Source of the DNA: an uncultured Rikenellaceae bacterium | GTDB lineage: Bacteria > Bacteroidota > Bacteroidia > Bacteroidales > Rikenellaceae | Length of the DNA stretch: 64,000 bases | Reading direction: 5' to 3' | NCBI GenBank assembly: GCA_944326945.1 | Contig: CALVFY010000008.1 | Coordinates: 9,994-73,993, forward strand | In this document: positions 1 to 64,000 of the stretch, piece after piece | How positions within the stretch are numbered: the first letter of the stretch is position 1 | How the letters are laid out: each line of letters starts with the position of its first letter | Notes under the pieces: generated by a model | The model's database searches: none | Told to the model about the DNA's origin: nothing | The model's input: the letters and a program-made list of their open reading frames with translations, nothing else | Program-made: the position numbers and the translations under genes

Positions 1-2
1 TT

Positions 3-212
3 TCGAACGGATGGATCGCAGACGATGATGGGACAGTCTATATCTATTATGCATCGAGCGATACCCGAATGCATGTAGCCACCTCGACAATCGACCGATT
101 GGTCGATTACTGTCTGAACACACCTTCCGACGGACTTCGATCGATCAACTCCGTAGAGACTATCAATCAACTGATCGAGAAAAACAAACGCTATTTCGAT
201 TCACTGAAATAA
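3..212 (+). CDS. C-terminal fragment of a GH130-family beta-mannoside phosphorylase (5' end lies outside the window)
   Basis: Frame 3 is open from the window edge to TAA at 210-212. It translates to SNGWIADDDGTVYIYYASSDTRMHVATSTIDRLVDYCLN..., a GH130-like C-terminus. The downstream symporter and 2-epimerase match the Bacteroides mannosylglucose phosphorylase operon layout. Confidence 0.6.
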   Translation, partial: SNGWIADDDGTVYIYYASSDTRMHVATSTIDRLVDYCLNTPSDGLRSINSVETINQLIEKNKRYFDSLK

Positions 213-219
213 CCAACCC

Positions 220-1620
220 ATGAGTGATGTGAAGATTAAATTCAAGGAAAAAGTAGGATATGGACTGGGAGACGCAGCTTCTTCGATGTTTTGGAAGCTG
301 TTCGGCATGTATCTGCTCTATTTCTACACGGATATTTTCGGTATTCCGGCAGCAATTGTCGGCACCATGTTTCTCATTACACGTATATGGGACTCACTGA
401 TTGATCCTTTGGCCGGGATCATTGCCGATCGCACCCGATCCCGTTTCGGGAAATTCCGCCCTTATCTCTTATGGTTTGCTATTCCTTTCGGCATAATGGG
501 TGTACTGACATTCACCACTCCCGATTTCGGCGTAACAGGGAAAATCGTCTACACCTATATCACCTATGCATTGATGATGATGATCTATACTATGATCAAT
601 GTTCCCTATGCCTCCCTGCTCGGCGTGATTTCCGACGATCCCCGAGAGAGAACCGAACTATCTTCCTATCGAATGATCTTCGCATTCATCGGCAGTATCC
701 TGGTACTGTTATTGGTCGAGCCACTCGTCGACCTTTTCAGTCAAACGAATGCCGGTGCCGATCTGGCCCGCGGATGGCAACGAGCGGTTATCGTATTTGC
801 CATAATAGCGATTATCTTTTTTCTGTTCTGCTTCCTGTGGACCAAAGAGCGTGTCAAACCCATCGCCACACAAAAAAACCCACTGAAGGATGATTTTCGC
901 GATCTTCTTCGGAACAAACCCTGGTGGATACTGTTAGGTGCAGGTATCGCTGCACTGATATTCAATTCGATCCGAGACGGAGCCGCCGTGTACTATTTCA
1001 AATATTATGTAGAGGACACCGGACAAAAGATACCCATCGGACTGGGAGACCTCTCCCTGACTCTGACAACAATTTATCTGGTACTGGGCCAGGCTGCCAA
1101 TATCCTCGGCATCCTCTTGGTAACCCCCATTTCGAATCGGATCGGCAAAAAATGGACCTATTTGGGAGCCATGGCGCTGGCAGGCATTTTCAGCATTGGA
1201 TTTTTCTTTTTGGGCAGTCGGGACATCGGTCTGATGATGATCATGCAGATTCTGATCAGTATCTGTGCCGGTTCCATATTCCCGTTATTGTGGAGTATGT
1301 ACGCCGACACGGCCGACTATTCGGAACTACGCACAGGCCGACGAGCCACCGGACTGATATTTTCCTCGTCGAGTATGTCCCAGAAATTCGGCTGGACGAT
1401 CGGAGGCGCATTGACCGGATGGTTACTGGCCTATTTCGGATTCCAGGCCAATGTCGAACAGAGTGTGGAGGTCCAAAGCGGGATCCGTATGATGTTAAGC
1501 ATCCTACCGGCAATCGGAGCACTGTTATCCGTACTTTTCGTCGCCTTTTATCCGCTCAACGAAAAACAGATGGCAACTATCGAATCCGAATTAAAAACAT
1601 TACGCAATGGTACAAAGTAA
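220..1620 (+). CDS. Glycoside-pentoside-hexuronide (GPH)/MFS sugar:cation symporter
   Basis: 466-aa ORF with about 12 hydrophobic segments. The N-terminus KVGYGLGDAASSMFWKLFGMYLLYFYTDIFGI and the DPLAGIIADRTRSRFGKFRPY motif are typical of MelB/GPH-family transporters. Confidence 0.85.
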   Translation: MSDVKIKFKEKVGYGLGDAASSMFWKLFGMYLLYFYTDIFGIPAAIVGTMFLITRIWDSLIDPLAGIIADRTRSRFGKFRPYLLWFAIPFGIMGVLTFTTPDFGVTGKIVYTYITYALMMMIYTMINVPYASLLGVISDDPRERTELSSYRMIFAFIGSILVLLLVEPLVDLFSQTNAGADLARGWQRAVIVFAIIAIIFFLFCFLWTKERVKPIATQKNPLKDDFRDLLRNKPWWILLGAGIAALIFNSIRDGAAVYYFKYYVEDTGQKIPIGLGDLSLTLTTIYLVLGQAANILGILLVTPISNRIGKKWTYLGAMALAGIFSIGFFFLGSRDIGLMMIMQILISICAGSIFPLLWSMYADTADYSELRTGRRATGLIFSSSSMSQKFGWTIGGALTGWLLAYFGFQANVEQSVEVQSGIRMMLSILPAIGALLSVLFVAFYPLNEKQMATIESELKTLRNGTK

Positions 1621-2833
1621 AAATCTTTCCGACTCGGCATGTCTTGAGGAACTACGTAGTCAGCTCCGCGAAGAATTGACCCAAAATATCCTTCCCTTCT
1701 GGATGGAACGCATGCCGGATCAAGAGCAAGGCGGTTTTTACGGACGTATAGACGGCCATGGCATCTGTCATCCCGAAGCGGAGAAAGGGACCATATTATG
1801 TGCCCGGATTCTCTGGACATTCTCGGCAGCCTATCGACTGCTGCATGAAGTTCGTTATTTGGCCATAGCCGATCGAGCGAAAGAATATCTACTGAATCGG
1901 TTCATAGATCCCGATTATGGCGGAGTATACTGGTCCCTGAAACCCGACGGCACTCCTTCTAACACCAAAAAACAGGTCTATGCCTCAGGATTTGCCATAT
2001 ACGGATTAAGCGAATATGCCCGGGCCACATCCGACCCTCAGACTCTCGAAACAGCCATCGCGCTATTCCATACTTTGGAGCAAAAGGCTTGGGATCCGCT
2101 TTACGGAGGCTATTTTGAGGCGTTTTCCCGGGAATGGGGTCCCATCGACGATGTACGACTCAGCGACAAGGATGCCAATGAACGTAAAACGATGAATACT
2201 CATCTTCACATTCTGGAACCCTACACCAATCTTTATCGCATATGGCCGAGCGGAGAACTCGCCAAAAGTATTCGACGTCTGATAACAATCTTCACCGAAA
2301 AGATTTACGACCGCCAAACAGGACATCTGGGGCTATTCTTCGGCGACGACTGGAGCCGACGCAGTTCAACCGTATCGTATGGTCACGACATCGAATCCTC
2401 GTGGCTAATCGACGAAGCGGTCCGCGTATTGGGAGACGAAAAGGAGATCGTCGCGACAACTCCGATCATAAAGCATATTGCTCGAGCCGCTGCCGAAGGA
2501 ATCCTTCCCGACGGCAGTCTGATCTACGAATCCGATCCAAAGACCGGAGACAAGGATACCGAACGTCATTGGTGGGTTCAGGCCGAAAATGTAGTAGGAT
2601 TCTACAATCTGTTTCATCGGTTTGCAGATCAGACTGCATTGGACAAGGCACTCCGCAGTTGGGAATATATCCGAACCCATCTGATCGATCCAACGGACGG
2701 GGAATGGTTCTGGAGCATCCTGCCCAATGGACAACCCAATAAAACGGATGATAAAGCCGGTTTCTGGAAATGTCCCTACCACAACGGACGAATGTGTATG
2801 GAAATTATGGCGAGAAACAGTTGTGATAGATGA
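1607..2833 (+). CDS. AGE-family (N-acylglucosamine 2-epimerase fold) cellobiose/mannobiose 2-epimerase
   Basis: 408-aa ORF overlapping the symporter stop by 14 nt. AGE-superfamily features are present: GGFYGRID, HLHILEPYTNLY, GHDIESSWL, WWVQAE, FWKCPYHNGR. The position next to GH130 and the symporter fits the known epimerase-phosphorylase mannan pathway. Confidence 0.8.
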   Translation: MVQSKNLSDSACLEELRSQLREELTQNILPFWMERMPDQEQGGFYGRIDGHGICHPEAEKGTILCARILWTFSAAYRLLHEVRYLAIADRAKEYLLNRFIDPDYGGVYWSLKPDGTPSNTKKQVYASGFAIYGLSEYARATSDPQTLETAIALFHTLEQKAWDPLYGGYFEAFSREWGPIDDVRLSDKDANERKTMNTHLHILEPYTNLYRIWPSGELAKSIRRLITIFTEKIYDRQTGHLGLFFGDDWSRRSSTVSYGHDIESSWLIDEAVRVLGDEKEIVATTPIIKHIARAAAEGILPDGSLIYESDPKTGDKDTERHWWVQAENVVGFYNLFHRFADQTALDKALRSWEYIRTHLIDPTDGEWFWSILPNGQPNKTDDKAGFWKCPYHNGRMCMEIMARNSCDR

Positions 2834-2881
2834 TGGAAACAGGGGATTGTTTTATATAATACTTACGGTAATTTTTCGAAC

Positions 2882-5746
2882 ATGAAGGGTTTATTGCTTG
2901 TATTTTGGGCGTGTGTAATAACTTGTACGGTCGTGGCGCAACCGGTCATGAGGGAAATTACATACGATTCTGTTTATCAGTACGAAAAGATTGATGGACG
3001 ATTGCGTTTGCATGCTTATCTGAACGCTGAAGAGTACAAAGGGGAAACACTCCGTTTCTTTTTTGACGAAAGACCATTGGGAACTGGTAAAGTGTCTCCT
3101 GAAGGAACCGTAGAGGTATGGTTGCCGTTGATCGGAGAGAAAAAAATTCTGACGGCATATACTGATCATGATAAACGCCCCGCAGTTGAACAATTGTATG
3201 AACCACTTATTCCCTCAGACTGGGGATATTTCAAGAACGGTACAATTCATATTATAGCTTCTTCACATCAGGACATTGCCTGGGTAGACGGCGTGGATAC
3301 CTGTCGATACAACCGCATTCATCATATTGTCGAACCTGCTATGCGAATGCTGGAACAAGACCCTGAATATGCTTTCGGTATGGAGCAGACGCTCAATTTG
3401 ATGGAATATTTGGATGAATTTCCGGAAAAGAAAGCCCGTGTGATTGAAAATTACAAGAAAGGGAAATTCGTGTGGGGTGCCACCTTTAATCAGCCATACG
3501 AAGGACTGGAATCAGGGGAACAACTGATCAGACAAGCTTATTACGGCCGAAAATGGATCAAAGAAAATCTTCCCGGATGCGATGATGTAACGGCTTATAA
3601 TGTGGATATTCCGGGACGATCCGCACAGGCTCCCCAAATTTTCGCAAAAAGCGGAATTAAAAATCTATTTATTTCCCGGATGCGGGAGGGGCTGTATAAT
3701 TGGTATAGTCCCGATGGTTCGAAAGTTCTGACTTACTCTCCGGCCAATTATGGATGGGCTATTATTTATTGGCGTTTTTTCGACGGAGATGCAGTGTCTG
3801 CATTCCATAAGCTGCATCATCGGGCAGTGCTATGGAGCAATTACTACGAAAAACACAACATTCCTCCGCATTATGCCATTGTAATCAGTTACGATGCCCA
3901 GAAACCGGCTAATTACGGGAAAATTATTGAAGTGTGGAACCGGATCGTGTCTTTGGCAGAAGTTCCGCTGCCTCGATTGCAACATTCTACGGCAGAAACT
4001 TATTTTGCAAAAGTCAATGTCCCGTCCGCCAATTTCGAAAAGGTATCCGGCGAACGGCCCAATCTCTGGCTCTATATCCATGGTCCGGCTCACTATGAGG
4101 CGATCCGGGCCAAACGGGAAGCGGGAGTCGTATTACCTGCCGCCGAAGCTTTTACGACTTTCGACGGATTGGTGGATGGCAATTTGGAAGATTATCCGAA
4201 AGCCCTGTTCGATTCGGCTTGGGTGGCATCCATATACCCTGATCACGGATGGGGAGGAAAATGCGGAGAACAAACAGACAGCATATTTCGGAAAAAACTT
4301 GAATATGCGCGGGATTCCGGTCAGACTCTTTTGGACGAAGCGCTTCGTTCAATTACCGACAAAATAGATGCTCCTGCCGGATCTGTCGTGGTGTTCAATG
4401 ATCTTTCCTGGAAACGAACCGCTCCAGTTTCGGTAGAGATCGATGCCAGTACGGAAAAGAGGACGATAGTCAGAGATGATAAGGGGCGTGTCGTTCCGTC
4501 TCAGATATTAAAAAGAGATGGGCACTGCGCATTGTCTTTTATAGCAGAGGATGTGCCTTCCATGGGGTATCGGACCTATTATTTGGATCGGGGAAAACGG
4601 AACGAGGCGGAACCGAGAGAGATCATACAGTTCTCCAATTTTTATGAAAATGAATACTACAGAATATCGTTCGGCGACGGGGGAATACGAAGTCTGTATG
4701 ACAAAAAGCTGCAACGAGAAGTGTTGAATACGCTTCGATTCAATGGAGCGGATTTATTGAACCTTGAGTATAAGGGAAATGGAGCGGGTGAGTTTACACG
4801 AATGACCGGGTTTACCCCAGGAGATTTACGGACATTGAGCGAAGGCAAATCGCTTTGGGAAATTGCGGAAAAGGGTCCGTTGTTTACTCTATTCAAAAAT
4901 AAACAACAAATGAAAGGAGTGGACGTCGTGCAGGAAATATGTGTGTATCATACACTGAAAAGGATAGATGTCGACATGTATCTGAATTTTGACGGCACTC
5001 ATAACCGTCAGTTACGTATTGCCTTTCCTGTGAATATGACTAAATCCGTGATTAACTATGAGGTCCCAATGGCCGTCCTTGAAGTTGGACGGGATGAGAT
5101 GAAAGGTGCTCCGGGCGGTTGGTCATGGTGGGGAAAATATTCGCAGGAACCTCGGGAGATACATCCCCGAGAAGTGCAGAATTTTATTTCTGCGAATGGA
5201 TCGGGTTTTGGGCTGACGTTGGCCTCGGGTGTTGCCGTGGCAGATTGGATAGATCCGTCGATCGAGGGTTCCGACTTTCCCGTATTACAGGGTGTATTAC
5301 TCTCTTCCCATAAAAGCTGCCACGGATTGGGCAATTGGTATCATCAGACAGGGAAACATCATTTTTCTTTTTCATTGCTTTCTCACGAACAAGGATGGGA
5401 AAACGGGTACTGTTTCGGGATAGGAGTCAACCATCCACTGAAAGCTGTGGTCAAAACACACGAAAAAGGAGTACTGCCTGCAAATTTAAGTTTTATGACC
5501 GTGTCCGATCCATTCGTATCCGTAAGTATTCTTAAAAAAGCCGATGATGGGAAAGGCGTTATTCTCAGACTGACAGAGATGAAAGGACGGGACACTACGG
5601 TAGATTTGACATTCCCGTTTGAAATAAAAGACGTAATCAGAACGAATTTAATAGAGGAAGAAAGTGGTTCGTTAGGTATTTCCGGAAAAACAATCCGGTT
5701 GCCATTGGGTCATCATGCAATAGAAACATTTAAATTGATTTTTTAA
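2882..5746 (+). CDS. GH38-family alpha-mannosidase with an N-terminal signal peptide
   Basis: 954-aa ORF. The GH38 N-terminal catalytic-domain pattern is HIIASSHQDIAWVD...FGMEQT...FVWGATFNQPYEGL...DIPGRSAQAPQI. The hydrophobic N-terminus is MKGLLLVFWACVITCTVVA. Confidence 0.75.
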   Translation: MKGLLLVFWACVITCTVVAQPVMREITYDSVYQYEKIDGRLRLHAYLNAEEYKGETLRFFFDERPLGTGKVSPEGTVEVWLPLIGEKKILTAYTDHDKRPAVEQLYEPLIPSDWGYFKNGTIHIIASSHQDIAWVDGVDTCRYNRIHHIVEPAMRMLEQDPEYAFGMEQTLNLMEYLDEFPEKKARVIENYKKGKFVWGATFNQPYEGLESGEQLIRQAYYGRKWIKENLPGCDDVTAYNVDIPGRSAQAPQIFAKSGIKNLFISRMREGLYNWYSPDGSKVLTYSPANYGWAIIYWRFFDGDAVSAFHKLHHRAVLWSNYYEKHNIPPHYAIVISYDAQKPANYGKIIEVWNRIVSLAEVPLPRLQHSTAETYFAKVNVPSANFEKVSGERPNLWLYIHGPAHYEAIRAKREAGVVLPAAEAFTTFDGLVDGNLEDYPKALFDSAWVASIYPDHGWGGKCGEQTDSIFRKKLEYARDSGQTLLDEALRSITDKIDAPAGSVVVFNDLSWKRTAPVSVEIDASTEKRTIVRDDKGRVVPSQILKRDGHCALSFIAEDVPSMGYRTYYLDRGKRNEAEPREIIQFSNFYENEYYRISFGDGGIRSLYDKKLQREVLNTLRFNGADLLNLEYKGNGAGEFTRMTGFTPGDLRTLSEGKSLWEIAEKGPLFTLFKNKQQMKGVDVVQEICVYHTLKRIDVDMYLNFDGTHNRQLRIAFPVNMTKSVINYEVPMAVLEVGRDEMKGAPGGWSWWGKYSQEPREIHPREVQNFISANGSGFGLTLASGVAVADWIDPSIEGSDFPVLQGVLLSSHKSCHGLGNWYHQTGKHHFSFSLLSHEQGWENGYCFGIGVNHPLKAVVKTHEKGVLPANLSFMTVSDPFVSVSILKKADDGKGVILRLTEMKGRDTTVDLTFPFEIKDVIRTNLIEEESGSLGISGKTIRLPLGHHAIETFKLIF

Positions 5747-5887
5747 CAGTATCTATCAGAATAAAAAAGGAATCATCAATTCGAATTTTCCTATACATAT
5801 ATATTCACCACTTCCTCTTTTCATGATTTTACACCCATCCGAAAGGAGCAATTCCATTCGTCGACCTAATATTTTTCCTTTCCATCC

Positions 5888-5924
5888 AAAAAAGGAGCAA
5901 GCCCACGAAGGGTTTGCTCCTTTT
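5888..5924. terminator. Bidirectional rho-independent terminator between convergent genes
   Basis: Hairpin AAAAAAGGAGCAAGCCC-acgaa-GGGTTTGCTCCTTTT flanked by A and T runs. It lies between the GH38 stop (+) and the carboxyltransferase stop (-). Confidence 0.7.
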
Positions 5925-5945
5925 CCATACTTCATTCGGGCGTAA

Positions 5946-7811
5946 TTATTTCCCCACCTCAATCATCGGGGCATCCACAGCCACGCTATCGCCTTCGTTG
6001 ACAAGAATCTGTTTTACCACTCCCTCATAAGCCGACTGGATACTGTTCTCCATCTTCATGGCTTCGAGCAACAACACCTCTTGTCCCCGTCTGACCGCAT
6101 CACCCGGCTTCACCATCACCTTGAGGATCTTTCCCGGCATCGGAGCCGTAATCACATCGCCCGTAATAGGTGCTGCAACCGGCCTTTCCTCTTTCGAAAC
6201 AGGAACCTCTGCAACTTCTTTCTCCTCCTTGGGTGCCGTAGCCTTATAAAGAGCCTCTTTCTTCTCCTTCAGGAACTTCGAAGCCACCAACGGGAAAAGT
6301 TCCAACAACAACTCCTCTTTCTCATCGGCAGCCAGTTTCACTCCTCCACACTCGGGCAGTTCGGGATTGGGCTGCATCTTGTATTGCGACATATCGTAAG
6401 GGGTCTCCTGCTCCACACCGGCAATCTTCAGGCGGAACTTCGGATCTACCGGCACCGGAGTATGCCCATACTCGCCTTTGACCAGGTTCACAAACTGATT
6501 CGATACGTTCGAGTACATCGGCTTTCCGTTCTTCTGATCGAGTGCACAATTCACGGCCTGTGCCCCCACGATCTGACTGGTCGGAGTCACCAACGGAGGC
6601 AATCCGGCATCAAGCCGCACACGAGGAATCAACTCCATTGCCTTCTCCAGGATATCTTCAGCCTTAAGTTGTTTGAGCTGAGCCACCATATTGGTATACA
6701 TACCACCCGGAATCTCGGCCTTCTGCACCAGCAAATTCGGCTTCGGGAAACCAAAGTAGCGTTCGATGGCATGACAAGCCTCCAACAAAGCCGCCTCATC
6801 GCCCCGGTTCACCGCATCAATCGCCACATCGAACTGTTTGTCCACCTCATCGGGCAACTCATCCTTCAACGGATTGAACGGATTGGGGAACTGTTTCACC
6901 GTATCATAAGCCGCCAACTCCTTGCGGATTTCATAAAGTTCGGCATTGATTTTCGCCACGGCTTCCATATTGACGTCGAGTTCTACCCCCATCTTCTTGC
7001 AGAAAATGTAGATCAATTCGATAGCCGGAGCAGCCGGACCCTCAGCAAAATACCAAATATTGGTATCCACCACGTCCACTCCGCTGGCAATAGCCGCCAC
7101 AACGGATGCCAACCCATAACCCGGCGTACAGTGGGTATGGAAGTCGACCGGAACGTTCAGATTACTCTTGAACAGTTTCACCAGACCGGCCACCCGTTTG
7201 GGCGGGATCAATCCGCTCATATCCTTGATCGTGATCATATCGGCGCCCAAGGCAGCCATCTGTTTGGCCTTGTCGAGGAAATAGGCATCGGTAAAGACCG
7301 GTCCCGGCAATTTCTTGCCCCGCAGCAGTGCCTTGAAGCGTTCCCCGGCAGTGAAGTGCGGATCAACCGTATAGCAGACGGCACAATCGGCAATTCCTCC
7401 GTATTTCTTAATGAATTTCACGGTGGATTTCACATTGTCCACATCGTTCAACGCATCGAAAATACGCATGATACCCAACCCGGAAGCGATCGAATTGCGA
7501 CAGAAACCCTCGATAATCTCATCGCTGTACGGACTGTATCCGAAAAGATTACGCCCCCGGGAGAGAGCGGTCAACTTCGAGACATCGCCCACAACAGCCT
7601 TGATCTTTTCCAACCGATCCCACGGATTCTCGCCCAGATAGCGCATCACGGAGTCGGGCACGGCTCCGCCCCATACTTCCATCGCATAAAAGCCTGCATC
7701 CTTATAAAAGGGCAATACCCGATCCACCTGCTGCTGCGTCATACGAGTAGCAAAGGAGGACTGTTGTCCGTCCCTGAGCGTCAAATCTCTGATTAAAAGT
7801 TTACGTGCCAT
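5946..7811 (-). CDS. Biotin-dependent carboxyltransferase (5S/OadA/PycB type) fused to a C-terminal biotin carboxyl carrier domain
   Basis: 621-aa ORF. The N-terminus LIRDLTLRDGQQS is HMGL-like carboxyltransferase. The C-terminus has the biotinylation motif LLLEAMKMENSI. Confidence 0.85.
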   Translation of the reverse strand: MARKLLIRDLTLRDGQQSSFATRMTQQQVDRVLPFYKDAGFYAMEVWGGAVPDSVMRYLGENPWDRLEKIKAVVGDVSKLTALSRGRNLFGYSPYSDEIIEGFCRNSIASGLGIMRIFDALNDVDNVKSTVKFIKKYGGIADCAVCYTVDPHFTAGERFKALLRGKKLPGPVFTDAYFLDKAKQMAALGADMITIKDMSGLIPPKRVAGLVKLFKSNLNVPVDFHTHCTPGYGLASVVAAIASGVDVVDTNIWYFAEGPAAPAIELIYIFCKKMGVELDVNMEAVAKINAELYEIRKELAAYDTVKQFPNPFNPLKDELPDEVDKQFDVAIDAVNRGDEAALLEACHAIERYFGFPKPNLLVQKAEIPGGMYTNMVAQLKQLKAEDILEKAMELIPRVRLDAGLPPLVTPTSQIVGAQAVNCALDQKNGKPMYSNVSNQFVNLVKGEYGHTPVPVDPKFRLKIAGVEQETPYDMSQYKMQPNPELPECGGVKLAADEKEELLLELFPLVASKFLKEKKEALYKATAPKEEKEVAEVPVSKEERPVAAPITGDVITAPMPGKILKVMVKPGDAVRRGQEVLLLEAMKMENSIQSAYEGVVKQILVNEGDSVAVDAPMIEVGK

Positions 7812-7941
7812 ACTCCATTGATTTTTAAATGAAAGCGGAATTTTTTCAACTACTGTTATTCCGCTAACAAATATAGCAATATAATTTATACGATTCTCAT
7901 TCCCCCTTAAAAATTTTTTTCATCAAACATCCACCTCTGTT

Positions 7942-7976
7942 AAAAAAATGATAGCCGCCACAAAATATGCGACGGC
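7942..7976 (-). terminator. Candidate rho-independent terminator after the esterase gene
   Basis: On the minus strand, GCCGTCGC-atatttt-GTGGCGGC (8 bp with two G-U pairs) is followed by TATCATTTTTTT. Confidence 0.4.
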
Positions 7977-8002
7977 AATCATTCTTTTCGTCAGAGTTTT
8001 CC

Positions 8003-9427
8003 TTATCGAATATCATCCCAATCGTCCGTACGGAACGGGAAAACGGGTTGTCCGTAATGATTCTTCAGATTCGCTCCCTTCACATAACCCCGGAATGCAT
8101 AACGCACCGCAACCGGTTCGGGAACCTGATCCGACCACACCTCCACCATCTGCTTTCGGTTTACGACACGGGCTTCGGCCGGATAGAACTTACGGTCGGC
8201 ACCGGCAATCTCGAATCCCTCCAACGGCATCAACATTTTACCCACACCCTGAGTCGCATTGTCGAACGAAACGATCGCCTTGCCTTTCTCGAAGACCACC
8301 GATTTATAGATCGGTCCGGTAGGCGGAATCTCGCTCATGCCATAGGTTTTCGAAAGTGCGAGCAGGGCCAGTCGTTGACCCACGGGCTCCTTACGCCCGG
8401 GATGGCCACACTTCTCTTCGCCCACATCGGTCGTTCCCACGATACCCGAATGAGGGATCAACGACTGGGCCTTCACCTGGGCCTCCATAAACAGAGCTGC
8501 CGGCGTACCCTCCTTATATCCATAGGGTGCGATCTGCACATAATAGAACGGCATCTCGGGATTTCCCCACTTCTCCCGCCACAGATTCACCATAGCGGCC
8601 TGCATCTGAGGATAGAGTTTGTAGTGCGACCGGCTCGATTCCCCCTGATACCAGATGAATCCACGAGCCGTATAATTGGTCAGAGGAGCGATCATTCCGT
8701 AGTAGAACAGAGTCGGGACATCCTGCGGACGAGGATTGTCCAAACGAATGGAGTCGCGCGGGAAGGGAGGCAACTTGTCAAGCGTAGGCCTGTCGATCCA
8801 GCTCTCGATACGAGAACCTCCATAACTGGCCGTGATGATTCCCACAGGCACACCGCCCAATGCGTCGGTCAGATGACGCGCAAAGAAATAGGCCACGGCG
8901 CTGAACATTCCCACACACTGCGGCGAGGAAACTTCCCACTCCCCCGCACAATCCTGTTTGGGTTCGAGGGCCCGGGCCGATTTCACCCAGAAACTGCGGA
9001 TCTGAGGATACTTCCCGGAAGAAAGCACCGTTTCTGCCGTATTCTCCATGTGCTGATTGATCGAACCGCGCACCCGATATTGCATATTGGACTGACCGGA
9101 GCAGACCCACACCTCGCCGATCATCACATTCTTCAATGTCACGGGCTCTCCATCTGAGATGTCGATCGTATAGGGACCGCCCCATGCGGGAGTCTTCACC
9201 TTCACGATCCAACTACCGTCATCGGCAGCCATCGCAGCATAACTGTTCTCATCCCAGGAGGTAGCCACGGTCACCTTTTTCCCCGGATCGGCCCAGCCCC
9301 AGATATTCACCTGGCTCTGCTGCTGAAGCACCATACCGTCACCCATCAAAGAGGGCAGTTTCACTTTGGCCGTCAAGCCTGTCGCCGCTGCACAAAGCAA
9401 AACGATCAACATCAGTTTCTTCTTCAT
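8003..9427 (-). CDS. Sialate O-acetylesterase (SASA-domain carbohydrate esterase), secreted
   Basis: 474-aa ORF with the signal peptide MKKKLMLIVLLCAAATGLTA. The GEVWVCSGQSNM motif is typical of the SASA/9-O-acetylesterase family. Confidence 0.75.
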   Translation of the reverse strand: MKKKLMLIVLLCAAATGLTAKVKLPSLMGDGMVLQQQSQVNIWGWADPGKKVTVATSWDENSYAAMAADDGSWIVKVKTPAWGGPYTIDISDGEPVTLKNVMIGEVWVCSGQSNMQYRVRGSINQHMENTAETVLSSGKYPQIRSFWVKSARALEPKQDCAGEWEVSSPQCVGMFSAVAYFFARHLTDALGGVPVGIITASYGGSRIESWIDRPTLDKLPPFPRDSIRLDNPRPQDVPTLFYYGMIAPLTNYTARGFIWYQGESSRSHYKLYPQMQAAMVNLWREKWGNPEMPFYYVQIAPYGYKEGTPAALFMEAQVKAQSLIPHSGIVGTTDVGEEKCGHPGRKEPVGQRLALLALSKTYGMSEIPPTGPIYKSVVFEKGKAIVSFDNATQGVGKMLMPLEGFEIAGADRKFYPAEARVVNRKQMVEVWSDQVPEPVAVRYAFRGYVKGANLKNHYGQPVFPFRTDDWDDIR

Positions 9428-9451
9428 TTCAATTGTTTTTTAAGATTACTA

Positions 9452-10747
9452 TCAATAAATGTTCATTTTCGGATGCCAAGGGAAAGTGCGACGAACGATC
9501 CGCACCATCTTTCGAGTCTTCTGAATCAAATAGGCGTTACTGCTTTCGGCATATTTTTCATACAGCGGAGCCGTATATCCCCGAATGGTAAGCAACTCCA
9601 TATCGGAGTTATAGACCACACGAAACTCCGATTGAAGTCGTTCCACCACCTGTTTCAGCTGACGCGAGGCATCGACACAGATACTCAGATTCACCGCAGA
9701 ACTCTGGATCAGATTGGTGTGGATATGATACTGTTCGAGCAACGAGAAAATATCGACCATCCGCTCCTCGATCACAAAGGAAAAATCCTTCGGACGGATC
9801 GACAGCAGCACCTGATTGGGCTTGAAGATCAGAATCGGAGCTTCAATCCGGCCCGTCATCTCCCCCCGAATCACACTACCCGGTTTCCGTTTGTCCGAAA
9901 ACGGCCGCACATAGAGCGGAATATTCTTGTTTTGAAGCGGCTTTATGGTCTTGGGATGAATGATCTGCGCCCCGCTGTAAGCCAATTCAATAGCATCGAG
10001 ATAGGTGAGTTCCGGGATATGGACCGTATCCGAAAAGATCTTGGGATCGGCATTGAGAATTCCCTCCACGTCTTTCCAGATGGAGAGACTCTCCGCGTCG
10101 AGCAGATTAGCCACCACGGCCGCCGAATAGTCCGATCCCTCACGCCCCAAAGTGGTAGGCTCGCCGGCTGCCGTCGAACCGATAAACCCCTGCCCCACAA
10201 ACACACGTCCCTCTGCCCCGGAAACAGCCCTCTTCAATAAAGGCGCCGAAAGCGACAGATTGATATTGGCATCCCGGTGTCGCGTACTGGTCACAAAACA
10301 GCGACGCATATCGATCCAGCGATTCGAGACTCCGGCATGACGGAGATAGGCCGAAACGATCGTTGTGGAGATCAACTCTCCGAAACTGACAATACGATCA
10401 TACCACCGGTCGTAGTCGGTTTCCCGAGGTTCCTCTCCGGAGAGAATCTCCCGCACTTCCCGATAAAGAGTCTCCACGGCATCGGACACCTCGACAGGAA
10501 CCCTCTCCGGAAAAAGTCCGGCAAGAATTTCGGCATGATTCCGCTCAACCCGTGCGAAAGCCTCCAACGCACCCTTCCGATCACCAGCCATAAAACGTTC
10601 GAGCACACCCTCCAATGCATTGGTAGTTTTTCCCATGGCTGATACCACGACAAAAAGCGGGCCCGGTTCATCGCGGACAATATCGCACAAATTTCTCACT
10701 CCGTCGGCCGAACGGACCGACGCTCCTCCGAATTTATAGACTTTCAT
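9452..10747 (-). CDS. lysC: Aspartate kinase
   Basis: 431-aa ORF. The N-terminus is MKVYKFGGASV...VVVSAMGKTTNALE. The kinase core has GREGSDYSAA, and the C-terminal ACT-like region is present. Confidence 0.85.
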   Translation of the reverse strand: MKVYKFGGASVRSADGVRNLCDIVRDEPGPLFVVVSAMGKTTNALEGVLERFMAGDRKGALEAFARVERNHAEILAGLFPERVPVEVSDAVETLYREVREILSGEEPRETDYDRWYDRIVSFGELISTTIVSAYLRHAGVSNRWIDMRRCFVTSTRHRDANINLSLSAPLLKRAVSGAEGRVFVGQGFIGSTAAGEPTTLGREGSDYSAAVVANLLDAESLSIWKDVEGILNADPKIFSDTVHIPELTYLDAIELAYSGAQIIHPKTIKPLQNKNIPLYVRPFSDKRKPGSVIRGEMTGRIEAPILIFKPNQVLLSIRPKDFSFVIEERMVDIFSLLEQYHIHTNLIQSSAVNLSICVDASRQLKQVVERLQSEFRVVYNSDMELLTIRGYTAPLYEKYAESSNAYLIQKTRKMVRIVRRTFPWHPKMNIY

Positions 10748-10768
10748 GAAACGACGCTGTTAGAAATA

Positions 10769-10790
10769 CCTCCCGGATCAATCCGGGAGG
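10769..10790 (-). terminator. Stem-loop between the prolyl oligopeptidase stop and the lysC start
   Basis: Perfect 9-bp GC-rich inverted repeat CCTCCCGGA-tcaa-TCCGGGAGG. Only a weak T tract follows on the minus strand. Confidence 0.45.
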
Positions 10791-10801
10791 CTTGAAACTC
10801 C

Positions 10802-12946
10802 TTATTTTTTGAAATCGACCGGCGTATTCGTATTCCAGAACAGGAATGAAAACGTATCGGCTTGTTCTTCGATCTTCTTGGCAATCGGTTTGCCTGCTCC
10901 GTGTCCGGCTTTGCTGTCGATACGGATCAGCACCGGTTTGTCACATGCCTGGGCAGCCTGCAGCGTGGCAGCAAACTTGAACGAATGAGCGGGCACCACC
11001 CGGTCGTCATGGTCGGCCGTGGTAACCAGCGTGGCCGGATAACAGGTTCCCGGTTTGATGTTGTGCAGCGGAGAATATTTATAGATATATTGGAACTGCT
11101 CGGGGACATCACTGCAACCGTATTCTACCACCCAGCCCCAGCCGACTGTAAATTTATGGAAACGAAGCATATCCATCACGCCCACAGCTGGAAGTGCCAC
11201 GGCGAAAAGATCGGGACGTTGTGTCATGCAGGCGCCCACCAGCAATCCTCCGTTCGATCCCCCGGCGATAGCCAGTTTTTCGGGCGAGGTGTATCCATTG
11301 GCCACGAGATACTCGGCTGCGGCGATAAAGTCATCGAACACATTCTGTTTCTTTTCGAGCATACCGCCCCGGTGCCATTTCTCGCCGTATTCGTTCCCTC
11401 CGCGCAGGTTGGGAATAGCCACGATTCCGCCTTGTTCCATCATCAGCACATAAGTCGGACTGAAACCAGGCGTCAGACCGATATTGAAACCGCCATAACC
11501 GTAGAGATAAACCGGATTCTGACCATTGAGTTTCATATCCTTCCGGTGTACAAGGAACATGGAGACCTGCGTACCGTCTTTGCTGGGATAGAACACCTGT
11601 TCGGTGGTGTAGAGATCCGGATCGAACGGCAGTTCCGGACGCAGGAAGAGCGTCGATTCGCCATTGGCCAGATCATAACGATAGATCGACGCCGGCGCGG
11701 TGAACGTACCCATGGCATAGAAGGTCTCCGTATACTTTTTCTTGCCGGAGAAACCCCATGTAGCACCAATCCCGGGCAATTCCACTTCACGTACCAGCTT
11801 ACCTTCGGGCGTATACTGATAAACTCTATTCATGGCCTTTTCCAGATAGGAGGCCATCAGGTAACCGCCCACCGAGCTAACGGTCTCCAGCATGGAAGAG
11901 TCCTCGGGAATCACATCCCGGGCACTCTTGCGAGGATCGAACAAAGCCAGATTCACCTCGATCACCTTATAATTGGGCGCTCCCTCGTTGGTATAGACCC
12001 AAGCCCGGTCATTCTCACACTCCACCATCCCGTAATCATATTCGAACCCGGGGAACAGCACCCGGAAACCGGCTCCCGGACGACGCTGATCCTTATAGTA
12101 GATCTCTATACCGTGAGTTCCCTCCGAGGCTGAGACAAACAGATAGTGGCCGTCGCTGCTCTCCCATGCATTGAAATAGCGAAGAGGATTCTTCGGGTCC
12201 TCGTACACCAGCACATCCTGCTCCTGAGACTGTCCCAGCACATGATAATAGACCTTCTGGAATCGATTCTGCCCCGATAGCTCTTCTCCCTTGGTCGGTT
12301 CATCGTAGCGGCTGTAATAGAATCCTTTCGAATCGGCGCCCCAGCTGGCTACGGAAAACTTCACCCATTTAATGACGTCGGGCAACAACGTTTTGGTAGC
12401 GACCTCCATCACCCGAATCTCCACCCAATCGGAGCCCGAAGCAGCCGCCGAATAGGAGAGATAACGTCCATCCTCGGAGAATGAAATCCCCGCCAGAGCC
12501 ACCGTACCATCCTCGGAGAGGGTATTCGGATCGAGGAACACCTCCGGAGTGCCGTCCAGCCCCTTCTGACGATAAAGAATACTCTGGTTCCGCAGTCCGT
12601 CGTTACGGAACGTGAAATAATAATCGCCCACTTTCTCAGGAATTCCCTCCTTCGGATAATTCCACAATTGAGTCAGCCGCTCCTTCACCGCATTTCGGTA
12701 AGGTATTTGCGAGATATAATCATTGGTGACCTCATTTTCGGCGGCGACCCATTCGGCCACTTCAGCCGACTGATCGTTCTCCATCCACCGGTAGGGATCG
12801 GCCACAAGCGTACCGTGGTAATTATCCACCGTGGAGTCCATACGGGCCACAGGATAAGGTTTCGTTTTGATTTTCATATTGTTTTTACAATCGACGCAAC
12901 CGATGGCTACGGCTCCTAACAAAAAAAAGTAAATCGTTTTTTTCAT
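10802..12946 (-). CDS. Prolyl oligopeptidase (S9A serine endopeptidase)
   Basis: The ORF runs to 12988, but the likely start is the internal MKKTIYFFLLGAVAIGC at 12946. The catalytic Ser motif GGSNGGLLVGA and the C-terminal AGHGAGKP are present. The N-terminal beta-propeller region is typical of the family. Confidence 0.85.
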   Translation of the reverse strand: MKKTIYFFLLGAVAIGCVDCKNNMKIKTKPYPVARMDSTVDNYHGTLVADPYRWMENDQSAEVAEWVAAENEVTNDYISQIPYRNAVKERLTQLWNYPKEGIPEKVGDYYFTFRNDGLRNQSILYRQKGLDGTPEVFLDPNTLSEDGTVALAGISFSEDGRYLSYSAAASGSDWVEIRVMEVATKTLLPDVIKWVKFSVASWGADSKGFYYSRYDEPTKGEELSGQNRFQKVYYHVLGQSQEQDVLVYEDPKNPLRYFNAWESSDGHYLFVSASEGTHGIEIYYKDQRRPGAGFRVLFPGFEYDYGMVECENDRAWVYTNEGAPNYKVIEVNLALFDPRKSARDVIPEDSSMLETVSSVGGYLMASYLEKAMNRVYQYTPEGKLVREVELPGIGATWGFSGKKKYTETFYAMGTFTAPASIYRYDLANGESTLFLRPELPFDPDLYTTEQVFYPSKDGTQVSMFLVHRKDMKLNGQNPVYLYGYGGFNIGLTPGFSPTYVLMMEQGGIVAIPNLRGGNEYGEKWHRGGMLEKKQNVFDDFIAAAEYLVANGYTSPEKLAIAGGSNGGLLVGACMTQRPDLFAVALPAVGVMDMLRFHKFTVGWGWVVEYGCSDVPEQFQYIYKYSPLHNIKPGTCYPATLVTTADHDDRVVPAHSFKFAATLQAAQACDKPVLIRIDSKAGHGAGKPIAKKIEEQADTFSFLFWNTNTPVDFKK

Positions 12947-13055
12947 GATGCCACTGATGTCTAACATTGACTGCATAAGGAAAAGCAAATTTACGAAATT
13001 ATTTAAATGTTTTACAATTAACAGTATATTTTATCGTTTTTTTGGAGAAAATTCA

Positions 13056-13063
13056 TACTTTTG
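13056..13063 (+). promoter_or_regulatory. Candidate Bacteroidota -7 promoter box (TACTTTTG) upstream of dapD
   Basis: Matches the TAnnTTTG consensus, 65 nt upstream of the dapD ATG. No well-spaced -33 TTTG was seen. Confidence 0.3.
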
Positions 13064-13127
13064 TCGCATCTTGGGGTATTGGGCGATGACTCATTTCCAA
13101 ATGTAATAATTTAAGGAAGGACAAACC

Positions 13128-13952
13128 ATGTACGAGAATCTGAAATGTGAGGTAGAGAAAATATGGAGCGACCGCAGTCGGCTCGCAGTCGAGGAGTGCA
13201 AACAGATAATCCGCGAGGTGATCGACCTGCTCGACAAAGGGCTTGTACGCACGGCCGAACCCATCCCTGGAAGTGATCAATGGCAGGTAAACGAATGGGT
13301 GAAAAAAGCTGTATTGCTTTATTTTCCGATTCAATCCATGACAGTAGCTGAAGTCGGCATGATGGAATATCACGACAAAATGGCGCTCAAAACCGGATAT
13401 GAGAAATCCGGTGTACGGGTAGTGCCTCCCGCTGTTGCCCGTTACGGAGCCTATCTGGCCCCGGGCGTAGTGATGATGCCCTCCTACGTGAACATCGGCG
13501 CCCGTGTAGGCGAGGGGACAATGGTCGACACATGGGCTACGGTAGGTTCTTGTGCTCAAATCGGAAGTTATGTCCATCTGAGCGGAGGTGTCGGAATCGG
13601 CGGAGTATTGGAACCGGTCCAGGCCGCTCCGGTGATCGTGGAAGACCACTGTTTCATCGGATCGCGCTGCATCATCGTGGAAGGGGCCCATATCGGACAC
13701 GAAGCCGTGCTGGGAGCCAATGTCGTCATCACGGGATCGACCAAAATCATCGACGTGTCGGGTCCGGAACCCCTCTATTATAAAGGTTATGTCCCGCCTC
13801 GGTCGGTAGTGATACCGGGCACCTACTCCAAAGAATTTCCCGCAGGCACATTCGGGGTGCCCTGCGCATTGATTATCGGTCAGAGAAAAGCCTCTACCGA
13901 CACCAAGACCACGCTTAACGATGCCTTACGCACGTTCAGCGTCCCAGTCTAA
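13128..13952 (+). CDS. dapD: 2,3,4,5-tetrahydropyridine-2,6-dicarboxylate N-succinyltransferase
   Basis: 274-aa ORF with left-handed beta-helix hexapeptide repeats (GARVGEGTMVD...GSCAQIGSYVHLSGGVGIGG...). The N-terminal domain is typical of DapD. Confidence 0.85.
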   Translation: MYENLKCEVEKIWSDRSRLAVEECKQIIREVIDLLDKGLVRTAEPIPGSDQWQVNEWVKKAVLLYFPIQSMTVAEVGMMEYHDKMALKTGYEKSGVRVVPPAVARYGAYLAPGVVMMPSYVNIGARVGEGTMVDTWATVGSCAQIGSYVHLSGGVGIGGVLEPVQAAPVIVEDHCFIGSRCIIVEGAHIGHEAVLGANVVITGSTKIIDVSGPEPLYYKGYVPPRSVVIPGTYSKEFPAGTFGVPCALIIGQRKASTDTKTTLNDALRTFSVPV

Positions 13953-13966
13953 TTTAACAATTGATT

Positions 13967-16831
13967 ATGAAAAAACTTTATCGGATACTTTTTCTCTTAC
14001 TTGCCGTTGTCGGTATATTTTCATGCACCGACATCGACAACTTGAGTGACAACAACCAAATTTCGGGACTCAACATACTCTCCTATTCGCCTCAGACCAT
14101 CGAATTAGGAGAGGTGGAGATGCAGCAGGACACCTTTTACATCCCTATTATATATGGGAAGTATGAATTCCCGCTACGTTTCTATGCACAATTGGAATTC
14201 GACGCGGACATTGACAAGGTGATCGGTATCGATTTCAGCGAAGAACAATGTTTGGAAAGCATAGACGATGTGATCCAATTCTATGTCATGGCTCATAGCG
14301 GATTGACCCGGACCTACTATATCAAGGCCAAAGAAATTCCTTTGGACGAAGACAACTATATCCAACGCCTTTTCTCTGTACACGATGCCACTCCCGGAGT
14401 CCGTATCTCCAGCGAGGGGGCCTATTCCACCAAAGGCGATACCCTGAAGATCTACTCCGTAGGAGGCTCCTATCCCATCGATGTAACTCCTGAATTTACC
14501 GTCAGCACAGAAGCTTCGATCCGTAATTTCGACAACGGACAAACCTCGCTCTCCTTTACGGACCGAACTACCACTCACAAGATTAAAGTCTCATCCAAGA
14601 GCGGCGCTGAACGCATCTGGAATATCCGATTAATCAATCTGCCGGTGGTGAGCGGAGCGGATGGCACCAGCACCGAAACACAAAGAGCCGGAACCAACAT
14701 AGAGCCCAGGGAGTTCAATGCGTCATTACCAGACGTCTCCGAATTCGAGATTTATGAGTCCCTCGTAGACAATACCAATGAAAAAATCACATTGACATTG
14801 AAAGAGTCCGAGACTCAAAACACGGCCTCGACCCGTGCAGCCAATGTAACTTTTCCGCTCAAAGTCCAAATCTCATTTACCAGTTTTGAAGGTGTTCAAC
14901 TGCTGGTAGACGACCCCGAAAACGAACACACCTTCGCGCCCTTCGCCAACGATACGACACTGACTTTCAACAGCTACGAAGACGTCCATGACTTCTACAT
15001 GCTCGACACGGAAAGCGAAGTAGCCCGTCACTGGCAAATCGCACTCGAGGAGTGGATCGAAGGAGGAGCCAATGTCCTCTCGTTCGCCTACGATTACGAT
15101 GCGGCAGACGTCAAGATCAGTCGGTACTATCAGCCATGGCCACCTCAATTTATCTACACGTATGCGCCGAGCATTGAACTGGATCGGTCGAACGTGGAGA
15201 TCTATCCCAAAACCGCAGAGATATACATCAATGCAACGGCTATAGCTACCGAATTCGCTTCAGCAGGCTCCTGCGACAAAGACTGGTCGCTCACGCTGAA
15301 AGACATAGACATCTCGCTCTCCAAAGGAGCCACCTGCACCTTGCCCACCTTCTCCTGGGTATCGAACTACGAGGGAGGAATCTTGGGCTGGGGAGAGAAA
15401 CCGAACGATTGCTGGAAGGAGGAGAAGAGTTTCACGGTGACGGCCGAAGACGGTACGGAGAAGACCTGGACACTGAAAATCCGGGAACCGAACAGCTTCA
15501 CTCCAAGTACCGAATGCGATCTGCTGGCGTTCAACATCGAACGAATCATGCCCAACTACGCGAAAATCGATGAACTGGGAACGACAATAGACAGTGAAAA
15601 CCGCACCGTTACGATCAAACTGATTGAAGACGACGGCTGTTATCCGCTTTCGATCTATCCGATCTACACCTATTCGGATTACGCCTCGATCTCTACTCAG
15701 AACGGAGGAACAGAACCGTTGATCTTCGAGAATGCAGAATCTACACAAAACGTGACGATCCTCGCCCAGGATAAGACAACCTCTTCGACCTGGACCGTCA
15801 AACTTCAGGCTCCGCCCAAGGAGGCTCAGGCGAATGTCACTGATTTCAAAGTAACAAGTGTCAGTTCAGGATCGGACATAAGCAGTATCTCCAAAGACGA
15901 CGAACAAGGAGTTATCAAACTGCACTTGAGCAAAGCCCCCGTGTTCCCCATGGAAATAGGCTATTCAATGACCCTCTCCTCAAAAGCCACATCTGATCTG
16001 CCTGTACGAGGGACACTGTCGTTTAACTCCTACACGGATATCCGTATCTTCACGATAACGGCCCAAAACGGCAATACGAAGTTATGGAAAATCAAACCGA
16101 TCTACGAACCTCAATTGGAAAACTGGACCTTGGACAGTTGGACAAAAGATTCACAATACGGATTGGATATCCCCACCTCTGACGAAGTTTGGGCCACGGC
16201 CAACAACACCTTCACCACGATGACCACCCCTACTACGGGTGTTTCGGGACTGGCTGCCAAACTGGAATCGAAAAACGCACCGATCATCAATACATTCGCA
16301 GCAGGATCGGTCTTCACCGGATGGTTCGATACGGGTCATGCGGCCTCGCTCGGATTGAGAGATCCGGTTAAACTAACCCATTTCGGAATTCCGTGGGAGT
16401 CGTCCAGCCGGATAGTCGGAGTCGAAGCCCAGGTATCCTATCACCCCGGAGGAGGCGCCGGCAGCGACAACGGCTCCATTCAACTCTATCTGATACGCTA
16501 CGACGGATCGGGGAAAATGGAATTCCACGGCAACAAACCGGGAACGAGTACTCCTCATGAAGACAATAATGCCATAGCCGTAGCCAGCGGATATACTCTG
16601 ATCGGCACCCAAGCCGGCACCGGCAACAATGGATCTGCCATCACCGTCGTACCCGACGGAACGTGGACCGAAGTATTCGTTCCATTCAACTACCCAGGAG
16701 GGGTGGTTCCGGACTACACTCACTTGAGTATCTGTTTCTCGTCGAGTTACGAAGGCGACAGCTTCAAAGGGACGGTAGGCAGCACCCTGAAAGTCGACAA
16801 CGTTAAGATTATTTATGCAGAAGATGAATAA
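13967..16831 (+). CDS. Large surface lipoprotein with repeated Ig-like modules and a C-terminal PCMD (putative carbohydrate metabolism) domain
   Basis: The ORF opens at TTG 13961, but the ATG at 13967 gives the lipoprotein signal MKKLYRILFLLLAVVGIFSC. The C-terminal ~220 aa (LENWTLDSW...WATANN...FTGWFD...FGIPW...KVDNVKIIY) resembles the PCMD domain. Upstream modules each end in W-x-[IV]-x-[LIP]. Confidence 0.6.
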   Translation: MKKLYRILFLLLAVVGIFSCTDIDNLSDNNQISGLNILSYSPQTIELGEVEMQQDTFYIPIIYGKYEFPLRFYAQLEFDADIDKVIGIDFSEEQCLESIDDVIQFYVMAHSGLTRTYYIKAKEIPLDEDNYIQRLFSVHDATPGVRISSEGAYSTKGDTLKIYSVGGSYPIDVTPEFTVSTEASIRNFDNGQTSLSFTDRTTTHKIKVSSKSGAERIWNIRLINLPVVSGADGTSTETQRAGTNIEPREFNASLPDVSEFEIYESLVDNTNEKITLTLKESETQNTASTRAANVTFPLKVQISFTSFEGVQLLVDDPENEHTFAPFANDTTLTFNSYEDVHDFYMLDTESEVARHWQIALEEWIEGGANVLSFAYDYDAADVKISRYYQPWPPQFIYTYAPSIELDRSNVEIYPKTAEIYINATAIATEFASAGSCDKDWSLTLKDIDISLSKGATCTLPTFSWVSNYEGGILGWGEKPNDCWKEEKSFTVTAEDGTEKTWTLKIREPNSFTPSTECDLLAFNIERIMPNYAKIDELGTTIDSENRTVTIKLIEDDGCYPLSIYPIYTYSDYASISTQNGGTEPLIFENAESTQNVTILAQDKTTSSTWTVKLQAPPKEAQANVTDFKVTSVSSGSDISSISKDDEQGVIKLHLSKAPVFPMEIGYSMTLSSKATSDLPVRGTLSFNSYTDIRIFTITAQNGNTKLWKIKPIYEPQLENWTLDSWTKDSQYGLDIPTSDEVWATANNTFTTMTTPTTGVSGLAAKLESKNAPIINTFAAGSVFTGWFDTGHAASLGLRDPVKLTHFGIPWESSSRIVGVEAQVSYHPGGGAGSDNGSIQLYLIRYDGSGKMEFHGNKPGTSTPHEDNNAIAVASGYTLIGTQAGTGNNGSAITVVPDGTWTEVFVPFNYPGGVVPDYTHLSICFSSSYEGDSFKGTVGSTLKVDNVKIIYAEDE

Positions 16832-17600
16832 ACAAATGCTTAATACCGTTTTAAGCCTGGCATTGGCGATCTGCACCGTTTCGGCATTCGCCCTCCAGCC
16901 AGGCAAAGATCCCGTCAAATTCGCCGTGGGTGTACATGCAGGGATAGATATCGGCGGGGCCGTACCCTATCCCCCCGGCAAGGCAATCGGAGGAGAAAAC
17001 AAAATGAGCGCCACGCCTCGTCTGACTCCTGCCCTGGGACTCTCCTACACCACCATGTTCGGAAAACACTGGTCGGCCGTGGTGGAAAGCACCTACAAAA
17101 CCGTAGCCCTGGATGCCCAAACGTGGGTAGGCCAACAGGGTATGCGCGATCCGGATGACGGCACCTGGCAATATTTCCGCGGCCGAGCCGATGCCAGCAT
17201 GTCATTCTCCATGCTGGAAATTCCGGTATACGTCCGCTATGCCTTCGGAGACGGCACCAATAAGGTATTCCTGGGCGGCTATTACGCCCGAGTATTCAAA
17301 GGAAAGTTTGAGACCACACCGGGTCCCGGCATGGCCACTCCGACCCCGAGCGATGATAAAAGTTGGAGCGTGGTCAACAAGGGAGACATGGGGACTCTGA
17401 ATTTCGACAGCGGTCTCGACAACTGGGACGCAGGAATCATCGTAGGCTACGAGCGTCGGATTATCAATCGGGTAAACCTGAGCGGACGTTTTTCGGCCGG
17501 CTTCAAAGATATCTTCCGCCGGGACAGCCGCTATCTGGAATACGCCATGTTCCACATGAGAGGCACACTGATGCTCAGCTATATGTTCATGCGCAAGTAA
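16815..17600 (+). CDS. Outer-membrane beta-barrel (porin-family/PorT-like) protein
   Basis: 261-aa ORF overlapping the previous stop by 17 nt. It has the signal peptide LNTVLSLALAICTVSAFA, alternating beta-strand pattern, and an aromatic C-terminal region (LMLSYMFMRK). Confidence 0.5.
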   Translation: MQKMNKQMLNTVLSLALAICTVSAFALQPGKDPVKFAVGVHAGIDIGGAVPYPPGKAIGGENKMSATPRLTPALGLSYTTMFGKHWSAVVESTYKTVALDAQTWVGQQGMRDPDDGTWQYFRGRADASMSFSMLEIPVYVRYAFGDGTNKVFLGGYYARVFKGKFETTPGPGMATPTPSDDKSWSVVNKGDMGTLNFDSGLDNWDAGIIVGYERRIINRVNLSGRFSAGFKDIFRRDSRYLEYAMFHMRGTLMLSYMFMRK

Positions 17601-17619
17601 TGAATTTAACGATTACTTA

Positions 17620-17649
17620 AGGGCAGAGCGGGCAGGTTCTGCCCTTTTT
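17620..17649 (+). terminator. Rho-independent terminator
   Basis: AGGGCAGA-gcgggcaggt-TCTGCCCT followed by TTTTC, just after the beta-barrel gene stop. Confidence 0.65.
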
Positions 17650-17680
17650 CTTTCTACTTTTGACTACTCAAATCAATACT

Positions 17681-19429
17681 ATGCAGAGCATATTCATGCA
17701 GATACTCGTCATATTGGGTTCACTCGGGCTCTTCCTCTACGGGATGAAGTGCATGAGCGAAGCATTGCAAAAGATGACAGGAGTAAGGATGCGTCATATT
17801 CTACGCTCAATGACCGCGACACCTCTGCGGGGCGTAGTCATCGGATGTGTCGTCACGGCCGTAATCCAATCTTCGAGTGCCTCATCGGTAATGGTCGTGA
17901 GTTTCGTCCACGCCGGTCTGCTGACCCTCTCCCAGGCCATAGGCATGATAATGGGTGCCAATATCGGAACGACAGCCACGGCATGGATCATCTCTTTGTT
18001 CGGTTTCGAATTCAATCTGGGTATCATGGCACTTCCTCTGATAGCCGTCGGATTCCCCATGCTGATGATTCGACATGAGAGATGGAAATCCGCCGGGGGC
18101 TTTATCATCGGTTTTGCCCTGCTCCTATTGGCCATTCAATCACTCGAAGGAGTTTTCGGATCACTTTCCGACGACGGAGCTTTTGCCCGATATCTGGACA
18201 GACTCAGCGGACAAGGTTATCTTCCATTGCTCTGCTTTACGGGAGTTGGCATCCTGATTACGGCTGTTCTGCAATCCTCCAGCGCCACGATGGCCCTTAC
18301 ACTGGTATTGTGTGGAGGAGGTTGGATACCTTTCGAATGCGGGGCGGCCATGATCCTGGGCGAGAACATCGGAACCACCTCTACGGCCAATATCGCTGCC
18401 GTGATGACTAACACCAACGGCAAACGCGCGGCTTTAGCCCATACACTGTTCAATGTGATCGGCGTTCTGTGGGCTTTTCCTCTGCTCCCCCTCTCGGTCA
18501 AAGCAATCTGTGCCCTGTCCGAAACCCTTGGAACAGCTTCACCATGTGCCGTAGCCGCCACAGCTCCCATTTATCTGGCTTTCTTCCATACGATGTTCAA
18601 CCTGATCAACACGCTGCTGTTGGTGGGATTCATACCTCAGTTGACCCGTCTTACGATCCGCATGATTCCCGGGCAGCATAACTCCCGGGCCCACTCCCGT
18701 CTGCACTACCTGAGTTCGGCACTGCTCTCCACAGGCGGCATATCGATCGTCCAGGCCCAACAAGGACTGGTCGAATACGCCAGAAAAACCGCCACCATGT
18801 TCCACGACGTAAAGGCTCTTTTCCGAGAGACAAACGAAGAGAATTTCGATGCCATTTTCCGCCGGATAGACCTGGCAGAAAAAAACAGCGATCGCACGCG
18901 TAACGAACTATTCCGTTTTCTGGGACGAGCCTCTCGCGAAGATATCGGAGCGGAAGCCAAACGAAATATTGAAATTCTATTCCGGCTCATTTCGGACATG
19001 GAACTCCTCTCGGACAGCAACTACGGTATTGCCAAACTGATCCGCACCAAGAAAGAACGGGGCATCTGGTTCGGATCTTCCATGCGGGAAGGAGTGACCC
19101 AAATGATGGATCTGATCTGCGAAGCGTTCGAGGTGATGCTTCGAAATCTGGACGAAGATCGTCCTCAGAATGTCGGATTGGAAAACGCCTTACGCATCGA
19201 AGACCGTATCAACGACATTCGCACCTCTCTACGCAATGAGTGTCTGACCGAAGACGAAGGAACAGAAAATTCCCGCCAGGCAGGGGATTGTCTTTTCCGA
19301 TCTGGTGACGCGCATAGAACAATTGGCCGACATGATCGTCCGCATATCCGAAGAGAGTTCGGAACTGAAAACAAACCATACATAATCCATCATCCATGCT
19401 TTTCGAACCGCTTTCAGAAAGAGAACTGA
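17681..19429 (+). CDS. Na/Pi cotransporter family protein with a C-terminal PhoU-like domain; the 3' end is apparently frameshifted
   Basis: The ORF opens at TTG 17660, and the first ATG is at 17681 (MQSIFMQILVILGSLGLFLYGMKCMSEAL). Duplicated Na/Pi cotransporter repeats are present (QSSSA twice, GANIGTT and GENIGTT). After the GGGG run at 19283-19286 the adjacent frame reads a typical PhoU-like end, IVFSDLVTRIEQLADMIVRISEESSELKTNHT, with stop at 19383-19385. The annotated frame instead reads an atypical tail that overlaps birA. Confidence 0.8.
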   Translation: MQSIFMQILVILGSLGLFLYGMKCMSEALQKMTGVRMRHILRSMTATPLRGVVIGCVVTAVIQSSSASSVMVVSFVHAGLLTLSQAIGMIMGANIGTTATAWIISLFGFEFNLGIMALPLIAVGFPMLMIRHERWKSAGGFIIGFALLLLAIQSLEGVFGSLSDDGAFARYLDRLSGQGYLPLLCFTGVGILITAVLQSSSATMALTLVLCGGGWIPFECGAAMILGENIGTTSTANIAAVMTNTNGKRAALAHTLFNVIGVLWAFPLLPLSVKAICALSETLGTASPCAVAATAPIYLAFFHTMFNLINTLLLVGFIPQLTRLTIRMIPGQHNSRAHSRLHYLSSALLSTGGISIVQAQQGLVEYARKTATMFHDVKALFRETNEENFDAIFRRIDLAEKNSDRTRNELFRFLGRASREDIGAEAKRNIEILFRLISDMELLSDSNYGIAKLIRTKKERGIWFGSSMREGVTQMMDLICEAFEVMLRNLDEDRPQNVGLENALRIEDRINDIRTSLRNECLTEDEGTENSRQAGDCLFRSGDAHRTIGRHDRPHIRREFGTENKPYIIHHPCFSNRFQKEN

Positions 19430-20166
19430 CAGGTGTATTCCCCACTTCGCGAGTGGTATGTCTGCCCACGACACGCTCCACCAACGACGAAGCACGTCGG
19501 CCGGAGTACGTTCACGGCGACATTGTCCTGGCCGAAGAACAAACTGCCGGACGAGGTCAACGAGGCAACTCCTGGGAAAGTACCCCGGGTTGCAACCTGA
19601 CCTTCTCGCTGATTCTGGAACCCACTTTTCTCCCCGCCGAAAATCAATTCTACCTCTCGGAGGCGGCTTGTCTGACTCTGGTGGATACCTTGTCCAAACA
19701 CGGTATCGAAGCCCGAATCAAATGGCCTAACGATATCTATATCGACAATCGTAAGGTATCCGGCATGCTGATCGAAAACGACCTGTGTGGAATGACCCTT
19801 CAACGCAGCATCGTGGGTATCGGACTCAACGTCAACCAGGAATCATTCAGTCCCACTCTGCCTAATCCCGTCTCCCTGAGTCAGGTTACAGGCAAAAAAC
19901 TGGATCGCAAGGAATTGTTGAACGACTTCTGTGCGATGATGTACAAACGTTACCGCATGCTCGAAGAAGGCGATGTCTCCACACTGGAACAGGATTACTA
20001 TGCCCACCTCTATCGGCTGAACATCCCTGCAGAATACGTCACTCCCCAGGGAACACGTTTCCGTGGGATCATCCGTCGGGTAAAACCGACCGGAGATCTG
20101 ATCGTAGAACACGAAGACGGCTCCCTGAAAAGTTATCTGTTCAAAGAGATAGAATTCGTCATCTGA
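19396..20166 (+). CDS. birA: Biotin-[acetyl-CoA-carboxylase] ligase (class I, no HTH domain)
   Basis: 256-aa ORF with the motifs AEEQTAGRGQRGNSWES and KWPNDIYIDNRKVSGMLIE. Confidence 0.8.
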   Translation: MLFEPLSERELTGVFPTSRVVCLPTTRSTNDEARRPEYVHGDIVLAEEQTAGRGQRGNSWESTPGCNLTFSLILEPTFLPAENQFYLSEAACLTLVDTLSKHGIEARIKWPNDIYIDNRKVSGMLIENDLCGMTLQRSIVGIGLNVNQESFSPTLPNPVSLSQVTGKKLDRKELLNDFCAMMYKRYRMLEEGDVSTLEQDYYAHLYRLNIPAEYVTPQGTRFRGIIRRVKPTGDLIVEHEDGSLKSYLFKEIEFVI

Positions 20167-20214
20167 TAGCCTCCATTCGAGGATCGTTGCCAGACAATAC
20201 TCACACCAAGATTC

Positions 20215-20679
20215 CTATTTTTTCAGAGCCGCCCCATATGCAGCCACCGGAATCTTCTCGATCCGTCGTTGATGACGTCCTCCGTCGAAAGGAGTATGGA
20301 GAAAAATATCTACGATCTGAGCGGCCCCGGCATTGTCGATGAAACGGGCCGGCAGCGAACAGACATTCGCATCGTTGTGGCGGCGAGCCAATTCTGCAAT
20401 TTCGGGCATCCAGCACAAAGCCGCCCGAATTCCCTGATGTTTGTTAAGTGTCATGGAGATACCGTTTCCCGACCCACAAAGCGAAATTCCGCAAGGGACC
20501 TCCCCTTTTTCAATGGCCTCCGCCAAGGGATGGGCATAATCGGGATAATCGCAGCTCTGTTCGCTGTCACAACCAAAATCGTAGACCTCGTAACCGATAC
20601 TGTCGAGATACCCCACTAAAAACTCTTTCATCTGATAACCTGCATGATCGGAGGCTATACCAATCTTCTTACTCTCCAT
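20215..20679 (-). CDS. rpiB: Ribose-5-phosphate isomerase B
   Basis: The ORF extends to 20751. The likely start is ATG 20679 (MESKKIGIASDHAGYQMKE). The motifs GISLCGSGNGISMTLNKHQGIRAAL are typical of RpiB/LacAB. Confidence 0.85.
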   Translation of the reverse strand: MESKKIGIASDHAGYQMKEFLVGYLDSIGYEVYDFGCDSEQSCDYPDYAHPLAEAIEKGEVPCGISLCGSGNGISMTLNKHQGIRAALCWMPEIAELARRHNDANVCSLPARFIDNAGAAQIVDIFLHTPFDGGRHQRRIEKIPVAAYGAALKK

Positions 20680-20780
20680 AAGACCGATTTTTTTTGATTG
20701 TTCAAAGGTAAAAAAAATTTGCAGATGCAACAATCTTGCCGTATTTTGCATCTCCTAATCAAGAAACCTGTATTCCGATT

Positions 20781-21314
20781 GTGACCGAGCAAGAGATCAT
20801 CGAAGGATGTCGCAAAGGAAATACATCGGCACGTCGAGAACTCTACGAGAGGTACGGCGGAACGATGTATGGAGTTTGTCGTCGTTATGTCAATGATCCG
20901 GCTACGGCGGAAGACCTGCTCCACGACGGATTCATCACCCTCTACACCAAGATTGGAGAGTTTCGGGGCGAGGGATCGTTCGAAGGATGGTGCCGACGAA
21001 TCTTCGTCAATACGGCATTGGAGTATCTTCGCAAACGCAATCCACTGTCGGAATCGGAGCAGATCGAGACGATGTACTCCTTAAGCGATCGACAGGTTTC
21101 GGCCGTAGAAAAAATGTCGGCCGACGAACTGCTCGCCTGCATCGGAGAGTTGCCAGAAGGCTATCGCACGATCCTCAATCTCTACGCCGTAGAGGGATAT
21201 TCCCACAAAGAGGTGGCCGAAATGATGGGAATCAGCGAAAATACCTCCCGTTCGCAATACTCTCGTGCACGAGTCAAACTGATGGAGATCATGAAAAACA
21301 AGAATTTAATATGA
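20781..21314 (+). CDS. ECF-subfamily RNA polymerase sigma-70 factor
   Basis: The ORF opens at 20736. The GTG at 20781 (VTEQEIIEGCRKGNTSARRELYERYGGTMYGVCRRY) fits the usual ECF N-terminus and removes the overlap with the rpiB upstream region. Region 2 (DLLHDGFI) and region 4 (LPEGYRTILNLYAVEGYSHKEVAEMMGISENTSRSQYSRAR) are present. Confidence 0.8.
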   Translation: MTEQEIIEGCRKGNTSARRELYERYGGTMYGVCRRYVNDPATAEDLLHDGFITLYTKIGEFRGEGSFEGWCRRIFVNTALEYLRKRNPLSESEQIETMYSLSDRQVSAVEKMSADELLACIGELPEGYRTILNLYAVEGYSHKEVAEMMGISENTSRSQYSRARVKLMEIMKNKNLI

Positions 21315-21320
21315 CAGGTC

Positions 21321-22697
21321 ATGGAAAGGGATCGTTTGGACAATCTGCTCCGGCAGAAACTGAAGGATAATCGGATGACGCCGCCTCCCGACCTCTGGTC
21401 GAAAATCGAGGCAGACCTGGAAAGCCATACTCTTACGGAATCGGATTGGGAATCCGATTCTCAAACACCTTCCCTGACCCCCAGCAGGAAGATCGCACTA
21501 TGGCGTTATGCAGCCGCAGCCTGTCTGGCTCTGGCATTAGTCGCCAACTTCTATCTGCGCAAACAGGAGCCACCCCTCACGGCCCAACGCATCGAAACCG
21601 TCTCGAACGATTCACTCAACGGAAATTCTCTCCAAAAGACAACCACTCCGGAATCTTCAGCATCTTCCCTGGAATCAGAAATTCAGGTCCAATCGTCCCG
21701 GAACGTCTCTCGGACACCTGAAACGAAAAGACAAAACACTCGGATCATCGCTGCACTCACTCCCTCGTTTTTGCCCGCGCCAACCTCGGCTTCTCCCGTA
21801 GAAAAAAATCCGTACGAAATAAATACCCAAGAAGAATCCGCAGTCACAACCGTCCAGAAGATTGTCGCTCAGGAGAGATCAAATTTTTCCGAGGAGCAGA
21901 CACCCCCCTCGTCACAAACCGTTCAGCCAACCGACGATACTCCGACAACTGCCCAAGAGCCGGAATGGTATCGTGACGTACAAAAGGAGGATGTCTCTTC
22001 TCAACGACGCAAAACAGTGCGAAACATCTCCGCCACGCTCTATGCAGACAACCTGACAGGGGGCGACCGTAGCAGTTTCAATATCGGCACACCTCAGCCC
22101 CGATCGAACGGGATGATGATGGAAAGCGTGACACAACCCTCTCCGGACAACACGCTCACCTACAGACAAGAGCCACAAAAAAGCACCTATCGTCATCGGA
22201 CTCCGGTCACTTTCGGAGCCAATGTCAGTTTCCGGCTTTCGAAACGTTTCGCACTCGAAACCGGTCTGCTCTACACCCACCTCCATTCGGAAACAGAAAC
22301 CCAGGGCGCCTTCGATTACCACATCGAACAAGATCTGGATTATTTGGGGATTCCTCTCTCGGCCACCTATACATTGATCGCAAGTCGCTATTTCGACCTC
22401 TATCTGAGAGCCGGTGCTACGGCAGAAGCCCTCGTGTCGGGCCGCCAGGAGGGACAGATCAGTAGAAATCCCGGGATATCGAGTCGTACGGAAACCTCCG
22501 GAGTGGAGGCCAAAGGGCTCCAAACCTCGATAGGCGCCGCAGCCGGAGCCATGTTCAACATCAGCCGCACAGTAGGCCTCTACCTCGAACCGGGTATCAG
22601 TCACTACTTCGAAAACCATGAACAACCGGCCAGCTACCGCACCGAACACCCCACTAATTTCAACTTGCGGGCCGGTATCCGAATCTCTTTCCGATAA
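21321..22697 (+). CDS. Membrane protein paired with the ECF sigma factor: anti-sigma-like N-terminus, one TM segment, low-complexity linker, C-terminal beta-barrel-like domain
   Basis: 458-aa ORF 6 nt after the sigma gene. The N-terminus is LDNLLRQKLKD...PDLWSKIEADL and the TM segment is WRYAAAACLALALVANFYL. A S/T/P/Q-rich stretch follows. The C-terminal ~200 aa has an alternating strand pattern ending in NLRAGIRISFR. Confidence 0.5.
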   Translation: MERDRLDNLLRQKLKDNRMTPPPDLWSKIEADLESHTLTESDWESDSQTPSLTPSRKIALWRYAAAACLALALVANFYLRKQEPPLTAQRIETVSNDSLNGNSLQKTTTPESSASSLESEIQVQSSRNVSRTPETKRQNTRIIAALTPSFLPAPTSASPVEKNPYEINTQEESAVTTVQKIVAQERSNFSEEQTPPSSQTVQPTDDTPTTAQEPEWYRDVQKEDVSSQRRKTVRNISATLYADNLTGGDRSSFNIGTPQPRSNGMMMESVTQPSPDNTLTYRQEPQKSTYRHRTPVTFGANVSFRLSKRFALETGLLYTHLHSETETQGAFDYHIEQDLDYLGIPLSATYTLIASRYFDLYLRAGATAEALVSGRQEGQISRNPGISSRTETSGVEAKGLQTSIGAAAGAMFNISRTVGLYLEPGISHYFENHEQPASYRTEHPTNFNLRAGIRISFR

Positions 22698-22763
22698 AAA
22701 ATTCCGAAAATTCTTGCTATCTTGCTGCGGTTTCTCTGAAAGGGAACCGCAGTTTGTATTTCT

Positions 22764-23579
22764 ATGGAAAAATTCATCATGGCGGACGGCTGTGCCACAC
22801 GCGTCCGGGACAATCAGGGAGAAGAACCCGCTATCGTATTGCTACACGGCTATTTGGAGTCGATCGAAGTATGGGAAGATTTCATTCCCTTGCTGACACC
22901 TCCTTTTCGAGTGGTCGCCGTCGACCTGCCGGGACACGGGATTTCCGAGACTAAAGGGACAATCCACACCATGGAATTCGAAGCCGACGTCGTACAGGGA
23001 ATCCTGCAACAACTCGGCATCACCCATTGCTGTCTGGTGGGACACTCCATGGGAGGATACGTAGCCTTGGAATTCCTGCGTAAATATCCGGAAATGGTTT
23101 CGGGTATCGTCCTGCTGCACTCCACGCCCAACCCCGATTCCGAAACCAAACGCGAACAACGTCAGCGGGAAATCGAACTGGTAGAGGCCGGGAAAAAAGA
23201 TCTGCTGGCCCGCATGACACCCGACAAAGGTTTTGCCGCGGAGAATCGAATCCGTCTGGCAGGGAAAATCGAGGAGCTCGCCGACCAAATCATCCTCACC
23301 GAAGACGAAGGAATCGAAGCTCTTCTACGAGGGATGTGCGAACGTCCCGACTCGAACGAGATGTTACGCAACAGCTCCGTTCCTCAACTGTTCATTCTGG
23401 GGCGCGGCGACGAATACATCACGGCTCCGGTGGCCGAAAAGATGATCGCCGACCACCCTCAAGCCCGGGTGGCCTGGCTGGAACACTCCGGTCACATGAG
23501 TTTTATGGAAGAACCGGAAAAGTGTGCGGAAATCATCCGGACATTCGTTCGGGAGAGATGCCAAATCGCTGAAAAATAA
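22764..23579 (+). CDS. Alpha/beta-fold hydrolase
   Basis: 271-aa ORF with IVLLHGY, the nucleophile elbow LVGHSMGG, and a C-terminal SGHM catalytic His region. Confidence 0.7.
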   Translation: MEKFIMADGCATRVRDNQGEEPAIVLLHGYLESIEVWEDFIPLLTPPFRVVAVDLPGHGISETKGTIHTMEFEADVVQGILQQLGITHCCLVGHSMGGYVALEFLRKYPEMVSGIVLLHSTPNPDSETKREQRQREIELVEAGKKDLLARMTPDKGFAAENRIRLAGKIEELADQIILTEDEGIEALLRGMCERPDSNEMLRNSSVPQLFILGRGDEYITAPVAEKMIADHPQARVAWLEHSGHMSFMEEPEKCAEIIRTFVRERCQIAEK

Positions 23580-23652
23580 CGCTCTTCACACCTCAAAGGG
23601 AGCCGTCACAAATTCAGAGAGCAAACAGCCCGGAGACAAGTTGCCCCTACAC

Positions 23653-23683
23653 AAAAAAGTACGGGCGACCCGCAAGTCGCCCG
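23653..23683 (-). terminator. Rho-independent terminator after the NigD-like gene
   Basis: CGGGCGAC-ccgcaa-GTCGCCCG. On the minus strand the stem is followed by TACTTTTTTG. Confidence 0.65.
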
Positions 23684-23707
23684 CACCCACCTTAATCCAA
23701 TATGTTG

Positions 23708-24472
23708 CTATTCCACAGATGTGGCAATTTCATCGAGTCGCAAAGCGGACTCAGGAGCTGTAACCGCAGTATTCAATTTGAATGTACCGGTATCGGAATG
23801 TGTCTTTCCGTCATATCCTTCCCACGTAAGGCGGACAGGGAGTTCTGTCTTTCCTTCCGGCACCAGCGGAACCAGATCGAATGACACATAACCGAACCCA
23901 CGGTGAGCCTGCGGATCGTTATAGGCATTGTGACGCAGCGTCAAAAAGACTGAGTCGCCACTGATACGGGCATCATCCTGTACCAGATTGATGAAATGAG
24001 TGGCTCCTCCATGCAGGATTTCAAAAGTAATATTGAGGAATCCTCCTCCGAACCAAGCCTCTGCCACATCAATCGGATCGTGTCCGATACTGTCTTCCCG
24101 CACTTCGGAATTCTCATCAATAAAACTCTGTTTCACAACATCCTTTGAAAGAACATCATAAAGCATATTCAGCCGCACGTAATAATCCTTCGTACCATCC
24201 ATACGAGGCGAATCGCCCAGAATAGTATAGTTGGCAATCACCCGTTGACCGTCTTTGACAGGCCATCCGGGAATCAGATTGGCCGAAATCAACAGACGCG
24301 AACCATTGTCCAACCGGATCGAATAATCGCGGACATAATCATCGCCGCTACCTTCGATCACGCCGTAGCTGACCCAAAATTTATCGAGACTATACCCGTC
24401 GTCGTCGTTACAAGCGCTGAATCCCGTCGCGAGCAAGCCCAAAATCAATGTAACTTTCAGAAAACGTTTCAT
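23708..24472 (-). CDS. NigD-like lipoprotein
   Basis: 254-aa ORF with the lipoprotein signal MKRFLKVTLILGLLATGFSAC followed by NDDD. The N-terminal OB-like pattern YGVIEG...GQRVIANYTILG...YYVRLNMLYDVL resembles NigD-family proteins. Confidence 0.55.
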   Translation of the reverse strand: MKRFLKVTLILGLLATGFSACNDDDGYSLDKFWVSYGVIEGSGDDYVRDYSIRLDNGSRLLISANLIPGWPVKDGQRVIANYTILGDSPRMDGTKDYYVRLNMLYDVLSKDVVKQSFIDENSEVREDSIGHDPIDVAEAWFGGGFLNITFEILHGGATHFINLVQDDARISGDSVFLTLRHNAYNDPQAHRGFGYVSFDLVPLVPEGKTELPVRLTWEGYDGKTHSDTGTFKLNTAVTAPESALRLDEIATSVE

Positions 24473-24615
24473 AGTTGCTTTTTATTAAATCCATTCATTT
24501 TTTATCACGTTCAGAAAGAAGATGCACGTCGATATAAAAACGTTGCATGAAGGACAAAAAGTATTTGCAAGATATTTGTTAGCAGAGTCACTCAAGAATA
24601 TTATGAAAAATTTCG

Positions 24616-24623
24616 TACATTTG
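24616..24623 (+). promoter_or_regulatory. Candidate -7 promoter box (TACATTTG) upstream of rsfS
   Basis: Matches TAnnTTTG, 33 nt upstream of the rsfS ATG. Confidence 0.35.
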
Positions 24624-24655
24624 CGAACTTAATAGTTATTGTACTGATTTTATTT

Positions 24656-25009
24656 ATGAACGAACTGATCGCTACCATCGTCGGAGCCATCCAGGATAAG
24701 AAAGGGAAAAATATCGTATCGCTCGATTTATCGGGTTTCGACGGTGCCATCACCTCCGCTTTTGTAATCTGTAACGCCGATTCCACCACCCAGGTGGCTG
24801 CCATTGCCGCAGGCATCGAAGAAAAAGTAATGGAAACACTCGGCCAAAAAGTATGGCGCGTAGAAGGACTGAACAACAGTCTTTGGGTGGCCATGGATTA
24901 CGGCGACGTGATGGTCCACATTTTTCAAACCGAATTGCGGGACTTCTACAAATTGGAAGAGTTGTGGGCCGATGCTCCGGCCACCTCCTACAAAGACGAC
25001 CAAGAGTAA
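24656..25009 (+). CDS. rsfS: Ribosome silencing factor RsfS (iojap family)
   Basis: 117-aa ORF containing KKGKNIVSLDLSG...AFVICNADSTTQVAAIA...WVAMDYGDVMVHIFQTELRDFYKLEELW. Confidence 0.85.
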   Translation: MNELIATIVGAIQDKKGKNIVSLDLSGFDGAITSAFVICNADSTTQVAAIAAGIEEKVMETLGQKVWRVEGLNNSLWVAMDYGDVMVHIFQTELRDFYKLEELWADAPATSYKDDQE

Positions 25010-25087
25010 AGTCCTTCCAAAAGAGAGACAACATAATCGGTCAATCTACGTTTACCGATTAAAACATATTTAATCAACAGATAGCGA

Positions 25088-27247
25088 ATGGCTACACAAC
25101 CGAATAACATACCAAGGCCGGGAGGCATCAAAAAACCGAAATTCAATATTTTCTGGGGCTACGGATTGATCGCGATCATCCTGATCGTATGGTCGCTGAT
25201 GGGTACTGGGGCAGCTCCCGTCACCTCCAGTTGGAATGTAGTGAAAGAGATGCTCCAACAAGGAGAGATCCAGAAAATCGTGGTCATCAACAAAGAGACC
25301 GCCGAAGTATATCTTACTCCTGCCGCCATAGAAAAATACGCCAAGGAGAAAGAGTATCGCATGATTCCCCGTAATGGCGCCCAACTGACCTTCGACCTCG
25401 GTTCGCTGGACTATTTCCAGACCGATTTCGAGAACACGATCGCCCAGGAGAAACAAGACGTCCCTCTATTGTTCGAAACAAGACGTAATCTATGGGCAGA
25501 CATGCTCACCACGATCCTTCCCTTTGCACTGATTATCGGAGTGTGGATCCTGATCATGCGCAGCATGTCGCGCAACGGAGGCGGAGCCAACGGGGGAATT
25601 TTCAACGTGGGTAAGGCCAAGGCCCAGGTATTCGACAAGGACAGTATGGTCAAAACCACCTTTAAGGATGTGGCCGGACTGGAAGAGGCCAAGGTGGAGA
25701 TCATGGAGATCGTCGATTTTCTGAAAAATCCTCAAAAGTATCGCGACTTGGGAGGTAAAATCCCCAAAGGCGCCCTGCTGGTGGGACCTCCGGGAACAGG
25801 TAAAACCCTGTTGGCCAAAGCCGTGGCAGGAGAGGCCAACGTTCCGTTCTTCTCGATCAGCGGATCGGATTTCGTGGAAATGTTTGTGGGTGTGGGAGCT
25901 TCCCGCGTACGCGATCTGTTCCGCCAGGCCAAGGAAAAGGCCCCCTGCATCGTATTCATCGACGAGATCGACGCCATCGGTCGTGCCCGGGGTAAAAATG
26001 CCGGATTTTCATCGAACGACGAACGGGAGAACACCCTGAACCAGTTGCTGACCGAGATGGACGGCTTCGGAACCAATGCCGGAGTTATCGTGCTGGCCGC
26101 CACCAACCGGGTGGACATTTTGGACAAGGCACTGTTGCGAGCCGGACGTTTTGACCGTCAGATCGAAGTGGGACTGCCCGATGTAAAGGAGCGTGAGGAG
26201 ATCTTCAACGTGCACTTGAGGGGGCTGAAACTGGTGAAGGATCTGGACCGTTCGTTCCTGGCCAAACAAACCCCCGGTTTCTCGGGAGCGGATATCGCCA
26301 ATGTCTGCAATGAAGCGGCCCTGATCGCGGCCCGAGGCAACAAGAAGGCCGTGGACAAGGAGGATTTCCTGGCCGCTATCGACCGCATCGTGGGAGGTTT
26401 GGAGAAGAGAAACAAAATCATCACCAAGGAAGAAAAACGAACCATTGCCTACCACGAAGCAGGTCATGCTACGGTCAGTTGGATTCTGGAAAATGCCAAT
26501 CCGCTGATCAAGGTAACGATCATTCCGCGCGGCAAGGCATTGGGGGCAGCCTGGTATCTGCCCGAAGAGCGTCAGATCACCACCCGCGAACAGTTAATGG
26601 ACGAGATGGCCTCGATTCTGGGCGGACGCGCCTCGGAAGAGATGAACTTCGGAACAATCTCAACCGGAGCCCTCAACGATTTGGAACGTGCCACAAAACA
26701 GGCCTACGCCATGGTCGCTTACTTCGGAATGAGCGACAAGGTAGGCAACATGAGCTATTATGACTCGACGGGACAAAGCGACATGGCCCTGACCAAACCA
26801 TACAGCGAAAAAACAGCCCAAGAGATCGACCAAGAGGCCCGGGCCGTGATCGACGAAGCCTACAAGATGGCTCAAGAAGTTCTGAAGACCCACCGGGAAG
26901 GATTGACAAAACTGGCAGAACTGCTGCTTGAGAAAGAGGTGATTTTTACCGAGGATCTGGTTAAGATTTTCGGCAAACGCAAAAAAGATATTCAACGAGA
27001 AGCAGAAGAGGCTGCAGCAAAGGCCCTGGAAGAGAAACAAACGGCTCAAGACAACGAGCAAAATCCTCAACCTGCTGCAGAGGCAACACCCGAAACCGCA
27101 GGAGACGCAGAATCGACTTCGAAAAGTGATCCCACCGAATCGAATCGGGAACCTTCGTCCCAACAGAAGGTTACGCCTCCACCCATTCCGGGGAAACCTA
27201 CTGTAAAAGAGAACGAACTTTTCTCCGATGAATCCAACGGTCAATAA
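25088..27247 (+). CDS. ftsH: ATP-dependent zinc metalloprotease FtsH
   Basis: 719-aa ORF with two N-terminal TM segments, Walker A GPPGTGKT, Walker [12 protein letters not shown], and the zinc motif HEAGHA. It carries an acidic/Pro-rich C-terminal tail. Confidence 0.95.
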
Positions 27248-28061
27248 TATTCTGATCCGAACCTTAAGTGGTATCGTGCTGCTGGGAGTGGTGCTGGGAA
27301 CGGTACTCTTTTCGATAGGAAGTTTCGGAGTACTGCTGTCCATCATCGGAGGAGGATCGTTATGGGAGTTCTATCGGATCGCTGAAAAAACCGGATTGGC
27401 CCCGCAACGAATACTGGGAATGACAATAGGCATTGCACTGATTGCAATCAGTGTGATGGTTGCCGCGAAAACAATCCCGGGAGTTGCACTATTACCGTTT
27501 TTCTTGTTAATGGCCATTGTGTGCATCGCAGAACTCTACCGTAAAAAGAAAAACCCGTTAGGCAATATAGCCGCCACGTGGGGAGGAATTCTATACGCAG
27601 CCGTACCGCTTGCCCTTCTGCCGTTTATCGGGATTCAAGATAATGAAGGAATTGTAATCTATCGGCCGTGGGTCATTCTCAGCTATATTTTCATCGTCTG
27701 GAGCAACGATATCGGAGCCTTTCTCACAGGAAGCGCATGGGGACGTCATCGACTTTTCGAACGAATCTCTCCCAAAAAATCGTGGGAAGGATTCGTGGGG
27801 GGAGTCGTAATTGCCATCGGCGTAGGTCTGTTGGCAGGATGGCTGCAAGAGAGTTCCCTGCTACGATGGGGCGGATTAGGTGCTGTCGTGGCCGTAAGCG
27901 GTGTGTGGGGCGATCTGGTGGAATCAATGTTCAAACGTTCGGTCGGCATCAAAGACTCCGGACGTATGATGCCCGGTCACGGAGGATTTTTAGACAGATT
28001 CGATGCCATGCTGCTCTCCGCACCCTTTGTTTTCGTATATTTTATTATCTTTACCCTATAA
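27228..28061 (+). CDS. cdsA: Phosphatidate cytidylyltransferase
   Basis: 277-aa polytopic ORF with the CDS signature SMFKRSVGIKDSGRMMPGHGGFLDRFD. It overlaps the ftsH stop by 20 nt. Confidence 0.85.
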   Translation: MNPTVNNILIRTLSGIVLLGVVLGTVLFSIGSFGVLLSIIGGGSLWEFYRIAEKTGLAPQRILGMTIGIALIAISVMVAAKTIPGVALLPFFLLMAIVCIAELYRKKKNPLGNIAATWGGILYAAVPLALLPFIGIQDNEGIVIYRPWVILSYIFIVWSNDIGAFLTGSAWGRHRLFERISPKKSWEGFVGGVVIAIGVGLLAGWLQESSLLRWGGLGAVVAVSGVWGDLVESMFKRSVGIKDSGRMMPGHGGFLDRFDAMLLSAPFVFVYFIIFTL

Positions 28062-28085
28062 TCGGAATTTTATTTCTGCCGAATC

Positions 28086-28739
28086 ATGAAAATAAACAAA
28101 GAGGGATATACAATCATCGCAGTCACCGCCTGTATTGCTGCAGCCTTATCCCTGCTCTTCATACTACTACTTCCCCTCTGGCTGGGCGCTGTTCTCAGTG
28201 CCGCCATGTTACTGATGATCGTTTTTGTGGCGACTTTCTTCCGGGAGCCGAATCGAGCCATCATCCGCGAAAAAGATGTGGTCTTCGCTCCGGCAGACGG
28301 AACCGTGGTGGTAATCGAACAAGTGGCAGAAAACGAATTTCTCCACGAAGACCGGGTACAGGTATCGGTTTTCATGTCCCTGTCGAACGTCCATATCAAC
28401 TGGTTTCCGGTGGGTGGGAAGATCATCTATTTCAGACATCACCATGGACGATTCATGGTGGCTTGGCACCCCAAATCGTCCGAAGACAATGAACGAACCT
28501 CGACCGTGATCGACACCGGGCGCCACACCATTCTTTTCCGCCAGATCGCCGGACTTATCGCCCGAAGAATCGTTTCCTATGCACAGGAGGGTAAAACCGT
28601 GAAACAAAATGAAAAATGCGGATTCATCAAATTCGGCTCGAGAGTGGACGTCATGTTGCCGATCGGATCTAAAATTCTGGTTTCGGTCGGGGATAAAGTA
28701 ACCGGGTCCCAAACTCCGATTGCGAGATTGCCTCAATAG
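28086..28739 (+). CDS. psd: Phosphatidylserine decarboxylase family proenzyme
   Basis: 217-aa ORF with an N-terminal TM region and the self-cleavage region GFIKFGSRVD. It follows cdsA, as is common in Bacteroidota. Confidence 0.85.
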   Translation: MKINKEGYTIIAVTACIAAALSLLFILLLPLWLGAVLSAAMLLMIVFVATFFREPNRAIIREKDVVFAPADGTVVVIEQVAENEFLHEDRVQVSVFMSLSNVHINWFPVGGKIIYFRHHHGRFMVAWHPKSSEDNERTSTVIDTGRHTILFRQIAGLIARRIVSYAQEGKTVKQNEKCGFIKFGSRVDVMLPIGSKILVSVGDKVTGSQTPIARLPQ

Positions 28740-28772
28740 TCCACCCATAAACGAGAACTCAAAGAAAGTATC

Positions 28773-29867
28773 ATGACAAAATTGTCGAAATACATCATCG
28801 GAATTGCCGCCACGGCTATCATACTGTTTCTGGTATGGTATTTCAGCAATATTGTCACCTACATCCTGATCTCCGCAGTCCTGGCAATCATCGGAAAGCC
28901 ATTGGTATCGCTACTCTCCCGTCTGGAAATCCGAGGCCGACATATTCCCAAATGGTTAGCTGCACTGGTAACACTAATCCTCATTTGGGCCATTATGATC
29001 ACCTTTTTCAGACTCTTTATCCCATTGGTGTTGGACAAACTGAACGAATTCTCATCATTGGATACCCGACAGATCGTCGATTCGTTCCGGGAACCGCTCG
29101 CCTCGTTACAAAACCGTATCGAACAACTTTTCGGAGAACAAGCCAGAAATTTTTCACTCACCGAAGCACTCACCCGTCAGATTGCGCCCTATTTCAACAT
29201 CAATGTCATTAACAATATCCTCGCTTCGATTGTCTCCATTATCGGGAATACGGTTGTGGCACTCTTCTCCATTTCGTTCATCACCTTTTTCTTCCTGAAA
29301 GAAGACCATCTCTTTTTCGATATGGTGGTGGCAGTATTCCCCAAAAAATATGAAGAAAACATTACTCGGGCACTCAACTCGATCACCGTATTATTGATCC
29401 GCTATTTCACCGGAATCGTCTCCGAATCAATCATCATGATGTTGGCCATCTCCGGAGCACTCATGCTCTTCGGCTTACCGGCCGGCACGGCTTTCTTCAT
29501 CGGACTACTCATGGGTATTCTGAACGTCGTCCCCTATATCGGTCCGCTGATTGGCGGAGGTTTGAGCCTACTGATCGGCGTCATCAGTCCCGTACCGGGA
29601 ATCTCCCATACAAGTATGTTGCTGATTATTGGAGGGACGATCCTCGTATGCAAAGGATTCGATGACTTCGTGCTGCAACCCACGCTCTATTCCAACCGAG
29701 TAAAGGCTCACCCGCTCGAAATCTTCATCGTCATCCTGATCGCAGGCAGTGTGGCGGGTGTACTGGGCATGCTATTGGCCATTCCCGCCTACAACGTGAT
29801 CCGCGTATTCGCCAAAGAGTTTTTCAACAACTTCCGGCTGGTTCAGAAATTGACAGAGAAAATCTGA
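28773..29867 (+). CDS. AI-2E family (PerM/UPF0118) transporter
   Basis: 364-aa polytopic ORF with the NVVPYIGPLIGG motif characteristic of the family. Confidence 0.8.
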   Translation: MTKLSKYIIGIAATAIILFLVWYFSNIVTYILISAVLAIIGKPLVSLLSRLEIRGRHIPKWLAALVTLILIWAIMITFFRLFIPLVLDKLNEFSSLDTRQIVDSFREPLASLQNRIEQLFGEQARNFSLTEALTRQIAPYFNINVINNILASIVSIIGNTVVALFSISFITFFFLKEDHLFFDMVVAVFPKKYEENITRALNSITVLLIRYFTGIVSESIIMMLAISGALMLFGLPAGTAFFIGLLMGILNVVPYIGPLIGGGLSLLIGVISPVPGISHTSMLLIIGGTILVCKGFDDFVLQPTLYSNRVKAHPLEIFIVILIAGSVAGVLGMLLAIPAYNVIRVFAKEFFNNFRLVQKLTEKI

Positions 29868-29949
29868 CGGTCAAATTTCGGTACAATTTCTAATACAGAA
29901 GGATTTCAAAGAGAGGCCGTCTCCCCCCGGCCGAGTTTCCTCTCTCCGA

Positions 29950-31224
29950 TCAATATTTTCCTTTCCAAAGATTTTTGATCCGCTCGGCAATCGTACGTTC
30001 ATGGGTATTGTCGCCAGGCGTATAGAATCTCTTACCGGACATCCCCTCGGGCATAAACTCCTGATCGGCAAAATTTCCCTCATAATCGTGAGCATACTTA
30101 TAGTTGGCCCCATAGCCGAGATTTTTCATCAATTTGGTGGGAGCATTTCGGATATGAAGCGGAACCGGCCGATTGATGGTATCCCGATTTACAAAATCAA
30201 GCGCGGCCCCGATCGCGGCATAAGCCGAATTACTCTTTGGACTGGTAGCCAGATAGATCGTTGCCTCCGAAAGAGGGATACGGGCCTCGGGCATCCCGAT
30301 CTTGTGCACCGTATCGAAACAGGCATTGGCCAGCAAGAGAGCATTCGGATTAGCCAATCCGATATCCTCTGCCGCCAGAATCACCAGTCTTCGGGCAATG
30401 AATTTCGGATCTTCTCCCCCGGCAAGCATACGGGCCAGATAGTAGACCGCAGCATTGGGATCACTCCCGCGAACCGACTTGATAAAGGCCGAAATCACAT
30501 CGTAGTGTTGCTCCCCGTTCTTGTCGTAAAGAGCGATATTCTGCTGAAGACATTCGGTGACATTCTTGTCATTGATAACCACATCGCCTTCCGTCGCTCC
30601 GGTCAGAATGTCGAGAATATTGAGCAACTTGCGCGCATCACCTCCGGAAAAGGTAAAAAGAGCCTCCGTCTGCTCGACCCGGATATTACGTTGCTTGAGT
30701 TCCGTGTCCTGCCGAAGCGCCCGGTCCAACAGCTCCTGCAGATCGGCATCCTCCATCGACTTGAGTACATACACCTGACAACGGGACAGCAAAGGAGTTA
30801 TCACCTCGAACGAAGGATTCTCCGTAGTAGCCCCGATCAGCGTCACCACACCCTGTTCGACAGCCCCCAACAGAGAGTCCTGCTGCGACTTGTTGAACCG
30901 ATGGATCTCGTCGATGAACAGAAACGGCGGGGCCGCATTGAAAAAACGCTGTTTTTTGGCCTGTTCGATCACCTCTCGCACCTCCTTGACCCCCGAGGTA
31001 ACGGCCGAAAGCGTATAGAAAGGCCGCTCCAACGTACCTGCGACCAACTTTGCCAATGTGGTTTTTCCAACTCCGGGAGGCCCCCACAGAATAAACGAAG
31101 GGACATTCCCCGTCTCCAGAAATCGACGAAACACGCCTCCCGGGCCAACCAAATGGCTCTGACCGATATACTCATCGAGCGTGCGGGGTCGCAAACGCTC
31201 CGCCAACGGAATGTGATTTTGCAT
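29950..31224 (-). CDS. rarA: Replication-associated recombination protein A (AAA+ ATPase)
   Basis: The ORF extends to 31320, but the likely start is MQNHIPLAERLRPRTLDEYIGQ at 31224. Walker A is GPPGVGKTT and Walker B is FIDEIHRFNK. The C-terminal MgsA domain has YDVISAFIKSVRGSDPNAAVYYLARML. Confidence 0.9.
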   Translation of the reverse strand: MQNHIPLAERLRPRTLDEYIGQSHLVGPGGVFRRFLETGNVPSFILWGPPGVGKTTLAKLVAGTLERPFYTLSAVTSGVKEVREVIEQAKKQRFFNAAPPFLFIDEIHRFNKSQQDSLLGAVEQGVVTLIGATTENPSFEVITPLLSRCQVYVLKSMEDADLQELLDRALRQDTELKQRNIRVEQTEALFTFSGGDARKLLNILDILTGATEGDVVINDKNVTECLQQNIALYDKNGEQHYDVISAFIKSVRGSDPNAAVYYLARMLAGGEDPKFIARRLVILAAEDIGLANPNALLLANACFDTVHKIGMPEARIPLSEATIYLATSPKSNSAYAAIGAALDFVNRDTINRPVPLHIRNAPTKLMKNLGYGANYKYAHDYEGNFADQEFMPEGMSGKRFYTPGDNTHERTIAERIKNLWKGKY

Positions 31225-31287
31225 GCCGAAAAAAACTTTTTTTGATGGGCTAAAGATAGTAATTTTAATCGCTATCTTTGCTCTCCC

Positions 31288-31779
31288 ATGAAGAAGATCG
31301 GACTCATATCGGATACTCACGGCTGTTTCGACGAAAAATTACGTAATTTTCTGGCCGAAACGGATGAGATATGGCACGCAGGCGACATCGGGACCATCGA
31401 ACTCTCGGATCAAATAGCCGCCTTCAAACCCCTCAATGCCGTACGCGGAAATGCCGACGGAGGGCCCCTGCGCATCGTATGGCCGGAATTCAGCCTCTTC
31501 GAATGCGAAGAGGTGCGCGTACTGATAACCCATATCGGAGGCTATCCCGGACACTACGACAAACGAGCCTGGGGACGTATCATCACCGACCATCCCGACC
31601 TCTTCATCGCCGGACATTCGCATATTTTACGGGTTCAGTTCGACAAAAAAAACAATCTGCTATACCTCAATCCCGGAGCAGCCGGAAGCTATGGCTTCCA
31701 TCGGGTTAGGACCGCTCTCCGGTTCGAAATCGACGGCAAAGACATCCGTAACCTCGAAGTGGGCGAGTGGCCCCGATAA
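31288..31779 (+). CDS. YfcE/MJ0936-family metallophosphoesterase
   Basis: 163-aa ORF with the motifs ISDTHG, HAGD, GNAD and GHSH. Confidence 0.75.
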   Translation: MKKIGLISDTHGCFDEKLRNFLAETDEIWHAGDIGTIELSDQIAAFKPLNAVRGNADGGPLRIVWPEFSLFECEEVRVLITHIGGYPGHYDKRAWGRIITDHPDLFIAGHSHILRVQFDKKNNLLYLNPGAAGSYGFHRVRTALRFEIDGKDIRNLEVGEWPR

Positions 31780-31830
31780 AATATCAGAGGGGCATATTCC
31801 GTTATTCTCTCGAAAAAAACAAAAACGAAT

Positions 31831-34392
31831 ATGCCAATCAGACATTCGAAAGCACTGGAACATTTACTGGCGCAGAGCCTCATCGAGGCCCAAAGAATGG
31901 GTCTGGAACAGGTATGTCCGGAGAGATTATTTCTGGCCATCACGGAGGAAAAAAACTGTCACGCCTTTCATATTCTTCAGAAACTGCTCAAGGAGTGGGA
32001 ACTTCATCAGATCAAACAACGCATCGAACTCGAATGGAGCAAAATCTCTCCGAGAAAACCAGAAGAAAACAGCGAAAATCCATTTCCCGAGACGCTCCGG
32101 AATCGAATAAAATCGGTCTACGAGCGACTGACCCCCAATGCGGGTATTCTGAACACGGGACATCTGCTCATCGCTCTGCTCGAGGATCGGAGTCTGATCT
32201 CGACCCGGGCACTGGAAGCCTACCATGTATTACCGTCCTCTGTAGCCGAATACTTAGTCCAACTGCCCGCAGAAGAGGATTTTTATGAAGATCTGCGCGC
32301 TTTGGAACAAATAAACGACAAGCGGGTCCAGATCCGTAATCTCGATTCATTCCGATCTCGAGAAGAGAACGACAAATACGGTGACGACGAAGACGAAAAC
32401 GATTCGAGTTATCAAGACAACCCGCCGCGAACCCGTACCTCCATGTTGGAGCGATTCGCCTCGAATCTGACTCGTGCCGCATCTGACGGAAAGATCGACC
32501 CTGTAGTGGGACGTGACCAGGAGATCGAACGATTGATCCAGATTCTGGGCCGCCGCAAAAAGAACAATCCGATCCTCATCGGCGAGGCCGGAGTGGGGAA
32601 AAGTGCCATTGTGGAGGGACTCGCCCTACGTATCGCCCGTCGCGAAGTGCCCCATTCGTTACGGGGAAAATCACTCTACTCGCTGGATATCACCTCGCTG
32701 GTGGCCGGGACGAAATACCGGGGACAATTCGAAGAGCGTATGCAGGCCCTGCTCACGGAACTCGCCCAGGACAAAAACATCATCCTGTTCATCGACGAAA
32801 TCCATACAATTGTCGGAACAGGCAGTACGCCTGGCAGTCTCGATACGGCCAATATTCTCAAACCGGCACTGGCTCGGGGAGAATTACAGTGTATCGGAGC
32901 CACCACTCTCGACGAATATCGCGAAAGTATCGAAAACGATAGCGCACTGGAACGCCGTTTCCAAAAGATTCTGGTCGAACCCACCTCCAAAGAGCAAACA
33001 CTGGAAATCCTCCGCAACATCAAGTCCTATTACGAAAAACACCATTTCGTACACTACACTCAGGAGGCTCTCCGGGCTTGTGTGGAGTTGACCGAACGCT
33101 ATATCACCGATCGACAGTTCCCCGACAAGGCCATCGACGTACTGGACGAAGCCGGATCGAAAGCCCACATCTTCCATGTAAAGGAACCCGCCCTGTTGGG
33201 TGAACTCGAAAACAGATTGACCGAAATCGACCGGCTCAAACGGGAAGCTATCCAACAGCAACATTATGAACAAGCCGCCGAAATCCGTATCCGGGAAGTT
33301 GCGCTGAAAAATCGATTGACGGAAACTCGTGCCAGTTGGCAACGTGAACTCTCGATGAATCCTGTGGTAGTACGCGGCGAACACATTCGGCAGGTGATCA
33401 CCTCGATGACAGGCATCCCCGCAGAGAAAATATCTCAAGGCGAACAAATTCGACTCCGAGGGATGGAATCTCATCTGGAATCGATCGTAATCGGACAGGA
33501 CCGTGCAGTGGAAAAGGTAACCCGATCCATCCTCCGAAGCCGGGCCGGACTGAAGGACCCCAACAAACCCATCGGAGTGTTCATGTTCGTCGGACCCACT
33601 GGAGTGGGCAAGACACTTCTGGCAAAAGAGCTGTCACACTGGCTTTTCGATCGGAAAGATGCTCTGATTCGTGTGGACATGAGCGAATATTCGGAAAAAC
33701 ATAACGTAAGCCGTTTGATCGGTTCGCCACCCGGCTATGTAGGCTACAACGAAGGCGGCCAACTGACCGAGAGCGTTCGTCGGCAACCCTATGCCGTAGT
33801 CCTGTTCGACGAGATCGAGAAAGCTCATCCGGATGTGTTCAACATCATGCTCCAGATCTTCGACGAAGGACAACTGACCGACGGATTGGGCCGCAAGGTC
33901 GATTTCCGTAACACGATCATCATCATGACCTCCAATGTAGGGTCGCGCAGAGCCGCCAAACCCAACCATGCAGTAGGGTACAACACGGGCAACAAACCGG
34001 ATATCGAGTCCTCAAACCGCGAAACAACCTATCGCAAAGCCCTTGAAGAGACATTTGTCCCGGAATTCATCAACCGAATCGACGACATCGTTATCTTCAA
34101 CACCCTCACCCGAGAGGATGTGGGCAGGATCGTCGAATTGGAGCTGGCAGAACTGAACAAACGGGTCTCCGGTCTCGGCTACCGTCTCGATATCACTCCC
34201 GAAGCCAAAACCAGACTGGCAGAACTGGGCTATCAAGCCCGATACGGAGTCCGATCGCTCAAACGCACGATCCTCGAACAGGTCGAGGAACCTCTGGCTC
34301 AGAAAATAGTCAACGGAGAGATCGAACGGGGCGACGTGATTCAAATCGGATGCGACGATCAGAAAATAGGCCTGTACAAGAAAGCCGTATAA
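31831..34392 (+). CDS. clpC: ClpC-type ATP-dependent Clp protease ATP-binding subunit (two AAA+ modules, UVR-like linker)
   Basis: 853-aa ORF with a Clp N-domain. D1 Walker A is [10 protein letters not shown]2 Walker A is GPTGVGKT, and the linker is [12 protein letters not shown]. The sensor and C-terminal D2 small domain are present. Confidence 0.9.
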
Positions 34393-34442
34393 CAGACAAC
34401 CAGGCAAGGCAAAACCCTGCTTATCAATAAATGAGCGACCGA

Positions 34443-34476
34443 CGGAAGCCCCTCTACTCAGGGCTTCCGTTTTTTT
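34443..34476 (+). terminator. Rho-independent terminator after clpC
   Basis: CGGAAGCCC-ctctactca-GGGCTTCCG followed by TTTTTTT. Confidence 0.8.
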
Positions 34477-34510
34477 AATTCAAACTTTTTTCTTTACCAA
34501 AGGAAAGTGT

Positions 34511-34518
34511 TATCTTTG
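34511..34518 (+). promoter_or_regulatory. Candidate -7 promoter box (TATCTTTG) upstream of the MATE gene
   Basis: Matches TAnnTTTG, 30 nt upstream of the ATG at 34548. Confidence 0.35.
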
Positions 34519-34547
34519 CGGTCCTTTTTGATCAAACCCCGAACCAT

Positions 34548-35921
34548 ATGCCGAACTTTTTCAACCAATACAAGGAACAATATCGCCGAAATCTCACGTT
34601 GGCTGTTCCCGTCGTATTGTCTCAGGCGGGACAGATAATCGTTCAACTGGTAGACAATACCATGGTAGGACGATTGGGAGCACTTCCTCTGGCAGCCGTC
34701 TCTTTCGGAGGATCGGTGTTTTTCATGCTGATGGTCATCGGAGTAGGCATATCTTTGGGTCTCACCCCATTGGTGGGAATCTCCTACTCCCAGAAAGACC
34801 ATCGACGCTCGTCCGCTTACCTGCAAAACGCCATCCTGCTTTATGGCGTATTAAGTCTGATCCTGTTTGCTCTTTCTCAGGCAATCATCCCGTTTATGTA
34901 TCATATGGGACAACCACCCGAGGTGGTCGAAATGGCAATCCCCTATTTCAACTACATTGCCTGGAGTTTGATTCCTCTGCTGCTTTTCCTCGCTTTCAAA
35001 CAATTTCTGGAAGGGATAGGCAATACTCGTGTGGCGATGATGATCATCATCTGTTCGAATGTGGTGAACATCATTTTCAACTACCTGCTCATCTACGGCA
35101 AACTCGGATTCCCCGAGATGGGTGCCGCCGGAGCCGGACTCTCTACACTGATCTCCCGAATCATCACACCGATCTGGGTGATTGTCCATTTCCGCAGGAA
35201 AGTCTCCTTCAACCATTACTTCTCCATGTTCCGATGGAGCAATTTCCAATGGAAAAGAATCAAATCTCTACTCTCCATGGGGATTCCCATCGCCATGCAG
35301 ATGTTTCTGGAAGGATCGGCTTTCGTATTGACAGGAATTATGATGGGATGGATCGGCACTTATCAGATAGCCGGTCACCAGATCACGACCGTCATTTCGA
35401 ACCTCGCATTCATGATCGTCTTGGGAATCGGTGCCGCCACAACCATCCGAATCAGTCACGAATATGGACAAAAAAACCTGATCGCCTTGAAACAGGCGGC
35501 TACGGCCTCCTACCATATCGGACTGGCATGGAACATTTTCACCGCACTGGCATTCGTTCTTTTACGGAATCAGATTCCACTTATGTTCACCTCCGATCCG
35601 GAAGTGATCCGTGTGGCCTCCACACTATTGCTTTTTGCGGCCATGTTCCAGATCTCCGACGGATTGCAGATGATCTCGATCGGTATTCTTCGCGGTTTGC
35701 AGGACGTACGAATCACCAGTGTCATTGCTTTCATCTCCTATATAGTCATCAATCTTCCGGTCGGCTATCTGTTCGCGTTCACTTTCGGATTAGGGGCTCC
35801 CGGCCTCTGGATAGGATTGATTCTGGGACTCTCGACAGCAGCATTCTTGTTGATCCGACGTTTCCGACGACAATACGCACGCCTATTGCAATCTGCATCG
35901 ATCTCCGGTGCGAGGAAATAA
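34548..35921 (+). CDS. MATE-family multidrug/toxin efflux transporter
   Basis: 457-aa ORF with 12 predicted TM segments and a NorM-like N-terminus (LAVPVVLSQAGQIIVQLVDNTMVGRLG). Confidence 0.85.
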   Translation: MPNFFNQYKEQYRRNLTLAVPVVLSQAGQIIVQLVDNTMVGRLGALPLAAVSFGGSVFFMLMVIGVGISLGLTPLVGISYSQKDHRRSSAYLQNAILLYGVLSLILFALSQAIIPFMYHMGQPPEVVEMAIPYFNYIAWSLIPLLLFLAFKQFLEGIGNTRVAMMIIICSNVVNIIFNYLLIYGKLGFPEMGAAGAGLSTLISRIITPIWVIVHFRRKVSFNHYFSMFRWSNFQWKRIKSLLSMGIPIAMQMFLEGSAFVLTGIMMGWIGTYQIAGHQITTVISNLAFMIVLGIGAATTIRISHEYGQKNLIALKQAATASYHIGLAWNIFTALAFVLLRNQIPLMFTSDPEVIRVASTLLLFAAMFQISDGLQMISIGILRGLQDVRITSVIAFISYIVINLPVGYLFAFTFGLGAPGLWIGLILGLSTAAFLLIRRFRRQYARLLQSASISGARK

Positions 35922-36003
35922 CAAAATTTCGCTATATTTGTAGATTGATCATTTCCTGCACGTCTCCCGTGACAGGAACTTAACATAGATACACTGATAA
36001 CCG

Positions 36004-37491
36004 ATGGATTGCAAAAATCATAAAGACGGCTGTTCGCTGGATATGGGGCGAGGATGCGAATTCTGCTGTAACGAAGGTGAGACAACGGCCCGGGCATGCG
36101 AAGGTTGTTACAAACTACACTCCACCAACTGGCTGGAAGGATATCCCGACAACTTTCCCGATGACATTTTCGAAGTCCGTTTCAAAAACACCCGTCGAAG
36201 CTATTATCGTAACGTCAACAATCTGCCACTCAAGCGAGGCGATATTGTAGCCGTAGAGGCTTCTCCGGGTCACGACATTGGAATTGTTTCCCTGACGGGA
36301 GATATGGTGGCCAAACAGATGAAACGCGTAGGTTTCAACCCCCTGAACGGCGAATTCAAAAAAATTTACCGAAAAGCCAAACCCTACGACATAGAGAAAT
36401 GGCAGGAAGCCATTGCATTGGAACACCAGACCATGATCCGTTCACGTCAGATAGCTGCCGAAATGGGTCTCAACATGAAGATCGGAGATGTCGAGTATCA
36501 AGGCGACAAGATCAAGGCCATCTTCTATTACATTGCCGACGAGAGAGTCGATTTCCGGGAACTGATCAAGGTTTTCGCCGAACAGTTCCGCATCCGGGTC
36601 GAGATGAAACAGATCGGCGCCCGACAAGAGGCCGGACGGATCGGAGGATTGGGTTCCTGCGGCAGACAGCTGTGTTGTTCGTCATGGATATCGAGTTTCG
36701 TATCGGTAACCACCAACGCAGCCCGTCACCAGGAGATCTCGCTCAATCCGCAGAAACTGGCCGGACAGTGCGGAAAACTGAAATGCTGTCTGATCTACGA
36801 ACTGGACACCTATATGGATGCCCGTAAAGAGATTCCCAAGATCAATCAACCGCTGCAGACGCTCGAGGGAGAATATCATCTGGTCAAAACCGATATTCTG
36901 GCCCGGACGATGAGTTTCAGCACGGCCCCCAATTCAATGGTAGGAGTAGTGACGCTCCCAGTAACACGTGTTAGAGAGATCATCGAGATCAACAAACGAG
37001 GAAAGAAAGTCGACAAACTGATCGAAATCGACTTGATGACCGCCCCCGAAGAGGAACCCGATTTCGTAAACGTGATCGGAGAGGAGAGTATCACCCGATT
37101 CGACAATAAAAAACGGGACGGGAAAAACAAAAACCGGAATCGAAACCGTTCCCGAGGGAATTCCCTCTCAGGCAATACTCCAGGAGAGAACGCCCCTAAA
37201 GGGAATAATAATCCTGCCGACAGTCGAACAGACAATACCCCCCCCCAACCCAATCCCAACAACAAAGGAAACGGCCGAAACAAAAACAGCAGGAACCGAG
37301 GCAACAACCGCCCGACAACAGACCAAAACCAGCATACAAATATCCCCACAGAAAGTGGGAACCGTCCGGATAACGACAACACCTCGGGTAACGAACGGCG
37401 CCCCCGTCCCAAACGGCATAAAAAACCGGGAAACCGGAATAATGGCAATCCAAAGACTCCCGAAAACGGAAACCCGACCAATCGCTCATGA
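36004..37491 (+). CDS. PSP1-domain (RicT/YaaT-like) protein with a long basic low-complexity C-terminal tail
   Basis: 495-aa ORF with a Cys-rich N-terminus. The PSP1 core has GDIVAVEASPGHDIGIVS...IKAIFYYIADERVDFRELIKVFAEQFRIRVEMKQIGARQEA...CGRQLCC. The last ~130 aa are N/R/P/G/K-rich. Confidence 0.75.
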   Translation: MDCKNHKDGCSLDMGRGCEFCCNEGETTARACEGCYKLHSTNWLEGYPDNFPDDIFEVRFKNTRRSYYRNVNNLPLKRGDIVAVEASPGHDIGIVSLTGDMVAKQMKRVGFNPLNGEFKKIYRKAKPYDIEKWQEAIALEHQTMIRSRQIAAEMGLNMKIGDVEYQGDKIKAIFYYIADERVDFRELIKVFAEQFRIRVEMKQIGARQEAGRIGGLGSCGRQLCCSSWISSFVSVTTNAARHQEISLNPQKLAGQCGKLKCCLIYELDTYMDARKEIPKINQPLQTLEGEYHLVKTDILARTMSFSTAPNSMVGVVTLPVTRVREIIEINKRGKKVDKLIEIDLMTAPEEEPDFVNVIGEESITRFDNKKRDGKNKNRNRNRSRGNSLSGNTPGENAPKGNNNPADSRTDNTPPQPNPNNKGNGRNKNSRNRGNNRPTTDQNQHTNIPTESGNRPDNDNTSGNERRPRPKRHKKPGNRNNGNPKTPENGNPTNRS

Positions 37492-37991
37492 AATTCATAA
37501 GCGGAACATACCTTCGGGGAGCGTTTTACCTGGGCTGTGCCGTATTATTATGTAACTGCATGGCTCAAGAGAGGGTTCATGTCGCCGATGTAAATCCTTT
37601 AGGGTGGAGCAAGAATGAGCCTGCCATCGTCTATTTTCCTAACCAGGATACTGCCTCCATGTGCGACCTGTATGTGGTGGTCCGATACGATAACCGAGCC
37701 GCAGGAAAACAAATCGCGCTGACTATCGATACCGAATCGCCCGATTCCCTCCGCTTTCAAGAACCTTTCACGTTGAGAATTCCGCCCCGGAATTTCGACA
37801 GACCGTTTGAACGGAACTCCTGTTTCTGGGAATGCGAGCAGCCCTATCGCCAACAAGTCCAGCTCTCTCGCAAGGGAGTTTATCAATTTCGCTTCACCCT
37901 TTCCGAGACAGAACAATTAAACGGCATCTCTGCTATCGGGATACAAGCACTCCCCGCCTCATCTGATTCCAAAACACCTAAATCCATGTAA
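37488..37991 (+). CDS. gldH: GldH-like lipoprotein
   Basis: 167-aa ORF whose ATG overlaps the PSP1 stop (ATGA). It has the lipoprotein-like signal LGCAVLLCNC. The pattern W-x-K...Y-x-F...LYVVVRYDN...GISAIGIQ resembles GldH, and its position after a PSP1 gene is common in Bacteroidota. The call is from memory and is not verified. Confidence 0.45.
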   Translation: MKFISGTYLRGAFYLGCAVLLCNCMAQERVHVADVNPLGWSKNEPAIVYFPNQDTASMCDLYVVVRYDNRAAGKQIALTIDTESPDSLRFQEPFTLRIPPRNFDRPFERNSCFWECEQPYRQQVQLSRKGVYQFRFTLSETEQLNGISAIGIQALPASSDSKTPKSM

Positions 37992-37993
37992 TA

Positions 37994-38713
37994 ATGGGAA
38001 AAAACAAACTCAAACGTTTCGAAGAAAATCTCACTTTCCGCAATCTGATACAACCCGCTTTCGACGAAGTCTTTCGTACGAATCACCCCTTGAAAGGCCA
38101 TTGGAGGCAAGACTTTTTCGGCAATGACCATCCTATCGTAGTCGAATTAGGCTGCGGACGAGGAGAATATACGCTTGCATTGGCCAGAAAATTTCCGGGA
38201 ATCAACTTTATCGGAGTAGACATTAAAGGAGCCCGTTTGTGGAGAGGAGCAAAAACAGCTTCGGAAGAGAGGCTGAATAACGCCGGATTTCTTCGTACCC
38301 GTATCGAATTTATCTCCGCAATGTTCGGCCCAGAAGAGATAAATGAGTTATGGATCACCTTTCCCGATCCTCAGCTCAAAAAAGGCAGGGTCAAAAAAAG
38401 GCTTACCGCCCCAGCCTTTTTGGAATATTATGCCGGTTTTCTGGTCAAAGGAGCCCCCATACACCTGAAAACAGATTCGCTTCACCTGCATAGGTATACC
38501 AAAGCGGTCATCGAGAAAAACGGTCTCACCACAGAAGCCGCTTGTGAAGACATTTACGGAAACAATTATGCCGACGAAATCCTTTCGATCAAGACAGCCT
38601 ACGAGACTCAATTCCTCAAACAGGGTCTGCCGATCACCTATTTGCGATTCAATTTGGGAGCTCGAAAAAAATTCGAAATGCCTCCATTCGAACCCGACGA
38701 AAATCTTTCCTGA
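37994..38713 (+). CDS. trmB: tRNA (guanine46-N7)-methyltransferase
   Basis: 239-aa ORF with the SAM-binding motif VVELGCGRGEYT and the motifs WITFPDPQLKK and HLKTD. Confidence 0.85.
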   Translation: MGKNKLKRFEENLTFRNLIQPAFDEVFRTNHPLKGHWRQDFFGNDHPIVVELGCGRGEYTLALARKFPGINFIGVDIKGARLWRGAKTASEERLNNAGFLRTRIEFISAMFGPEEINELWITFPDPQLKKGRVKKRLTAPAFLEYYAGFLVKGAPIHLKTDSLHLHRYTKAVIEKNGLTTEAACEDIYGNNYADEILSIKTAYETQFLKQGLPITYLRFNLGARKKFEMPPFEPDENLS

Positions 38714-38763
38714 GGATCAGAAAGACAAAAAACATAAAAATACACTATTTTTTCGCCACAGGA

Positions 38764-38795
38764 TTTGGTACAAACAAATAATTGATTTATATTTG
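38764..38795 (+). promoter_or_regulatory. Bacteroidota-type promoter for tRNA-Asn (TTTG-N20-TATATTTG)
   Basis: The -33 TTTG is at 38764-38767 and the -7 TATATTTG at 38788-38795, with consensus-like 20-nt spacing, about 67 nt upstream of the tRNA. Confidence 0.5.
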
Positions 38796-38862
38796 CACAC
38801 CGAAAAAGAGAAACCCCAGGCAAAAGGAGAAGAGAAAGTGGGACGGGGTGGAAAAGAGACAT

Positions 38863-38936
38863 TCCTCAATAGCTCAGTTGGTTAGAGCATCTGACTGTTA
38901 ATCAGAGGGTCCCAGGTTCAAGTCCTGGTTGAGGAG
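38863..38936 (+). tRNA. tRNA-Asn (anticodon GTT)
   Basis: A hand-folded cloverleaf is complete. The acceptor stem is TCCTCAA/TTGAGGA and the D stem is GCTC/GAGC. The anticodon stem TCTGA/TCAGA carries the loop CT-GTT-AA. The T stem CCAGG/CCTGG carries the loop TTCAAGT. The discriminator is G, and no CCA is encoded. Confidence 0.9.
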
Positions 38937-38940
38937 CTTG

Positions 38941-38988
38941 AAAATCAAGAACTTGCAGCATGTGTTGCAGGTTCTTGATTTTTTTGTT
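38941..38988 (+). terminator. Strong rho-independent terminator after tRNA-Asn
   Basis: 15-bp stem AATCAAGAACTTGCA-gcatgtgt-TGCAGGTTCTTGATT (one G-U pair) followed by TTTTTTG. Confidence 0.8.
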
Positions 38989-39087
38989 CATACACCATTT
39001 ACACACCACTCACTCCCTTAGACCTCTTGATATGCCAATAAACGGGATCAATCGGCACGAATATGCGCCCGTCCCTCCTGCTTCAAA

Positions 39088-39939
39088 TCACACAATCTTT
39101 TGATTGATATTACGGTACTGTTTCGGAGTAATACCATATATACGGTTGAATACACGATAGAAATATCCCAGATTGCGATAACCGCACTTGCAACAGATCT
39201 CTTTTATAGGCATACTGGTCATGGATAACTGACTTACGGCATAACGCATCTTCATTTCCAAAATAAGTGAGATCAAAGTCTTTCCCAGGCAACGTTTTAC
39301 CACACGATTTACATAATCCTCATTCCGGTTGCACAAAGAGACAAAATAGGATACTCCCTTGGTAAATGACTCGGGATTGTTATAGATCTTGATGGCATTG
39401 GCAAGCCACTCCGGGACATCAAGGAACTCCTCGATATGTACTTTCGAAACAATCTGCCGGAAAAGGAAAAGCAGAAAACTGTCCTGCTGGATAATGTTGC
39501 GTTCCTGTCTCATCAAATCCTCCGCCCTTGCAGATAGCCTCTTGAGAATGTCTTTGGAAAGGAAGGTATGAAACGGGACTATAGATTCAGTCCAAAAAAA
39601 GTCGGAGGATGTCTGAAAATAACGTTCCCTTAAAAAAGCGAGAGTCGACTTGGGGAAAGCTATATTCACCAGCGTCAATCCCTTTCCGAAAGAGGAAAAC
39701 GTATGAGTATCGTCAGGTCTTATCATATATAAGTCTCCGGCAGCAATCCGGACATCATGTCCGTTGACATGATGCACCCCCTCCCCGCATTCTATCCAGA
39801 ATATTTCCGAATAATCATGACAGTGATAGGTAAGGTCCTGTTTCGAAGTAATATTTACCCTTGCTATATGGAAAACTTCCCCGGCCCGAAGGAAGAAATC
39901 CAATGCAAATCTCTCGGCCATACTCCATTTTTTGCGCAA
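39088..39939 (-). CDS. AraC/XylS-family transcriptional regulator (N-terminal cupin sensor plus C-terminal double HTH)
   Basis: 283-aa ORF with an alternative start MAERF at 39921. The cupin part is HCHDYSEIFWIECGEGVHHVNG and the C-terminus is ICCKCGYRNLGYFYRVFNRIYGITPKQYR. It is divergent from the GRE operon. Confidence 0.85.
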   Translation of the reverse strand: MRKKWSMAERFALDFFLRAGEVFHIARVNITSKQDLTYHCHDYSEIFWIECGEGVHHVNGHDVRIAAGDLYMIRPDDTHTFSSFGKGLTLVNIAFPKSTLAFLRERYFQTSSDFFWTESIVPFHTFLSKDILKRLSARAEDLMRQERNIIQQDSFLLFLFRQIVSKVHIEEFLDVPEWLANAIKIYNNPESFTKGVSYFVSLCNRNEDYVNRVVKRCLGKTLISLILEMKMRYAVSQLSMTSMPIKEICCKCGYRNLGYFYRVFNRIYGITPKQYRNINQKIV

Positions 39940-40021
39940 AATTACATAAAAAGTCGGAATAAGATAAATAATCTACATTTTATCAAAATAAGTTCATCGC
40001 ATAAGGATAATAAATATAACA

Positions 40022-40029
40022 TAGCTTTG
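40022..40029 (+). promoter_or_regulatory. Candidate -7 promoter box (TAGCTTTG) for the GRE operon
   Basis: Matches TAnnTTTG, 14 nt upstream of the first in-frame ATG (40043). A later Met codon at 40076 (MTGTITTIQRMSIHDGPGIR) could be the real start. Confidence 0.35.
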
Positions 40030-40042
40030 TAAAGGAGTAAGT

Positions 40043-40969
40043 ATGATTTACGGACCTTTTCAAAACACTAATCCTATGACTGGTACAATAACCACTATAC
40101 AAAGGATGTCTATCCATGACGGTCCCGGAATCAGGTCTACCGTCTTTATGAAAGGATGCAACCTGAGGTGCAAATGGTGTCATAATCCGGAAACATGGAG
40201 TCGTGCAAAACAACTGCAACACATAGAATCGAAGTGTCTGCACTGTTTTTCATGTATTTCAGTATGTGAACAAAATGCCATTTCTTCCATTGAAAATCGC
40301 ATAAAGATAAACCATCAGGCATGCAATACTTGTGGCAAATGCTGTGAAAAATGCCCTTCGGAAGCCCTGTCGGCAATAGGACGGGAGGTGACGGCAGATT
40401 CTTTGACAGAAGAATTGGAAAAAGACAGGGTTTTCTACGAGACATCTTCCGGAGGAATTACAATATCCGGAGGAGAGCCCTTCATGCAGGCCGATTTTGT
40501 GATCGAACTGCTCGAACAATGCCAAAAAGAAGGATTGCATACTGCCATTGAAACCAACATGTCGATGCCCTGGGAATCCATATTCCCGGCCCTGTCTCAC
40601 ACAGACCTGTGGATGTGCGACCTGAAAGTATTTGATTCCGACAAACACAAATACTGGACAGGCGCGGGCAACGAAAGAATCATGGACAATTTGGCCAGAC
40701 TTGCCAAAACCGGAGCAGAAATGATAGTCAGAACTCCGGTAATTCCGGGTGTAAACGACAATGAATACGAAATAAAGAATATTTGCGGATTCCTGAAAAA
40801 AATCGGAGGCAATGTCAGATACGAACTGCTGAAATTCCACAATCTCGGTTTCGGAAAATTCGACAACCTGGGTATGACCAATGAAATGGACGCATCAGCC
40901 CATTTGGAAGACAGCACGTTTGAACAGCTGAATGAAATCGTCAAATCTAATTATTTCCCAAAACCATGA
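40043..40969 (+). CDS. Glycyl-radical enzyme activating protein (radical SAM, with two auxiliary ferredoxin-like clusters)
   Basis: 308-aa ORF with HDGPGIRSTVFMKGCNLRCKWCHNPE (the CX3CX2C radical SAM motif). It also has CLHCFSCISVC and CNTCGKCCEKCP (CX2CX2CX3C type). The SAM-binding region GGITISGGEP is present. Confidence 0.9.
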   Translation: MIYGPFQNTNPMTGTITTIQRMSIHDGPGIRSTVFMKGCNLRCKWCHNPETWSRAKQLQHIESKCLHCFSCISVCEQNAISSIENRIKINHQACNTCGKCCEKCPSEALSAIGREVTADSLTEELEKDRVFYETSSGGITISGGEPFMQADFVIELLEQCQKEGLHTAIETNMSMPWESIFPALSHTDLWMCDLKVFDSDKHKYWTGAGNERIMDNLARLAKTGAEMIVRTPVIPGVNDNEYEIKNICGFLKKIGGNVRYELLKFHNLGFGKFDNLGMTNEMDASAHLEDSTFEQLNEIVKSNYFPKP

Positions 40970-43101
40970 ACCGTTTCGATGAACGAATAGCCAGGCTCAG
41001 AGCCAGGAAATTAGCCCAAACAGAAGAAAAAAGAAAAATAGAGGGCGTACTTGATGAAGACGACTACGGCAGAATCGTTCCGCCTAAAGGTCTGTGGGAA
41101 CCAATGCCCAATTCTCCCGATGGCTCTTTTTACGGCTTCAAGGGATGGACGGACAACTTTTGTTCCCTGATGGATGTCCACCCTGTATATGTGGATGCAG
41201 ATGATGCCTTTACAGGCAGATGGATGTACTTCATGTCCAGAATGAGAAAAAACAAATGGAATCCCGATTATCCATACACTCATCTTGAAAAGGACATCGA
41301 AAAATACGATATTATCTGTGGCATCGGTGACGACGCCCACTTCGCCCCTGACTACAAGATGGGCGTAAGTCTCGGTTGGGGTGGTTTAATCGAGAAAATA
41401 GAAAAATACAAAACACTGAACAACAGCGCAGAGCAAAAGGAGTTTTATGACATTCACCTGCGTGCAATCCACAGTATCCAGGGATGGATGAAACGTCACA
41501 TAGAAAAATCCCTGGCAATGGCGGCAGAAGAATCTGACGAATGGAAACGCAACAATCTGCTGGCTCAGGCAGCAGTCAATAAAAACATATTGAACGCGGC
41601 ACCTACGACCCTTCGCGAAGCCTGCCAGTGGATAATCTGGTATCACCTGGCCTCAAGAACATACAATAGAGACGGTGCCGGCGGACAAATCGACAGTCTG
41701 CTCCAACCGTTCTATGAAAACGACTTGAAAAATGGTATCATTGACAGGGATACCGCGGTATACTATCTTGCATGTTTCCTTATCAACGATCCTATCTACT
41801 GGCAGTTGGGAGGCCCTGACAGAAACGGCAACGACCAGACATCTGAAATTTCATACCTCATTCTGGATGCCGCGGACAAGATAAACACCTCTCTGAATAT
41901 TACGATCAGAGTACACGACGGCCTGGATAAGAAGTTGTTTGACAAGGCTGTAGGCTATCTCGTAAAGAACAAGAATGGATGGCCGAGATTCTCCGGCGAC
42001 AAGGCTTTAGTGGAAGGATTCATGAGAAACGGATATTCCAAAGAGCTGGCTTTAGAAAGGATTGCCGTCGGATGCAACTGGATGTCATTGCCGGGTCTGG
42101 AATACACAATGAATGACTTGGTAAAGGTCAATATGGCCAAAGTATTTGAAGTCGCTCTGTACGAAACGCGTGAAAGTGAAAACATATGCACGGAATCTAT
42201 TTGGAATGCCTTTACAAAGCATCTTCAAATAGCAGTTCACACGGCTGCAGAGGGCATAAGACATCATTTGAAATATCAGAAATACAACGAACCGGAACTT
42301 CTGCTCAACCTTTTGAGTCATGGTCCTCTTGAAAAGGGGAAAGACGCATCCGACGGAGGTGCCCAATACTACAATCTGGCCATTGACGGAGCCGGACTGG
42401 CCATTGTTGCCGATTCCTTTGCTGCAATGGAAAGACATATTGAAGAACAACACGAAATCTCGTGGGGAGAACTGTTCTCCGCTTTGGAAAATGACTTCAC
42501 CGGAGATCAACACGAAAACACCAGAAGAATACTTAGAAAGACTGACAGATTTGGCAAGGAAAATTCCTGCGGTGAAAAATGGGCTGTCAGAATAAAGGAC
42601 TGCTTCACAGACATCGTCCGCAATGAATCAGAACCTGGCAAGTGTTTCATTCCCGGATTCTTTTCATGGGCCAACACGGTCGGATTCGGCAAAACCGTCG
42701 GAGCGACACCCGACGGACGACATGCCCGTAAACCTATTTCCCATGGAGCGAACCCTTCTCCGGGTTTTGTTTCCGACGGAGCGTCACTTTCACTGGCGAA
42801 GGCCGTTGCCAAAATCCAGCCCGGATACGGAAACACGGCACCGATGCAGTGGGAGCTGGATCCCACATTTGCCATGAGCAGCAACATTGAAATCATAGAG
42901 GCCATAATAAAAGCTCATTTTGAATTGGGGGGAACACTGATCAATGTGAACATAATGGATAAGGAAAAGATCTTGGAAGCCCATCGGAATCCGGACAAAT
43001 ATCCAGATCTTGTTGTCAGAGTCACCGGATTTACCGCATATTTTTCGATGTTGTCTCCTGAATTCCGCCAACTTGTCGTAGACAGACTCCTGGTAAGCTA
43101 A
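40966..43101 (+). CDS. Glycyl radical enzyme of the PFL-like fold, unassigned subfamily (711 aa)
   Basis: The start overlaps the activase stop (ATGA). The C-terminal glycyl-radical motif is DLVVRVTGFTAYFSMLSPEFRQLVVDRL, with Gly688 at 43027-43029. GATPDGRHARKPISHGANPSPG lies upstream. The candidate thiyl Cys370 is in ERIAVGCNWMSLPG (42073-42075), 318 residues before the Gly. Confidence 0.85.
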   Translation: MNRFDERIARLRARKLAQTEEKRKIEGVLDEDDYGRIVPPKGLWEPMPNSPDGSFYGFKGWTDNFCSLMDVHPVYVDADDAFTGRWMYFMSRMRKNKWNPDYPYTHLEKDIEKYDIICGIGDDAHFAPDYKMGVSLGWGGLIEKIEKYKTLNNSAEQKEFYDIHLRAIHSIQGWMKRHIEKSLAMAAEESDEWKRNNLLAQAAVNKNILNAAPTTLREACQWIIWYHLASRTYNRDGAGGQIDSLLQPFYENDLKNGIIDRDTAVYYLACFLINDPIYWQLGGPDRNGNDQTSEISYLILDAADKINTSLNITIRVHDGLDKKLFDKAVGYLVKNKNGWPRFSGDKALVEGFMRNGYSKELALERIAVGCNWMSLPGLEYTMNDLVKVNMAKVFEVALYETRESENICTESIWNAFTKHLQIAVHTAAEGIRHHLKYQKYNEPELLLNLLSHGPLEKGKDASDGGAQYYNLAIDGAGLAIVADSFAAMERHIEEQHEISWGELFSALENDFTGDQHENTRRILRKTDRFGKENSCGEKWAVRIKDCFTDIVRNESEPGKCFIPGFFSWANTVGFGKTVGATPDGRHARKPISHGANPSPGFVSDGASLSLAKAVAKIQPGYGNTAPMQWELDPTFAMSSNIEIIEAIIKAHFELGGTLINVNIMDKEKILEAHRNPDKYPDLVVRVTGFTAYFSMLSPEFRQLVVDRLLVS

Positions 43102-43134
43102 AGCAGCGTAAACACATAAAAAACACTGAAAAAA

Positions 43135-43551
43135 ATGGAACTGATTGAAAAATACAGTTATAACGGGAGCGGATACGACCCATTCCTGATAAGCGACAAC
43201 TGGCAGATTGCCATTCTGAACTATGCAGAGGCTGACAACATAGACTCAATATACAATTTGGATATTCACCATGAGACAGACGAAGCTTTCATGCTTATCC
43301 AGGGAGACATCGTCCTTATAAGCGCCTCAATAGAAGGCACTGATGTTTCTTTTGAGAATGTCAAGTTGGAACCGGGAATTGTATACAACATACCGAAGAA
43401 TGTATGGCACAAGGTTGCCACAACACCCGGCAGCAGCGTACTGATTATAGAAAAAGCCAATACCCACCTCGACGACTTTGAATTCCACGACCTTAATGAA
43501 AAACAAATCGCCGAACTGAGAAAAGACGTAAAATCAAAATTAAATAAATAA
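43135..43551 (+). CDS. Small cupin-fold protein of unknown function
   Basis: 138-aa ORF with cupin-like motifs: DIHHETDEAFMLIQGD (H-H-E...G) and EPGIVYNIPKNVWHKV (P-x-G...H). It sits between the GRE and the UroD-fold gene. Confidence 0.5.
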   Translation: MELIEKYSYNGSGYDPFLISDNWQIAILNYAEADNIDSIYNLDIHHETDEAFMLIQGDIVLISASIEGTDVSFENVKLEPGIVYNIPKNVWHKVATTPGSSVLIIEKANTHLDDFEFHDLNEKQIAELRKDVKSKLNK

Positions 43552-43557
43552 GCAATT

Positions 43558-44589
43558 ATGAACGGATATACAAGATGCCTGAAGGCTTTGAATTGGGAAA
43601 AGCCTGACCGAATACCGGTTATACCTCAGAACTCGGACATGTCGATTCACCTTTCCGGATATGGCATGAAAGAATGTCTGTATGACGGGAAAAAACTGGC
43701 AAACGCACTGCTCAGTGCACAAGAAAAAATGGGTTACGACGGCATTATGATTGGACCTGACGCCTCTATTCTGGCAGAAGCCACAGGATGTGAAGTAGAC
43801 TACAGAGATGACGATCCTCCTGCCGTTACCGCTCCAATCCTGACCCGCCTGGATGAGGTTGACAAACTGGAGGTGCCTGATTTAAGCAAAAATCAAAGGA
43901 TCAAAGCCTGGCTGGATGCCACAAAAGCCATCATAGAAAAGACCAAAGGCGAAATATTTGTAATTTGCCGTGCCGATCAAGGTGCATTTTCACTGGCATC
44001 CTTGTTGAGAGGCAGCCAGGAATTCATGATAGATCTTGCAATGGGAGAACAGCCGAAACAAGTCAAAAAACTGTTGGATTTTTCGAATAAACTCCACATA
44101 CAGTTTGCCGGCCTGATCAAAGAAAGCGGAGCACATGCCACCACTTGCGGAGACGCATACTGCGGACCCGGCCTGATAAGCCCTGAAATGTACAGGGAAT
44201 ACGCCCTCCCTTATCAGAAAGAGGCTGTAAAGGAAATTCAGGACAGAATGAAGTTGCCCTACTCCATACATATTTGCGGTGTAACGGATAAAATACACGA
44301 CTGTTGGCCTGATACCGACGCTAAATTCTTTGAAGTGGATCATTGTACGGATATAGTGTCGCTTAGGAAGAAAACGTATGGCAAGACCTCTCTTTTCGGA
44401 AACATAAATACGTCTTCTCTGTGCTTTTCATCTCCGGAAGAGATCAAAACAGAATGCAACGAATTGTTCGATAAAATTAACCCGTCAACCGGATTTATTC
44501 TGAGTTCCGGGTGCAGCATGTCAGCCAATTCAAAGACAGAAAATGTCATTGCCATGATGGAAGCTGCAAAAGAATATGCAATCAGATAA
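43558..44589 (+). CDS. Uroporphyrinogen-decarboxylase (URO-D) fold protein of the MtaA/MT2-like methyltransferase branch
   Basis: 343-aa ORF. The N-terminus CLKALNWEKPDRIPVIP...MGYDGIMIGPDASILAEATGCEV is typical of URO-D family members. The pattern H238-x-C240 (SIHICG, 44269-44277) plus C319 (SSGCS, 44512-44514) resembles the H-x-C-x(n)-C zinc site of MT2 enzymes. Confidence 0.75.
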   Translation: MNGYTRCLKALNWEKPDRIPVIPQNSDMSIHLSGYGMKECLYDGKKLANALLSAQEKMGYDGIMIGPDASILAEATGCEVDYRDDDPPAVTAPILTRLDEVDKLEVPDLSKNQRIKAWLDATKAIIEKTKGEIFVICRADQGAFSLASLLRGSQEFMIDLAMGEQPKQVKKLLDFSNKLHIQFAGLIKESGAHATTCGDAYCGPGLISPEMYREYALPYQKEAVKEIQDRMKLPYSIHICGVTDKIHDCWPDTDAKFFEVDHCTDIVSLRKKTYGKTSLFGNINTSSLCFSSPEEIKTECNELFDKINPSTGFILSSGCSMSANSKTENVIAMMEAAKEYAIR

Positions 44590-44785
44590 GTTCTTCCACG
44601 GTTTTCAGAACAAAATGTCTCCATGGCGAAGTGCTTCTCTTCAACAGAGGGGCACTTCACCCCCTTGAATTACTGCACAATACATTCCCGATACAAGTAT
44701 TTTAACTTGAACAAAGCTGAAGTTCGATGCAAGTTTTTGAAAAGGTCCGACACAATATAAGTTCGTATAATAATTCTATCATAGA

Positions 44786-45934
44786 ATGAAGAATATGGCA
44801 AAATTATTACCGATATTACTCTCATTCTACGTAATGGGGTTTGTAGACATGGTTGGTGTCTCAACGAGTTATGTAAAACAAGACTTTTCGTTGAGCGATA
44901 CGTTAGCCAACCTGCTGCCGATGTTGGTATTTCTTTGGTTTGCGGTCTGTTCCTTACCCGCGGGCATGTTGACAGGGAAAATTGGACGTAAAAAAACAGT
45001 CTTGTTAAGTACGGTAGTGACGTTCGTAGCCATGCTGTTACCCATTATCCACTATTCGTATGCAGTCATATTGCTGTCGTTTGCCTGTTTGGGTATAGGC
45101 AATACCATACTTCAGGTCTCCTTAAATCCGTTATTGGCCAGCATAGTCAATCCGTCGAAACTGACAAGTATGTTATCTTTGGGAACTTTTATCAAAGCCA
45201 TCGCCTCCATGGGCAGTCCTCTGATTTTGGGTTTTGCCGTCAGTCTGACCGGTAAATGGCAGTGGATATTCCCCATCTATTCCGGTATCACTTTGCTGTC
45301 TGCCGTGTGGTTGTGGGCCACCCCGTTTGAAGAAACTATCGTGGAAACCAAGAGACATTCTTTTGTTTCGATTATAGCATTGTTGAAAAATTCGTTTTTA
45401 TTACAATGCTTTTTAGCCATTGTCTTGAGTGTAGGCTTTGAAATAGGATTGATGACTGCTGTCCCCACGTTTCTGTTTGAACGCTTCGAAATGCCCCTGG
45501 AACAGGGAGGAATGGGATGCAGCCTTTACTATCTTGCACGTATGTCAGGGACCTTTATCGGCTCCATTGTTTTAGCGAAGATATCTCCATTCCGCTTTAT
45601 CCGTTGGAACTTATTGGCAGCTCTACTGTCTTTTGTCACATTTGTTGTGTCGCCGAATACGACAGGATGTTTGGTCTCCCTGTTCTTGTTGGGTCTCTGC
45701 TGTGCCAATATTTTCCCCATCATGTTCTCCGCGGCTTTGCAGCACTCTCCGGAAAACACCGACAACCTCTCCGCACTGATGATCATGGGCATAGCCGGAG
45801 GGGCCGTTTTACCTATGATAATGGGCGCAGTCGCAGATATGAGCAATCAAACGGTCAGCCTGATTGTGCCGTTCCTGGCTTTAGTATACATATATTATGT
45901 GGCTATATCCCAAAAGGATATATGCAAGAGGTGA
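44786..45934 (+). CDS. MFS transporter resembling the fucose/galactose/glucose:H+ symporter (FHS) family
   Basis: 382-aa polytopic ORF with the N-terminus FYVMGFVDMVGVSTSYVKQDFSLSDTLANLLPMLVFLWFAVCSLPAGMLTGKIGRKKT, which is FucP/GlcP-like. Confidence 0.75.
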   Translation: MKNMAKLLPILLSFYVMGFVDMVGVSTSYVKQDFSLSDTLANLLPMLVFLWFAVCSLPAGMLTGKIGRKKTVLLSTVVTFVAMLLPIIHYSYAVILLSFACLGIGNTILQVSLNPLLASIVNPSKLTSMLSLGTFIKAIASMGSPLILGFAVSLTGKWQWIFPIYSGITLLSAVWLWATPFEETIVETKRHSFVSIIALLKNSFLLQCFLAIVLSVGFEIGLMTAVPTFLFERFEMPLEQGGMGCSLYYLARMSGTFIGSIVLAKISPFRFIRWNLLAALLSFVTFVVSPNTTGCLVSLFLLGLCCANIFPIMFSAALQHSPENTDNLSALMIMGIAGGAVLPMIMGAVADMSNQTVSLIVPFLALVYIYYVAISQKDICKR

Positions 45935-46081
45935 CTTCATTAGATACCGTATGACAGTTCCTCGCGGAGAGACTCCGGACGGACATTCCTCTGCGCCAAC
46001 AGATGGGTCGGTTTATAAAGGGATATATCAATATGTTTTCTAAAAAACCACATCATCTATTTCTTTTTTTAACCATTTAGG

Positions 46082-46089
46082 TATCTTTG
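46082..46089 (+). promoter_or_regulatory. Candidate -7 promoter box (TATCTTTG) upstream of the aldo/keto reductase
   Basis: Matches TAnnTTTG, 46 nt upstream of the ATG at 46135. Confidence 0.35.
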
Positions 46090-46134
46090 TATCATTATTG
46101 CATATCTTTCTGTTGTCATAAAAAACGTCCGGTT

Positions 46135-46992
46135 ATGAAATTGAAATCGCTGCAAGACACCTATTCACTCTGTAACGGGAACAAAATACCTTGCGTAGGA
46201 TTCGGGACTTTTCTCACTCCGGAGGGAAGCACTACCGTCAATTCTGTCAAGGAAGCGCTTCGCGTAGGCTATCGGCTGATCGATACTGCCGCCATCTACG
46301 GAAACGAACGAAGCGTGGGTCAAGCTATTCGCGAAAGCGGCGTCGGCCGCGACGAAATCTTCGTCACCAGCAAACTGTGGAACCGGGACCAGGGATATGA
46401 ATCGACTCTGGAAGCCTTCGATCGGACAATGAACGCCCTGGGGATGGACTATCTCGACCTCTATCTGATCCACTGGCCCATCGGCAAAGGTCACGAACAC
46501 GATTGGGCCGAGATGAATCGCGAAACCTGGCGAGCCATGGAAAAACTCTATCGCGACGGATATATCGGGGCCATCGGGGTAAGTAATTTCATGCCTCATC
46601 ATATCGAATCGTTGATGGTGACCGCAACGATTGCCCCTATGGTCGACCAAATCGAAATCCATCCGGGCCTCAACCATACCCAAGCCGTAGAGTACTGTCA
46701 ATCCCACGACATTGCCGTAGAGGCATGGGGTCCGCTCTCCCAAGGTCATCTTTCCGAAATGCCTGCCTTGAATGAAATTGCCGAACGCCACGGCAAAACG
46801 GTCGCCCAGATCTGTCTGCGTTGGCATCTGCAAAGAGGAATCATTCCTCTTCCCAAATCGGTTACCCCTTCGCGGATCGAAGAGAACAGTCGTATTTTCG
46901 ATTTCGAACTGACGCCCCGGGAGATGGAATTCATCGGTCAGATAAACGGACCTGTCGGGTCGGGAGCCGATCCGGATAAAGTGGCCCACTAA
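46135..46992 (+). CDS. Aldo/keto reductase (2,5-diketo-D-gluconate reductase-like)
   Basis: The ORF opens at 46087, but the likely start is MKLKSLQDTY at 46135. AKR motifs are present: GFGTF, DTAAIYGNE, SKLWN, LDLYLIHWP, IGVSNF and IPKS. Confidence 0.9.
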   Translation: MKLKSLQDTYSLCNGNKIPCVGFGTFLTPEGSTTVNSVKEALRVGYRLIDTAAIYGNERSVGQAIRESGVGRDEIFVTSKLWNRDQGYESTLEAFDRTMNALGMDYLDLYLIHWPIGKGHEHDWAEMNRETWRAMEKLYRDGYIGAIGVSNFMPHHIESLMVTATIAPMVDQIEIHPGLNHTQAVEYCQSHDIAVEAWGPLSQGHLSEMPALNEIAERHGKTVAQICLRWHLQRGIIPLPKSVTPSRIEENSRIFDFELTPREMEFIGQINGPVGSGADPDKVAH

Positions 46993-47011
46993 GCAACCCA
47001 CCAACAAATTA

Positions 47012-47045
47012 AATCGGCGTATTCGAAATTTCGAATACGCCGATT
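47012..47045. terminator. Bidirectional terminator hairpin between the AKR and phoU genes
   Basis: Perfect 34-nt palindrome AATCGGCGTATTCGAA-AT-TTCGAATACGCCGATT between two convergent stops. Confidence 0.7.
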
Positions 47046-47073
47046 GTTCATCTCACAGAATCAGGAATGCGGA

Positions 47074-47778
47074 TTACTTTTTCCCCTCCGGGGACTTCTT
47101 GTCCGATTTTTCCTGAGAATCATTGTGTTTAAGCACTTTGGCATCAATATAGAAGACTATTTCTTCGGCAATATTGGTCAAATGATCGCCTGTACGCTCC
47201 AATTTACGGAAAACGCCTCCGAATTCGAAACACAGCGGAATCGCATCGGTATTGTGCTTGGCATAATCGATCAAAATACCTCCCGAAGCCCGCTTAATCC
47301 GATCGAGTTGGTCATCCATTCCCAATACAGCCGCCGCTTTCTCTGCATCCTCTTCATTAAAGGCCTCCTGCAACTCCTCGAGCATGTTCAGCACGAGAGT
47401 AAACATGGTATCCACCTGCAAATCCTGCAACAAACGGTCATCTATTTCCTGAACATCTATATCCCTTACAAAACGGGCGATTCCATCCGCATAATCGCCG
47501 ATTCGCTCCAAATCGCTATTGATCTTGAGTATGGCCAGCACAAAGCGCAGATCGACAGCCACCGGATTATACAATGCAATAAAATCCTCCACATCGCTAT
47601 CTATCTTCAACTCAAAAGCATCCACCCGCCGCTCACGCACCACGATTTGTTGGGCCAACTGACGATCGAGCGTCATAACCGCCTGCCGGGCCTGATCCAT
47701 CTGATTGTAGACCAATGTCCACATTTGATCGACCTCTCTACGGAGCTGCACTAACTCCGATTCGATAAACTTTACCAT
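47074..47778 (-). CDS. phoU: Phosphate signalling complex protein PhoU
   Basis: 234-aa ORF with two PhoU repeats (ERIGDYADGIARF and ERTGDHLTNIAEEI), placed downstream of pstB. Confidence 0.85.
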   Translation of the reverse strand: MVKFIESELVQLRREVDQMWTLVYNQMDQARQAVMTLDRQLAQQIVVRERRVDAFELKIDSDVEDFIALYNPVAVDLRFVLAILKINSDLERIGDYADGIARFVRDIDVQEIDDRLLQDLQVDTMFTLVLNMLEELQEAFNEEDAEKAAAVLGMDDQLDRIKRASGGILIDYAKHNTDAIPLCFEFGGVFRKLERTGDHLTNIAEEIVFYIDAKVLKHNDSQEKSDKKSPEGKK

Positions 47779-47805
47779 ATTGTTTTCGTTTTTATCTGTT
47801 ATCCA

Positions 47806-48558
47806 CTATCCGAAACGTCCCGTAATATAGTTCTGAGTAGCCTCCTTGCTCGGATTCGTGAAGATCATCTTTGTCTCTCCACATTCCACCATCTCACCCA
47901 TATAAAAGAACGCCGTTCGATCGCTCACCCGGGCAGCCTGTTGCATATTGTGGGTCACGATGATAATCGTCACCTCCTTTTTCAATTCACGGATCAGCTC
48001 CTCGATCTTCGCCGTAGAGATCGGATCAAGTGCCGAAGCAGGTTCATCCATCAGCAACACCGAAGGAGAAACCGCCATAGCCCGGGCAATACACAACCGT
48101 TGCTGCTGACCACCCGAAAGTGCAAAGGCAGATGCTTTCAACTTATCTTTCACCTCATTCCAGAGAGCAGCCCCCTTGAGAGCCTCTTCCACCCGATGGG
48201 CGATAAAACTCTTATCCCGAATCCCATTGACCCGCAAGCCATAAGCCACATTGTCAAAAATACTCTTCGGAAAAGGATTGGGCCGTTGGAAGACCATTCC
48301 CACCTCCTTACGCAACCGATCGATCTCCACCCCCGGAGCATAGATGTCCCTACCGTCGATCAACACCTGTCCCGTAAGCCGACTTCCGGGAATCAGATCG
48401 TTCATCCGATTGAAAAGACGCAGAAAGGTGGATTTTCCGCATCCGGACGGTCCGATGAAGGCAACCACATCGTTTTGTTCCACCTCCATCGAGATGTGTT
48501 TGAGTGCATGAAACTTGCCGTAATAGAAATCGACCTCCTTGACTTCGATTTTCTTCAT
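47806..48558 (-). CDS. pstB: Phosphate ABC transporter ATP-binding protein
   Basis: 250-aa ORF with Walker [10 protein letters not shown], signature [14 protein letters not shown] and Walker B LLMDEP. Confidence 0.95.
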
Positions 48559-48563
48559 AAGAT

Positions 48564-49451
48564 TTATTTCGTTTTCAGTCTGTTTTCAAAATAGCGACGC
48601 ATTCCGCCCGCCAATAAATTCACCACCAGGATAATGGCAATCAGCACCAATGCCGTCCCATAGGCAATGGGTTGTTGGGCTTCGATATCTGTTCCGCTGG
48701 TGGAGATCACGTACAAATGATAGGGCAGGGCCATACACTGGTCGAATATCGAAGAGGGAAGTTGCGGAAAGAAATAGGCCGCACACGTGAAAAGAATCGG
48801 AGCCGTTTCCCCCGAGACACGCCCCAGGGAGAGAATCAACCCGGTGATGATCCGAGGCATTCCCATCGGCAGGATCACTTTCCAAATGGTCTGCAGTTTC
48901 GTGGCACCGAGAGCCAGACTTCCCTCTCGATAACTGGATGGGATGTCTTTCAAGGCCTCCTCGGTGGTCCGGATCACCAGCGGCAACGACAACAGACCCA
49001 ACGTAAGCGATCCGGCCAGAATACTGTCGCCGAAGCCGAGATATTTCACAAAAAGCGCCATTCCGAACAATCCGAACACAATCGAAGGCACACCGCTCAG
49101 GTTATTGGTCATCAGTCGAATAAAACGGACCAACCAGCCCCGCGAAGCATATTCATTCATATAGATTCCGCTCATGATGCCCACCGGGAATGCCACAATC
49201 GCACTTCCCAACATCAAAAGCAAGGTTCCCACAATAGCCGGAAAGATTCCTCCGGAAGTCATCCCGTCGGTCGGCGGCTCCGTCAAAAAATCCCAACTGA
49301 TCACACCGACTCCTTTGTAGATAATAAATCCAAGGATAGCAAACAGAACGAATGCAATAAAGAGACTGAAGACCCGGAACAAAGCAAAAGCCACCCATTG
49401 AGAACGACGTTTACGCAGGTCATATCTATCGGGATAACGAGGTGATTCCAT
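48564..49451 (-). CDS. pstA: Phosphate ABC transporter permease PstA
   Basis: The ORF extends to 49487, but the likely start is [10 protein letters not shown] at 49451. The permease EAA-type loop is [20 protein letters not shown]. Confidence 0.9.
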
Positions 49452-49455
49452 AACA

Positions 49456-50640
49456 CTATTTATTTTTCGAGGAAATATACTCCACACTCATATTGATCAC
49501 AAGCGTGATAAAGAACAGAATAACGCCCAACAGGAAAAGAGCCTGATAGTGAGACCCTCCGGCAGGAGCTTCGCCCAATTCGGCGGCAATCGTGGCGGGA
49601 ATGGTCCGCAAGGGCTCCAAAATCGAAGTAGGAATCACTGCGGCATTTCCAGTGACCATCAATACGGCCATTGTCTCACCAACAGCCCGTCCGATTCCGA
49701 GCACCACGCCGGATGTAATACCCGACATCGAAGCGGGAATCACCACCCGATAGATTGTTTGCCAACGGGTGGCCCCCAACGCCAAACTTGCTTCCCGAAG
49801 CGATCGGGGACAACTGCGCATGGCATCCTCTGCCACGGTAATCATGGTCGGCAGGGCCATAATGGCCAACACGATACTTCCGGCCAATCCGCTCTCCCCC
49901 ACCGGCAAATCAAATCCCTGCTGCAGGAGAGGCACAATGACAATCAATCCGAAAAAGCCGTAGACCACCGAGGGAATACCATTCAACAGTTCGATCACCG
50001 GTTTGAGAATACTTCTCATCCGCTCCGAAGCCACCTCAGACATATAGATGGCCACACTGAGTCCGAACGGCAGAGCAAACAGAATGGCGAAAAGACTTAC
50101 CCACAACGTTCCCGCCAACAGAGGCAACATACCAAACAATGGAGCTGGAGTTGCCGTCGGAAACCATTCCGCACCGGCAAATACTTCGGCCGGAGAGATA
50201 GTCCGGTCTTCGATATAATGCAGATCAGCCTCCTCGGGAATCATCACCCGAGGCACGAAAGCGATCGCTCCCGGATGCTCTTCGACCCATCCTACGATTG
50301 CCTCTCCGGCCCTTTCGTACTGAGGACCCAACTCCTCTTCCGAGAAATAACGATCCACATCCTCCAAACGAAAAGTCTCGATCGGCAGATCGGGTCCACC
50401 TACTTCTTTCCAATTGGCGATATCTTCGTCGAATACTCCCTTGATCTGCTCGGCAGTCAACCGACTCACCGGATTCTCCTTGTTAAGAGCCAACACATAT
50501 CCCTCTTCGATGACACGTCCCCGGAACAACCCGGCCCCCTCCGTAAAAAGGAATCCGATAATCAGCAAAATAACTATACTGGTGACGAATCCGCTACCGG
50601 TCAACACCCATTGTACGATTTTTTCAAACAACTTTCTCAT
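49456..50640 (-). CDS. pstC: Phosphate ABC transporter permease PstC (with an extended periplasmic insert)
   Basis: 394-aa ORF with the loop EASLALGATRWQTIYRVVIP. It lies between pstS and pstA. Confidence 0.9.
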   Translation of the reverse strand: MRKLFEKIVQWVLTGSGFVTSIVILLIIGFLFTEGAGLFRGRVIEEGYVLALNKENPVSRLTAEQIKGVFDEDIANWKEVGGPDLPIETFRLEDVDRYFSEEELGPQYERAGEAIVGWVEEHPGAIAFVPRVMIPEEADLHYIEDRTISPAEVFAGAEWFPTATPAPLFGMLPLLAGTLWVSLFAILFALPFGLSVAIYMSEVASERMRSILKPVIELLNGIPSVVYGFFGLIVIVPLLQQGFDLPVGESGLAGSIVLAIMALPTMITVAEDAMRSCPRSLREASLALGATRWQTIYRVVIPASMSGITSGVVLGIGRAVGETMAVLMVTGNAAVIPTSILEPLRTIPATIAAELGEAPAGGSHYQALFLLGVILFFITLVINMSVEYISSKNK

Positions 50641-50641
50641 A

Positions 50642-51493
50642 TCACTCTTTCGATCGTTCCTCTTGTTCGTCGTCTCTCTTTACCGGTACAAAACCCTCCT
50701 CTCTCACCAATTTCTGGCCCTCCTGCGAAAGGATATACGAAATAAAAGGAGCCACTTGAGCCTCTTTTTTCGCATCGTAATAGTAATACAGCGGACGCAC
50801 TACCGGATAAGATCCGTCGAAGGCATTCTCCACCGAAGGCAACGCATAATGATTTCCGCCATCGTAGGAGATAGCCAAAGCCTTTACGTATGGATTCAGA
50901 TAGGCAAGCCCGATATATCCGATGGCCCCTTTGGTCTGGCGCACCGACTGAATAATGGCTCCCGTAGCCGGCATCGAGAGAATACTGCTCATATAGTTCT
51001 TGTTGGAGAGCACACTCTCCTTAAAAAACTCATAAGTTCCGGACGAGGTCTCCCGAGAATAAACCACGATTTTGCGATCGTCACCACCCACCTCTTTCCA
51101 ATTGGTGATCTTCCCCCGGAAAATGGCCTCCAACTGTTCACGCGTCAGCCGATCGACAGGATTGGTCGGATTGACCACCACGGCCAAAGCATCGTATGCG
51201 ACAATCACCTCGCTCACGGTCAGCCCAATCTGGGCAAATTTCATCTTCTCCCCGAATTTAATGCGCCGGGAAGCCATGGCTATATCGGTAGTATTCTCTG
51301 GCAAAGCCGCCAATCCCACACCCGATCCACCGCCCGTGACAACAATTTCCGAAGAGGGGTGTTCCCTGAGATATCGTTCTGAAAGTTCCTGTGTGAGGGG
51401 AAGGACCGTATCGCTTCCCTTGATTCGCTGAGCCTGTACGGAGAAACAGCAGCAACAGACTCCGAAAAAAATCGTAAAAATGGCTTTATTCAT
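50642..51493 (-). CDS. pstS: Phosphate ABC transporter substrate-binding protein
   Basis: 283-aa ORF with a signal peptide and the PBP motifs GSDTVLPL, GGGSGVG and TSGTYEFF. Confidence 0.85.
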   Translation of the reverse strand: MNKAIFTIFFGVCCCCFSVQAQRIKGSDTVLPLTQELSERYLREHPSSEIVVTGGGSGVGLAALPENTTDIAMASRRIKFGEKMKFAQIGLTVSEVIVAYDALAVVVNPTNPVDRLTREQLEAIFRGKITNWKEVGGDDRKIVVYSRETSSGTYEFFKESVLSNKNYMSSILSMPATGAIIQSVRQTKGAIGYIGLAYLNPYVKALAISYDGGNHYALPSVENAFDGSYPVVRPLYYYYDAKKEAQVAPFISYILSQEGQKLVREEGFVPVKRDDEQEERSKE

Positions 51494-51527
51494 TGACGTT
51501 CCGTATAGGAATTTTCTCTATTCGGAC

Positions 51528-51535
51528 ACAAAGAT
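51528..51535 (-). promoter_or_regulatory. Candidate -7 promoter box (TATCTTTG on the minus strand) for the pst operon
   Basis: The plus strand reads CAAAGATA, 35 nt upstream of the pstS ATG. Confidence 0.35.
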
Positions 51536-51744
51536 AGAGAAGCGAACCAAACACTTTTTATGAACTTCAATTTCTTAATGATTTAATAATCCATACTTAA
51601 CAATTAGATAACACCGCCCGGTCTCCGGTCACGGGAGTCGGAGAGAGGCATTTGTCCGGCAAGAAAACAAAGTTGCCCCAAAAGGTTTCATTATGGCAAT
51701 TTATTTGTATCTTCGTTTTTACAATCCATAAAAACCTGACGATT

Positions 51745-52293
51745 ATGAAAAACGTCAATTATTTCATGCTTCGTACCATCTTTGCCCTGGTGATCGGACT
51801 GGTCCTCATCATCTGGCCCGCTAATGCCCTGATCTATCTGGTCATTACCATAGGTATACTCTTCATGGTACCGGGGCTGATCGCCATTTTTGGCTATCTG
51901 CTCCGCAACAAACAACGTTACCCCGATGCCCGATTCCCCTTGACCGGTGCAGGAAGCGTACTGTTCGGTATTTTATTGCTGGCCATGCCCGGTTTCTTTG
52001 TCAATATTCTGATGTACCTGCTCGGATTCATTCTCGTATTGGGAGGTATTCAGCAAATCGCCTCGCTGGTCTCGGCACGTAAATGGGGCCGGGTCCCGGG
52101 CGGGTTCTATATCGTTCCTGTCCTGATTCTGATCTGCGGAATCGTCGTACTGTTCAACCCGTTCGGAGTAGCCGCCACGGCTCTCGTCCTACTCGGCATC
52201 GCAAGCATGGTGTATGGCGTATCGGAATTGGTAAACTGGTTCCGATTCGGACACCGAAACGACGACATCGACGAAGCAAAAATTCTTCCGTAG
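51745..52293 (+). CDS. HdeD/DUF308-family membrane protein
   Basis: The ORF opens at 51652, but the likely start is MKNVNYFMLRTIFALVIGLVLIIWP at 51745. It has six hydrophobic segments in a DUF308 repeat pattern. Confidence 0.65.
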   Translation: MKNVNYFMLRTIFALVIGLVLIIWPANALIYLVITIGILFMVPGLIAIFGYLLRNKQRYPDARFPLTGAGSVLFGILLLAMPGFFVNILMYLLGFILVLGGIQQIASLVSARKWGRVPGGFYIVPVLILICGIVVLFNPFGVAATALVLLGIASMVYGVSELVNWFRFGHRNDDIDEAKILP

Positions 52294-52312
52294 CACGTTC
52301 ACTCGAATCCAT

Positions 52313-52345
52313 AAAAAAGGGAGACTTGAGAAAGTCTCCCTTTTT
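52313..52345. terminator. Bidirectional terminator between convergent DUF308 genes
   Basis: AAAAAA-GGGAGACTT-gaga-AAGTCTCCC-TTTTT. Confidence 0.8.
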
Positions 52346-52369
52346 CTGTACCTCAATGTCCCAATCCAT

Positions 52370-52960
52370 TCATTGCATCTCTTTAAATGTTTTATGAACA
52401 TCTTTCAACTGAAAAGCGAATATTCCGGCAGCAATCCCTGCAAAAAGGAACGAAATGCCAACCCATGCTATCACCGCCTCCATGCCAAACACAACAGGTT
52501 GAACCAGCACAATCAAAGAAAAGATCATTAACAAAATTCCGGAAGCGATTGTCCAACCGGCCCCCGATACCCGCATCGACCTCATATCGCCCCCCAATCC
52601 CATCAAGGTAAAGCTGCGGAACAACAGCCAAAAGCCCAAGAAAATAGGAAGTGCCACCACCGACATTGCCATATTGAAAATCAGAAACAGACCGAGAATC
52701 GTCTCTATGATTCCGGCTGCCAGCAACCACCCTCGGCCCGTAATCAAATGATGATTGGCGAGTGACAAGACGATCTCGGATATTCCCGAAAAGAGAATCA
52801 CGAAACCGAACAGCAGAGACATTCCCAGATAACTCTGGGCGGGATAGACAAATACAATGATACCCACTACAAAAAGGACGATTCCCAACACCAGCATCAG
52901 CCACCAGTGGCGAACAGCCTCTTTCGATTTTTCCCATTGAGCGATGAAACAACTATTCAT
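52370..52960 (-). CDS. HdeD/DUF308-family membrane protein
   Basis: 196-aa ORF containing HWWLMLVLGIVLFVVGIIVFVYP with repeated DUF308-like TM pairs. Confidence 0.65.
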   Translation of the reverse strand: MNSCFIAQWEKSKEAVRHWWLMLVLGIVLFVVGIIVFVYPAQSYLGMSLLFGFVILFSGISEIVLSLANHHLITGRGWLLAAGIIETILGLFLIFNMAMSVVALPIFLGFWLLFRSFTLMGLGGDMRSMRVSGAGWTIASGILLMIFSLIVLVQPVVFGMEAVIAWVGISFLFAGIAAGIFAFQLKDVHKTFKEMQ

Positions 52961-53053
52961 AAGAGTATGATTTAAAATTAAACTTCTATTCCATTTGCAA
53001 AAATCGGGCTAAATCGGATACCGGGCATTCAAACGCCTCTCTGAACAGATCAC

Positions 53054-53088
53054 AAAAAAAGGTGTCTGCATACACAAACACCTTTTTT
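53054..53088 (-). terminator. Candidate terminator after the beta-propeller lipoprotein gene
   Basis: AAAAAAAGGTGT-ctgcatacacaa-ACACCTTTTTT. This is a short stem with flanking A and T runs. Confidence 0.45.
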
Positions 53089-53244
53089 CGCACCGGAGAA
53101 ACCGGGTTTTCTGTCCTCAAACACCCCGCCGAGGAAAAACGAGACGAGTTATTATGGCAAATACAGGACGTTTTTCATCTCACTCGAGGTTCCCTCAGAA
53201 AACAACTCCGGATTGAATATCGCATTTCTTAAGCAACGCTCACT

Positions 53245-54480
53245 CTATTTCGAAAGATAGGCCGTTTTGAATTGCTCCGTAGAGTAGATTCCGGCACAGA
53301 ACGAAACAGGAGTTCTGTTGTCATCGTCATACTCGACAAGGCCCATCGTCGTCGTATTATAAGTGGCGAAGACATTCCCCATGATAGGCACAATCAGCCG
53401 GTTCGTCCACGGATCAACCGCCATGTAACCGGAAAGACCATTGAAATTCTCCGTCGTATTCTCTATGCTTACCTTCTTCAAAGTTCCCGTAGTATAGTCA
53501 TACCGGCAAATACTATCCGTTCTATAATAATCGGTATCATACTCCCCTGCAAAATAGAGCGCATCTTCGTTCAGACTGGCACACATGGCGACATTGGGCG
53601 TATAGGTCATCACAGGGAAATCCACACCAATCTCCGTCTCGGAGAGGATATTGCCCGAGTGATCCATCTTGACAATTTTAGATTTAGAAGTATATGTTGC
53701 CTCCATTCCCGACATTTCGAACGTTCCGGAAACCGCCAGATACAGATTCCCATCTTTACCCTTGACCACATCTTTCACCTGACGACCTTCGAAAGAGACC
53801 CGTTTTACGATCTGATCGGTCGACGGATCGATAATCACGAGACTCTCCCCACATGATGCATAAATTCGGTTCCGACTGACAAGCATCCGTGCTTTAGCGG
53901 CACCCGATTTGGAAAATTCCCCGTAGGTTCCGTCAATATCAGCTGCGGCAAGTTGCCGGGAAGTCAAATCGAACACCCGGATCCCGGAATGAGTCTCATA
54001 GGTGGAAACGGCATACTGCATATAAATCTTGTTGTTTGCCACCACAATATGCTGAGGATGATTATCCTCACCCAAATCTACGGCCTCGATGACCTGTTCG
54101 ATTTTCAACGTCTCGGCATTCAGAATCACGATCTGGCCGTCTCCTCCATGGACAGCACCTTTCTGCGAGAGCAAATACATCTTACCATCGGCAATATACA
54201 TATCTTCGAGCAGAGCGCCTGCCTGATGTCCAGGATTACAGGCCTCATACACATCGCCCGCCGTTGCAAAGATGGGAAGTTGCGTCGAATTGGGCGCCAT
54301 GAAATAGATTTGTCCGTTCTGACCGGAATTAGCATTGCCCTCCATCAGGAAATACACCCCCTCCTTCACCGCAGGCTCGGGATCGGGGGTCGGTCCTCCC
54401 TCGTTTTTATCACAGGCAACAAACGCCAACAGGGCGACCACTCCAAAACAAAGTTTACTGAAAATGTCTTTTTTCTTCAT
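53245..54480 (-). CDS. Surface lipoprotein with a YncE-like beta-propeller repeat pattern; B12-regulated, possibly a BtuG-like corrinoid-binding protein
   Basis: 411-aa ORF with the lipoprotein signal LCFGVVALLAFVAC. Blade-like segments recur: GKMYLLSQ, NNKIYMQYA, RNRIYASCGESLVIIDPSTDQIV, DGNLYLAVSG, ALYFAGEY, NRLIVPIMG. A cobalamin riboswitch lies directly upstream. Confidence 0.5.
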   Translation of the reverse strand: MKKKDIFSKLCFGVVALLAFVACDKNEGGPTPDPEPAVKEGVYFLMEGNANSGQNGQIYFMAPNSTQLPIFATAGDVYEACNPGHQAGALLEDMYIADGKMYLLSQKGAVHGGDGQIVILNAETLKIEQVIEAVDLGEDNHPQHIVVANNKIYMQYAVSTYETHSGIRVFDLTSRQLAAADIDGTYGEFSKSGAAKARMLVSRNRIYASCGESLVIIDPSTDQIVKRVSFEGRQVKDVVKGKDGNLYLAVSGTFEMSGMEATYTSKSKIVKMDHSGNILSETEIGVDFPVMTYTPNVAMCASLNEDALYFAGEYDTDYYRTDSICRYDYTTGTLKKVSIENTTENFNGLSGYMAVDPWTNRLIVPIMGNVFATYNTTTMGLVEYDDDNRTPVSFCAGIYSTEQFKTAYLSK

Positions 54481-54599
54481 TGTGTATAAAATATTGGTTT
54501 GAACTTTTTTCTCAACCGGATTTTACACACAACGGAGCCGAAAAGGCAGATGCGACAAGCAAGAAGACCGTTTCCCATTCTCCGTAGGAATGCAAAATC

Positions 54600-54775
54600 C
54601 GTTGCATTGGCAGGTCTTCTGACTCGTCTCGTTTTCAAGGTCTTCCCAGTAAGGACCAGTGACTTCCATCTTGAAAACACGCCTCCGGAGAACTTCCGGA
54701 TGAGACTCACAGCAGCGGGAACTGTTGTCGACTTTCACGACATTCCCTTTTAATCCCCTCAACGGGAACCAATAC
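54600..54775 (-). promoter_or_regulatory. Cobalamin (B12) riboswitch
   Basis: The minus strand reads GGTTCCCGTTGAGGGGATTAAAAGGGAATGTCGTGAAAGTCGACAACAGTTCCCGCTGCTGTGAG...GAGTCAGAAGACCTGCC. The conserved AAAAGGGAA, GTGAAAGTC and CAGTTCCCGCTGCTGT core elements are present. The B12 box AGTCAGAAGACCTGCC lies about 130 nt upstream of the lipoprotein ATG. Confidence 0.8.
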
Positions 54776-54781
54776 AGAGTG

Positions 54782-54812
54782 CAAAAATGAGTTTTTTATT
54801 TCAGATTGCAAA
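54782..54812 (-). promoter_or_regulatory. Candidate promoter for the riboswitch-lipoprotein transcript (TTTG-N19-CATTTTTG)
   Basis: On the minus strand, TTTG (plus-strand CAAA at 54809-54812) is followed 19 nt later by CATTTTTG (plus 54782-54789). That is one mismatch to TAnnTTTG, and it ends just upstream of the aptamer. Confidence 0.4.
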
Positions 54813-54835
54813 AAAACAACCCTATTTTTTTGTTC

Positions 54836-55438
54836 CTATAATTTTTTCTCCACCAACATTCGGATAAATCCAGCCGTATCCTCTCTTCCCAACCACGAAG
54901 AGTTGATCGAGAAGTGATACGATGCCGCGTCACCCCACTTCTTGTCGGTATAGAAGTCGTAATAGGCCGCCCGGCTCTTATCCGTTTTGGCTATCAATTC
55001 GGCCGCCTGACGCTCCGAAATACCACTCCGAGCCATCACCGTTGCCACCCGGACCTCCTCTGGAGCGTGAATAAACACACTGAAGCACGCCGGATGATCC
55101 CGCAAAATATAGTCGGCACAACGACCTACAATCACACACGATTCGCGATCTGCCAACCGACGAATAGTCTCGGACTGGAAACGGAATATATTCTCATTCG
55201 AGAGAATTCCATCGTATCCGAATCCCATTGAAAGAGCATGCATAAATGTCGTCGGGGCCCGTTCGTCAGCCTTATCAAAAAACTCACAGCAAAGGCCACT
55301 CTCACGGGCGGCTTCCTGCATCAAAGCCTTATCGTAATAGCCAATTCCCATCATCTCGGCCAATCTACGGCCGATTTCCCGGCCGCCGCTTCCGAACTGA
55401 CGGCCTATTGTAATGATAAATTTCTTTTCCATGTTCAT
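54836..55438 (-). CDS. Cytidylate-kinase-like family protein (P-loop NTPase)
   Basis: 200-aa ORF with FIITIGRQFGSGGREIGRRLAEMMGIGYYDKAL, which is typical of this family. Confidence 0.75.
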   Translation of the reverse strand: MNMEKKFIITIGRQFGSGGREIGRRLAEMMGIGYYDKALMQEAARESGLCCEFFDKADERAPTTFMHALSMGFGYDGILSNENIFRFQSETIRRLADRESCVIVGRCADYILRDHPACFSVFIHAPEEVRVATVMARSGISERQAAELIAKTDKSRAAYYDFYTDKKWGDAASYHFSINSSWLGREDTAGFIRMLVEKKL

Positions 55439-55447
55439 TCAGGTGTT

Positions 55448-56806
55448 TTATTGCATATTCTCTTCCATACGGAATTTTTTGATCTGACGAGCCAACAAAA
55501 TTGCCGACAGGATAATCGCCATCGTATCGGCTATCGGCATACTCAACCACACACCCAGACTGCCCAACCGCGGCGGAAGAATTGCCAACAGAGGAATCAG
55601 GAACAGCATCTGTCGGGTCAGAGAGAGGAAAATAGCCTTCTGGGCCTTGCCGATCGACTGGAAGAAACTTGAAGTAACAATCTGAAATCCGACAAGCGGG
55701 AAGACAAAAGTCACAACCTTCAAACCCTGTTCCGCCACGGCCAACAACTCTTCATTCGTAGTGAAGAGCATGGATATCTGAACCGGGAACAGATGACTCA
55801 ACAGAAATCCCACAGTCGTCACACACGTCGCGACCAGAATACCCTGACGAAGCGTCCGTTTCACGCGATCATACTTGCGGGCTCCGTAATTGTATCCGAT
55901 AATCGGCTGCATGCCCAGGTTCAATCCGGCCACGACCATCACGAACAACAATACCACCCGGTTTACGATACCATAGGCCCCAATATAGAGGTCCCCTCCG
56001 TTATTCTTCAATGCCTTGTTGATAAAGATTACCACGATACTGGCACATACGTTCAGCAGGAAAGGAGCCAAACCGATCGAAATGATTCCGCGCACGATCT
56101 TTGCCTTCAGATGGAAAATGCTCCGTTGGAAGTGTATAAAACTCTTCCTGCAGGAGAAGTGATGCAATTCGATACTCATGGCCACAGTCTGGGCAATCAC
56201 AGTAGCGGTAGCCGATCCCTGTATGCCCCACCCGAAACCGAAAATCAACAGCGGATTGAAAATACAGTTACAAACAACGGCGGTCAACATCACAAACATT
56301 GCTTTGGTCGGATAGCCCGACGCACGAAGCATATCATTCAATCCCAAATAAATATGCGTCACCACGTTCCCGGCCAAAATAATCTGCATAAAATCGCGGG
56401 CATAGGGAATCGTCACCTCACTGGCACCGAAAAAATAGAGAATCGGATCGAGAAACACAAGAGTCACAACCGTAAAGGAGATACCGATAATCATATTCAG
56501 AAACACCACATTCCCCAAGATCATCTGTGCACTCTTCACATCATTCTGACCCAATTTAATAGACATCAGCGATGAGGCTCCAACCCCCACCATCGACCCG
56601 AATGCCGAAGCAAGGTTCATCAGCGGCAAAGCAATAGCCAAGCCCGCGATGCCCAACGGACCCACGCCATGACCGATAAAAATACTGTCTATGATATTAT
56701 ACAACGACGAAGAGGTCATCGCTATCACGGCAGGAATCGCATAACGTAACAACAACGTAGAAATTTTCTCCGAACCCAATATCATCGGGTTGTTTTTTGT
56801 CTGCAT
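55448..56806 (-). CDS. MATE-family efflux transporter
   Basis: 452-aa ORF with 12 TM segments and the N-terminus LLRYAIPAVIAMTSSSLYNIIDSIFIGHGVG. Confidence 0.85.
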   Translation of the reverse strand: MQTKNNPMILGSEKISTLLLRYAIPAVIAMTSSSLYNIIDSIFIGHGVGPLGIAGLAIALPLMNLASAFGSMVGVGASSLMSIKLGQNDVKSAQMILGNVVFLNMIIGISFTVVTLVFLDPILYFFGASEVTIPYARDFMQIILAGNVVTHIYLGLNDMLRASGYPTKAMFVMLTAVVCNCIFNPLLIFGFGWGIQGSATATVIAQTVAMSIELHHFSCRKSFIHFQRSIFHLKAKIVRGIISIGLAPFLLNVCASIVVIFINKALKNNGGDLYIGAYGIVNRVVLLFVMVVAGLNLGMQPIIGYNYGARKYDRVKRTLRQGILVATCVTTVGFLLSHLFPVQISMLFTTNEELLAVAEQGLKVVTFVFPLVGFQIVTSSFFQSIGKAQKAIFLSLTRQMLFLIPLLAILPPRLGSLGVWLSMPIADTMAIILSAILLARQIKKFRMEENMQ

Positions 56807-56925
56807 ATTCTTTCATCTTTATTCGGCAACAAAGTTCGCAAAAATAGGGGAGAAATCAGACAAATCGCATCCGATTTATTTTCAAAAATCCGTACTTTTG
56901 ACCGTAAAAAATCCCATCCACAACG

Positions 56926-57615
56926 ATGACAAAATCTTCCTCCTTACAGCAAATCATCGATAAACTCCATGCATTGTCAGATCTGACCGGAGCCGAAAAG
57001 ATGAAACATTTCGGTATTGCAGCCGATCATGCACTGGGTATCCCCATTCCGAAACTGCGTGCCATAGCCCGCGAATATCGTCCTGACCATCCACTGGCAC
57101 TGGCTCTTTGGGACGAACCGTGGCACGAATGCCGATTGCTCGCCCCAATGGTGGCCGATCCGGCTCTCGCCACACCGGAACTGCTCGACGCCTGGTGTGC
57201 CGACTTCAACTCGTGGGACATCTGCGACCAGTGCTGCTCCAACCTTTTCCGCTACCTGCCTTTCGCCTATGACAAAATTTACGAATATGCGCCCCGGCCC
57301 GAGGAGTTTGTCCGCCGGACAGCCTTCGCTCTCATGGCAACCCTCGCGGTAGGCGATAAAAAAGCACAGGACGAACAGTTCCTGCCACTGTTCGTCCTGA
57401 TTGAAACCTATTCGGCCGACCCGCGCAATTTCGTGAAAAAGGCCGTGAACTGGGCACTCCGACAAATCGGGAAACGGAATCAGAGACTCTATGTTCCCGC
57501 ACTCGAATTGAGTCGCAAACTCTCCCTCTCCTCAGACCCCACGGCCCGATGGATCGGTCGTGATGCTCTCCGGGAACTTTCAGACCCGAAAATCATCGCC
57601 CGGATCAAGCCCTGA
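56926..57615 (+). CDS. DNA alkylation repair protein (AlkD-like HEAT-repeat family)
   Basis: 229-aa ORF containing HFGI...LGIPIPKLRAIAREY...LALALWDEPWHECRLLA...NFVKKAVNWALRQIGKRN. Confidence 0.75.
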   Translation: MTKSSSLQQIIDKLHALSDLTGAEKMKHFGIAADHALGIPIPKLRAIAREYRPDHPLALALWDEPWHECRLLAPMVADPALATPELLDAWCADFNSWDICDQCCSNLFRYLPFAYDKIYEYAPRPEEFVRRTAFALMATLAVGDKKAQDEQFLPLFVLIETYSADPRNFVKKAVNWALRQIGKRNQRLYVPALELSRKLSLSSDPTARWIGRDALRELSDPKIIARIKP

Positions 57616-57627
57616 GAAGGTCGAATA

Positions 57628-58269
57628 CTATTTGTGACGCCGCTCCAGCTCCTTCTCCAGGTCGGCAATCGAGCAGCCCGTAGCCTCCAGCAGCACCAAT
57701 AGGTGATAGATCAGATCGGAGGCCTCGTAGATCATGTCGGCCTTGTTACAGGCCACGGCCTCGATCACCGTCTCTACAGCCTCCTCACCCACCTTCTGAG
57801 CGATCTTGTTCACCCCGCGCTGGAAAAGTTTCGTCGTATAGGATCCCTCCGGCATATCACGGTGACGCTGACGGATCACCCGTTCCAACTCCCGAATAAA
57901 TCCTTCGGTATAGGGAACTTTTTCGCCGGCTTCAGCCTTGGCTCGGGTCTCCGCATCAGCAAAACAGGTCTTGGTTCCCGTGTGACAGGTGGGCCCGTGA
58001 GGATCGACCCGGATCAATAACGTGTCGGCATCGCAATCCACCGCAATGGAGACTACATCCAGATAATTACCACTCGTTTCCCCTTTAGTCCAAAGACGTC
58101 CCTTCGTTCGGCTGTAAAAAGTGACACGTCCCTCGGTCTGTGTCTTTTCGAGTGCTTCCCGATTCATATACCCCAACATCAGTACAGCCAGGGAGGCATC
58201 GTCCTGAATAATGACCGGAATCAAACCGTCGCCGCACTTGGCAGCATTCAAATCTTCGAATTTAATCAT
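57628..58269 (-). CDS. hisIE: Bifunctional phosphoribosyl-AMP cyclohydrolase / phosphoribosyl-ATP diphosphatase
   Basis: 213-aa ORF. The HisI part has SRTKGRLWTKGETSGN...DCDADTLL...GPTCHTG and the HisE part has KVGEEAVE...EASDLIYHLLVLL. Confidence 0.9.
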   Translation of the reverse strand: MIKFEDLNAAKCGDGLIPVIIQDDASLAVLMLGYMNREALEKTQTEGRVTFYSRTKGRLWTKGETSGNYLDVVSIAVDCDADTLLIRVDPHGPTCHTGTKTCFADAETRAKAEAGEKVPYTEGFIRELERVIRQRHRDMPEGSYTTKLFQRGVNKIAQKVGEEAVETVIEAVACNKADMIYEASDLIYHLLVLLEATGCSIADLEKELERRHK

Positions 58270-58286
58270 CTTATCATTAGATTTAA

Positions 58287-59045
58287 TTAGATCAATCTCA
58301 CGGGAATCCCCATCGTATGCAACTCCTTCTTCAACCGAGGAATCGGAATCTCCCCATAATGAAAAATACTGGCCGCCAATGCCGCATCGGCCCGACCCAT
58401 AGTAAGAACATCTGCTATGTCCTGCACCGATCCGGCACCGCCCGAAGCCACCACCGGGATCGACAACAGATCGGACAATCGTGCAAAAGTTTCACAAGGA
58501 TATCCGTTCTTCGTCCCATCGTGGTCCATCGAGGTGAATAGAATCTCCCCCGCGCCACGCTCCTGAGCTTCCCGGGCCCACGCAAAAAGTTCTCTCTCGG
58601 TGGGCCGTTTGCCTCCGTGTGTAGTCACCGTCCAGCGTCCGTCGATCTGCTTGGCGTCAATCGCCACTACGACAAACTGATTCCCATATTTGGCGGCAAT
58701 CTCGTCGATCAACTCAGGACGACGAACTGCCGCACTGTTTACCGTAATTTTATCCGCCCCGGCACGCAACAACAGACCGGCATCCTCCACCGAAGAGATG
58801 CCTCCTCCCACCGTAAAGGGAATATTGATCTGCCGGGCGATACGCGTTACCAGTTCGGCAAAGGTCTTACGCCCCTCAAGCGTAGCACTTATGTCGAGAT
58901 AGACCAGCTCATCGGCCCCCTCCTCGGCATATTTCTTTCCCAACTCCACCGGATCGCCTACCTGTTGGAGTCCCAGAAAATTAATTCCTTTCACCGTAGC
59001 CCCATCCTTGATGTCAAGACAGGGAATTATCCGTTTTGCAAGCAT
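58287..59045 (-). CDS. hisF: Imidazole glycerol phosphate synthase cyclase subunit
   Basis: 252-aa ORF containing [15 protein letters not shown]...VKG...DELVYLDI...GGGI...AGADK...NSAAV...[15 protein letters not shown]. Confidence 0.95.
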
Positions 59046-59755
59046 GTTTCCAACTCCTTAAGAGTAATACGACCTTCGTAAATCGCCTTTCCTACAATCA
59101 CACTGCGGAGTCCGCGAGCATTCAAAGCCAATATATCATCCATCGAGCCCACGCCTCCGCTGACAGTAATATTTATTACAGAATATTTAGTTTGAAGCCG
59201 TTCATACATCTCGAATGCAGGCCCTTGCAACATTCCATCTTTCGAGATATCGGTACAGATCACCTGGCTCAATCCGAACGGCGCGAAACAATCTATCAAC
59301 TCGTCCACACTCCGTTCCGATTCGCGCAACCAGCCATGAGTGGCCACTTTACCGTCCCGAACATCGGCTCCAAGGATCACATGTTCCGGCCCGAAATCCT
59401 TCAGCCACTGGGCAAAAAACTCCGGATCGGTCACCGCCACACTTCCGCAAATCACCCGGTTGGCACCACTATCGAGTACCGCCCGCAGAGAATCGGCGCT
59501 TTTAATACCACCGCCCCACTGAATATCGAGTTTCGTACGGGTAGCCACACGCTCCAACACCTTCAGATTCATGGGTGACGAAGCCTTTGCTCCATCCAGA
59601 TCGACCAGATGGATCCTTCGCAATCCGATCGCCTCGTAACGGACCGCCACTTCGGCCGGATCCTTAAAATAGGAGGTCTTACGTCCATAATCGCCCTGCG
59701 TCAGACGAACACATTCTCCCCCAATAATATCGATGGCAGGTATAATCTCGATCAT
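59027..59755 (-). CDS. hisA: 1-(5-phosphoribosyl)-5-[(5-phosphoribosylamino)methylideneamino]imidazole-4-carboxamide isomerase
   Basis: 242-aa ORF containing [23 protein letters not shown]...HLVDLDGA...QWGGGI. It overlaps hisF by 19 nt. Confidence 0.9.
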
Positions 59756-60372
59756 AATTCCAAAAAGTTTTTCAGTATCCGTTCCCCAATCCGGCCACTC
59801 TTTTCGGGATGGAACTGTGTTCCATAAAAATTATCTCGTCCCAATGCCGCACTGAAAGGCATACCATACAGAGTCGTGGCAATGGTCTGCCGGGAAAGTT
59901 CCGGCGCATAAGAGTGGACATAATAGACGTACGCACCCTCATCCAAGCCGGCAAACAACGGAGTACGCAGATGTGCGATCGTATTCCATCCCATTTCGGG
60001 CACTTTCAGCCGCTTCGCCACCGGCCCCATACATCCGCAAGGACAAACAGGACGAGCACCGAGCCGTTTGACCTCCGCATCGAAAATTCCCATACAAGGC
60101 GTATTACCCTCTTCGCTGCGACGACACATCAATTGTACACCGATACAAATCCCCAACACAGGTTGGGTGAGCGAACGAATCACCTCGACCAGGCCACGCT
60201 GTCTCAACTTCTCCATCGCCGTCGAAGCCTCTCCCACACCGGGCAACAATACCCGTTCAGCCCCACGAATCTTCGCCGGATCGTCCGTCACCATAAATTC
60301 CGCCCCCAATCGTCCCAAAGCATTGGCCACGGAACGGAGATTACCCGTATCGTAATCAATCACCGCGATCAT
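59752..60372 (-). CDS. hisH: Imidazole glycerol phosphate synthase glutamine amidotransferase subunit
   Basis: 206-aa ORF containing [15 protein letters not shown]...LLPGVG...[10 protein letters not shown] (catalytic Cys)...VPEMGWN...HSY...FHPEKS. A short Cys-rich insert precedes VPEMGWN. Confidence 0.9.
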
Positions 60373-61499
60373 AATACCCCCTTGCTGCTCGGCAGCTCAT
60401 AAGAAAAGACATTTCGGGCGATCGCCATCCGCATGGCCCGGGCGAAAGCCTTGAAAATACCCTCGATTTTGTGATGTTCATTCTCTCCGCGGGCCGAAAT
60501 GTGCAGATTGCAGCGGGCCGATTCGGCCAAACTTTTGAAGAAATGACGAAACATCTCGGTCGGCATATCGCCCACCCTTTCGCGACGGAACTCAGCATCC
60601 CATTCAAAGTCGATGCGTCCTCCGAAATCGAGCAAGACCAAAGCCCGGCTTTCATCCATCGGCAGCGCATATCCGTATCGTTCCATTCCCCGTTTGGAAC
60701 CGAGCGCCTGGAAAATCGCCTCTCCCAGCACGATAGCCACATCTTCTATGGTATGATGTTCGTCCACCTGAAGATCGCCATGAGCCTCAATTCGGAGAGA
60801 AACACCCGCATGGTGTACGATTTGATCCAACATATGGTCGAAAAATCCGATCCCCGTAGAAATACTCGACGCCATCCGACCATCTAAATCGATCGAAACC
60901 GTAATTTGTGTCTCCCGCGTCGAACGAGACACGGTTGCCGTGCGATTCTCGGCTCTCAAAAACGCCGCTACTTCGCACCAGCGATCGGTAACCAATACAC
61001 ACACCTCGGTCAATCCGGCCTCCGCAAGTTGCACTTCACCCACCTCCCGAGGTCGCAACAAAATTGCCCTTGCCCCCAAATTTCGCGCCAGCAACACATC
61101 CGTCAACCGGTCGCCGATCACATAGGAGGCTGCCAAATCGTACTCTCCGGAGAGGTATTTGCCAAACATCCCAACGCCTGGTTTCCGCGTAGGAGCGCCT
61201 TCACGTTCGAAGGTGGAATCAATCAGCATATCATCAAACCGAATACCCTCGCCCGCAAGTGTCTTCAGCATCTTCTCGTGGACCGGACGGAAGGTCTCTT
61301 CCGGGAAACTCTCCGTCCCCAAACCATCCTGATTGGTCGCCATGACATATTCGTATCCCAACCCGGAGAGGGATGCCAGCGCCGAAATCACCCCCGGCAC
61401 GAACTCCAGTTTCTCCAGCGAATCCACCTGTTCGTCGGCCGGTTCGACAATGATCGTCCCATCCCGGTCAATAAACAACGCTTTTTTCTTCTCACTCAT
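60369..61499 (-). CDS. hisB: Bifunctional histidinol-phosphatase / imidazoleglycerol-phosphate dehydratase
   Basis: 376-aa ORF. The N-terminal HAD part has [11 protein letters not shown]. The C-terminal IGPD part has [11 protein letters not shown]...[12 protein letters not shown] and [14 protein letters not shown]. Confidence 0.9.
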
Positions 61500-61512
61500 A
61501 TCCTGTTTCCGT

Positions 61513-62592
61513 TTATTTCATCTGTTTCAGCACCCGGATCAACCGGTCGTTCTCCTCGGGTGTTCCCACCGTAATACGCAGACATCCGGCACATCCGATC
61601 ATCCGGGAACGATCGCGCACGATGATACCCGCTTCGATCAACGCCTCGTAAACACCCCGAGGATCGTCCACCTTCACCAATACGAAGTTGGCATCGGAGG
61701 GGAAAACCTGCCGGATCACCGGACACCCGGTCAATTCCCGCAGCATCCGTTCGCGTTGGGCTATCAACTCGTGCACCTGATCGTCTACAGGATGCTCCAA
61801 TCGTTCCCCCACAATCCGCTGAGTCAATCCGTTGATATTATAGGGATACTTCACCTGCGAAAACACCTCCACCACCCGGGGCGAAGCGAATGCCAAACCC
61901 AAACGCAATCCCGCCATACCCCACGCCTTGGAGAGAGTCTGCAGGACAATCAGATTGGGATAACGCTCCAGATCGGCCAGAAGACTCGCCTGCGAAGCAA
62001 AGTCAATATAGGCCTCGTCCACCACCACCATACCAGGGAAACGATCCACGATTCGAAGCAACTGTTCTCTCGGGAAACTGTTTCCCGAAGGATTGTTGGG
62101 CGAACAGACAAACAACAATTTCGTCCGTTCGTCGGCCGCCGCCAACAGAGCCTCCTCATCCAACGAGAAGTCCTGCCGCAAAGGCACCTCACGGAATTCC
62201 ACATCGTTGATCGACGCCGCCACCTTATACATCCCATAACTCGGAGCGATCGAAACCGCATTATCCACGCCCGGACGACAAAAGACCCGATAAGCAAGAT
62301 CGATCGGTTCGTCGCTGCCGTTGCCAATAAAGATTCGTTCTGCAGACACTCCCTTGATGCGGGCAATCTGACGTTTCAACACCCTCTGGTGGGGATCGGG
62401 ATAACGGTTGTACCCATTATCATAAGGATTTTCATTGGCATCCAAATAGATTCCCAACTCCCCCTCGTATTCGTCCCGTGCCGTGGAGTAGGGGGCCAGT
62501 GCCCGGATATTGGGACGAATCCACTCCTCTATCTGCCGGGCCATATTCTCCGTATCTTGTTGTTCCATAATATGCTGATCCATTAATTTCAC
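61513..62592 (-). CDS. hisC: Histidinol-phosphate aminotransferase
   Basis: 359-aa ORF opening at GTG 62592, with an alternative ATG at 62583. It contains LDANENPY...NGSDE...SPNNPSG...VVVDEAY...[16 protein letters not shown], which includes the PLP-binding Lys. Confidence 0.9.
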
Positions 62593-63869
62593 TCCTGCGA
62601 AAGACGAATCGCCACGGCATTACGGTGAGCATCGAGCCCTTCATTTGCCGCCATCGTCATAATCGCACCTCCCAACGCGACAAGACCCTCCCGGGAGATC
62701 TCCTGATAGGTAATCTTACGCAGGAAACTGTCCGTATTCACTCCGCTGAAAGCCCGCGCCCAACCCGAAGTCGGAAGCGTGTGATTCGTACCCGAGGCAT
62801 AATCGCCCGCACTCTCCGGAGTATAATTGCCGATAAAAACACTGCCTGCTGCCGTAATCTTCGAAGCCACCTCCCAGGGATGCTCCATGGAAATGATCAA
62901 ATGCTCGGCCGCATAGGCGTTGGCAAAACGGATCATCTCCTGCGGTGAATCCATCACAACCAGCCGACTGCCATCGAGTGCCTGTCGGGCAATCCCCCCA
63001 CGAGGCAACAAGGCCAACTGACGCTCAACCTCCCGGCTCACCTGCTCGGCAAACGATCGCGACGTACACAACAAGATCACTTGACTGTCCGGACCATGTT
63101 CCGCCTGCGAAAGCAGATCGGCTGCCACAAACGAGGGACGGGCCGTCTCATCGGCCATCACCATCACCTCCGATGGCCCGGCCGGCATATCGATCGCCAC
63201 CTGCGACGTACTGACCAACTGTTTGGCCCGAGTCACATAGCGATTACCCGGGCCGAAAATCTTGTCCACCTTAGGAATACTTTTCGTTCCATAGGCCAAG
63301 GCGGCAATGGCTTGTGCACCCCCTGCCTTGAAAATACGTGTCACGCCACAGAGCGAGGCTGCATAAAGAATTTGAGGCGCAATTCGACCCTCTTTATCAG
63401 GCGGCGTACAAAGTACCACCTCGGGGCACCCCGCCACCCGGGCCGGAATTGCCAGCATCAGCACAGTCGAAAAGAGCGGAGCCGATCCACCTGGTATGTA
63501 GAGTCCCACCCGCTGAATCGGTACGGGACGTTGCATGCACCGCACACCCGGGACAGTCTCCACCTCCACCCGCCGGGGAAACTGTGCCGCGTGGAACCGT
63601 TCTATATTATCCGCAGCCTGCCTCAAAGCCGCCTTCAATTCATCGCTGACCAGGGTCTCTGCCTCCCGAATCTCATCGGCACTCACCTCCAGTCCGGGCA
63701 ACACCACTCCGTCGATCTCCTTCGAAAGCGCCAACAGAGCCTCATCGCCCTCCTTACGAACCCTTTCCACAATTCGGGCCACTCGAGCCTCAACCGCCGC
63801 ATCATCCCGACGATTCCTACTCAAAAGTCCCTCCCATTCCCGAACCTCGGGATTCACATAGATCTCCAT
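62589..63869 (-). CDS. hisD: Histidinol dehydrogenase
   Basis: The ORF opens at TTG 63875. The ATG at 63869 (MEIYVNPEV) overlaps the hisG stop (TGATG). It contains IPGGSAPLFSTVLM...DMPAGPSEVMV...LLSQAEHGPDSQ...NAYAAEHL. Confidence 0.95.
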   Translation of the reverse strand: MEIYVNPEVREWEGLLSRNRRDDAAVEARVARIVERVRKEGDEALLALSKEIDGVVLPGLEVSADEIREAETLVSDELKAALRQAADNIERFHAAQFPRRVEVETVPGVRCMQRPVPIQRVGLYIPGGSAPLFSTVLMLAIPARVAGCPEVVLCTPPDKEGRIAPQILYAASLCGVTRIFKAGGAQAIAALAYGTKSIPKVDKIFGPGNRYVTRAKQLVSTSQVAIDMPAGPSEVMVMADETARPSFVAADLLSQAEHGPDSQVILLCTSRSFAEQVSREVERQLALLPRGGIARQALDGSRLVVMDSPQEMIRFANAYAAEHLIISMEHPWEVASKITAAGSVFIGNYTPESAGDYASGTNHTLPTSGWARAFSGVNTDSFLRKITYQEISREGLVALGGAIMTMAANEGLDAHRNAVAIRLSQE

Positions 63870-64000
63870 CACCAAATCATTTTTTCGAGCGCCAGCACCA
63901 GAATATCCTCGGCACCGATCGCCTTGAGTTGTTCGATTTTATTCCACAATTCCCGTTCATTCACCACCACATGCATGGAGCACCACCCCTCTTGGGCCAA
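63869..64000 (-). CDS. hisG: ATP phosphoribosyltransferase, C-terminal fragment (5' end lies outside the window)
   Basis: The minus-strand frame is open from the window edge and reads ...LAQEGWCSMHVVVNERELWNKIEQLKAIGAEDILVLALEKMIW, with stop at 63869-63871. It sits at the head of the his operon. Confidence 0.75.
   Translation of the reverse strand: MAQEGWCSMHVVVNERELWNKIEQLKAIGAEDILVLALEKMIW

Follow-up and report, generated by a model that had tools for sequence, protein, structure and literature searches.

The stretch of DNA analysed here, 64,000 nt from an uncultured gut Rikenellaceae bacterium (hereafter the window), carries directly after a tRNA-Asn gene a low-GC block in which a glycyl radical enzyme (GRE) is encoded together with a regulator, an activase, a cupin, a UroD-fold protein and a transporter. 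Is this block an accessory island, and what kind of reaction might its GRE carry out?

A low-GC block after tRNA-Asn

The features of the block and of its left edge are as follows.

38863..38937, + strand: tRNA-Asn (GTT), left edge of the low-GC block (ARAGORN; Rfam tRNA, 73 bits)
38940..38983, + strand: terminator-like hairpin 3' of tRNA-Asn, a 20-bp stem followed by a T-run; also inverted repeat I1
39088..39921, - strand: AraC-family regulator (Pfam AraC_binding, Cupin_2, HTH_18, HTH_AraC)
39954..39967, no strand given: conserved box TCGGAATAAGATAA between the AraC and activase genes, inferred candidate operator
40022..40029, + strand: promoter-like box TAGCTTTG
40043..40969, + strand: GRE-activating radical SAM enzyme (TIGR02494, 356 bits against a cutoff of 174)
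40966..43101, + strand: glycyl radical enzyme, 711 aa (Pfam PFL-like and Gly_radical)
43135..43551, + strand: single-domain cupin, 138 aa (AF2 pLDDT 94.9; PDB 3d0j, TM 0.94)
43558..44589, + strand: UroD-superfamily MtaA-like protein (Pfam URO-D, 9e-62)
44786..45934, + strand: MFS transporter, FHS/gluP-like (MFS_1, 3e-30; weak gluP, NagP, TsgA and fucP matches)

The first-pass annotation had proposed an accessory island of about 7 kb here, and its gene order, spacing and open reading frames are all as it claimed. The GC content at 38989-46080 is 44.1%, against 50.3% elsewhere in the window, and no other 7-kb stretch of the window has a lower GC content (z = -5.0 in comparison with 171 equally long, non-overlapping windows). 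Its genes range from 41 to 46.5% GC, whereas the flanking AKR gene has 52.9% and PstB 50.3%, and the tetranucleotide deviation is maximal at 38-43 kb (0.25-0.28 vs the usual 0.12-0.16). In the nearest sampled relative (L095; TrmB 80% identical), homology with the window ends at about 39015, some 80 nt past tRNA-Asn, and another gene follows the tRNA. Composition and this relative thus support the view that the block is an accessory island. Searches for an integrase, for a repeat of the tRNA-Asn 3' end or other att repeat, and for a riboswitch found none, and there is no mobility signature, in agreement with the earlier failure to see an integrase or a tRNA repeat. Genes for a microcompartment, an aldehyde dehydrogenase or GRE small subunits are likewise absent from the block, as had been claimed.

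The regulator gene is divergent from the operon, with an alternative TTG start at 39939, and encodes a cupin sensor domain and an HTH; its best NCBIfam matches, all weak, are ChbR, RhaR and RhaS. Boxes resembling TCGGAATA[AG]CGTAA align in the AraC-activase intergenic region of four related loci (L005, L011, L014 and L032), from which we infer that TCGGAATAAGATAA is a candidate operator, without binding data. The -7 promoter consensus of Bacteroidota is TAnnTTTG; TAGCTTTG fits it, and a TAnnTTTG box is also aligned in the same four loci. Its promoter role is nevertheless uncertain because it lies just 13 nt upstream of the ATG. At the other end of the array a spacer of 196 nt separates the UroD-fold gene from the MFS gene, whose orthologues adjoin the GRE locus in L043, L048, L049 and L061.

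An orphan glycyl radical enzyme and its partners

The GRE reading frame overlaps that of the activase by 4 nt. The activase translation contains the radical-SAM motif C39-x3-C43-x2-C46 and two ferredoxin-type Cys motifs (C65/68/71/75 and C94/97/100/104) for auxiliary clusters, and it scores below all substrate-specific activase equivalogs of NCBIfam. In the GRE, the glycyl radical site is G688 (RVTGF), and C370 of the G-C-N-W loop is the catalytic Cys. In an alignment with PflD, which is the best sequence match (E = 4e-53), C370 falls on the catalytic Cys, W372 on the Glu of C-x-E, and H125 on the His at the leaving-group-protonating position; C370, N371, W372 and G688 do not vary among 18 family members. 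The AF2 model confirms the GRE fold (TM 0.79 to PflD, 8yjo), although the Cys loop (370-385) and the glycyl domain (680-711) are precisely where the model is poor.

The GRE lacks both the C-x-E of the eliminases and isomerases, which according to the June 2026 GRE review is kept in all of these enzymes, and the Cys-Cys of PFL; no such enzyme is described in that review. Its best NCBIfam match is TIGR01774 (PFL2/glycerol-dehydratase subfamily; 273 bits vs a cutoff of 678), and against all NCBIfam equivalog models it scores 72-220 bits, where the cutoffs are 994-1150. The best solved relatives, PflD, the propanediol and glycerol dehydratases, CutC and HypD, have TM values of about 0.75, and in structure-based alignments no solved GRE is more than about 20% identical. 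On these comparisons the GRE is an orphan with respect to characterised families and pathways, which supports the first reading of the locus. Because the general-base Glu of C-x-E is replaced by Trp, its chemistry is not expected to be a plain copy of that of known eliminases or isomerases. The loss of this Glu also argues against a standard ketyl-elimination mechanism, a point against the reading favoured below.

Compared with the GRE 1,2-eliminases (glycerol and propanediol dehydratases, HypD, CutC, IslA and HpsG), the window system shares the fold, an activase of type TIGR02494 and a His at the protonating position; the Glu of C-x-E, an equivalog-level score and neighbouring microcompartment and aldehyde dehydrogenase genes are what it lacks. 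PflD and YbiW, which convert 1,5-anhydromannitol-6-P and 1,5-anhydroglucitol-6-P to 1-deoxyfructose-6-P, have in common with it the superfamily, the fold and a sugar context, as well as one catalytic Cys and a dedicated activase that has two auxiliary clusters. However, identity is only about 20%, their loop is C-V-E rather than C-N-W, and the window GRE is about 70 residues shorter with a different N-terminus. Moreover, GREs of the window type are found in polysaccharide-utilisation loci with a cupin partner, and without PTS, kinase or aldolase genes.

Pfam gives no match for the 138-aa protein; judging from its predicted structure it is a genuine cupin, and its invariant residues D43, H45, E50 and H92 form a putative metal site. 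The sole close structure is 3d0j (CA_C3497 of Clostridium acetobutylicum, from structural genomics), which matches in sequence (E = 1e-17) and over all 138 residues in structure, with an identity of just 28%; this yields no mechanism because the PDB protein has no assigned function.

The UroD-fold protein scores 162 bits against the NCBIfam MtaA/CmuA subfamily, under the cutoff of 235. It keeps the zinc ligands H238, C240 and C319 (in alignment with MtaA, 4ay7, HICG and GC are matched), a motif also kept in 7/7 orthologues. Because these MtaA-type ligands are kept, it resembles a methyltransferase more than a decarboxylase. The corrinoid:thiol methyltransferases MtaA, MtbA and MtsA likewise have a URO-D TIM-barrel and H-x-C...C zinc ligands; unlike those systems, the window gene has neither a corrinoid protein nor an MtaB-type partner nor a coenzyme M pathway in its vicinity, and the host belongs to Bacteroidales and is not a methanogen.

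Family distribution and gene neighbourhoods

The GRE system is neither rare nor unique but belongs to a conserved family, found in 117 of 185,579 GTDB species in five phyla. Its hosts include Bacteroidales, Marinilabiliales, Cytophagales, Bacillota, Spirochaetota and Fusobacteriota, with identities of 50-82%. This branch is a widespread yet unstudied part of the GRE family. Neighbours within 8 kb of the GRE were counted in 75 species-level loci; these are not independent of one another phylogenetically, and the counts depend on a crude ORF caller and on single-linkage clustering. An activase stands next to the GRE in 67/75 loci, any sugar transporter is present in 41, AraC in 31, the 138-aa cupin in 30, GH92, GH38, GH47, GH76 or GH130 in 30, and a sialidase, NanA-like lyase or NanM-SSF in 8. 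The usual gene set is AraC, activase, GRE, small cupin and sugar transporter; the cupin gene, the commonest partner in Bacteroidota, lies directly 3' of the GRE in 30/53 Bacteroidota-type loci. These loci are often inside polysaccharide-utilisation loci dominated by mannoside-degrading (alpha-mannosidase) genes, and in L001 and L005-L008 the GRE genes form one contiguous array with RhaT, SusC/D and GH92/GH76, the gaps being 14-25 nt. The Bacillota and Spirochaetota loci have, after the GRE, a protein of about 255 aa (cupin-like motifs, no Pfam match) and then a ManA-like cupin protein, with UxuA, UxaC, PfkB, GFO/IDH/MocA, TRAP and ABC genes near. These neighbourhoods support the initial suggestion of inducible, sugar-linked catabolism. 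The window's own block encodes no glycoside hydrolase, and the family loci encode no dedicated kinase or aldolase; both absences speak against the reading favoured below.

A UroD gene occurs within 8 kb of the GRE in only 4/75 loci, the window being a further case, so it is an optional partner in this family. The C-x-W loop, however, is the mark of a wider GRE superclade, in which three distinct branches adjoin differing UroD-superfamily genes and sugar transporters. In one sister clade a UroD-family gene lies <=300 nt from the GRE in 15/80 loci, and in a third clade such genes stand on both sides of the GRE. Gene orders in the sister clades are AE-GRE-UroD-ABC sugar transporter and GFO/IDH/MocA-SIS-ABC-UroD-AE-GRE-UroD, with enolase-superfamily, GH95 and PfkB neighbours as well. 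Between the three clades, the UroD partners share only 16-22% identity, and their third metal ligand is not the same. Because UroD-superfamily genes recur beside sister GRE clades, the GRE-UroD pairing is the most interesting lead.

Possible substrates and reactions

The GRE family adjoins sugar importers and glycan-degrading genes, and therefore it probably breaks down an unusual sugar by undescribed chemistry, although neither substrate nor reaction can be assigned. The mannosidase context is an indirect pointer to a modified sugar because mannose itself requires no radical enzyme. With moderate confidence, and in the absence of experimental data, we favour the view that the block is a horizontally acquired, AraC-controlled operon for the anaerobic catabolism of a glycan-derived monosaccharide derivative by a new GRE reaction. 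The MFS protein would import a monosaccharide or derivative released from mannose-rich or related glycans (elsewhere a RhaT-type, sugar-porter, SSF, TRAP or ABC transporter would take its place), and the AraC protein would sense the sugar. In the activated GRE the C370 thiyl radical would abstract an H atom from a sugar carbon, and an O2-independent transformation beyond the reach of ordinary isomerases and kinases would follow, most likely C-O cleavage to a deoxy-keto sugar, by dehydration, by ring opening or by expulsion of an ether substituent. The metal-binding cupin may then isomerise the product into a form usable by housekeeping sugar pathways, and the MtaA-like zinc protein may have an accessory tailoring role, possibly as an alkyl or methyl transferase.

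A tenable but unlikely alternative is the anaerobic de-etherification of O-methylated sugars, in which the C-x-W GRE would abstract H beside the methoxy-bearing carbon and expel methanol or otherwise cleave the ether, while the MtaA-like protein would handle the methyl group or a thiol co-substrate. The UroD superfamily includes O-, S- and halide-demethylases and CoM methyltransferases (PMC10418091), in line with the retained zinc ligands and the UroD genes beside GREs in the sister clades; however, the rarity of UroD genes in the family itself and the lack of a corrinoid protein nearby weigh against it, and the divergence among the UroD partners means that their function may differ. Methylated sugars block normal catabolism, and the demethylation characterised in PMC6292453 is the work of cytochrome P450 monooxygenases, of which this route, if true, would be the oxygen-free counterpart. 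The Man-Rha-GlcA core of Bacteroidota protein O-glycans, commonly O-methylated (PMC12871550), fits the GH92, GH38, GH47, GH78 and GH28 neighbours; no methylated-sugar-specific glycosidase was identified, and the proposal is based on context alone.

It is improbable, in our judgement, that the operon handles a 6-deoxyhexose (L-rhamnose, L-fucose) or a derivative by an alternative, radical route. The transporter most often found next to the GRE reaches 357 bits with an L-rhamnose/H+ symporter model (cutoff 369), RhaR and RhaS are among the weak AraC matches, and GH78, GH29 and GH95 are found as neighbours, with class II aldolase and enolase-superfamily genes in sister clades; yet alpha-mannosidase families are about five times commoner neighbours than GH78, and the canonical rhamnose and fucose pathways are already capable of working anaerobically. 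The Bacteroides rhamnose regulon (RhaR and RhaT) resembles the block in its sugar-sensing AraC regulator divergent from a catabolic operon with a proton symporter, and the GRE relatives use a near-RhaT transporter. The block, however, lacks RhaA, RhaB and RhaD, has a radical enzyme as its catalytic core, and encodes an FHS-like MFS instead.

There is also little to recommend a non-PTS 'anhydroglycolysis', in which the GRE would ring-open an unphosphorylated 1,5-anhydro-alditol (1,5-anhydromannitol or 1,5-anhydroglucitol) or a related anhydro sugar, where PflD and YbiW use the 6-phosphates. Bacteroidota are not known to have PTS uptake, and the layout to expect would then be a proton symporter and, after it, a GRE. 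PflD tops both the sequence and the fold matches and its substrate is manno-configured, but its lead over the propanediol and glycerol dehydratases, CutC and HypD is slight, and the Glu that deprotonates the C2-OH in PflD and YbiW is the residue replaced by Trp. Besides the missing kinase, no fructose-6-phosphate-aldolase-type gene is encoded in the loci, and mannosidase polysaccharide-utilisation loci release no anhydro-alditols.

That the GRE is merely a divergent copy of a known enzyme (pyruvate formate-lyase, glycerol or propanediol dehydratase), with the low GC then unremarkable, is scarcely credible: although relatives are publicly labelled 'formate acetyltransferase' or 'pyruvate formate lyase family protein' and the overall fold fits the dehydratases, there is one Cys in place of the Cys-Cys pair of PFL and TdcE, the C-x-E and the microcompartment or aldehyde-processing genes are missing, the score against the PFL model is 72 bits (cutoff 994) and that against the PFL2/glycerol-dehydratase model is also far too low, and the N-terminal ~120 residues are specific to the clade.

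Gene order, composition and setting of the block

The low-GC block (window 38989-46080) starts 52 nt past tRNA-Asn, and the open reading frames listed downstream of this tRNA by the first-pass annotation were recovered exactly, with Pfam and NCBIfam backing for the domain calls.

Features of the block and its left border (window coordinates)
38863-38937: tRNA-Asn(GTT), found with ARAGORN; the sole tRNA found in the window
38940-38983: strong hairpin with a T-run, after tRNA-Asn
39088-39921, −: AraC-family regulator, divergent from the operon; alternative TTG start at 39939
40043-40969, +: activase of the glycyl radical enzyme (GRE), backed by Pfam and NCBIfam
40966-43101, +: GRE, 711 aa, overlapping the activase gene by 4 nt
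43135-43551, +: 138-aa protein (cupin)
43558-44589, +: UroD-fold protein, 343 aa
44590-44785: spacer, 196 nt
44786-45934, +: MFS transporter, 382 aa

Public gene calls include a further 37-aa ORF (45940-46053, −) at the right edge of the block, in the gap between the MFS transporter and the aldo-keto reductase. A perfect 17+17-nt palindrome (AATCGGCGTATTCGAAA / TTTCGAATACGCCGATT, 47012-47045) sits where the aldo-keto reductase and phoU genes converge and is probably a bidirectional terminator.

The GC drop previously estimated from single lines holds when computed (44.1% in the block vs 50.3% elsewhere in the window). The block is the lowest-GC stretch of its size in the window (z = −5 vs 171 non-overlapping windows), the tetranucleotide deviation suggested as a check is maximal at 38-43 kb, and GC is back up to 52.9% in the aldo-keto reductase gene, the next one after the block. 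A second compositional shift is found at 57000-60000, near the his genes, with GC up to 57% and a tetranucleotide deviation of 0.18-0.21.

The best TrmB matches, from Alistipes and Tidjanibacter relatives, reach no more than 80% identity, and on this sequence the organism is placed in an undersampled Rikenellaceae lineage. The block occupies the same site in two further assemblies of this species, of which one is 99.8% identical over 22 kb. The comparison of trmB/tRNA-Asn synteny proposed earlier bore out a variable block: it is missing after tRNA-Asn in L094/L095, the short contigs of the sole close relative available (TrmB 80%), which conserve PSP1, GldH, TrmB and tRNA-Asn. Their homology to the window ends at ~39015, and the window contains no counterpart of the gene that follows tRNA-Asn there. 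In more distant relatives, TrmB is followed by other genes and a GRE is lacking; three distant Rikenellaceae loci (L096-L098) are rearranged on both sides and offer no clean empty site. In L032, the locus with the closest GRE relative, the module sits beside a DPP-IV-type peptidase, with extra GH47 and GH38-like genes. As had been stated, neither an integrase among the ORF calls nor a repeat of the tRNA 3' end (searched over 38700-47200) was found, and no transposase was found in the block. With the GC z-score and the tetranucleotide peak, the block fits a compositional, tRNA-adjacent island that varies among relatives, the last point resting on one close relative only, and the description that suits it best is that of an accessory module, acquired by a route not identified.

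Two boxes recur between the AraC and activase genes in five loci. The first, TCGGAATA[AG]CGTAA-like (window 39954-39967), is proposed as the AraC operator, an inference without binding data, and the second, TAnnTTTG (40022-40029), matches the −7 promoter consensus of Bacteroidota. Rfam detected neither a riboswitch nor any other element in the block, and specifically no cobalamin riboswitch beside the MtaA-like UroD-fold gene. A cobalamin riboswitch (Rfam RF00174, 93.6 bits) does occur at 54592-54788 (−), directly upstream of a DUF5074 gene (~53245-54480, −) and ~8.5 kb from the UroD-fold gene, to which it is unlinked; its presence shows that corrinoid availability controls genes in this organism.

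Identity and catalytic loop of the GRE

The C-terminal fingerprint of GREs, RVxG[FWY]x6-8[FL]x4Qx2[IV]x2R, contains the radical glycine (PMC13450708). The window GRE carries it as R685-V-T-G688-F ... L696 ... V704 ... R707, the sole mismatch being R701 at the Q position, with Q702 next to it; Pfam Gly_radical matches at 4.5e-13, and the fingerprint is invariant within the family. The AF2 model (pTM 0.80) has the ten-stranded barrel of GREs, with Foldseek TM scores of 0.73-0.79 to >40 GRE chains. All top matches are GREs at 17-20% identity, PflD (8yjo) being marginally first and propanediol and glycerol dehydratases, CutC and HypD close behind. The model is of low confidence at the Cys and Gly loops, and the active site is not interpretable from it. 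The activase expected alongside a GRE is present, and it scores 356 bits on the general GRE-activase model TIGR02494 (cutoff 174), with C39-x3-C43-x2-C46 and two ferredoxin-type Cys motifs. In sequence terms, activase and GRE make up a competent pair.

The catalytic loop sets this enzyme apart. HMMER aligns C370, its single catalytic Cys, to the catalytic Cys of PflD, HypD and an Archaeoglobus GRE, and the loop reads V-G-C370-N371-W372 where that of PflD reads V-G-C-V-E, so that W372 falls on the Glu position; C370, N371 and W372 are unchanged across 18 family members at 68-82% identity. According to the June 2026 review of Imrich et al., all C-O, C-N and C-S eliminases and all three GRE isomerases retain C-x-E, the Glu of which binds and deprotonates the substrate hydroxyl (PMC13450708). 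The window GRE, with W for Glu, does not conform to this motif, and since the Glu is missing, it must use another base, and perhaps another type of reaction, than the known eliminases and isomerases. E379 of the PG-x-E-Y motif was considered as a stand-in and set aside, because many ordinary C-x-E GREs share that Glu.

None of the characterised families accommodates the protein. It comes nearest to the PFL2/glycerol-dehydratase subfamily model (273 bits vs 678), and the substrate-specific equivalogs HypD, CutC, HpsG/HpfG, IAD and HPAD give 88-198 bits against cutoffs of 1000-1150 (HypD 198 vs 1100 and CutC 157 vs 1050 in NCBIfam). Pfam and ordinary GREs align only from about residue 120, the first ~120 residues being clade-specific. 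A microcompartment-type dehydratase and a small-subunit decarboxylase or X-succinate synthase are rejected on motif and context. A pyruvate formate-lyase is rejected on the same grounds: the two-cysteine loop is found in PFL and TdcE only (PMC13450708), and the window GRE has a single Cys and 72 bits on TIGR01255 (cutoff 994), which excludes 2-ketobutyrate formate-lyase as well. The claim of an orphan GRE thus stands, as all curated NCBIfam models are failed by a wide margin and C-x-E is absent. The June 2026 review contains no enzyme resembling it (PMC13450708), the literature searched holds no description of the family, and PMC7660257, PMC10266427 and PMC9888536 have passing mentions only, not relevant to it. 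Judged from its sequence, the protein is a genuine GRE, yet outside every characterised family; the enzyme superfamily is known, the family in it is new, and neither substrate nor reaction is determined.

Distribution of the family and its gene neighbourhoods

When one genome per GTDB species was scanned (185,579 species), 117 relatives turned up, with identities of 50-82%. Among their hosts are Bacteroidales (Alistipes, Bacteroides, Cryptobacteroides, Dysgonomonas), Marinilabiliales (Carboxylicivirga, Draconibacterium, Prolixibacteraceae, Labilibaculum), Flammeovirga, Bacillota (Paenibacillus, Oscillospiraceae, Lachnospiraceae, Faecalispora, Chakrabartyella), Sphaerochaeta and Fusobacteriaceae, and the habitats range from human, chicken, ruminant and horse gut (Bacteroidales) to those of marine and sediment anaerobes. 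Other genomes therefore have the system too; it amounts to an unstudied family, conserved over several phyla and marked by a diagnostic loop motif. For the neighbourhoods, ORFs were called in 75 species-level loci and clustered, and cluster representatives were annotated with Pfam and NCBIfam; the counts are approximate, given a simple ORF caller, single-linkage clusters and phylogenetically non-independent loci.

Genes found within 8 kb of the GRE in 75 loci
Activase: 67
Any sugar-type transporter: 41
AraC regulator: 31
138-aa cupin: 30, all in the 53 Bacteroidota-type loci and always directly downstream
GH92, GH38, GH47, GH76 or GH130: 30
SusC: 15
Sialidase, NanA-like lyase or NanM-SSF set: 8

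The transporters near the GRE are RhaT-family (19), sugar-porter MFS (10), ABC (6), FHS-like MFS (4), NanM-SSF (4) and TRAP (4), and so many transporter families for one highly conserved GRE argue for a single imported sugar-like substrate. Eight loci (L001-L008) share the order AraC, activase, GRE, cupin and RhaT, followed by GH92/GH28 or SusC/SusD/GH76; because the gaps are 14-25 nt, the GRE genes there are part of a polysaccharide-utilisation locus. Downstream of the GRE, the Bacillota and Spirochaetota loci have first a ~255-aa protein, which shows cupin-like motifs and lacks a Pfam match, and next a ManA-like cupin protein, with GFO/IDH/MocA, UxuA, UxaC, PfkB, ROK, TRAP or ABC genes nearby. 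Manno-related neighbours recur (mannosidases, GH130, AGE-fold epimerase, ManA-like protein, mannonate dehydratase, and nonulosonate lyases, the products of which are manno-configured), and this gene context points to mannose-rich glycans as the source of the substrate. That genes for sugar import, cupin-fold proteins and glycan degradation are linked to the GRE in a conserved way agrees with the catabolic module, possibly sugar-linked, proposed in the first-pass annotation, whose observation and interpretation are both supported overall.

The 138-aa protein has no Pfam match and was modelled confidently as a cupin (pLDDT 94.9), which assigns it to the cupin superfamily. It has one close structural relative, the uncharacterised CA_C3497 (3d0j; TM 0.94, 28% identity), and a word-index search returned only 10 homologues. 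D43, H45, E50 and H92 are invariant, a residue set compatible with a metal site of the cupin-sugar-isomerase kind, although this is inferred without metal-binding data. Profile comparison detected no link between this small cupin and the ~255-aa or PhyH/TIM-barrel partners of other lineages. In three Bacteroidales loci (L033, L045, L060), a ~275-aa protein without a Pfam match and a PhyH-family (double-stranded beta-helix) protein replace the small cupin, with a sugar-porter MFS after the latter. By visual inspection alone, the ~275-aa protein resembles a xylose-isomerase-type TIM barrel, and the two proteins would be an alternative tailoring set for the same GRE.

Two minor features of these loci were also seen. 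A 56-aa ORF without a Pfam match lies between activase and GRE in L001-L004 (for example, L001 7756-7926) and may represent either a small accessory subunit or a false call; the window lacks it, the two genes overlapping there. Contigs L001, L030 and L037, binned as Synergistaceae or Paceibacterota, carry the same GRE beside Bacteroidota-typical SusC/TonB-type and GH92 genes, and their bin labels are probably wrong.

UroD-fold partners and possible chemistry

The UroD-fold protein is closest to MtaA-type methylcobalamin:thiol methyltransferases (4ay7, E = 6e-17). Its H238, C240 and C319 align with the HICG and GC of MtaA 4ay7, as required of zinc ligands, and are kept in 7/7 orthologues; it falls short of the MtaA/CmuA subfamily model (TIGR01463, 162 bits vs cutoff 235). 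No corrinoid-binding protein is found among the called genes of the block or the annotated UroD-containing loci, the genome outside the 64 kb being excluded. Within the window GRE family the UroD-fold gene is an occasional partner, found in the window, in L032 (82% GRE identity), where it comes after a GH47 gene, and in five Prolixibacteraceae loci, all of which have GH38 (5/5) and three an AGE-fold epimerase (L036, L049 and L059).

To look beyond the family, 1.84 billion cluster representatives were searched exhaustively with HMMER, giving 858 GRE-like proteins at E <= 1e-30. Among the best 150 of the 858, at least 21 full-length representatives have G/A-C-[NHQFP]-W ... P-G-x-E-Y together with R-V-T-G, at 26-57% identity to the window GRE; the lower-ranked full-length matches are essentially all G-C-x-E. 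The catalytic Cys is invariant throughout this C-x-W superclade. UroD-family genes adjoin three separate branches of it: the window family, a G-C-H-W clade (~43% identical) and a G-C-F-W-Y-C clade (28%). With the divergent clades as seeds, a scan of metagenomes yielded 80 G-C-H-W loci; by tblastn, 15 of these have a UroD-family gene no more than 300 nt from the GRE, and 17 have one no more than 3 kb away. Their usual order is activase, GRE, UroD and ABC sugar transporter, with GFO/IDH/MocA, enolase-superfamily, GH95 and PfkB-HAD genes also near, and that of the G-C-F-W-Y-C clade is GFO/IDH/MocA, SIS, ABC sugar transporter, UroD, activase, GRE and UroD. As a genome typically has only a few UroD-family genes, adjacency this frequent far exceeds chance. 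Between the three clades, the UroD partners share only 16-22% identity, with H-x-C in common and Cys, Asp or His as the third ligand, and because of this divergence the association is either ancient or convergent. No GRE-UroD pairing is described in the literature searched. That the G-C-x-W-x3-P-G-x-E-Y GREs form a deep uncharacterised superclade with a new carbohydrate reaction class, working with UroD-superfamily zinc proteins, is a speculation to which we give rather low credence.

In the mechanism we infer for the window system, an imported monosaccharide derivative would induce the operon through the AraC regulator, and the C370 thiyl radical would take a hydrogen atom from the sugar. An O2-independent step beyond ordinary enzymes would follow, most likely C-O cleavage to a deoxy-keto sugar, the product of which the cupin would isomerise, and the UroD-like zinc protein may act as an accessory alkyl or methyl transferase. 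In the most attractive form of the superclade reading, C-x-W GREs would cleave sugar methyl ethers, or other unactivated sugar ethers, without O2. Methylated sugars block catabolism, and their demethylation has so far been characterised for P450 monooxygenases (PMC6292453); Bacteroidota O-glycans have a Man-Rha-GlcA core and are commonly O-methylated (PMC12871550), and O- and S-demethylases exist within the UroD superfamily (PMC10418091). The idea has context as its sole basis, however, and we consider it unlikely. If true, it would close a gap on the anaerobic side that the P450 sugar demethylases leave, and would account for the consumption of methylated glycans by gut and sediment anaerobes.

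Newly found GRE functions have time and again proved important in the chemistry of gut microbes, for instance in trimethylamine, H2S, p-cresol, hydroxyproline and anhydro-sugar use. The present clade is a good target, being physically wired into glycan-utilisation loci, and its distinctive catalytic loop makes it findable by a simple motif. The question lends itself to direct testing, as there are cultured carriers, a minimal gene set that is conserved and a candidate operator; once the reaction is assigned, anaerobic carbohydrate catabolism would gain a new radical step, and the recurrent UroD-like and 3d0j-like cupin partners a function. As a separate observation, a 348-aa class II aldolase/adducin-family gene (12-1058 of L099, a locus from another genome) lies directly upstream of the G-C-F-W-Y-clade GRE P0291, which hints that the sister clades feed a sugar-phosphate aldolase step.

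Follow-up and report, generated by a model that had tools for sequence, protein, structure and literature searches.

Introduction

Glycyl radical enzymes (GREs) are the main route by which strict anaerobes carry out chemically hard, oxygen-free reactions, and whenever a new class has been assigned, such as the choline lyase, the hydroxyproline dehydratase, the sulfonate lyases and the anhydro-sugar isomerases, a previously unknown metabolic route of gut or environmental microbes has come to light. Hallmarks of the PFL-like superfamily are a glycyl radical seen by EPR, chain cleavage at the glycine when oxygen is present, and van der Waals contact (about 4 A) of the cysteine S-gamma with the glycine C-alpha.

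According to the GRE literature a C-x-E motif, with a glutamate two residues after the catalytic cysteine (Cys+2), is retained in all GRE eliminases and isomerases, whatever the substrate. In PflD and YbiW, the sugar-metabolising GREs that are the closest solved relatives of the enzyme considered here, this glutamate (Glu433 or Glu443) deprotonates the C2 hydroxyl of 1,5-anhydromannitol-6-phosphate and 1,5-anhydroglucitol-6-phosphate on the way to 1-deoxyfructose-6-phosphate. A Cys-Cys pair is, according to a GRE review, confined to PFL and TdcE, where both cysteines are essential, and Gln484 of phenylacetate decarboxylase (PAD/PhdB) is likewise reported there as essential. The GRE described below has a tryptophan at Cys+2, and no class matching it is among those given in a GRE review of June 2026; nor did we find a description of such a family in the GRE literature, papers from 2025 on included.

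The GRE gene and its island

The window, by which we mean the whole analysed stretch of 64,000 nucleotides from an uncultured Rikenellaceae bacterium, carries the GRE gene in an island with the following genes:

39088..39939, minus strand: AraC-family regulator with AraC-type ligand-binding cupin and HTH, divergently transcribed
40043..40969, plus strand: GRE-activating radical SAM enzyme, 308 aa (Pfam Radical_SAM, Fer4_12, Fer4)
40966..43101, plus strand: GRE open reading frame, ATG to stop, 711 aa, member of the C-x-W clade defined below
43135..43551, plus strand: small 138-aa cupin with a single domain, the next gene after that of the GRE
43558..44589, plus strand: URO-D superfamily protein, MtaA/CmuA-like, 343 aa (PF01208, E 9e-62)
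44786..45934, plus strand: 382-aa MFS transporter with weak similarity to the permeases for glucose/galactose (GluP) and fucose (FucP)
46087..46992, plus strand: aldo/keto reductase, DkgA-like, with an alternative ATG start at 46135; last gene of the island

The 711-aa protein combines a PFL-like domain (PF02901, E 6e-97) with a C-terminal glycyl radical domain (PF01228, E 4.5e-13) carrying the RVxG consensus, as is characteristic of the superfamily, and it is accompanied by a cognate radical SAM activating enzyme. The latter, already recognised in the sequence-only reading, scores 356 bits against TIGR02494 (cut-off 174), stays under every equivalog cut-off and contains, as non-PFL activases typically do, an additional ferredoxin-like cluster insert. 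Its stop codon overlaps the GRE start as ATGA, a 4 nt overlap by which the two genes are translationally coupled. The AraC regulator is closest to the sugar-responsive ChbR, RhaR and RhaS, and the URO-D protein, which has an H-x-C...C pattern but does not reach the MtaA/CmuA cut-offs of NCBIfam, resembles a Zn methyltransferase of the MtaA/CmuA type and not HemE. The GC content of the island is only mildly below that of its flanks, a difference that does not argue strongly for recent transfer.

Radical loops, length and predicted fold

The two loops expected to carry the radical chemistry are located as follows:

42055..42096, plus strand: Cys loop ERIAVGCNWMSLPG, residues 364-377, aligned with the PflD and HypD catalytic loops
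43015..43044, plus strand: Gly loop VRVTGFTAYF, residues 684-693, with Gly688 at 43027-43029

The assignment of a canonical Gly loop holds, since VRVTGFTAYF begins at residue 684 within the Pfam Gly_radical match and Gly688 is invariant in an alignment of 56 GRE sequences with identities down to 23% and pairs with the catalytic glycine of PflD and HypD; the alanine, serine or threonine that takes the place of the radical glycine in aminoacyl radical enzymes (AAREs) is thus not found here. Of the nine cysteines in the protein only Cys370 (nt 42073-42075) is invariant in the same alignment, and it is paired by HMMER with the catalytic cysteines of E. coli PflD (VGCVELSIPG), Streptococcus dysgalactiae PflD and HypD, which argues for the earlier proposal that it is the candidate thiyl-radical residue on the finger loop, which in the superfamily follows the first half-barrel. 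No alternative conserved cysteine with a nearby glutamate was found in the 56 sequences, and the coordinates confirm the spacing of 318 residues between Cys370 and Gly688. Cys370 is preceded by Val-Gly and followed by Asn in a loop that reads G-C-N-W, so that, as first noted from the sequence, both the Cys-Cys pair and the glutamate at Cys+2 are absent; Trp372 (nt 42079-42081) is instead aligned with the glutamate of both PflD enzymes and of HypD. Furthermore, RIAVGCNWMSLPG in the Cys loop is invariant across eight family members (68-82% identity).

The description of the enzyme as unusually short stands only in part. Every full-length solved GRE returned by the PDB sequence search is longer, chains ranging from 759 to 1150 aa bar one 687-aa entry, which matches over a 54-residue stretch only. 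GREs that combine canonical loops with a length of about 700-735 aa are however common, and C-x-E loops of the normal kind occur in many uncharacterised representatives of 649-734 aa. Compared with the TIGR01774 profile about 32 N-terminal residues are absent and about 42 more are missing over scattered internal loops, and since the deficit is distributed in this way, loss of an N-terminal domain was rejected as the cause of the shortness.

The AlphaFold (AF2) model is full-length and of high confidence (pLDDT 93.6, pTM 0.93), and its top Foldseek matches are all GREs (TMq 0.82-0.86, TM about 0.85), the top-ranked solved ones including propanediol dehydratase, PflD, HplG, glycerol dehydratase, CutC and HypD; model and scores agree in predicting the 10-stranded beta/alpha barrel of the superfamily. 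In the model residues 368-372 form a turn joining strands 366-367 and 373-374, while Gly688 lies in the turn joining strands 683-686 and 689-692, and each radical residue is accordingly predicted at the tip of a beta-hairpin.

A clade marked by tryptophan at Cys+2

Comparison with other GRE representatives shows that the loop is not confined to this one protein. All 24 full-length representatives with tryptophan at Cys+2 (25-57% identity) form one clade in a neighbour-joining tree with no non-Trp sequence inside, and the C-x-Q representatives are placed outside it. The C-x-W motif is thus, by alignment and tree, the signature of a deep monophyletic clade, which we define by the tryptophan at Cys+2, the threonine before the radical glycine and monophyly among GRE representatives. 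In the alignment Cys+2 is Trp throughout the clade (100%) versus Glu in 12/12 C-x-E representatives, and position 687 is Thr in 22 of the 24 C-x-W sequences versus mostly Ala or Ser elsewhere; the clade-specific invariant residues are W138, W372, E444, L449, P563, N596, P626 and T687. Other positions are shared with the C-x-E enzymes, the column of His125 being His in 12/12 C-x-E representatives and that of Asp384 (Cys+14) Glu or Asp in nine of the 12.

The close family, taken at 68% identity or higher, comprises over 120 clusters, all of about 712 aa, and occurs in Bacteroidota, Bacillota, Spirochaetota and other phyla. Identity is about 70% among the Bacteroidota members and still exceeds 50% over at least four phyla, and both radical loops are kept in 7/7 fetched sequences, a pattern indicative of strong purifying selection.

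Gene neighbourhood

We analysed 74 loci of the close family, namely the window and 73 public genomes, in which the usual gene order is AraC regulator, activase, GRE, small cupin and sugar transporter. An activase homologue accompanies the GRE in 68/74 loci, and an AraC homologue is found within 10 kb in 32/74, as a rule immediately ahead of the activase gene. Apart from the activase the best conserved partner is the small cupin, whose gene immediately follows that of the GRE in 30/74 loci. A metal site is suggested by its invariant residues, among them D43, H45, D49, E50, H92, E106 and H111. The sole close relative with a structure is CA_C3497 (PDB 3D0J; E 1e-17 by sequence, TM 0.94 by fold, 28% identity), which is similar in fold and itself lacks an assigned function; PDB sequence search, AF2 model and Foldseek returned only this entry and generic cupins and hence no functional lead. 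The cupin is absent from some loci, such as those of Prolixibacteraceae, and in Bacillota an unrelated 259-aa protein takes its place; both this neighbour (c7) and a PMI-like one (c9) were rejected as divergent cupins, hhalign giving a probability below 1%.

The surroundings point to carbohydrates. An alpha-mannosidase (GH92, GH38 or GH47) lies within 10 kb in 29/74 loci, 27 of them among the 52 Bacteroidota-type loci, and further carbohydrate genes include those for RhaT-like, MFS sugar, TRAP and ABC transporters, SusC/D, GH130, Gfo/Idh/MocA oxidoreductases, UxaC and sialidase-like and PMI-like proteins. Prolixibacteraceae carry a same-strand run of GH38, AGE-family epimerase, URO-D, MFS, GH38, activase, GRE, MFS, GH92, GH78-like and GH28 genes, and distant members of the C-x-W clade are likewise found in sugar contexts. 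The contexts are heterogeneous, with mannosidase clusters, sialidase-type clusters and, in Bacillota, TRAP plus UxaC, and different subgroups may therefore use different substrates, or else they may share a common downstream metabolite instead of a directly released sugar.

The URO-D gene was rejected as a core partner and is treated as accessory, since it occurs in only 7/74 close-family loci. In Prolixibacteraceae it co-occurs with the MFS gene, and among distant C-x-W GREs, about 8 of which have informative contexts, it is found near three, adjoining two and lying at a distance of 7 kb from the other, although the URO-D proteins of one locus, L083, are 27-31% identical over only half their length and lack the second cysteine.

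Comparison with known GRE classes

Models, record names and the literature yielded no member of the C-x-W family whose function has been assigned or whose structure has been solved, nor any NCBIfam model specific to the family, so that the prospect of a homologue of the same length and loop with a function already assigned did not materialise; names in the source records are generic only, being 'formate acetyltransferase' or 'pyruvate formate lyase family protein'.

The alternative that fares best, though we regard it as rather unlikely, is a classical GRE 1,2-eliminase or isomerase, i.e. a dehydratase or a ring-opening isomerase of the PflD/YbiW type, acting on a sugar with its base moved to e.g. 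Asp384 or Glu444. The best sequence and fold matches are indeed PflD, propanediol dehydratase, HypD and YbiW. PflD/YbiW (PDB 8YJO, 8ID0, 8ID7) give the best PDB sequence matches (E 4e-53 and 7e-50; both radical loops align) and fit the predicted fold well (TMq 0.81-0.85), but identity is only 19-21%. They share with the 711-aa GRE a single cysteine in the loop and, as far as its gene context tells, a role in sugar metabolism, but have Glu rather than Trp at Cys+2, are 50-100 residues longer and occur in a PTS or aldolase context that is missing here. The 1,2-eliminases (glycerol and propanediol dehydratases, HypD, CutC, IslA/IseG and HpsG) likewise have the same 10-stranded barrel (TMq 0.79-0.86) and an activase type with the ferredoxin-like insert, the window's activase matching those of HypD and HpsG best, but they possess the defining C-x-E that the 711-aa GRE lacks, and equivalog scores fall 5- to 13-fold below cut-off. 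None of the scores for the named eliminases and isomerases reaches its equivalog cut-off (HypD 198 vs 1100; HpsG/HpfG 187 vs 1000; CutC 157 vs 1050; PFL2-3 273 vs 678). Furthermore, a loop that in HypD holds the substrate-contact residues Ser334 and Phe340 is deleted. The retention of His125, Asp236 and an acidic residue at Cys+14, the invariant and clade-specific Glu444 and a sugar context well suited to dehydration or isomerisation are all in agreement with this alternative. However, every characterised eliminase and isomerase keeps C-x-E regardless of substrate, sequence identity is only 18-22% throughout and singles out none of them as a partner, and the analysed loci have no conserved adjoining PTS, sugar kinase or anhydroglycolysis-type aldolase.

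A GRE decarboxylase acting on a carboxylated substrate, e.g. a sugar acid, possibly together with the URO-D-family protein, is improbable. Decarboxylases (HPAD, IAD, PAD, AAD) are recognised by equivalog similarity, by Glu (HPAD, IAD) or Gln (PAD) at Cys+2 and, for HPAD, by a small FeS subunit, and they are the sole characterised class in which Cys+2 is apparently not always Glu. Since C-x-Q loops occur among GRE representatives, Gln484 of PAD probably sits at this position, which if correct would show that Cys+2 is variable where the chemistry differs; PAD nevertheless has Gln there and not Trp, and its substrate is an aromatic acid. TRAP transporters and UxaC (glucuronate isomerase) flanking Bacillota members, a TAXI-TRAP system flanking the family member P0132 and the recurrence of URO-D-family genes near C-x-W GREs would fit an acidic substrate. 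The Bacteroidota loci however encode sugar-type permeases (RhaT-like, MFS Sugar_tr) and not acid transporters, the few URO-D genes of close loci include that of the window with its methyltransferase-like features, the decarboxylase equivalogs score very low (IAD 121 vs 1100; HPAD 88 vs 1150), and no conserved small Cys-rich ORF was seen beside the GRE gene among the window ORFs and analysed loci.

X-succinate synthases are characterised by an alpha subunit of about 850 aa, by beta and gamma FeS accessory subunits and by an Arg that follows the Cys loop and binds fumarate. They give weak partial matches (BSS E 3e-13, MASS E 8e-17; TMq 0.78-0.79), neither sequence match extending over the Cys loop, and no accessory-subunit genes were seen among the window ORFs.

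The public names, carried over from the Pfam domain, imply a formate C-acetyltransferase (pyruvate or 2-ketobutyrate formate-lyase), a reading that is very improbable: PFL and TdcE share the Pfam domains and the RVxG consensus of the Gly loop, but their essential Cys-Cys pair is missing, TIGR01255, the formate lyase equivalog, scores 72 bits (cut-off 994) at the C-terminus only, PFL structures match just the C-terminal 140 residues (569-708), and the operon has sugar genes and no pta/ack-type genes. A degenerate or non-catalytic homologue, e.g. a radical-storage protein or pseudoenzyme, in which loss of the catalytic Glu would reflect decay, is scarcely credible in view of both loops being invariant across phyla, the nearly always adjoining dedicated activase, the full-length high-confidence model and a Trp whose complete conservation in a deep clade speaks for selection and not drift.

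Proposed function and implications

On balance we favour the view that the protein is a functional, oxygen-sensitive and activase-dependent GRE of an uncharacterised monophyletic branch, marked by C-x-W and by R-V-T-G at the radical glycine, which acts on a carbohydrate-derived substrate and hands its product to the cupin. By analogy with the family the adjacent radical SAM enzyme would install the radical on Gly688, which is predicted to lie with Cys370 on two finger loops at the centre of the 10-stranded barrel. Trp372 occupies the position from which the Glu of C-x-E enzymes hydrogen-bonds a substrate hydroxyl, so by alignment position it would line the pocket, where packing against a sugar ring seems more likely than an acid/base role. 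Proton transfer would then fall to other conserved residues, the candidates being His125, Asp236, Asp384 and the clade-specific Glu444, and the product would probably be passed to the co-conserved small cupin, a putative metalloenzyme.

Judged from gene context the substrate is most likely a carbohydrate-derived molecule, and since the loci encode permeases and not PTS it is, unlike those of PflD/YbiW, likely non-phosphorylated. As to the reaction, our best guess is a redox-neutral rearrangement in which a C-O or C-C bond is cleaved, the substrate being a monosaccharide, manno-configured or modified in some other way, that the neighbouring exo-glycosidases may set free. As all eliminases and isomerases keep C-x-E, the sequence-only suggestion that the Trp at this position points to chemistry distinct from 1,2-elimination is plausible, although another part of the active site could furnish a base. 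The C-x-W GRE probably performs an anaerobic carbohydrate reaction not yet described. More tentatively, C-x-W may represent a further functional GRE class, in which a Trp-lined aromatic pocket replaces Glu-assisted ketyl chemistry in a radical carbohydrate transformation that has no described anaerobic enzyme; one example would be the O2-independent processing of a methyl-ether, deoxy, anhydro or uronic monosaccharide from alpha-mannosidase-rich polysaccharide utilisation loci.

The comparison shows the 'formate acetyltransferase' annotations on C-x-W genes to be wrong. With its wide conservation, the replacement of a residue otherwise kept throughout the eliminases and isomerases and its setting in glycan-degradation operons, the clade is a well-defined target that could reveal a new radical sugar reaction and a missing step in anaerobic glycan catabolism. 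If C-x-W is indeed a further class, the foraging of glycans by Bacteroidota of the gut and the sea would be directly linked to the radical chemistry of GREs.

The glycyl radical enzyme gene and its island

The ORF at 40966-43101 of the plus strand is complete and encodes a PFL-like glycyl radical enzyme (GRE) of 711 residues, with Pfam matches to the PFL-like domain at E 6e-97 and to Gly_radical at E 4.5e-13. Its Gly loop, VRVTGFTAYF, begins at residue 684 and places Gly688 at nt 43027-43029, and its Cys loop, ERIAVGCNWMSLPG, begins at residue 364 and puts the codon of Cys370 at nt 42073-42075 and that of Trp372 at 42079-42081. A reading from sequence only had proposed a canonical Gly loop and a spacing of 318 residues from Cys370 to Gly688, and both hold, the recomputed spacing being 318. 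It had also proposed a co-encoded activase, i.e. the radical SAM enzyme installing the glycyl radical, and indeed the gene upstream, whose stop codon overlaps the ATG of the GRE as ATGA, scores 356 bits with TIGR02494 (cut-off 174) and carries the ferredoxin-like insert of non-PFL activases. The island spans 39088-46992 of the window.

Genes of the island, in order
Gene 1: minus strand, AraC-family regulator
Gene 2: activase
Gene 3: 40966-43101, plus strand, GRE
Gene 4: cupin of 138 residues
Gene 5: 43558-44589, plus strand, URO-D/MtaA-like protein
Gene 6: MFS permease
Gene 7: 46087-46992, plus strand, DkgA-like aldo/keto reductase

It lies between housekeeping genes: Clp ATPase, MATE, PSP1, GldH and TrmB precede it, and PhoU-PstBAC follows. 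The GC content is 0.42-0.47 from regulator to reductase (39000-47000) against 0.49-0.52 in the flanks, which weakly suggests an accessory island, and the same operon is found on several independent metagenome contigs.

The URO-D protein is closest to the MtaA/CmuA methylcobamide methyltransferases and keeps an H-x-C...C zinc-type pattern (SIHICG, SSGCS), but the island lacks a corrinoid-protein gene. The aldo/keto reductase has two candidate starts, TTG at 46087 (301 aa) and ATG at 46135 (285 aa), and public assemblies call the 285-aa form. Among the flanking genes, the PSP1-domain protein (36004-37491, plus strand) ends in a low-complexity tail of about 130 residues rich in Asn, Arg, Pro and Gly (NKNRNRNRSRGN..., PNPNNKGNGRNKNSRNRGNNRP...), and in the PstC-like phosphate ABC permease (49456-50640, minus strand) the N-terminal residues 42-129 match PBP_like_2, a periplasmic phosphate-binding-protein domain, so that this permease may be a fusion with such a domain.

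The catalytic cysteine and the fold

Only eight columns are invariant in an alignment of 56 sequences with identities down to 23%, Cys370 and Gly688 among them, and of the nine cysteines of the enzyme Cys370 alone is invariant. In HMMER alignments to solved GREs it lines up with the catalytic Cys in three enzymes, E. coli PflD (VGCVELSIPG), S. dysgalactiae PflD and HypD, whose Glu lines up with Trp372. The candidate thiyl-radical residue of the sequence-only reading is thereby upheld, no conserved alternative Cys with a Glu nearby being present in the 56 sequences. The AlphaFold2 model built from this alignment (mean pLDDT 93.6, pTM 0.93) has a hairpin turn at residues 368-372 between strands 366-367 and 373-374, and a turn at residues 687-688 between strands 683-686 and 689-692; as modelled, the two hairpins form the finger-loop architecture of GREs. 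The Cys S-gamma to Gly C-alpha distance is 3.95 A in BSS and 4.02 A in MASS (PMC12358834). The best PDB matches of the model in Foldseek are GREs without exception, with propanediol dehydratase, PflD, HplG, glycerol dehydratase, CutC and HypD among the top-ranked (TMq 0.82-0.86, identity 16-22%).

A clade with Trp at Cys+2

The clusters returned by a word-indexed search number more than 120; their identity is 68-82% and their length about 700-720 aa. Both loops are retained in all seven close relatives fetched, and RIAVGCNWMSLPG does not vary among these and the query. When 1.84 billion representatives at 50% identity were searched exhaustively with HMMER, full-length relatives with Trp two residues after the catalytic Cys (C-x-W) came out as a graded series whose identity falls from 57% to about 25%, with Cys loops reading GCNW, GCHW, GCQW, GCFW, GCPW or GCGW and a radical-glycine motif that is nearly always R-V-T-G. 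A neighbour-joining tree was built from the query and 90 full-length GRE representatives. Its 24 sequences with Trp at Cys+2 group in a single clade which no other sequence enters, and the residue outside it is Glu in 58, Gln in 4, His in 2 and another in 3. The loop that had been called non-canonical is hence the signature of a clade, and its substrate-contacting Cys+2 position is occupied by Trp throughout a monophyletic group.

Conserved in the C-x-W clade and not in GREs with the usual Glu (C-x-E) are W138, W372, E444, L449, P563, N596, P626 and T687; H125, D243, D253 and others are conserved in both groups. D384 (Cys+14) does not vary within the clade, and 9 of 12 C-x-E sequences have an acidic residue in its column. 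As a lead only, from manual reading of the HypD alignment, a second Trp, W568, lies opposite HypD Thr645, which we take to be an active-site residue.

No member of the clade was found in the PDB, where the best sequence match has E 4e-53 and about 25% identity. The enzyme scores 5- to 13-fold under the cut-off of all NCBIfam equivalogs and the public names of its homologues are generic domain transfers; close homologues with an assigned function were thus not found. A review of June 2026, which distinguishes seven GRE classes, mentions neither a class with Trp at Cys+2 nor a mannoside-linked GRE, and targeted literature searches found neither. The GRE clade to which the enzyme belongs is deep and uncharacterised.

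Length

The enzyme had been described as unusually short, and it is indeed shorter than every full-length solved GRE, since the solved chains among the sequence-search matches have 759-1150 aa, apart from one 687-aa entry matching 54 residues only. Representatives of uncharacterised GREs that combine 649-734 aa with an ordinary C-x-E loop are however common, so that length alone is unremarkable, and the sequence-only reading, largely correct about the loop, is weak on this point. Nor is the deficit limited to N-terminal elements, as had been supposed: residues 122-707 cover positions 154-781 of the TIGR01774 profile, with about 32 residues fewer N-terminally and about 42 fewer internally, and relative to C-x-E representatives the gaps follow residues 84, 100, 275 and 403, the third removing a loop present in HypD. 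A missing module was therefore rejected as the source of the shortness.

Neighbourhoods in other genomes

One genome per GTDB species was scanned, and a relative turned up in 119 species; the best 80 loci belong to Bacteroidales, Alistipes, Marinilabiliales and Prolixibacteraceae, Flammeovirga, Paenibacillus, Clostridia, Sphaerochaeta, Fusobacteriaceae and Synergistaceae. Species with the gene that can be cultured include Carboxylicivirga spp., Flammeovirga spp., Labilibaculum filiforme, Puteibacter caeruleilacunae, Paenibacillus sp. S150, Faecalispora jeddahensis and Chakrabartyella piscis. Neighbouring ORFs were clustered for the 73 public loci with a called GRE ORF together with the window.

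Genes within 10 kb of the GRE (number of 74 loci)
Activase: 68
AraC regulator: 32
Small cupin, directly 3' of the GRE: 30
Any GH92, GH38 or GH47 alpha-mannosidase: 29 (27 of the 52 Bacteroidota-type loci)
GH92: 18
RhaT-like permease: 18
SusC: 15
259-aa protein unrelated to the cupin (Bacillota): 11
PMI-like protein (Bacillota): 11
GH38: 10
MFS sugar transporter: 10
URO-D: 7
GH47: 6

Fewer of the loci have GH130, sialidase-like, DHDPS-like, AGE-family epimerase, sulfatase, TRAP, UxaC or Gfo/Idh/MocA genes. In Prolixibacteraceae, long same-strand runs enclosing activase and GRE (L034, 1-22087; L040; L027) provide an unusually direct physical link to exo-glycosidases, one same-strand run reading GH38, AGE-family epimerase, URO-D, MFS, GH38, activase, GRE, MFS, GH92, GH78-like and GH28. 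Distant C-x-W GREs likewise lie in carbohydrate or organic-acid contexts: P0155 beside Gfo/Idh/MocA, SIS, a sugar ABC transporter and two URO-D genes, P0157 beside a sugar ABC transporter, an epimerase and beta-helix proteins, and P0132 beside a TAXI-TRAP system. In Bacillota (L064, L069, L070, L072, L074, L076, L077) a 259-aa protein, for which no Pfam match was found, and a PMI-like cupin protein replace the 138-aa cupin 3' of the GRE; TRAP transporter genes lie near these GREs, with UxaC also in three loci, which may point to a sugar-acid substrate in this subgroup. The neighbourhood is of carbohydrate type, and what the loci have in common is the uptake and breakdown of small molecules derived from glycans.

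URO-D-family genes adjoin distant C-x-W GREs too (locus L083; the contig of P0126). No activase gene was called within roughly 8 kb on each side of the GREs of P0126, P0165 and P0170 (L087), near which SAM-dependent methyltransferase genes recur. A MAG labelled Paceibacterota (L021) contains a copy of 70% identity in an operon of Bacteroidota type (cupin, RhaT-like, GH92, GH28, SusC), and this is probably a binning error rather than a CPR bacterium with a PUL.

Possible function

We propose that the activase would generate the radical on Gly688 and that Cys370 would relay it, abstracting a hydrogen from a sugar or sugar acid imported by the permease of the operon. Trp372, possibly with Trp568 and Trp138, could form an aromatic platform for a pyranose, His125, Asp236, Asp384 or Glu444 could transfer protons if any transfer is needed, and the product might then be processed by the cupin, a putative metalloenzyme.

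The strongest alternative is an eliminase or isomerase of the ordinary kind whose base has been relocated; according to the June 2026 review, C-x-E is kept by every 1,2-eliminase and by each of the three isomerases (HplG, YbiW, PflD), its Glu being bound to a substrate hydroxyl. A sugar-acid decarboxylase is a lesser rival; of the known decarboxylases, HPAD has Glu505 two residues past Cys503, Glu502 is proposed to donate the proton in IAD, and Gln484 of PAD is essential. The Cys-Cys pair is limited to PFL and TdcE in the same review, and a PFL-active enzyme is effectively excluded, as is a pseudoenzyme, the fold being intact, both radical loops present, the activase coupled and the gene under strong purifying selection. 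Acting on a glycan-derived sugar or sugar acid, as we propose, the enzyme and its clade offer a concrete and testable tie between C-x-W GREs and anaerobic glycan catabolism.

Follow-up and report, generated by a model that had tools for sequence, protein, structure and literature searches.

The locus analyzed here raises the question of what a UroD-fold protein with a methyltransferase-type zinc signature does in the operon of a glycyl radical enzyme (GRE), with no corrinoid partner next to it. The window, that is to say the whole stretch of DNA that was analyzed, is 64 kb (64,000 nucleotides) long. An earlier note on this DNA regarded the pairing of a UroD-fold protein with a GRE as undescribed, and we found no description of it in full-text literature searches or in the June 2026 GRE review. 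Full-text searches for GRE with cupin, for GRE with mannosidase or PUL, and for corrinoid with methylated sugar or O-methyl mannose likewise returned no description of the system, and GREs are mentioned merely in passing in PMC7660257. The association of the UroD protein with an uncharacterized GRE may provide an oxygen-free route for the removal of methyl groups from sugars.

The operon, its glycyl radical enzyme, and its cupin

The UroD gene (43558–44589, + strand) lies in a run of + strand genes encoding a GRE activating enzyme (40043–40969), a 711-aa GRE (40966–43101), a 138-aa single-domain cupin (43135–43551), the UroD protein, an MFS sugar transporter (44786–45934), and then an aldo/keto reductase (46135–46992). 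The end of the activase gene overlaps the start of the GRE gene, and the gaps from GRE to cupin and from cupin to UroD are 33 bp and 6 bp, respectively. This spacing, the common strand, and the lack of an intervening terminator agree with the earlier note, which had placed the UroD gene inside a GRE operon. On the + strand, no convincing terminator was found before a 34-nt perfect palindrome with a 15-bp stem (47012–47045), which is the likely end of the transcription unit, and no terminator-like site with a stem longer than 5 bp was found upstream of the aldo/keto reductase gene. The aldo/keto reductase (Pfam Aldo_ket_red, E = 3.5e-52), which is not conserved among related loci, is possibly the last gene of this unit. 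An AraC-family regulator with a cupin ligand domain and an HTH (39088–39939, − strand; Pfam HTH_18, HTH_AraC, and AraC_binding) is encoded divergently from the operon, and its homologs with 50%–72% identity flank the same GRE in other genomes (loci L006, L036, and L040). The GC content at the locus is 42%–46%, compared with 48%–52% in the flanks. The transporter (Pfam MFS_1; NCBIfam gluP, NagP, and fucP all below cutoff) has homologs with 46%–55% identity that adjoin orthologous UroDs in L001, L044, L045, L126, and L128; this UroD clade is accompanied by MFS transporters of the gluP/fucP/NagP-like type.

The GRE (Pfam PFL-like and Gly_radical) has the hallmarks of its superfamily, namely Gly688 (43027–43029, + strand) in the motif VRVTGFTAYF, Cys370 (42073–42075, + strand) in the loop IAVGC-N-W-MSL, and an adjacent radical-SAM activase. 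The activase (Pfam Radical_SAM and Fer4_12), which has a ferredoxin-like insert and a CxxxCxxC motif at residue 39, scored 356 bits against TIGR02494 (PFLE_PFLC; cutoff 174). All NCBIfam equivalogs for the GRE itself lay far below cutoff. Its best PDB relatives are PflD/YbiW (E = 4e-53 to 1e-41), in which C-V-E stands opposite the C-N-W loop in the alignment. A CxE motif is stated to be required in GRE 1,2-eliminases and isomerases (PMC13450708), whereas the window GRE reads IAVGC370-N-W-MSL in place of the VGC-V-E of PflD. At identities of 68% or more, the GRE family counts at least 120 clusters, with the C-N-W loop in 118 of 120 members and the glycine motif in 112 of 120. The family is large, tightly conserved, and uncharacterized, and the 2026 GRE review does not include it. 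Its usual operon has the order AraC-activase-GRE-cupin-RhaT, without a UroD gene.

The cupin between the GRE and the UroD protein had been overlooked in the earlier note. It belongs to no Pfam family; its Pfam and NCBIfam matches are all below threshold, a weak match to Cupin_2 being the only one in Pfam. The best fold match to its AF2 model (pLDDT 94.9) is 3D0J (CA_C3497, function unknown; TM 0.94), followed by generic dioxygenase cupins with TM below 0.6. Because 3D0J lacks the equivalents of H92 and H111, it gives no functional clue. The invariant residues D43, H45, E50, and H92, together with H111, constitute a putative metal site. On the sub-threshold profile matches and this fold search, in which the top match is unannotated, an identification with a known enzyme was rejected. 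A role as a mere small subunit of the GRE is also unlikely, since members of this family with the same conserved residues are partners of UroDs in genomes that have no GRE nearby.

Cupins of this family adjoin a GRE in L036–L042 and L123–L125, and UroDs in L001, L004, L005, L043, L044, L046, L047, L019, L060, and L064. Cupin and UroD genes overlap or are separated, stop to start, by no more than 12 bp in every case. Because the usual operon of the GRE family contains the cupin without UroD, the cupin is the shared element, and neither the UroD clade nor the GRE family has a partner that recurs more consistently. In most other Bacteroidales, GRE and cupin stand as a module of their own. In a neighbor-joining tree without bootstrap support, the window cupin groups with the GRE-type cupins, which suggests that UroD and MFS together joined a GRE-cupin operon that was already in place.

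A UroD-fold protein with an MtaA-type ligand set

The UroD protein (343 aa, ATG start) matches Pfam URO-D across its full length (E = 9e-62), and the URO-D fold, as the earlier note had recognized, is seen in its AF2 model (mean pLDDT 95.6, pTM 0.93). The top Foldseek matches to this model in the PDB are the MtaA structures 4AY8 and 4AY7 (TM 0.89–0.92, RMSD of approximately 2.0 Å), and HemE structures rank below them (TM 0.81–0.85). In a profile search, the MtaA/CmuA-type models scored best, with PRK06252 (166.9 bits, cutoff 244) and TIGR01463 (MtaA/CmuA subfamily; 162.2 bits, cutoff 235.4) at the top, followed by NF040654 (MtaA; 133.7 bits, cutoff 400) and NF041608 (MtbA; 118.6 bits, cutoff 600); the hemE model TIGR01464 scored far lower (67.1 bits, cutoff 302.95). 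Every curated NCBIfam cutoff was missed. Within the URO-D superfamily, these results support grouping the protein with the MtaA/MtbA-like members (zinc, HxC...C) rather than with the HemE decarboxylases. Because the curated MtaA, MtbA, and MtaA/CmuA cutoffs failed, the profile scores place the protein outside the CoM-methylating MT2 equivalogs, and membership in the MtaA or MtbA equivalog was ruled out. Thus, of the assignment to the MT2 branch made in the earlier note, the MtaA-like zinc side stands, with MtaA as the best match, and the CoM-MT2 equivalog level falls.

HemE has an N-terminal substrate-binding signature of the PROSITE type, P-x-W-x-M-R-Q-A-G-R, which is absent from the UroD protein, where residues 20–29 read P-V-I-P-Q-N-S-D-M-S. 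The low hemE score, the missing signature, and a methyltransferase-type metal site together rule out HemE, and they leave the decarboxylation step after the radical reaction, one of the ideas in the earlier note, without support.

The predicted metal site consists of the motif S-I-H238-I-C240-G (H238, 44269–71; C240, 44275–77; + strand) and C319 (44512–14, + strand) within SSGC319S. In a phmmer alignment to M. mazei MtaA (4AY7), the H238/C240 and C319 regions pair with LHICG and PGCG, so that the HxC...C motif that had been read from the sequence does align with that of MtaA. These 3 residues are invariant in 38 of 38 sequences of an alignment reaching down to 37% identity and in 31 of 31 orthologs, and E259 (44332–34, + strand) and D261 (44338–40, + strand) are likewise invariant. 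By their equivalence with MtaA, H238, C240, and C319 are predicted to converge on one site; they fall on the MtaA zinc-ligand positions, which does not match the metal-free active site of the HemE type. The spacing H-x-C-x18-E-x59-C resembles the zinc-site pattern of MetE, which is His/Cys/Glu/Cys. All 66 columns that are invariant among the 31 orthologs, which include orthologs beside corrinoid-protein genes, are kept in the window UroD, and its sequence gives no sign of functional divergence from them. In the UroD superfamily, a His-Cys-Cys zinc sphere is stated to mark S/Se-methyltransferases, whereas O-demethylases carry carboxylates (PMC10418091). The window UroD is of the His-Cys-Cys type, and the O-demethylase-type sphere, in which Cys is replaced by Asp/Glu or a non-ligand (PMC10418091), is not seen.

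Corrinoid proteins and glycan loci around the orthologs

No corrinoid protein was found in the 64-kb window by tblastn with two corrinoid-protein queries (E ≤ 1e-3), and Pfam revealed no B12-binding domain in almost all other window ORFs of at least 120 aa, three his-cluster ORFs near 59–62.6 kb being left out. On the tblastn search and the Pfam results for almost all of these ORFs, a corrinoid protein hidden in the window was rejected. A tblastn search for UroD homologs returned the gene itself as the single match in the window, in agreement with the statement in the earlier note that the locus encodes no MT1. The statement that the UroD protein has no corrinoid partner holds for the 64-kb window but not in general, since corrinoid proteins adjoin orthologs in three other loci. 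The gene orders are MFS-UroD-corrinoid protein-UroD-CobW/MetH-activation-domain protein-cupin-ortholog in L001, where the ortholog is 73% identical to the window UroD; SusC/D-MFS-corrinoid protein-UroD-UroD-cupin-ortholog in L044; and sugar ABC transporter-cupin-PfkB-ortholog-UroD-SIS-corrinoid protein in L004. In Methanosarcina, unlinked MT2 genes are normal, mtaA being separate from mtaCB.

Among 15 distinct ortholog contexts, 10 contain a small metal-site cupin, 9 a paralogous UroD methyltransferase, and 3 a corrinoid protein, one of the latter (L001) together with an activation protein. The orthologs that adjoin paralogous UroD methyltransferases are 51%–73% identical. Nearly all contexts are N-glycan/α-mannosidase loci (GH38, GH47, GH92, GH125, GH18, and GH20) or monosaccharide-transporter operons, and the methylated sugar that the earlier note had offered as a speculation fits them well as a candidate substrate. 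Minimal modules of a transporter and a UroD, in some cases with a cupin, stand under a sugar-type regulator in the window, in L128 (MFS-GH38-UroD-GH38-GH125), and in L045, and a 39%-identical paralog occurs in such modules in L060 and L019. From these minimal modules, we argue that this UroD is the substrate-specific component.

The GRE is a minority partner of the UroD clade. Apart from the window, the pairing recurs in two further genomes (L006 and L126/127) with differing gene orders, so that co-occurrence with the GRE, which the earlier note had named among its checks, is real but limited to 3 of the 15 ortholog contexts; when loci were sampled from the GRE side, UroD and GRE were found together in 0 of 4. 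The L126 order is ortholog-activase-GRE-LacI-GH38-MFS-UroD, which unites a GRE and a multi-UroD methyltransferase cluster in one locus. The zinc positions of the "N-type" paralogs that accompany the ortholog in L004, L005, L008, L043, and L044 read H-x-D...H or H-x-C...D/H. In the Spirochaeta locus L008, the ortholog lies immediately downstream of two genes for YeeE/YedE-like sulfur transport and one for a class V aminotransferase (cysteine-desulfurase-like).

A proposed role and its relation to known systems

The reading that we favor, tentatively, is that the UroD protein is a methyltransferase dependent on both zinc and a corrinoid, that its substrate is a methylated sugar derived from glycans and its corrinoid carrier is encoded elsewhere, and that it feeds or complements the GRE/cupin pathway. 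We propose that it belongs to an uncharacterized MtaA-like clade ("O-type"), cytoplasmic and specialized for a glycan-derived methylated monosaccharide. The methylated sugar, for which an O-methyl-mannose-type sugar from N-glycans or α-mannans is the lead candidate, would be imported by the co-travelling MFS permease. The zinc ligands would be H238, C240, and C319, plus E259 or D261 in the exchangeable fourth position, and the metal would bind and polarize the methyl-bearing heteroatom. The methyl group would then pass from the sugar to a Co(I) corrinoid, either a corrinoid protein whose gene lies in another part of the genome or a free cobamide, and a second methyltransferase would hand it to an acceptor. 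The demethylated sugar would be processed afterwards by the adjacent cupin and GRE. Several observations count against this proposal. The His-Cys-Cys sphere (PMC10418091) speaks for a thiol or thioether, more than for an O-methyl sugar, as the substrate, and the paralogs with O-demethylase-like spheres in five loci could be the real sugar demethylases. The 64 kb contain no corrinoid protein, activase, or second methyltransferase for such a route, no curated NCBIfam cutoff is reached, the GRE is present in just 3 of 15 contexts, and the step of feeding the GRE is conjecture.

[quoted passage not shown] We consider this doubtful, although several points favor it: S-methyltransferases typically have such a ligand sphere, the closest relative is MtaA, the paralogs have the spheres expected for O-demethylases, and sulfur-related genes precede the Spirochaeta ortholog. 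Bacteroidales are not known to have the Wood-Ljungdahl pathway, so that a thiol methyl sink is plausible. A generic sink is unexpected, however, where it would be the lone methyltransferase and the locus, with its sugar transporter and glycosidases, is substrate-specific (for example, the window, L128, and L045); no thiol-related genes were found at the window locus, and the tight 6–12 bp coupling to the cupin would be left unexplained. Salvage of methylthio-sugars, selenium, or sulfur (an Mlp-type role), considered for the His-Cys-Cys sphere and L008, is a poor fit for genes between GH38 and GH125 mannosidases and is retained within this thiol-sink reading. The GRE and the corrinoid methyltransferase might also be alternative or complementary means of cleaving sugar methyl ethers, the GRE by radical chemistry with release of methanol and the UroD protein with nucleophilic Co(I), both with the same cupin step and combined in the window, for example, for different methyl positions. 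One cupin family with identical conserved putative active-site residues pairs with either enzyme in similar α-mannosidase loci, and GRE and UroD co-occur in three loci with differing orders. In all known eliminases and isomerases, the CxE glutamate deprotonates a hydroxyl; the lack of this glutamate in the window GRE is compatible with attack at the ether-bearing carbon instead. Nevertheless, the idea is purely contextual and distinctly unlikely, because no GRE ether lyase is known, the RhaT-type transporter of GRE-only loci versus the MFS of UroD loci suggests different imported substrates, and the differing products (a deoxy-keto sugar and a free sugar) make a shared downstream cupin step hard to rationalize.

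Cupin, UroD, and sugar transporter also form modules with no corrinoid protein nearby in the window, L047, L060, and L019, and the genes for cupin and UroD are always close or overlapping, from which one could imagine a corrinoid-free couple performing other zinc-thiolate chemistry on the substrate or product of the GRE, for instance direct alkyl transfer or reactions at C-S or C-O bonds. MetE-type relatives, which share the fold, methylate thiols without cobalamin. Such a couple is nonetheless improbable, as it is without precedent in the URO-D family proper, corrinoid proteins adjoin orthologs in L001, L004, and L044, and all characterized close relatives (MtaA, MtbA, MtsA, and Mlp2) are corrinoid users (PMC10418091). 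Least credible of all is a juxtaposition without function, in which horizontal transfer brought an accessory gene into the GRE operon, or a decarboxylase activity of the protein that follows the radical step. The low GC content, the GRE family that is normally without UroD, and the grouping of the window cupin with GRE-type cupins (UroD and MFS seemingly having been added later) would fit an accidental insertion, but three independent gene orders combine both families, always in mannosidase or sugar contexts, and the UroD gene is intact and tightly spaced with all invariant residues kept; a decarboxylase is opposed by the hemE score, the replaced signature, and the metal site described above.

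Methyl ethers on sugars block ordinary catabolism; among them are 3-O- and 6-O-methylmannose, which occur in glycans of algae, invertebrates, and microbes. The single sugar demethylase described, a P450 of marine bacteria, depends on O2 (PMC6292453). An anaerobic route is needed. If our favored reading is true, gut and sediment Bacteroidota would use methanogen-type corrinoid methyl transfer when foraging on carbohydrates, and glycan use would be linked to cobamide availability. The analysis also exposes, in α-mannosidase loci, a GRE family that is highly conserved and very large and whose Cys loop breaks the CxE rule, and it gives a genomic context to the structural-genomics orphan cupin 3D0J. 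More broadly, and with rather little confidence, we can envisage an undescribed O2-independent pathway for methylated sugars of N-glycans and α-mannans in anaerobic Bacteroidales and some Firmicutes, in which a metal-dependent cupin of the 3D0J family, an MtaA-like zinc/corrinoid methyltransferase, and a new class of CxE-less GRE that may use radical chemistry to cleave the ether or process the sugar are mixable parts; the window would then be a natural hybrid with both enzymes on the same sugar stream.

Compared with the Methanosarcina MT2 proteins MtaA, MtbA, and MtsA (4AY7/4AY8), which are the best NCBIfam and PDB sequence matches, the window UroD shares the URO-D TIM barrel and the aligned HxC...C positions; it differs in its identity of approximately 23%, in the sugar/glycan loci with a cupin, and in the lack of a corrinoid protein in the window. 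Because the host is a Rikenellaceae-type member of the Bacteroidales and not a methanogen, CoM is an unlikely acceptor. The Mlp proteins of type 1 mlp clusters (Kountz and Balskus preprint, PMC10418091) are likewise MtaA-like UroD-superfamily proteins with a His-Cys-Cys sphere in non-methanogenic anaerobes, and L001 and L044 resemble these clusters in combining several UroD paralogs with a corrinoid protein, L001 also with an activation protein. Type 1 mlp clusters are defined by at least 2 Mlp paralogs, a corrinoid protein, and a reductive activase, whereas the window has a single UroD alone. The mlp clusters lie in sulfur, selenium, and methionine-salvage contexts, mostly in Firmicutes (PMC10418091), whereas the window clade lies in N-glycan/α-mannosidase PULs and sugar-transporter operons; its cupin is not mentioned in PMC10418091, and the L001 activation protein is a CobW-MetH-activation-domain fusion, in contrast to the Ram/RACE of mlp clusters.

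The ether-cleaving O-demethylase methyltransferases I (OdmB, VdmB, MtvB, and CdmB, 9RUI) belong to the same superfamily, and their corrinoid-dependent removal of O-methyl groups is the reaction type proposed here. CdmB is very distant, matching only residues 205–336 of the window UroD (E = 1.4e-3); in these enzymes, carboxylate or non-coordinating residues reportedly replace one or both Cys (PMC10418091), and the substrates are aromatic compounds, not sugars. The window GRE shares the RVxG motif, the Cys loop, and a dedicated activase with PflD/YbiW, the isomerases of the sugars 1,5-anhydromannitol-6-P and 1,5-anhydroglucitol-6-P, and with the GRE 1,2-eliminases. It differs from them in being approximately 70–100 residues shorter at the N-terminus, in the near-invariant C-N-W in place of CxE, in a cupin partner that is always present, and in an operon without aldolase or kinase. 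The P450 6-O-methyl-D-galactose demethylase of marine Bacteroidota (PMC6292453) is a functional analogy only: it is cytoplasmic, acts in polysaccharide utilization, and removes the methyl ether of a monosaccharide so that catabolism proceeds. That enzyme has an unrelated fold, depends on O2, and releases formaldehyde, whereas the window system would be anaerobic and corrinoid-based, radical-based, or both.

Family and zinc motif of UroD

The open reading frame at 43558-44589 (+) encodes a 343-aa protein, UroD, which is covered end to end by the Pfam URO-D family (E 9e-62). The highest NCBIfam scores of UroD were obtained with MtaA/CmuA-type models (167 and 162 bits), and the hemE model scored 67 bits, far under its cutoff of 303. 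None of the curated NCBIfam cutoffs was reached, which rules out UroD as an MtaA, MtbA or HemE equivalog. The zinc motif claimed in an earlier note, S-I-H238-I-C240-G together with C319, was found at the positions given there, and H238, C240 and C319 do not vary across 38 homologues (down to 37% identity) or across 31 orthologues; E259 and D261 are likewise invariant. H238, C240 and C319 align with LHICG and PGCG of Methanosarcina mazei MtaA (4AY7). Structural comparison revealed that the AF2 model of UroD (pLDDT 95.6) superposes best on MtaA (TM 0.90, RMSD ~2.0 Å), followed by HemE structures. Because the three residues are equivalent to the MtaA positions, we infer that they share one metal site. 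Judged from its sequence and fold, UroD is a putative methyltransferase of the MtaA type. The observation of the earlier note on this gene is confirmed.

The GRE operon and its surroundings

UroD is preceded on the same strand by a radical-SAM activase (40043-40969), a 711-aa glycyl radical enzyme (GRE, 40966-43101) and a 138-aa cupin (43135-43551), and followed by an MFS sugar transporter (44786-45934) and an aldo/keto reductase (46135-46992), with an AraC regulator (39088-39939) divergent from the locus. The intergenic distances from the activase to the aldo/keto reductase are an overlap, 33, 6, 196 and ~200 bp, and no convincing + strand terminator was found across this gene run ahead of a perfect palindrome at 47012-47045. 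The proposed placement of UroD in a GRE operon thus stood, with the activase, GRE, cupin, UroD and MFS genes on one strand and short gaps up to UroD. The absence of a corrinoid partner also held for the window, where neither a corrinoid protein nor a second UroD was found in 64 kb. The aldo/keto reductase gene comes immediately after the MFS gene, and no terminator separates the two. The reductase may be part of the operon and could, for instance, reduce a keto-sugar product; it is not kept in the homologous loci L006 and L126 or in GRE-only loci.

The GC content of the AraC-to-MFS locus (39000-46000) is 42-46% versus 48-52% in the housekeeping flanks (ClpB, FtsH, Pst and his genes), which is consistent with an acquired accessory island. 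In the window, the his operon is found on the opposite strand, 11 kb downstream of the locus, and a his operon adjoins the homologous GRE locus in L036-39. The source is a Rikenellaceae-type member of the Bacteroidales; L031 matches the window at 98-99% identity, and GldH is encoded in the window. No glycosidase is present inside the GRE/UroD locus itself. The region 220-5746, 35 kb upstream, encodes an MFS_2 sugar transporter, an AGE-family enzyme (GlcNAc 2-epimerase/mannose isomerase-type) and a GH38 alpha-mannosidase; therefore, the genome also has alpha-mannoside utilisation genes.

Orthologue contexts and the putative reaction

The UroD orthologues at ≥50% identity form a small clade (O-type, ~49 clusters), of which 15 distinct contexts were examined. 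Their commonest neighbour is a homologue of the cupin (10 of 15), usually 6-12 bp upstream, and 9 contexts contain additional UroD paralogues. The earlier interpretation was partly supported: the MtaA-like type and a recurrent GRE link stood, but UroD is not generally corrinoid-less, for a corrinoid protein lies within the fetched flanks in 3 of the 15 contexts, namely L001 (MFS-UroD-corrinoid protein-UroD-(CobW + MetH activation domain)-cupin-orthologue-SusC/D-GH38), L044 (SusC/D-MFS-corrinoid protein-UroD-UroD-cupin-orthologue-LacI) and L004 from Peptococcaceae (ROK-sugar ABC transporter-cupin-PfkB-orthologue-UroD-SIS-corrinoid protein). In several genomes, the clade is thus tied to complete corrinoid methyl-transfer systems. 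Other contexts are L128 (MFS-GH38-orthologue-GH38-GH125), L045 (MFS-orthologue-ECF sigma-GH18) and L046 (GH20-cupin-orthologue-sugar transporter-UroD-AGE epimerase-ROK/SIS). In Firmicutes, the P-type paralogue clade (39% identical to UroD) is likewise paired with the cupin, together with monosaccharide ABC transporters. From these contexts, the O-type clade is tied to sugar and N-glycan/alpha-mannoside catabolism.

A GRE lies beside the orthologue in the window, in L006 (AraC-activase-GRE-cupin-GH47-UroD-...-GH38-like) and in L126/127 (UroD-activase-GRE-LacI-GH38-MFS-P-type UroD), that is, in 3 loci with 3 gene orders; the link is therefore recurrent, although a minority arrangement among the 15 contexts. 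A literature search found no paper describing a URO-D/GRE pairing, in agreement with the earlier note.

The P-type UroDs of L001 (2848-3906) and L126 (19718-20424), on Bacteroidota PUL contigs, are 82-88% identical to Lachnospiraceae-named proteins, and these identities suggest that the corrinoid methyltransferase cluster may have been recently transferred across phyla. At L001 5607-7184, a 525-aa fusion occupies the expected place of a corrinoid reductive activase. It combines a CobW/HypB/UreG-type GTPase (a metallochaperone family) with a region that matches the MetH activation domain weakly (E 9e-5), and is an unusual candidate zinc-delivery and corrinoid-reactivation protein.

Among corrinoid methyltransferases of the URO-D superfamily, S/Se-methyltransferases are stated to have a His-Cys-Cys zinc sphere, and O-demethylases to have carboxylates in place of Cys (Kountz and Balskus, PMC10418091). 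The O-, P- and M-type paralogues are His-Cys-Cys, and the N-type paralogues, found with the orthologue in five loci, have H-x-D...H or H-x-C...D/H. The O-type UroD could accordingly be a genuine MT2 that methylates a thiol, while O-demethylation would fall to the N-type paralogues; we consider this somewhat less likely than the reading favoured below. In L008 (Spirochaeta sp. UBA2779, 7495-11035), an orthologue without a cupin comes directly after two sulfur-transport genes of the YeeE/YedE-like kind and a cysteine-desulfurase-like class V aminotransferase, which hints that the O-type enzyme may handle a sulfur ligand. We tentatively favour the reading that the O-type UroD is a substrate-specific methyltransferase that would demethylate a methylated sugar after its import, with Co(I) as methyl acceptor. 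In its favour, several substrate-specific modules made up of a transporter, glycosidases and a regulator encode no other methyltransferase, and two-Cys zinc sites can activate oxygen ligands, as in MtaB. O-methyl-mannose-type sugars are proposed as substrates of this demethylation, since alpha-mannosidases and N-glycan enzymes dominate the contexts.

Under either reading, the corrinoid carrier would have to be supplied in trans in the genome of the window. In Methanosarcina it is normal for MT2 genes to be unlinked, and the GRE-linked orthologue of L126 is separated by 8 kb from the point where a P-type cluster begins. The relation of UroD to the GRE may be sequential or parallel. In a sequential route, the MFS transporter would import the methylated form, UroD would unmask it and the GRE and cupin would process it, and GRE-only loci (RhaT) would import the unmethylated compound; in a parallel one, GRE and UroD would be alternative ether-cleaving routes. 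No paper describing a corrinoid system for methylated sugars was found, and the sugar demethylase already described is a P450 that depends on O2 (PMC6292453).

The cupin and the C-N-W GRE family

The cupin occurs beside both GRE and UroD and is thus the element common to both systems. It belongs to no Pfam family, its profile search retrieved 645 representatives at E ≤ 1e-3, and no paper describing its function was found. The sole fold match of its confident AF2 model (pLDDT 94.9) is the unannotated structural-genomics protein 3D0J (CA_C3497; TM 0.94), which differs in lacking two of the conserved histidines of the cupin. All the conserved polar residues, which include the putative active site (W23, Q24, N29, D/E43, H45, T48, D49, E50, Y84, N85, W91, H92, E106 and H111), are shared by the copies that accompany the GRE, O-type UroDs and P-type UroDs, and D43, H45, E50 and H92 fit the two classical cupin metal motifs, which we take to be a putative metal site. 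Because the window cupin groups with GRE-type cupins in a neighbour-joining tree without bootstrap support, the UroD and MFS pair may have joined an existing GRE-cupin operon and taken the place that RhaT usually holds.

The GRE family is much larger than its UroD link and tightly conserved; among the clusters listed, each of the best 120 has at least 68% identity, at a length of ~713 aa. UroD was absent from all 4 contexts sampled from the GRE side, which show either AraC-activase-GRE-cupin-RhaT or a GRE amid SusC/D, GH92, GH38, GH47, GH76 and GH30, the latter with a cupin nearby. PULs with alpha-mannosidase genes (GH92, GH38, GH47 and GH76) are the setting of this family. The GRE-cupin system around UroD may be more novel than UroD itself, and the putative function to which three conserved components point, all of them uncharacterised and amenable to experiment, is an anaerobic sugar pathway that has not been described.

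The GRE has the glycyl motif VRVTG688F and the Cys loop IAVGC370-N-W-MSL (Cys370 at 42073-42075), a loop motif present in 118 of the 120 relatives. No paper describing this C-N-W family was found, and no family like it is listed in a June 2026 GRE review, according to which CxE is kept in every characterised GRE eliminase and isomerase (PMC13450708). The C-N-W loop, which aligns to VGC-V-E of PflD, replaces this CxE, and the family is probably a new functional class.
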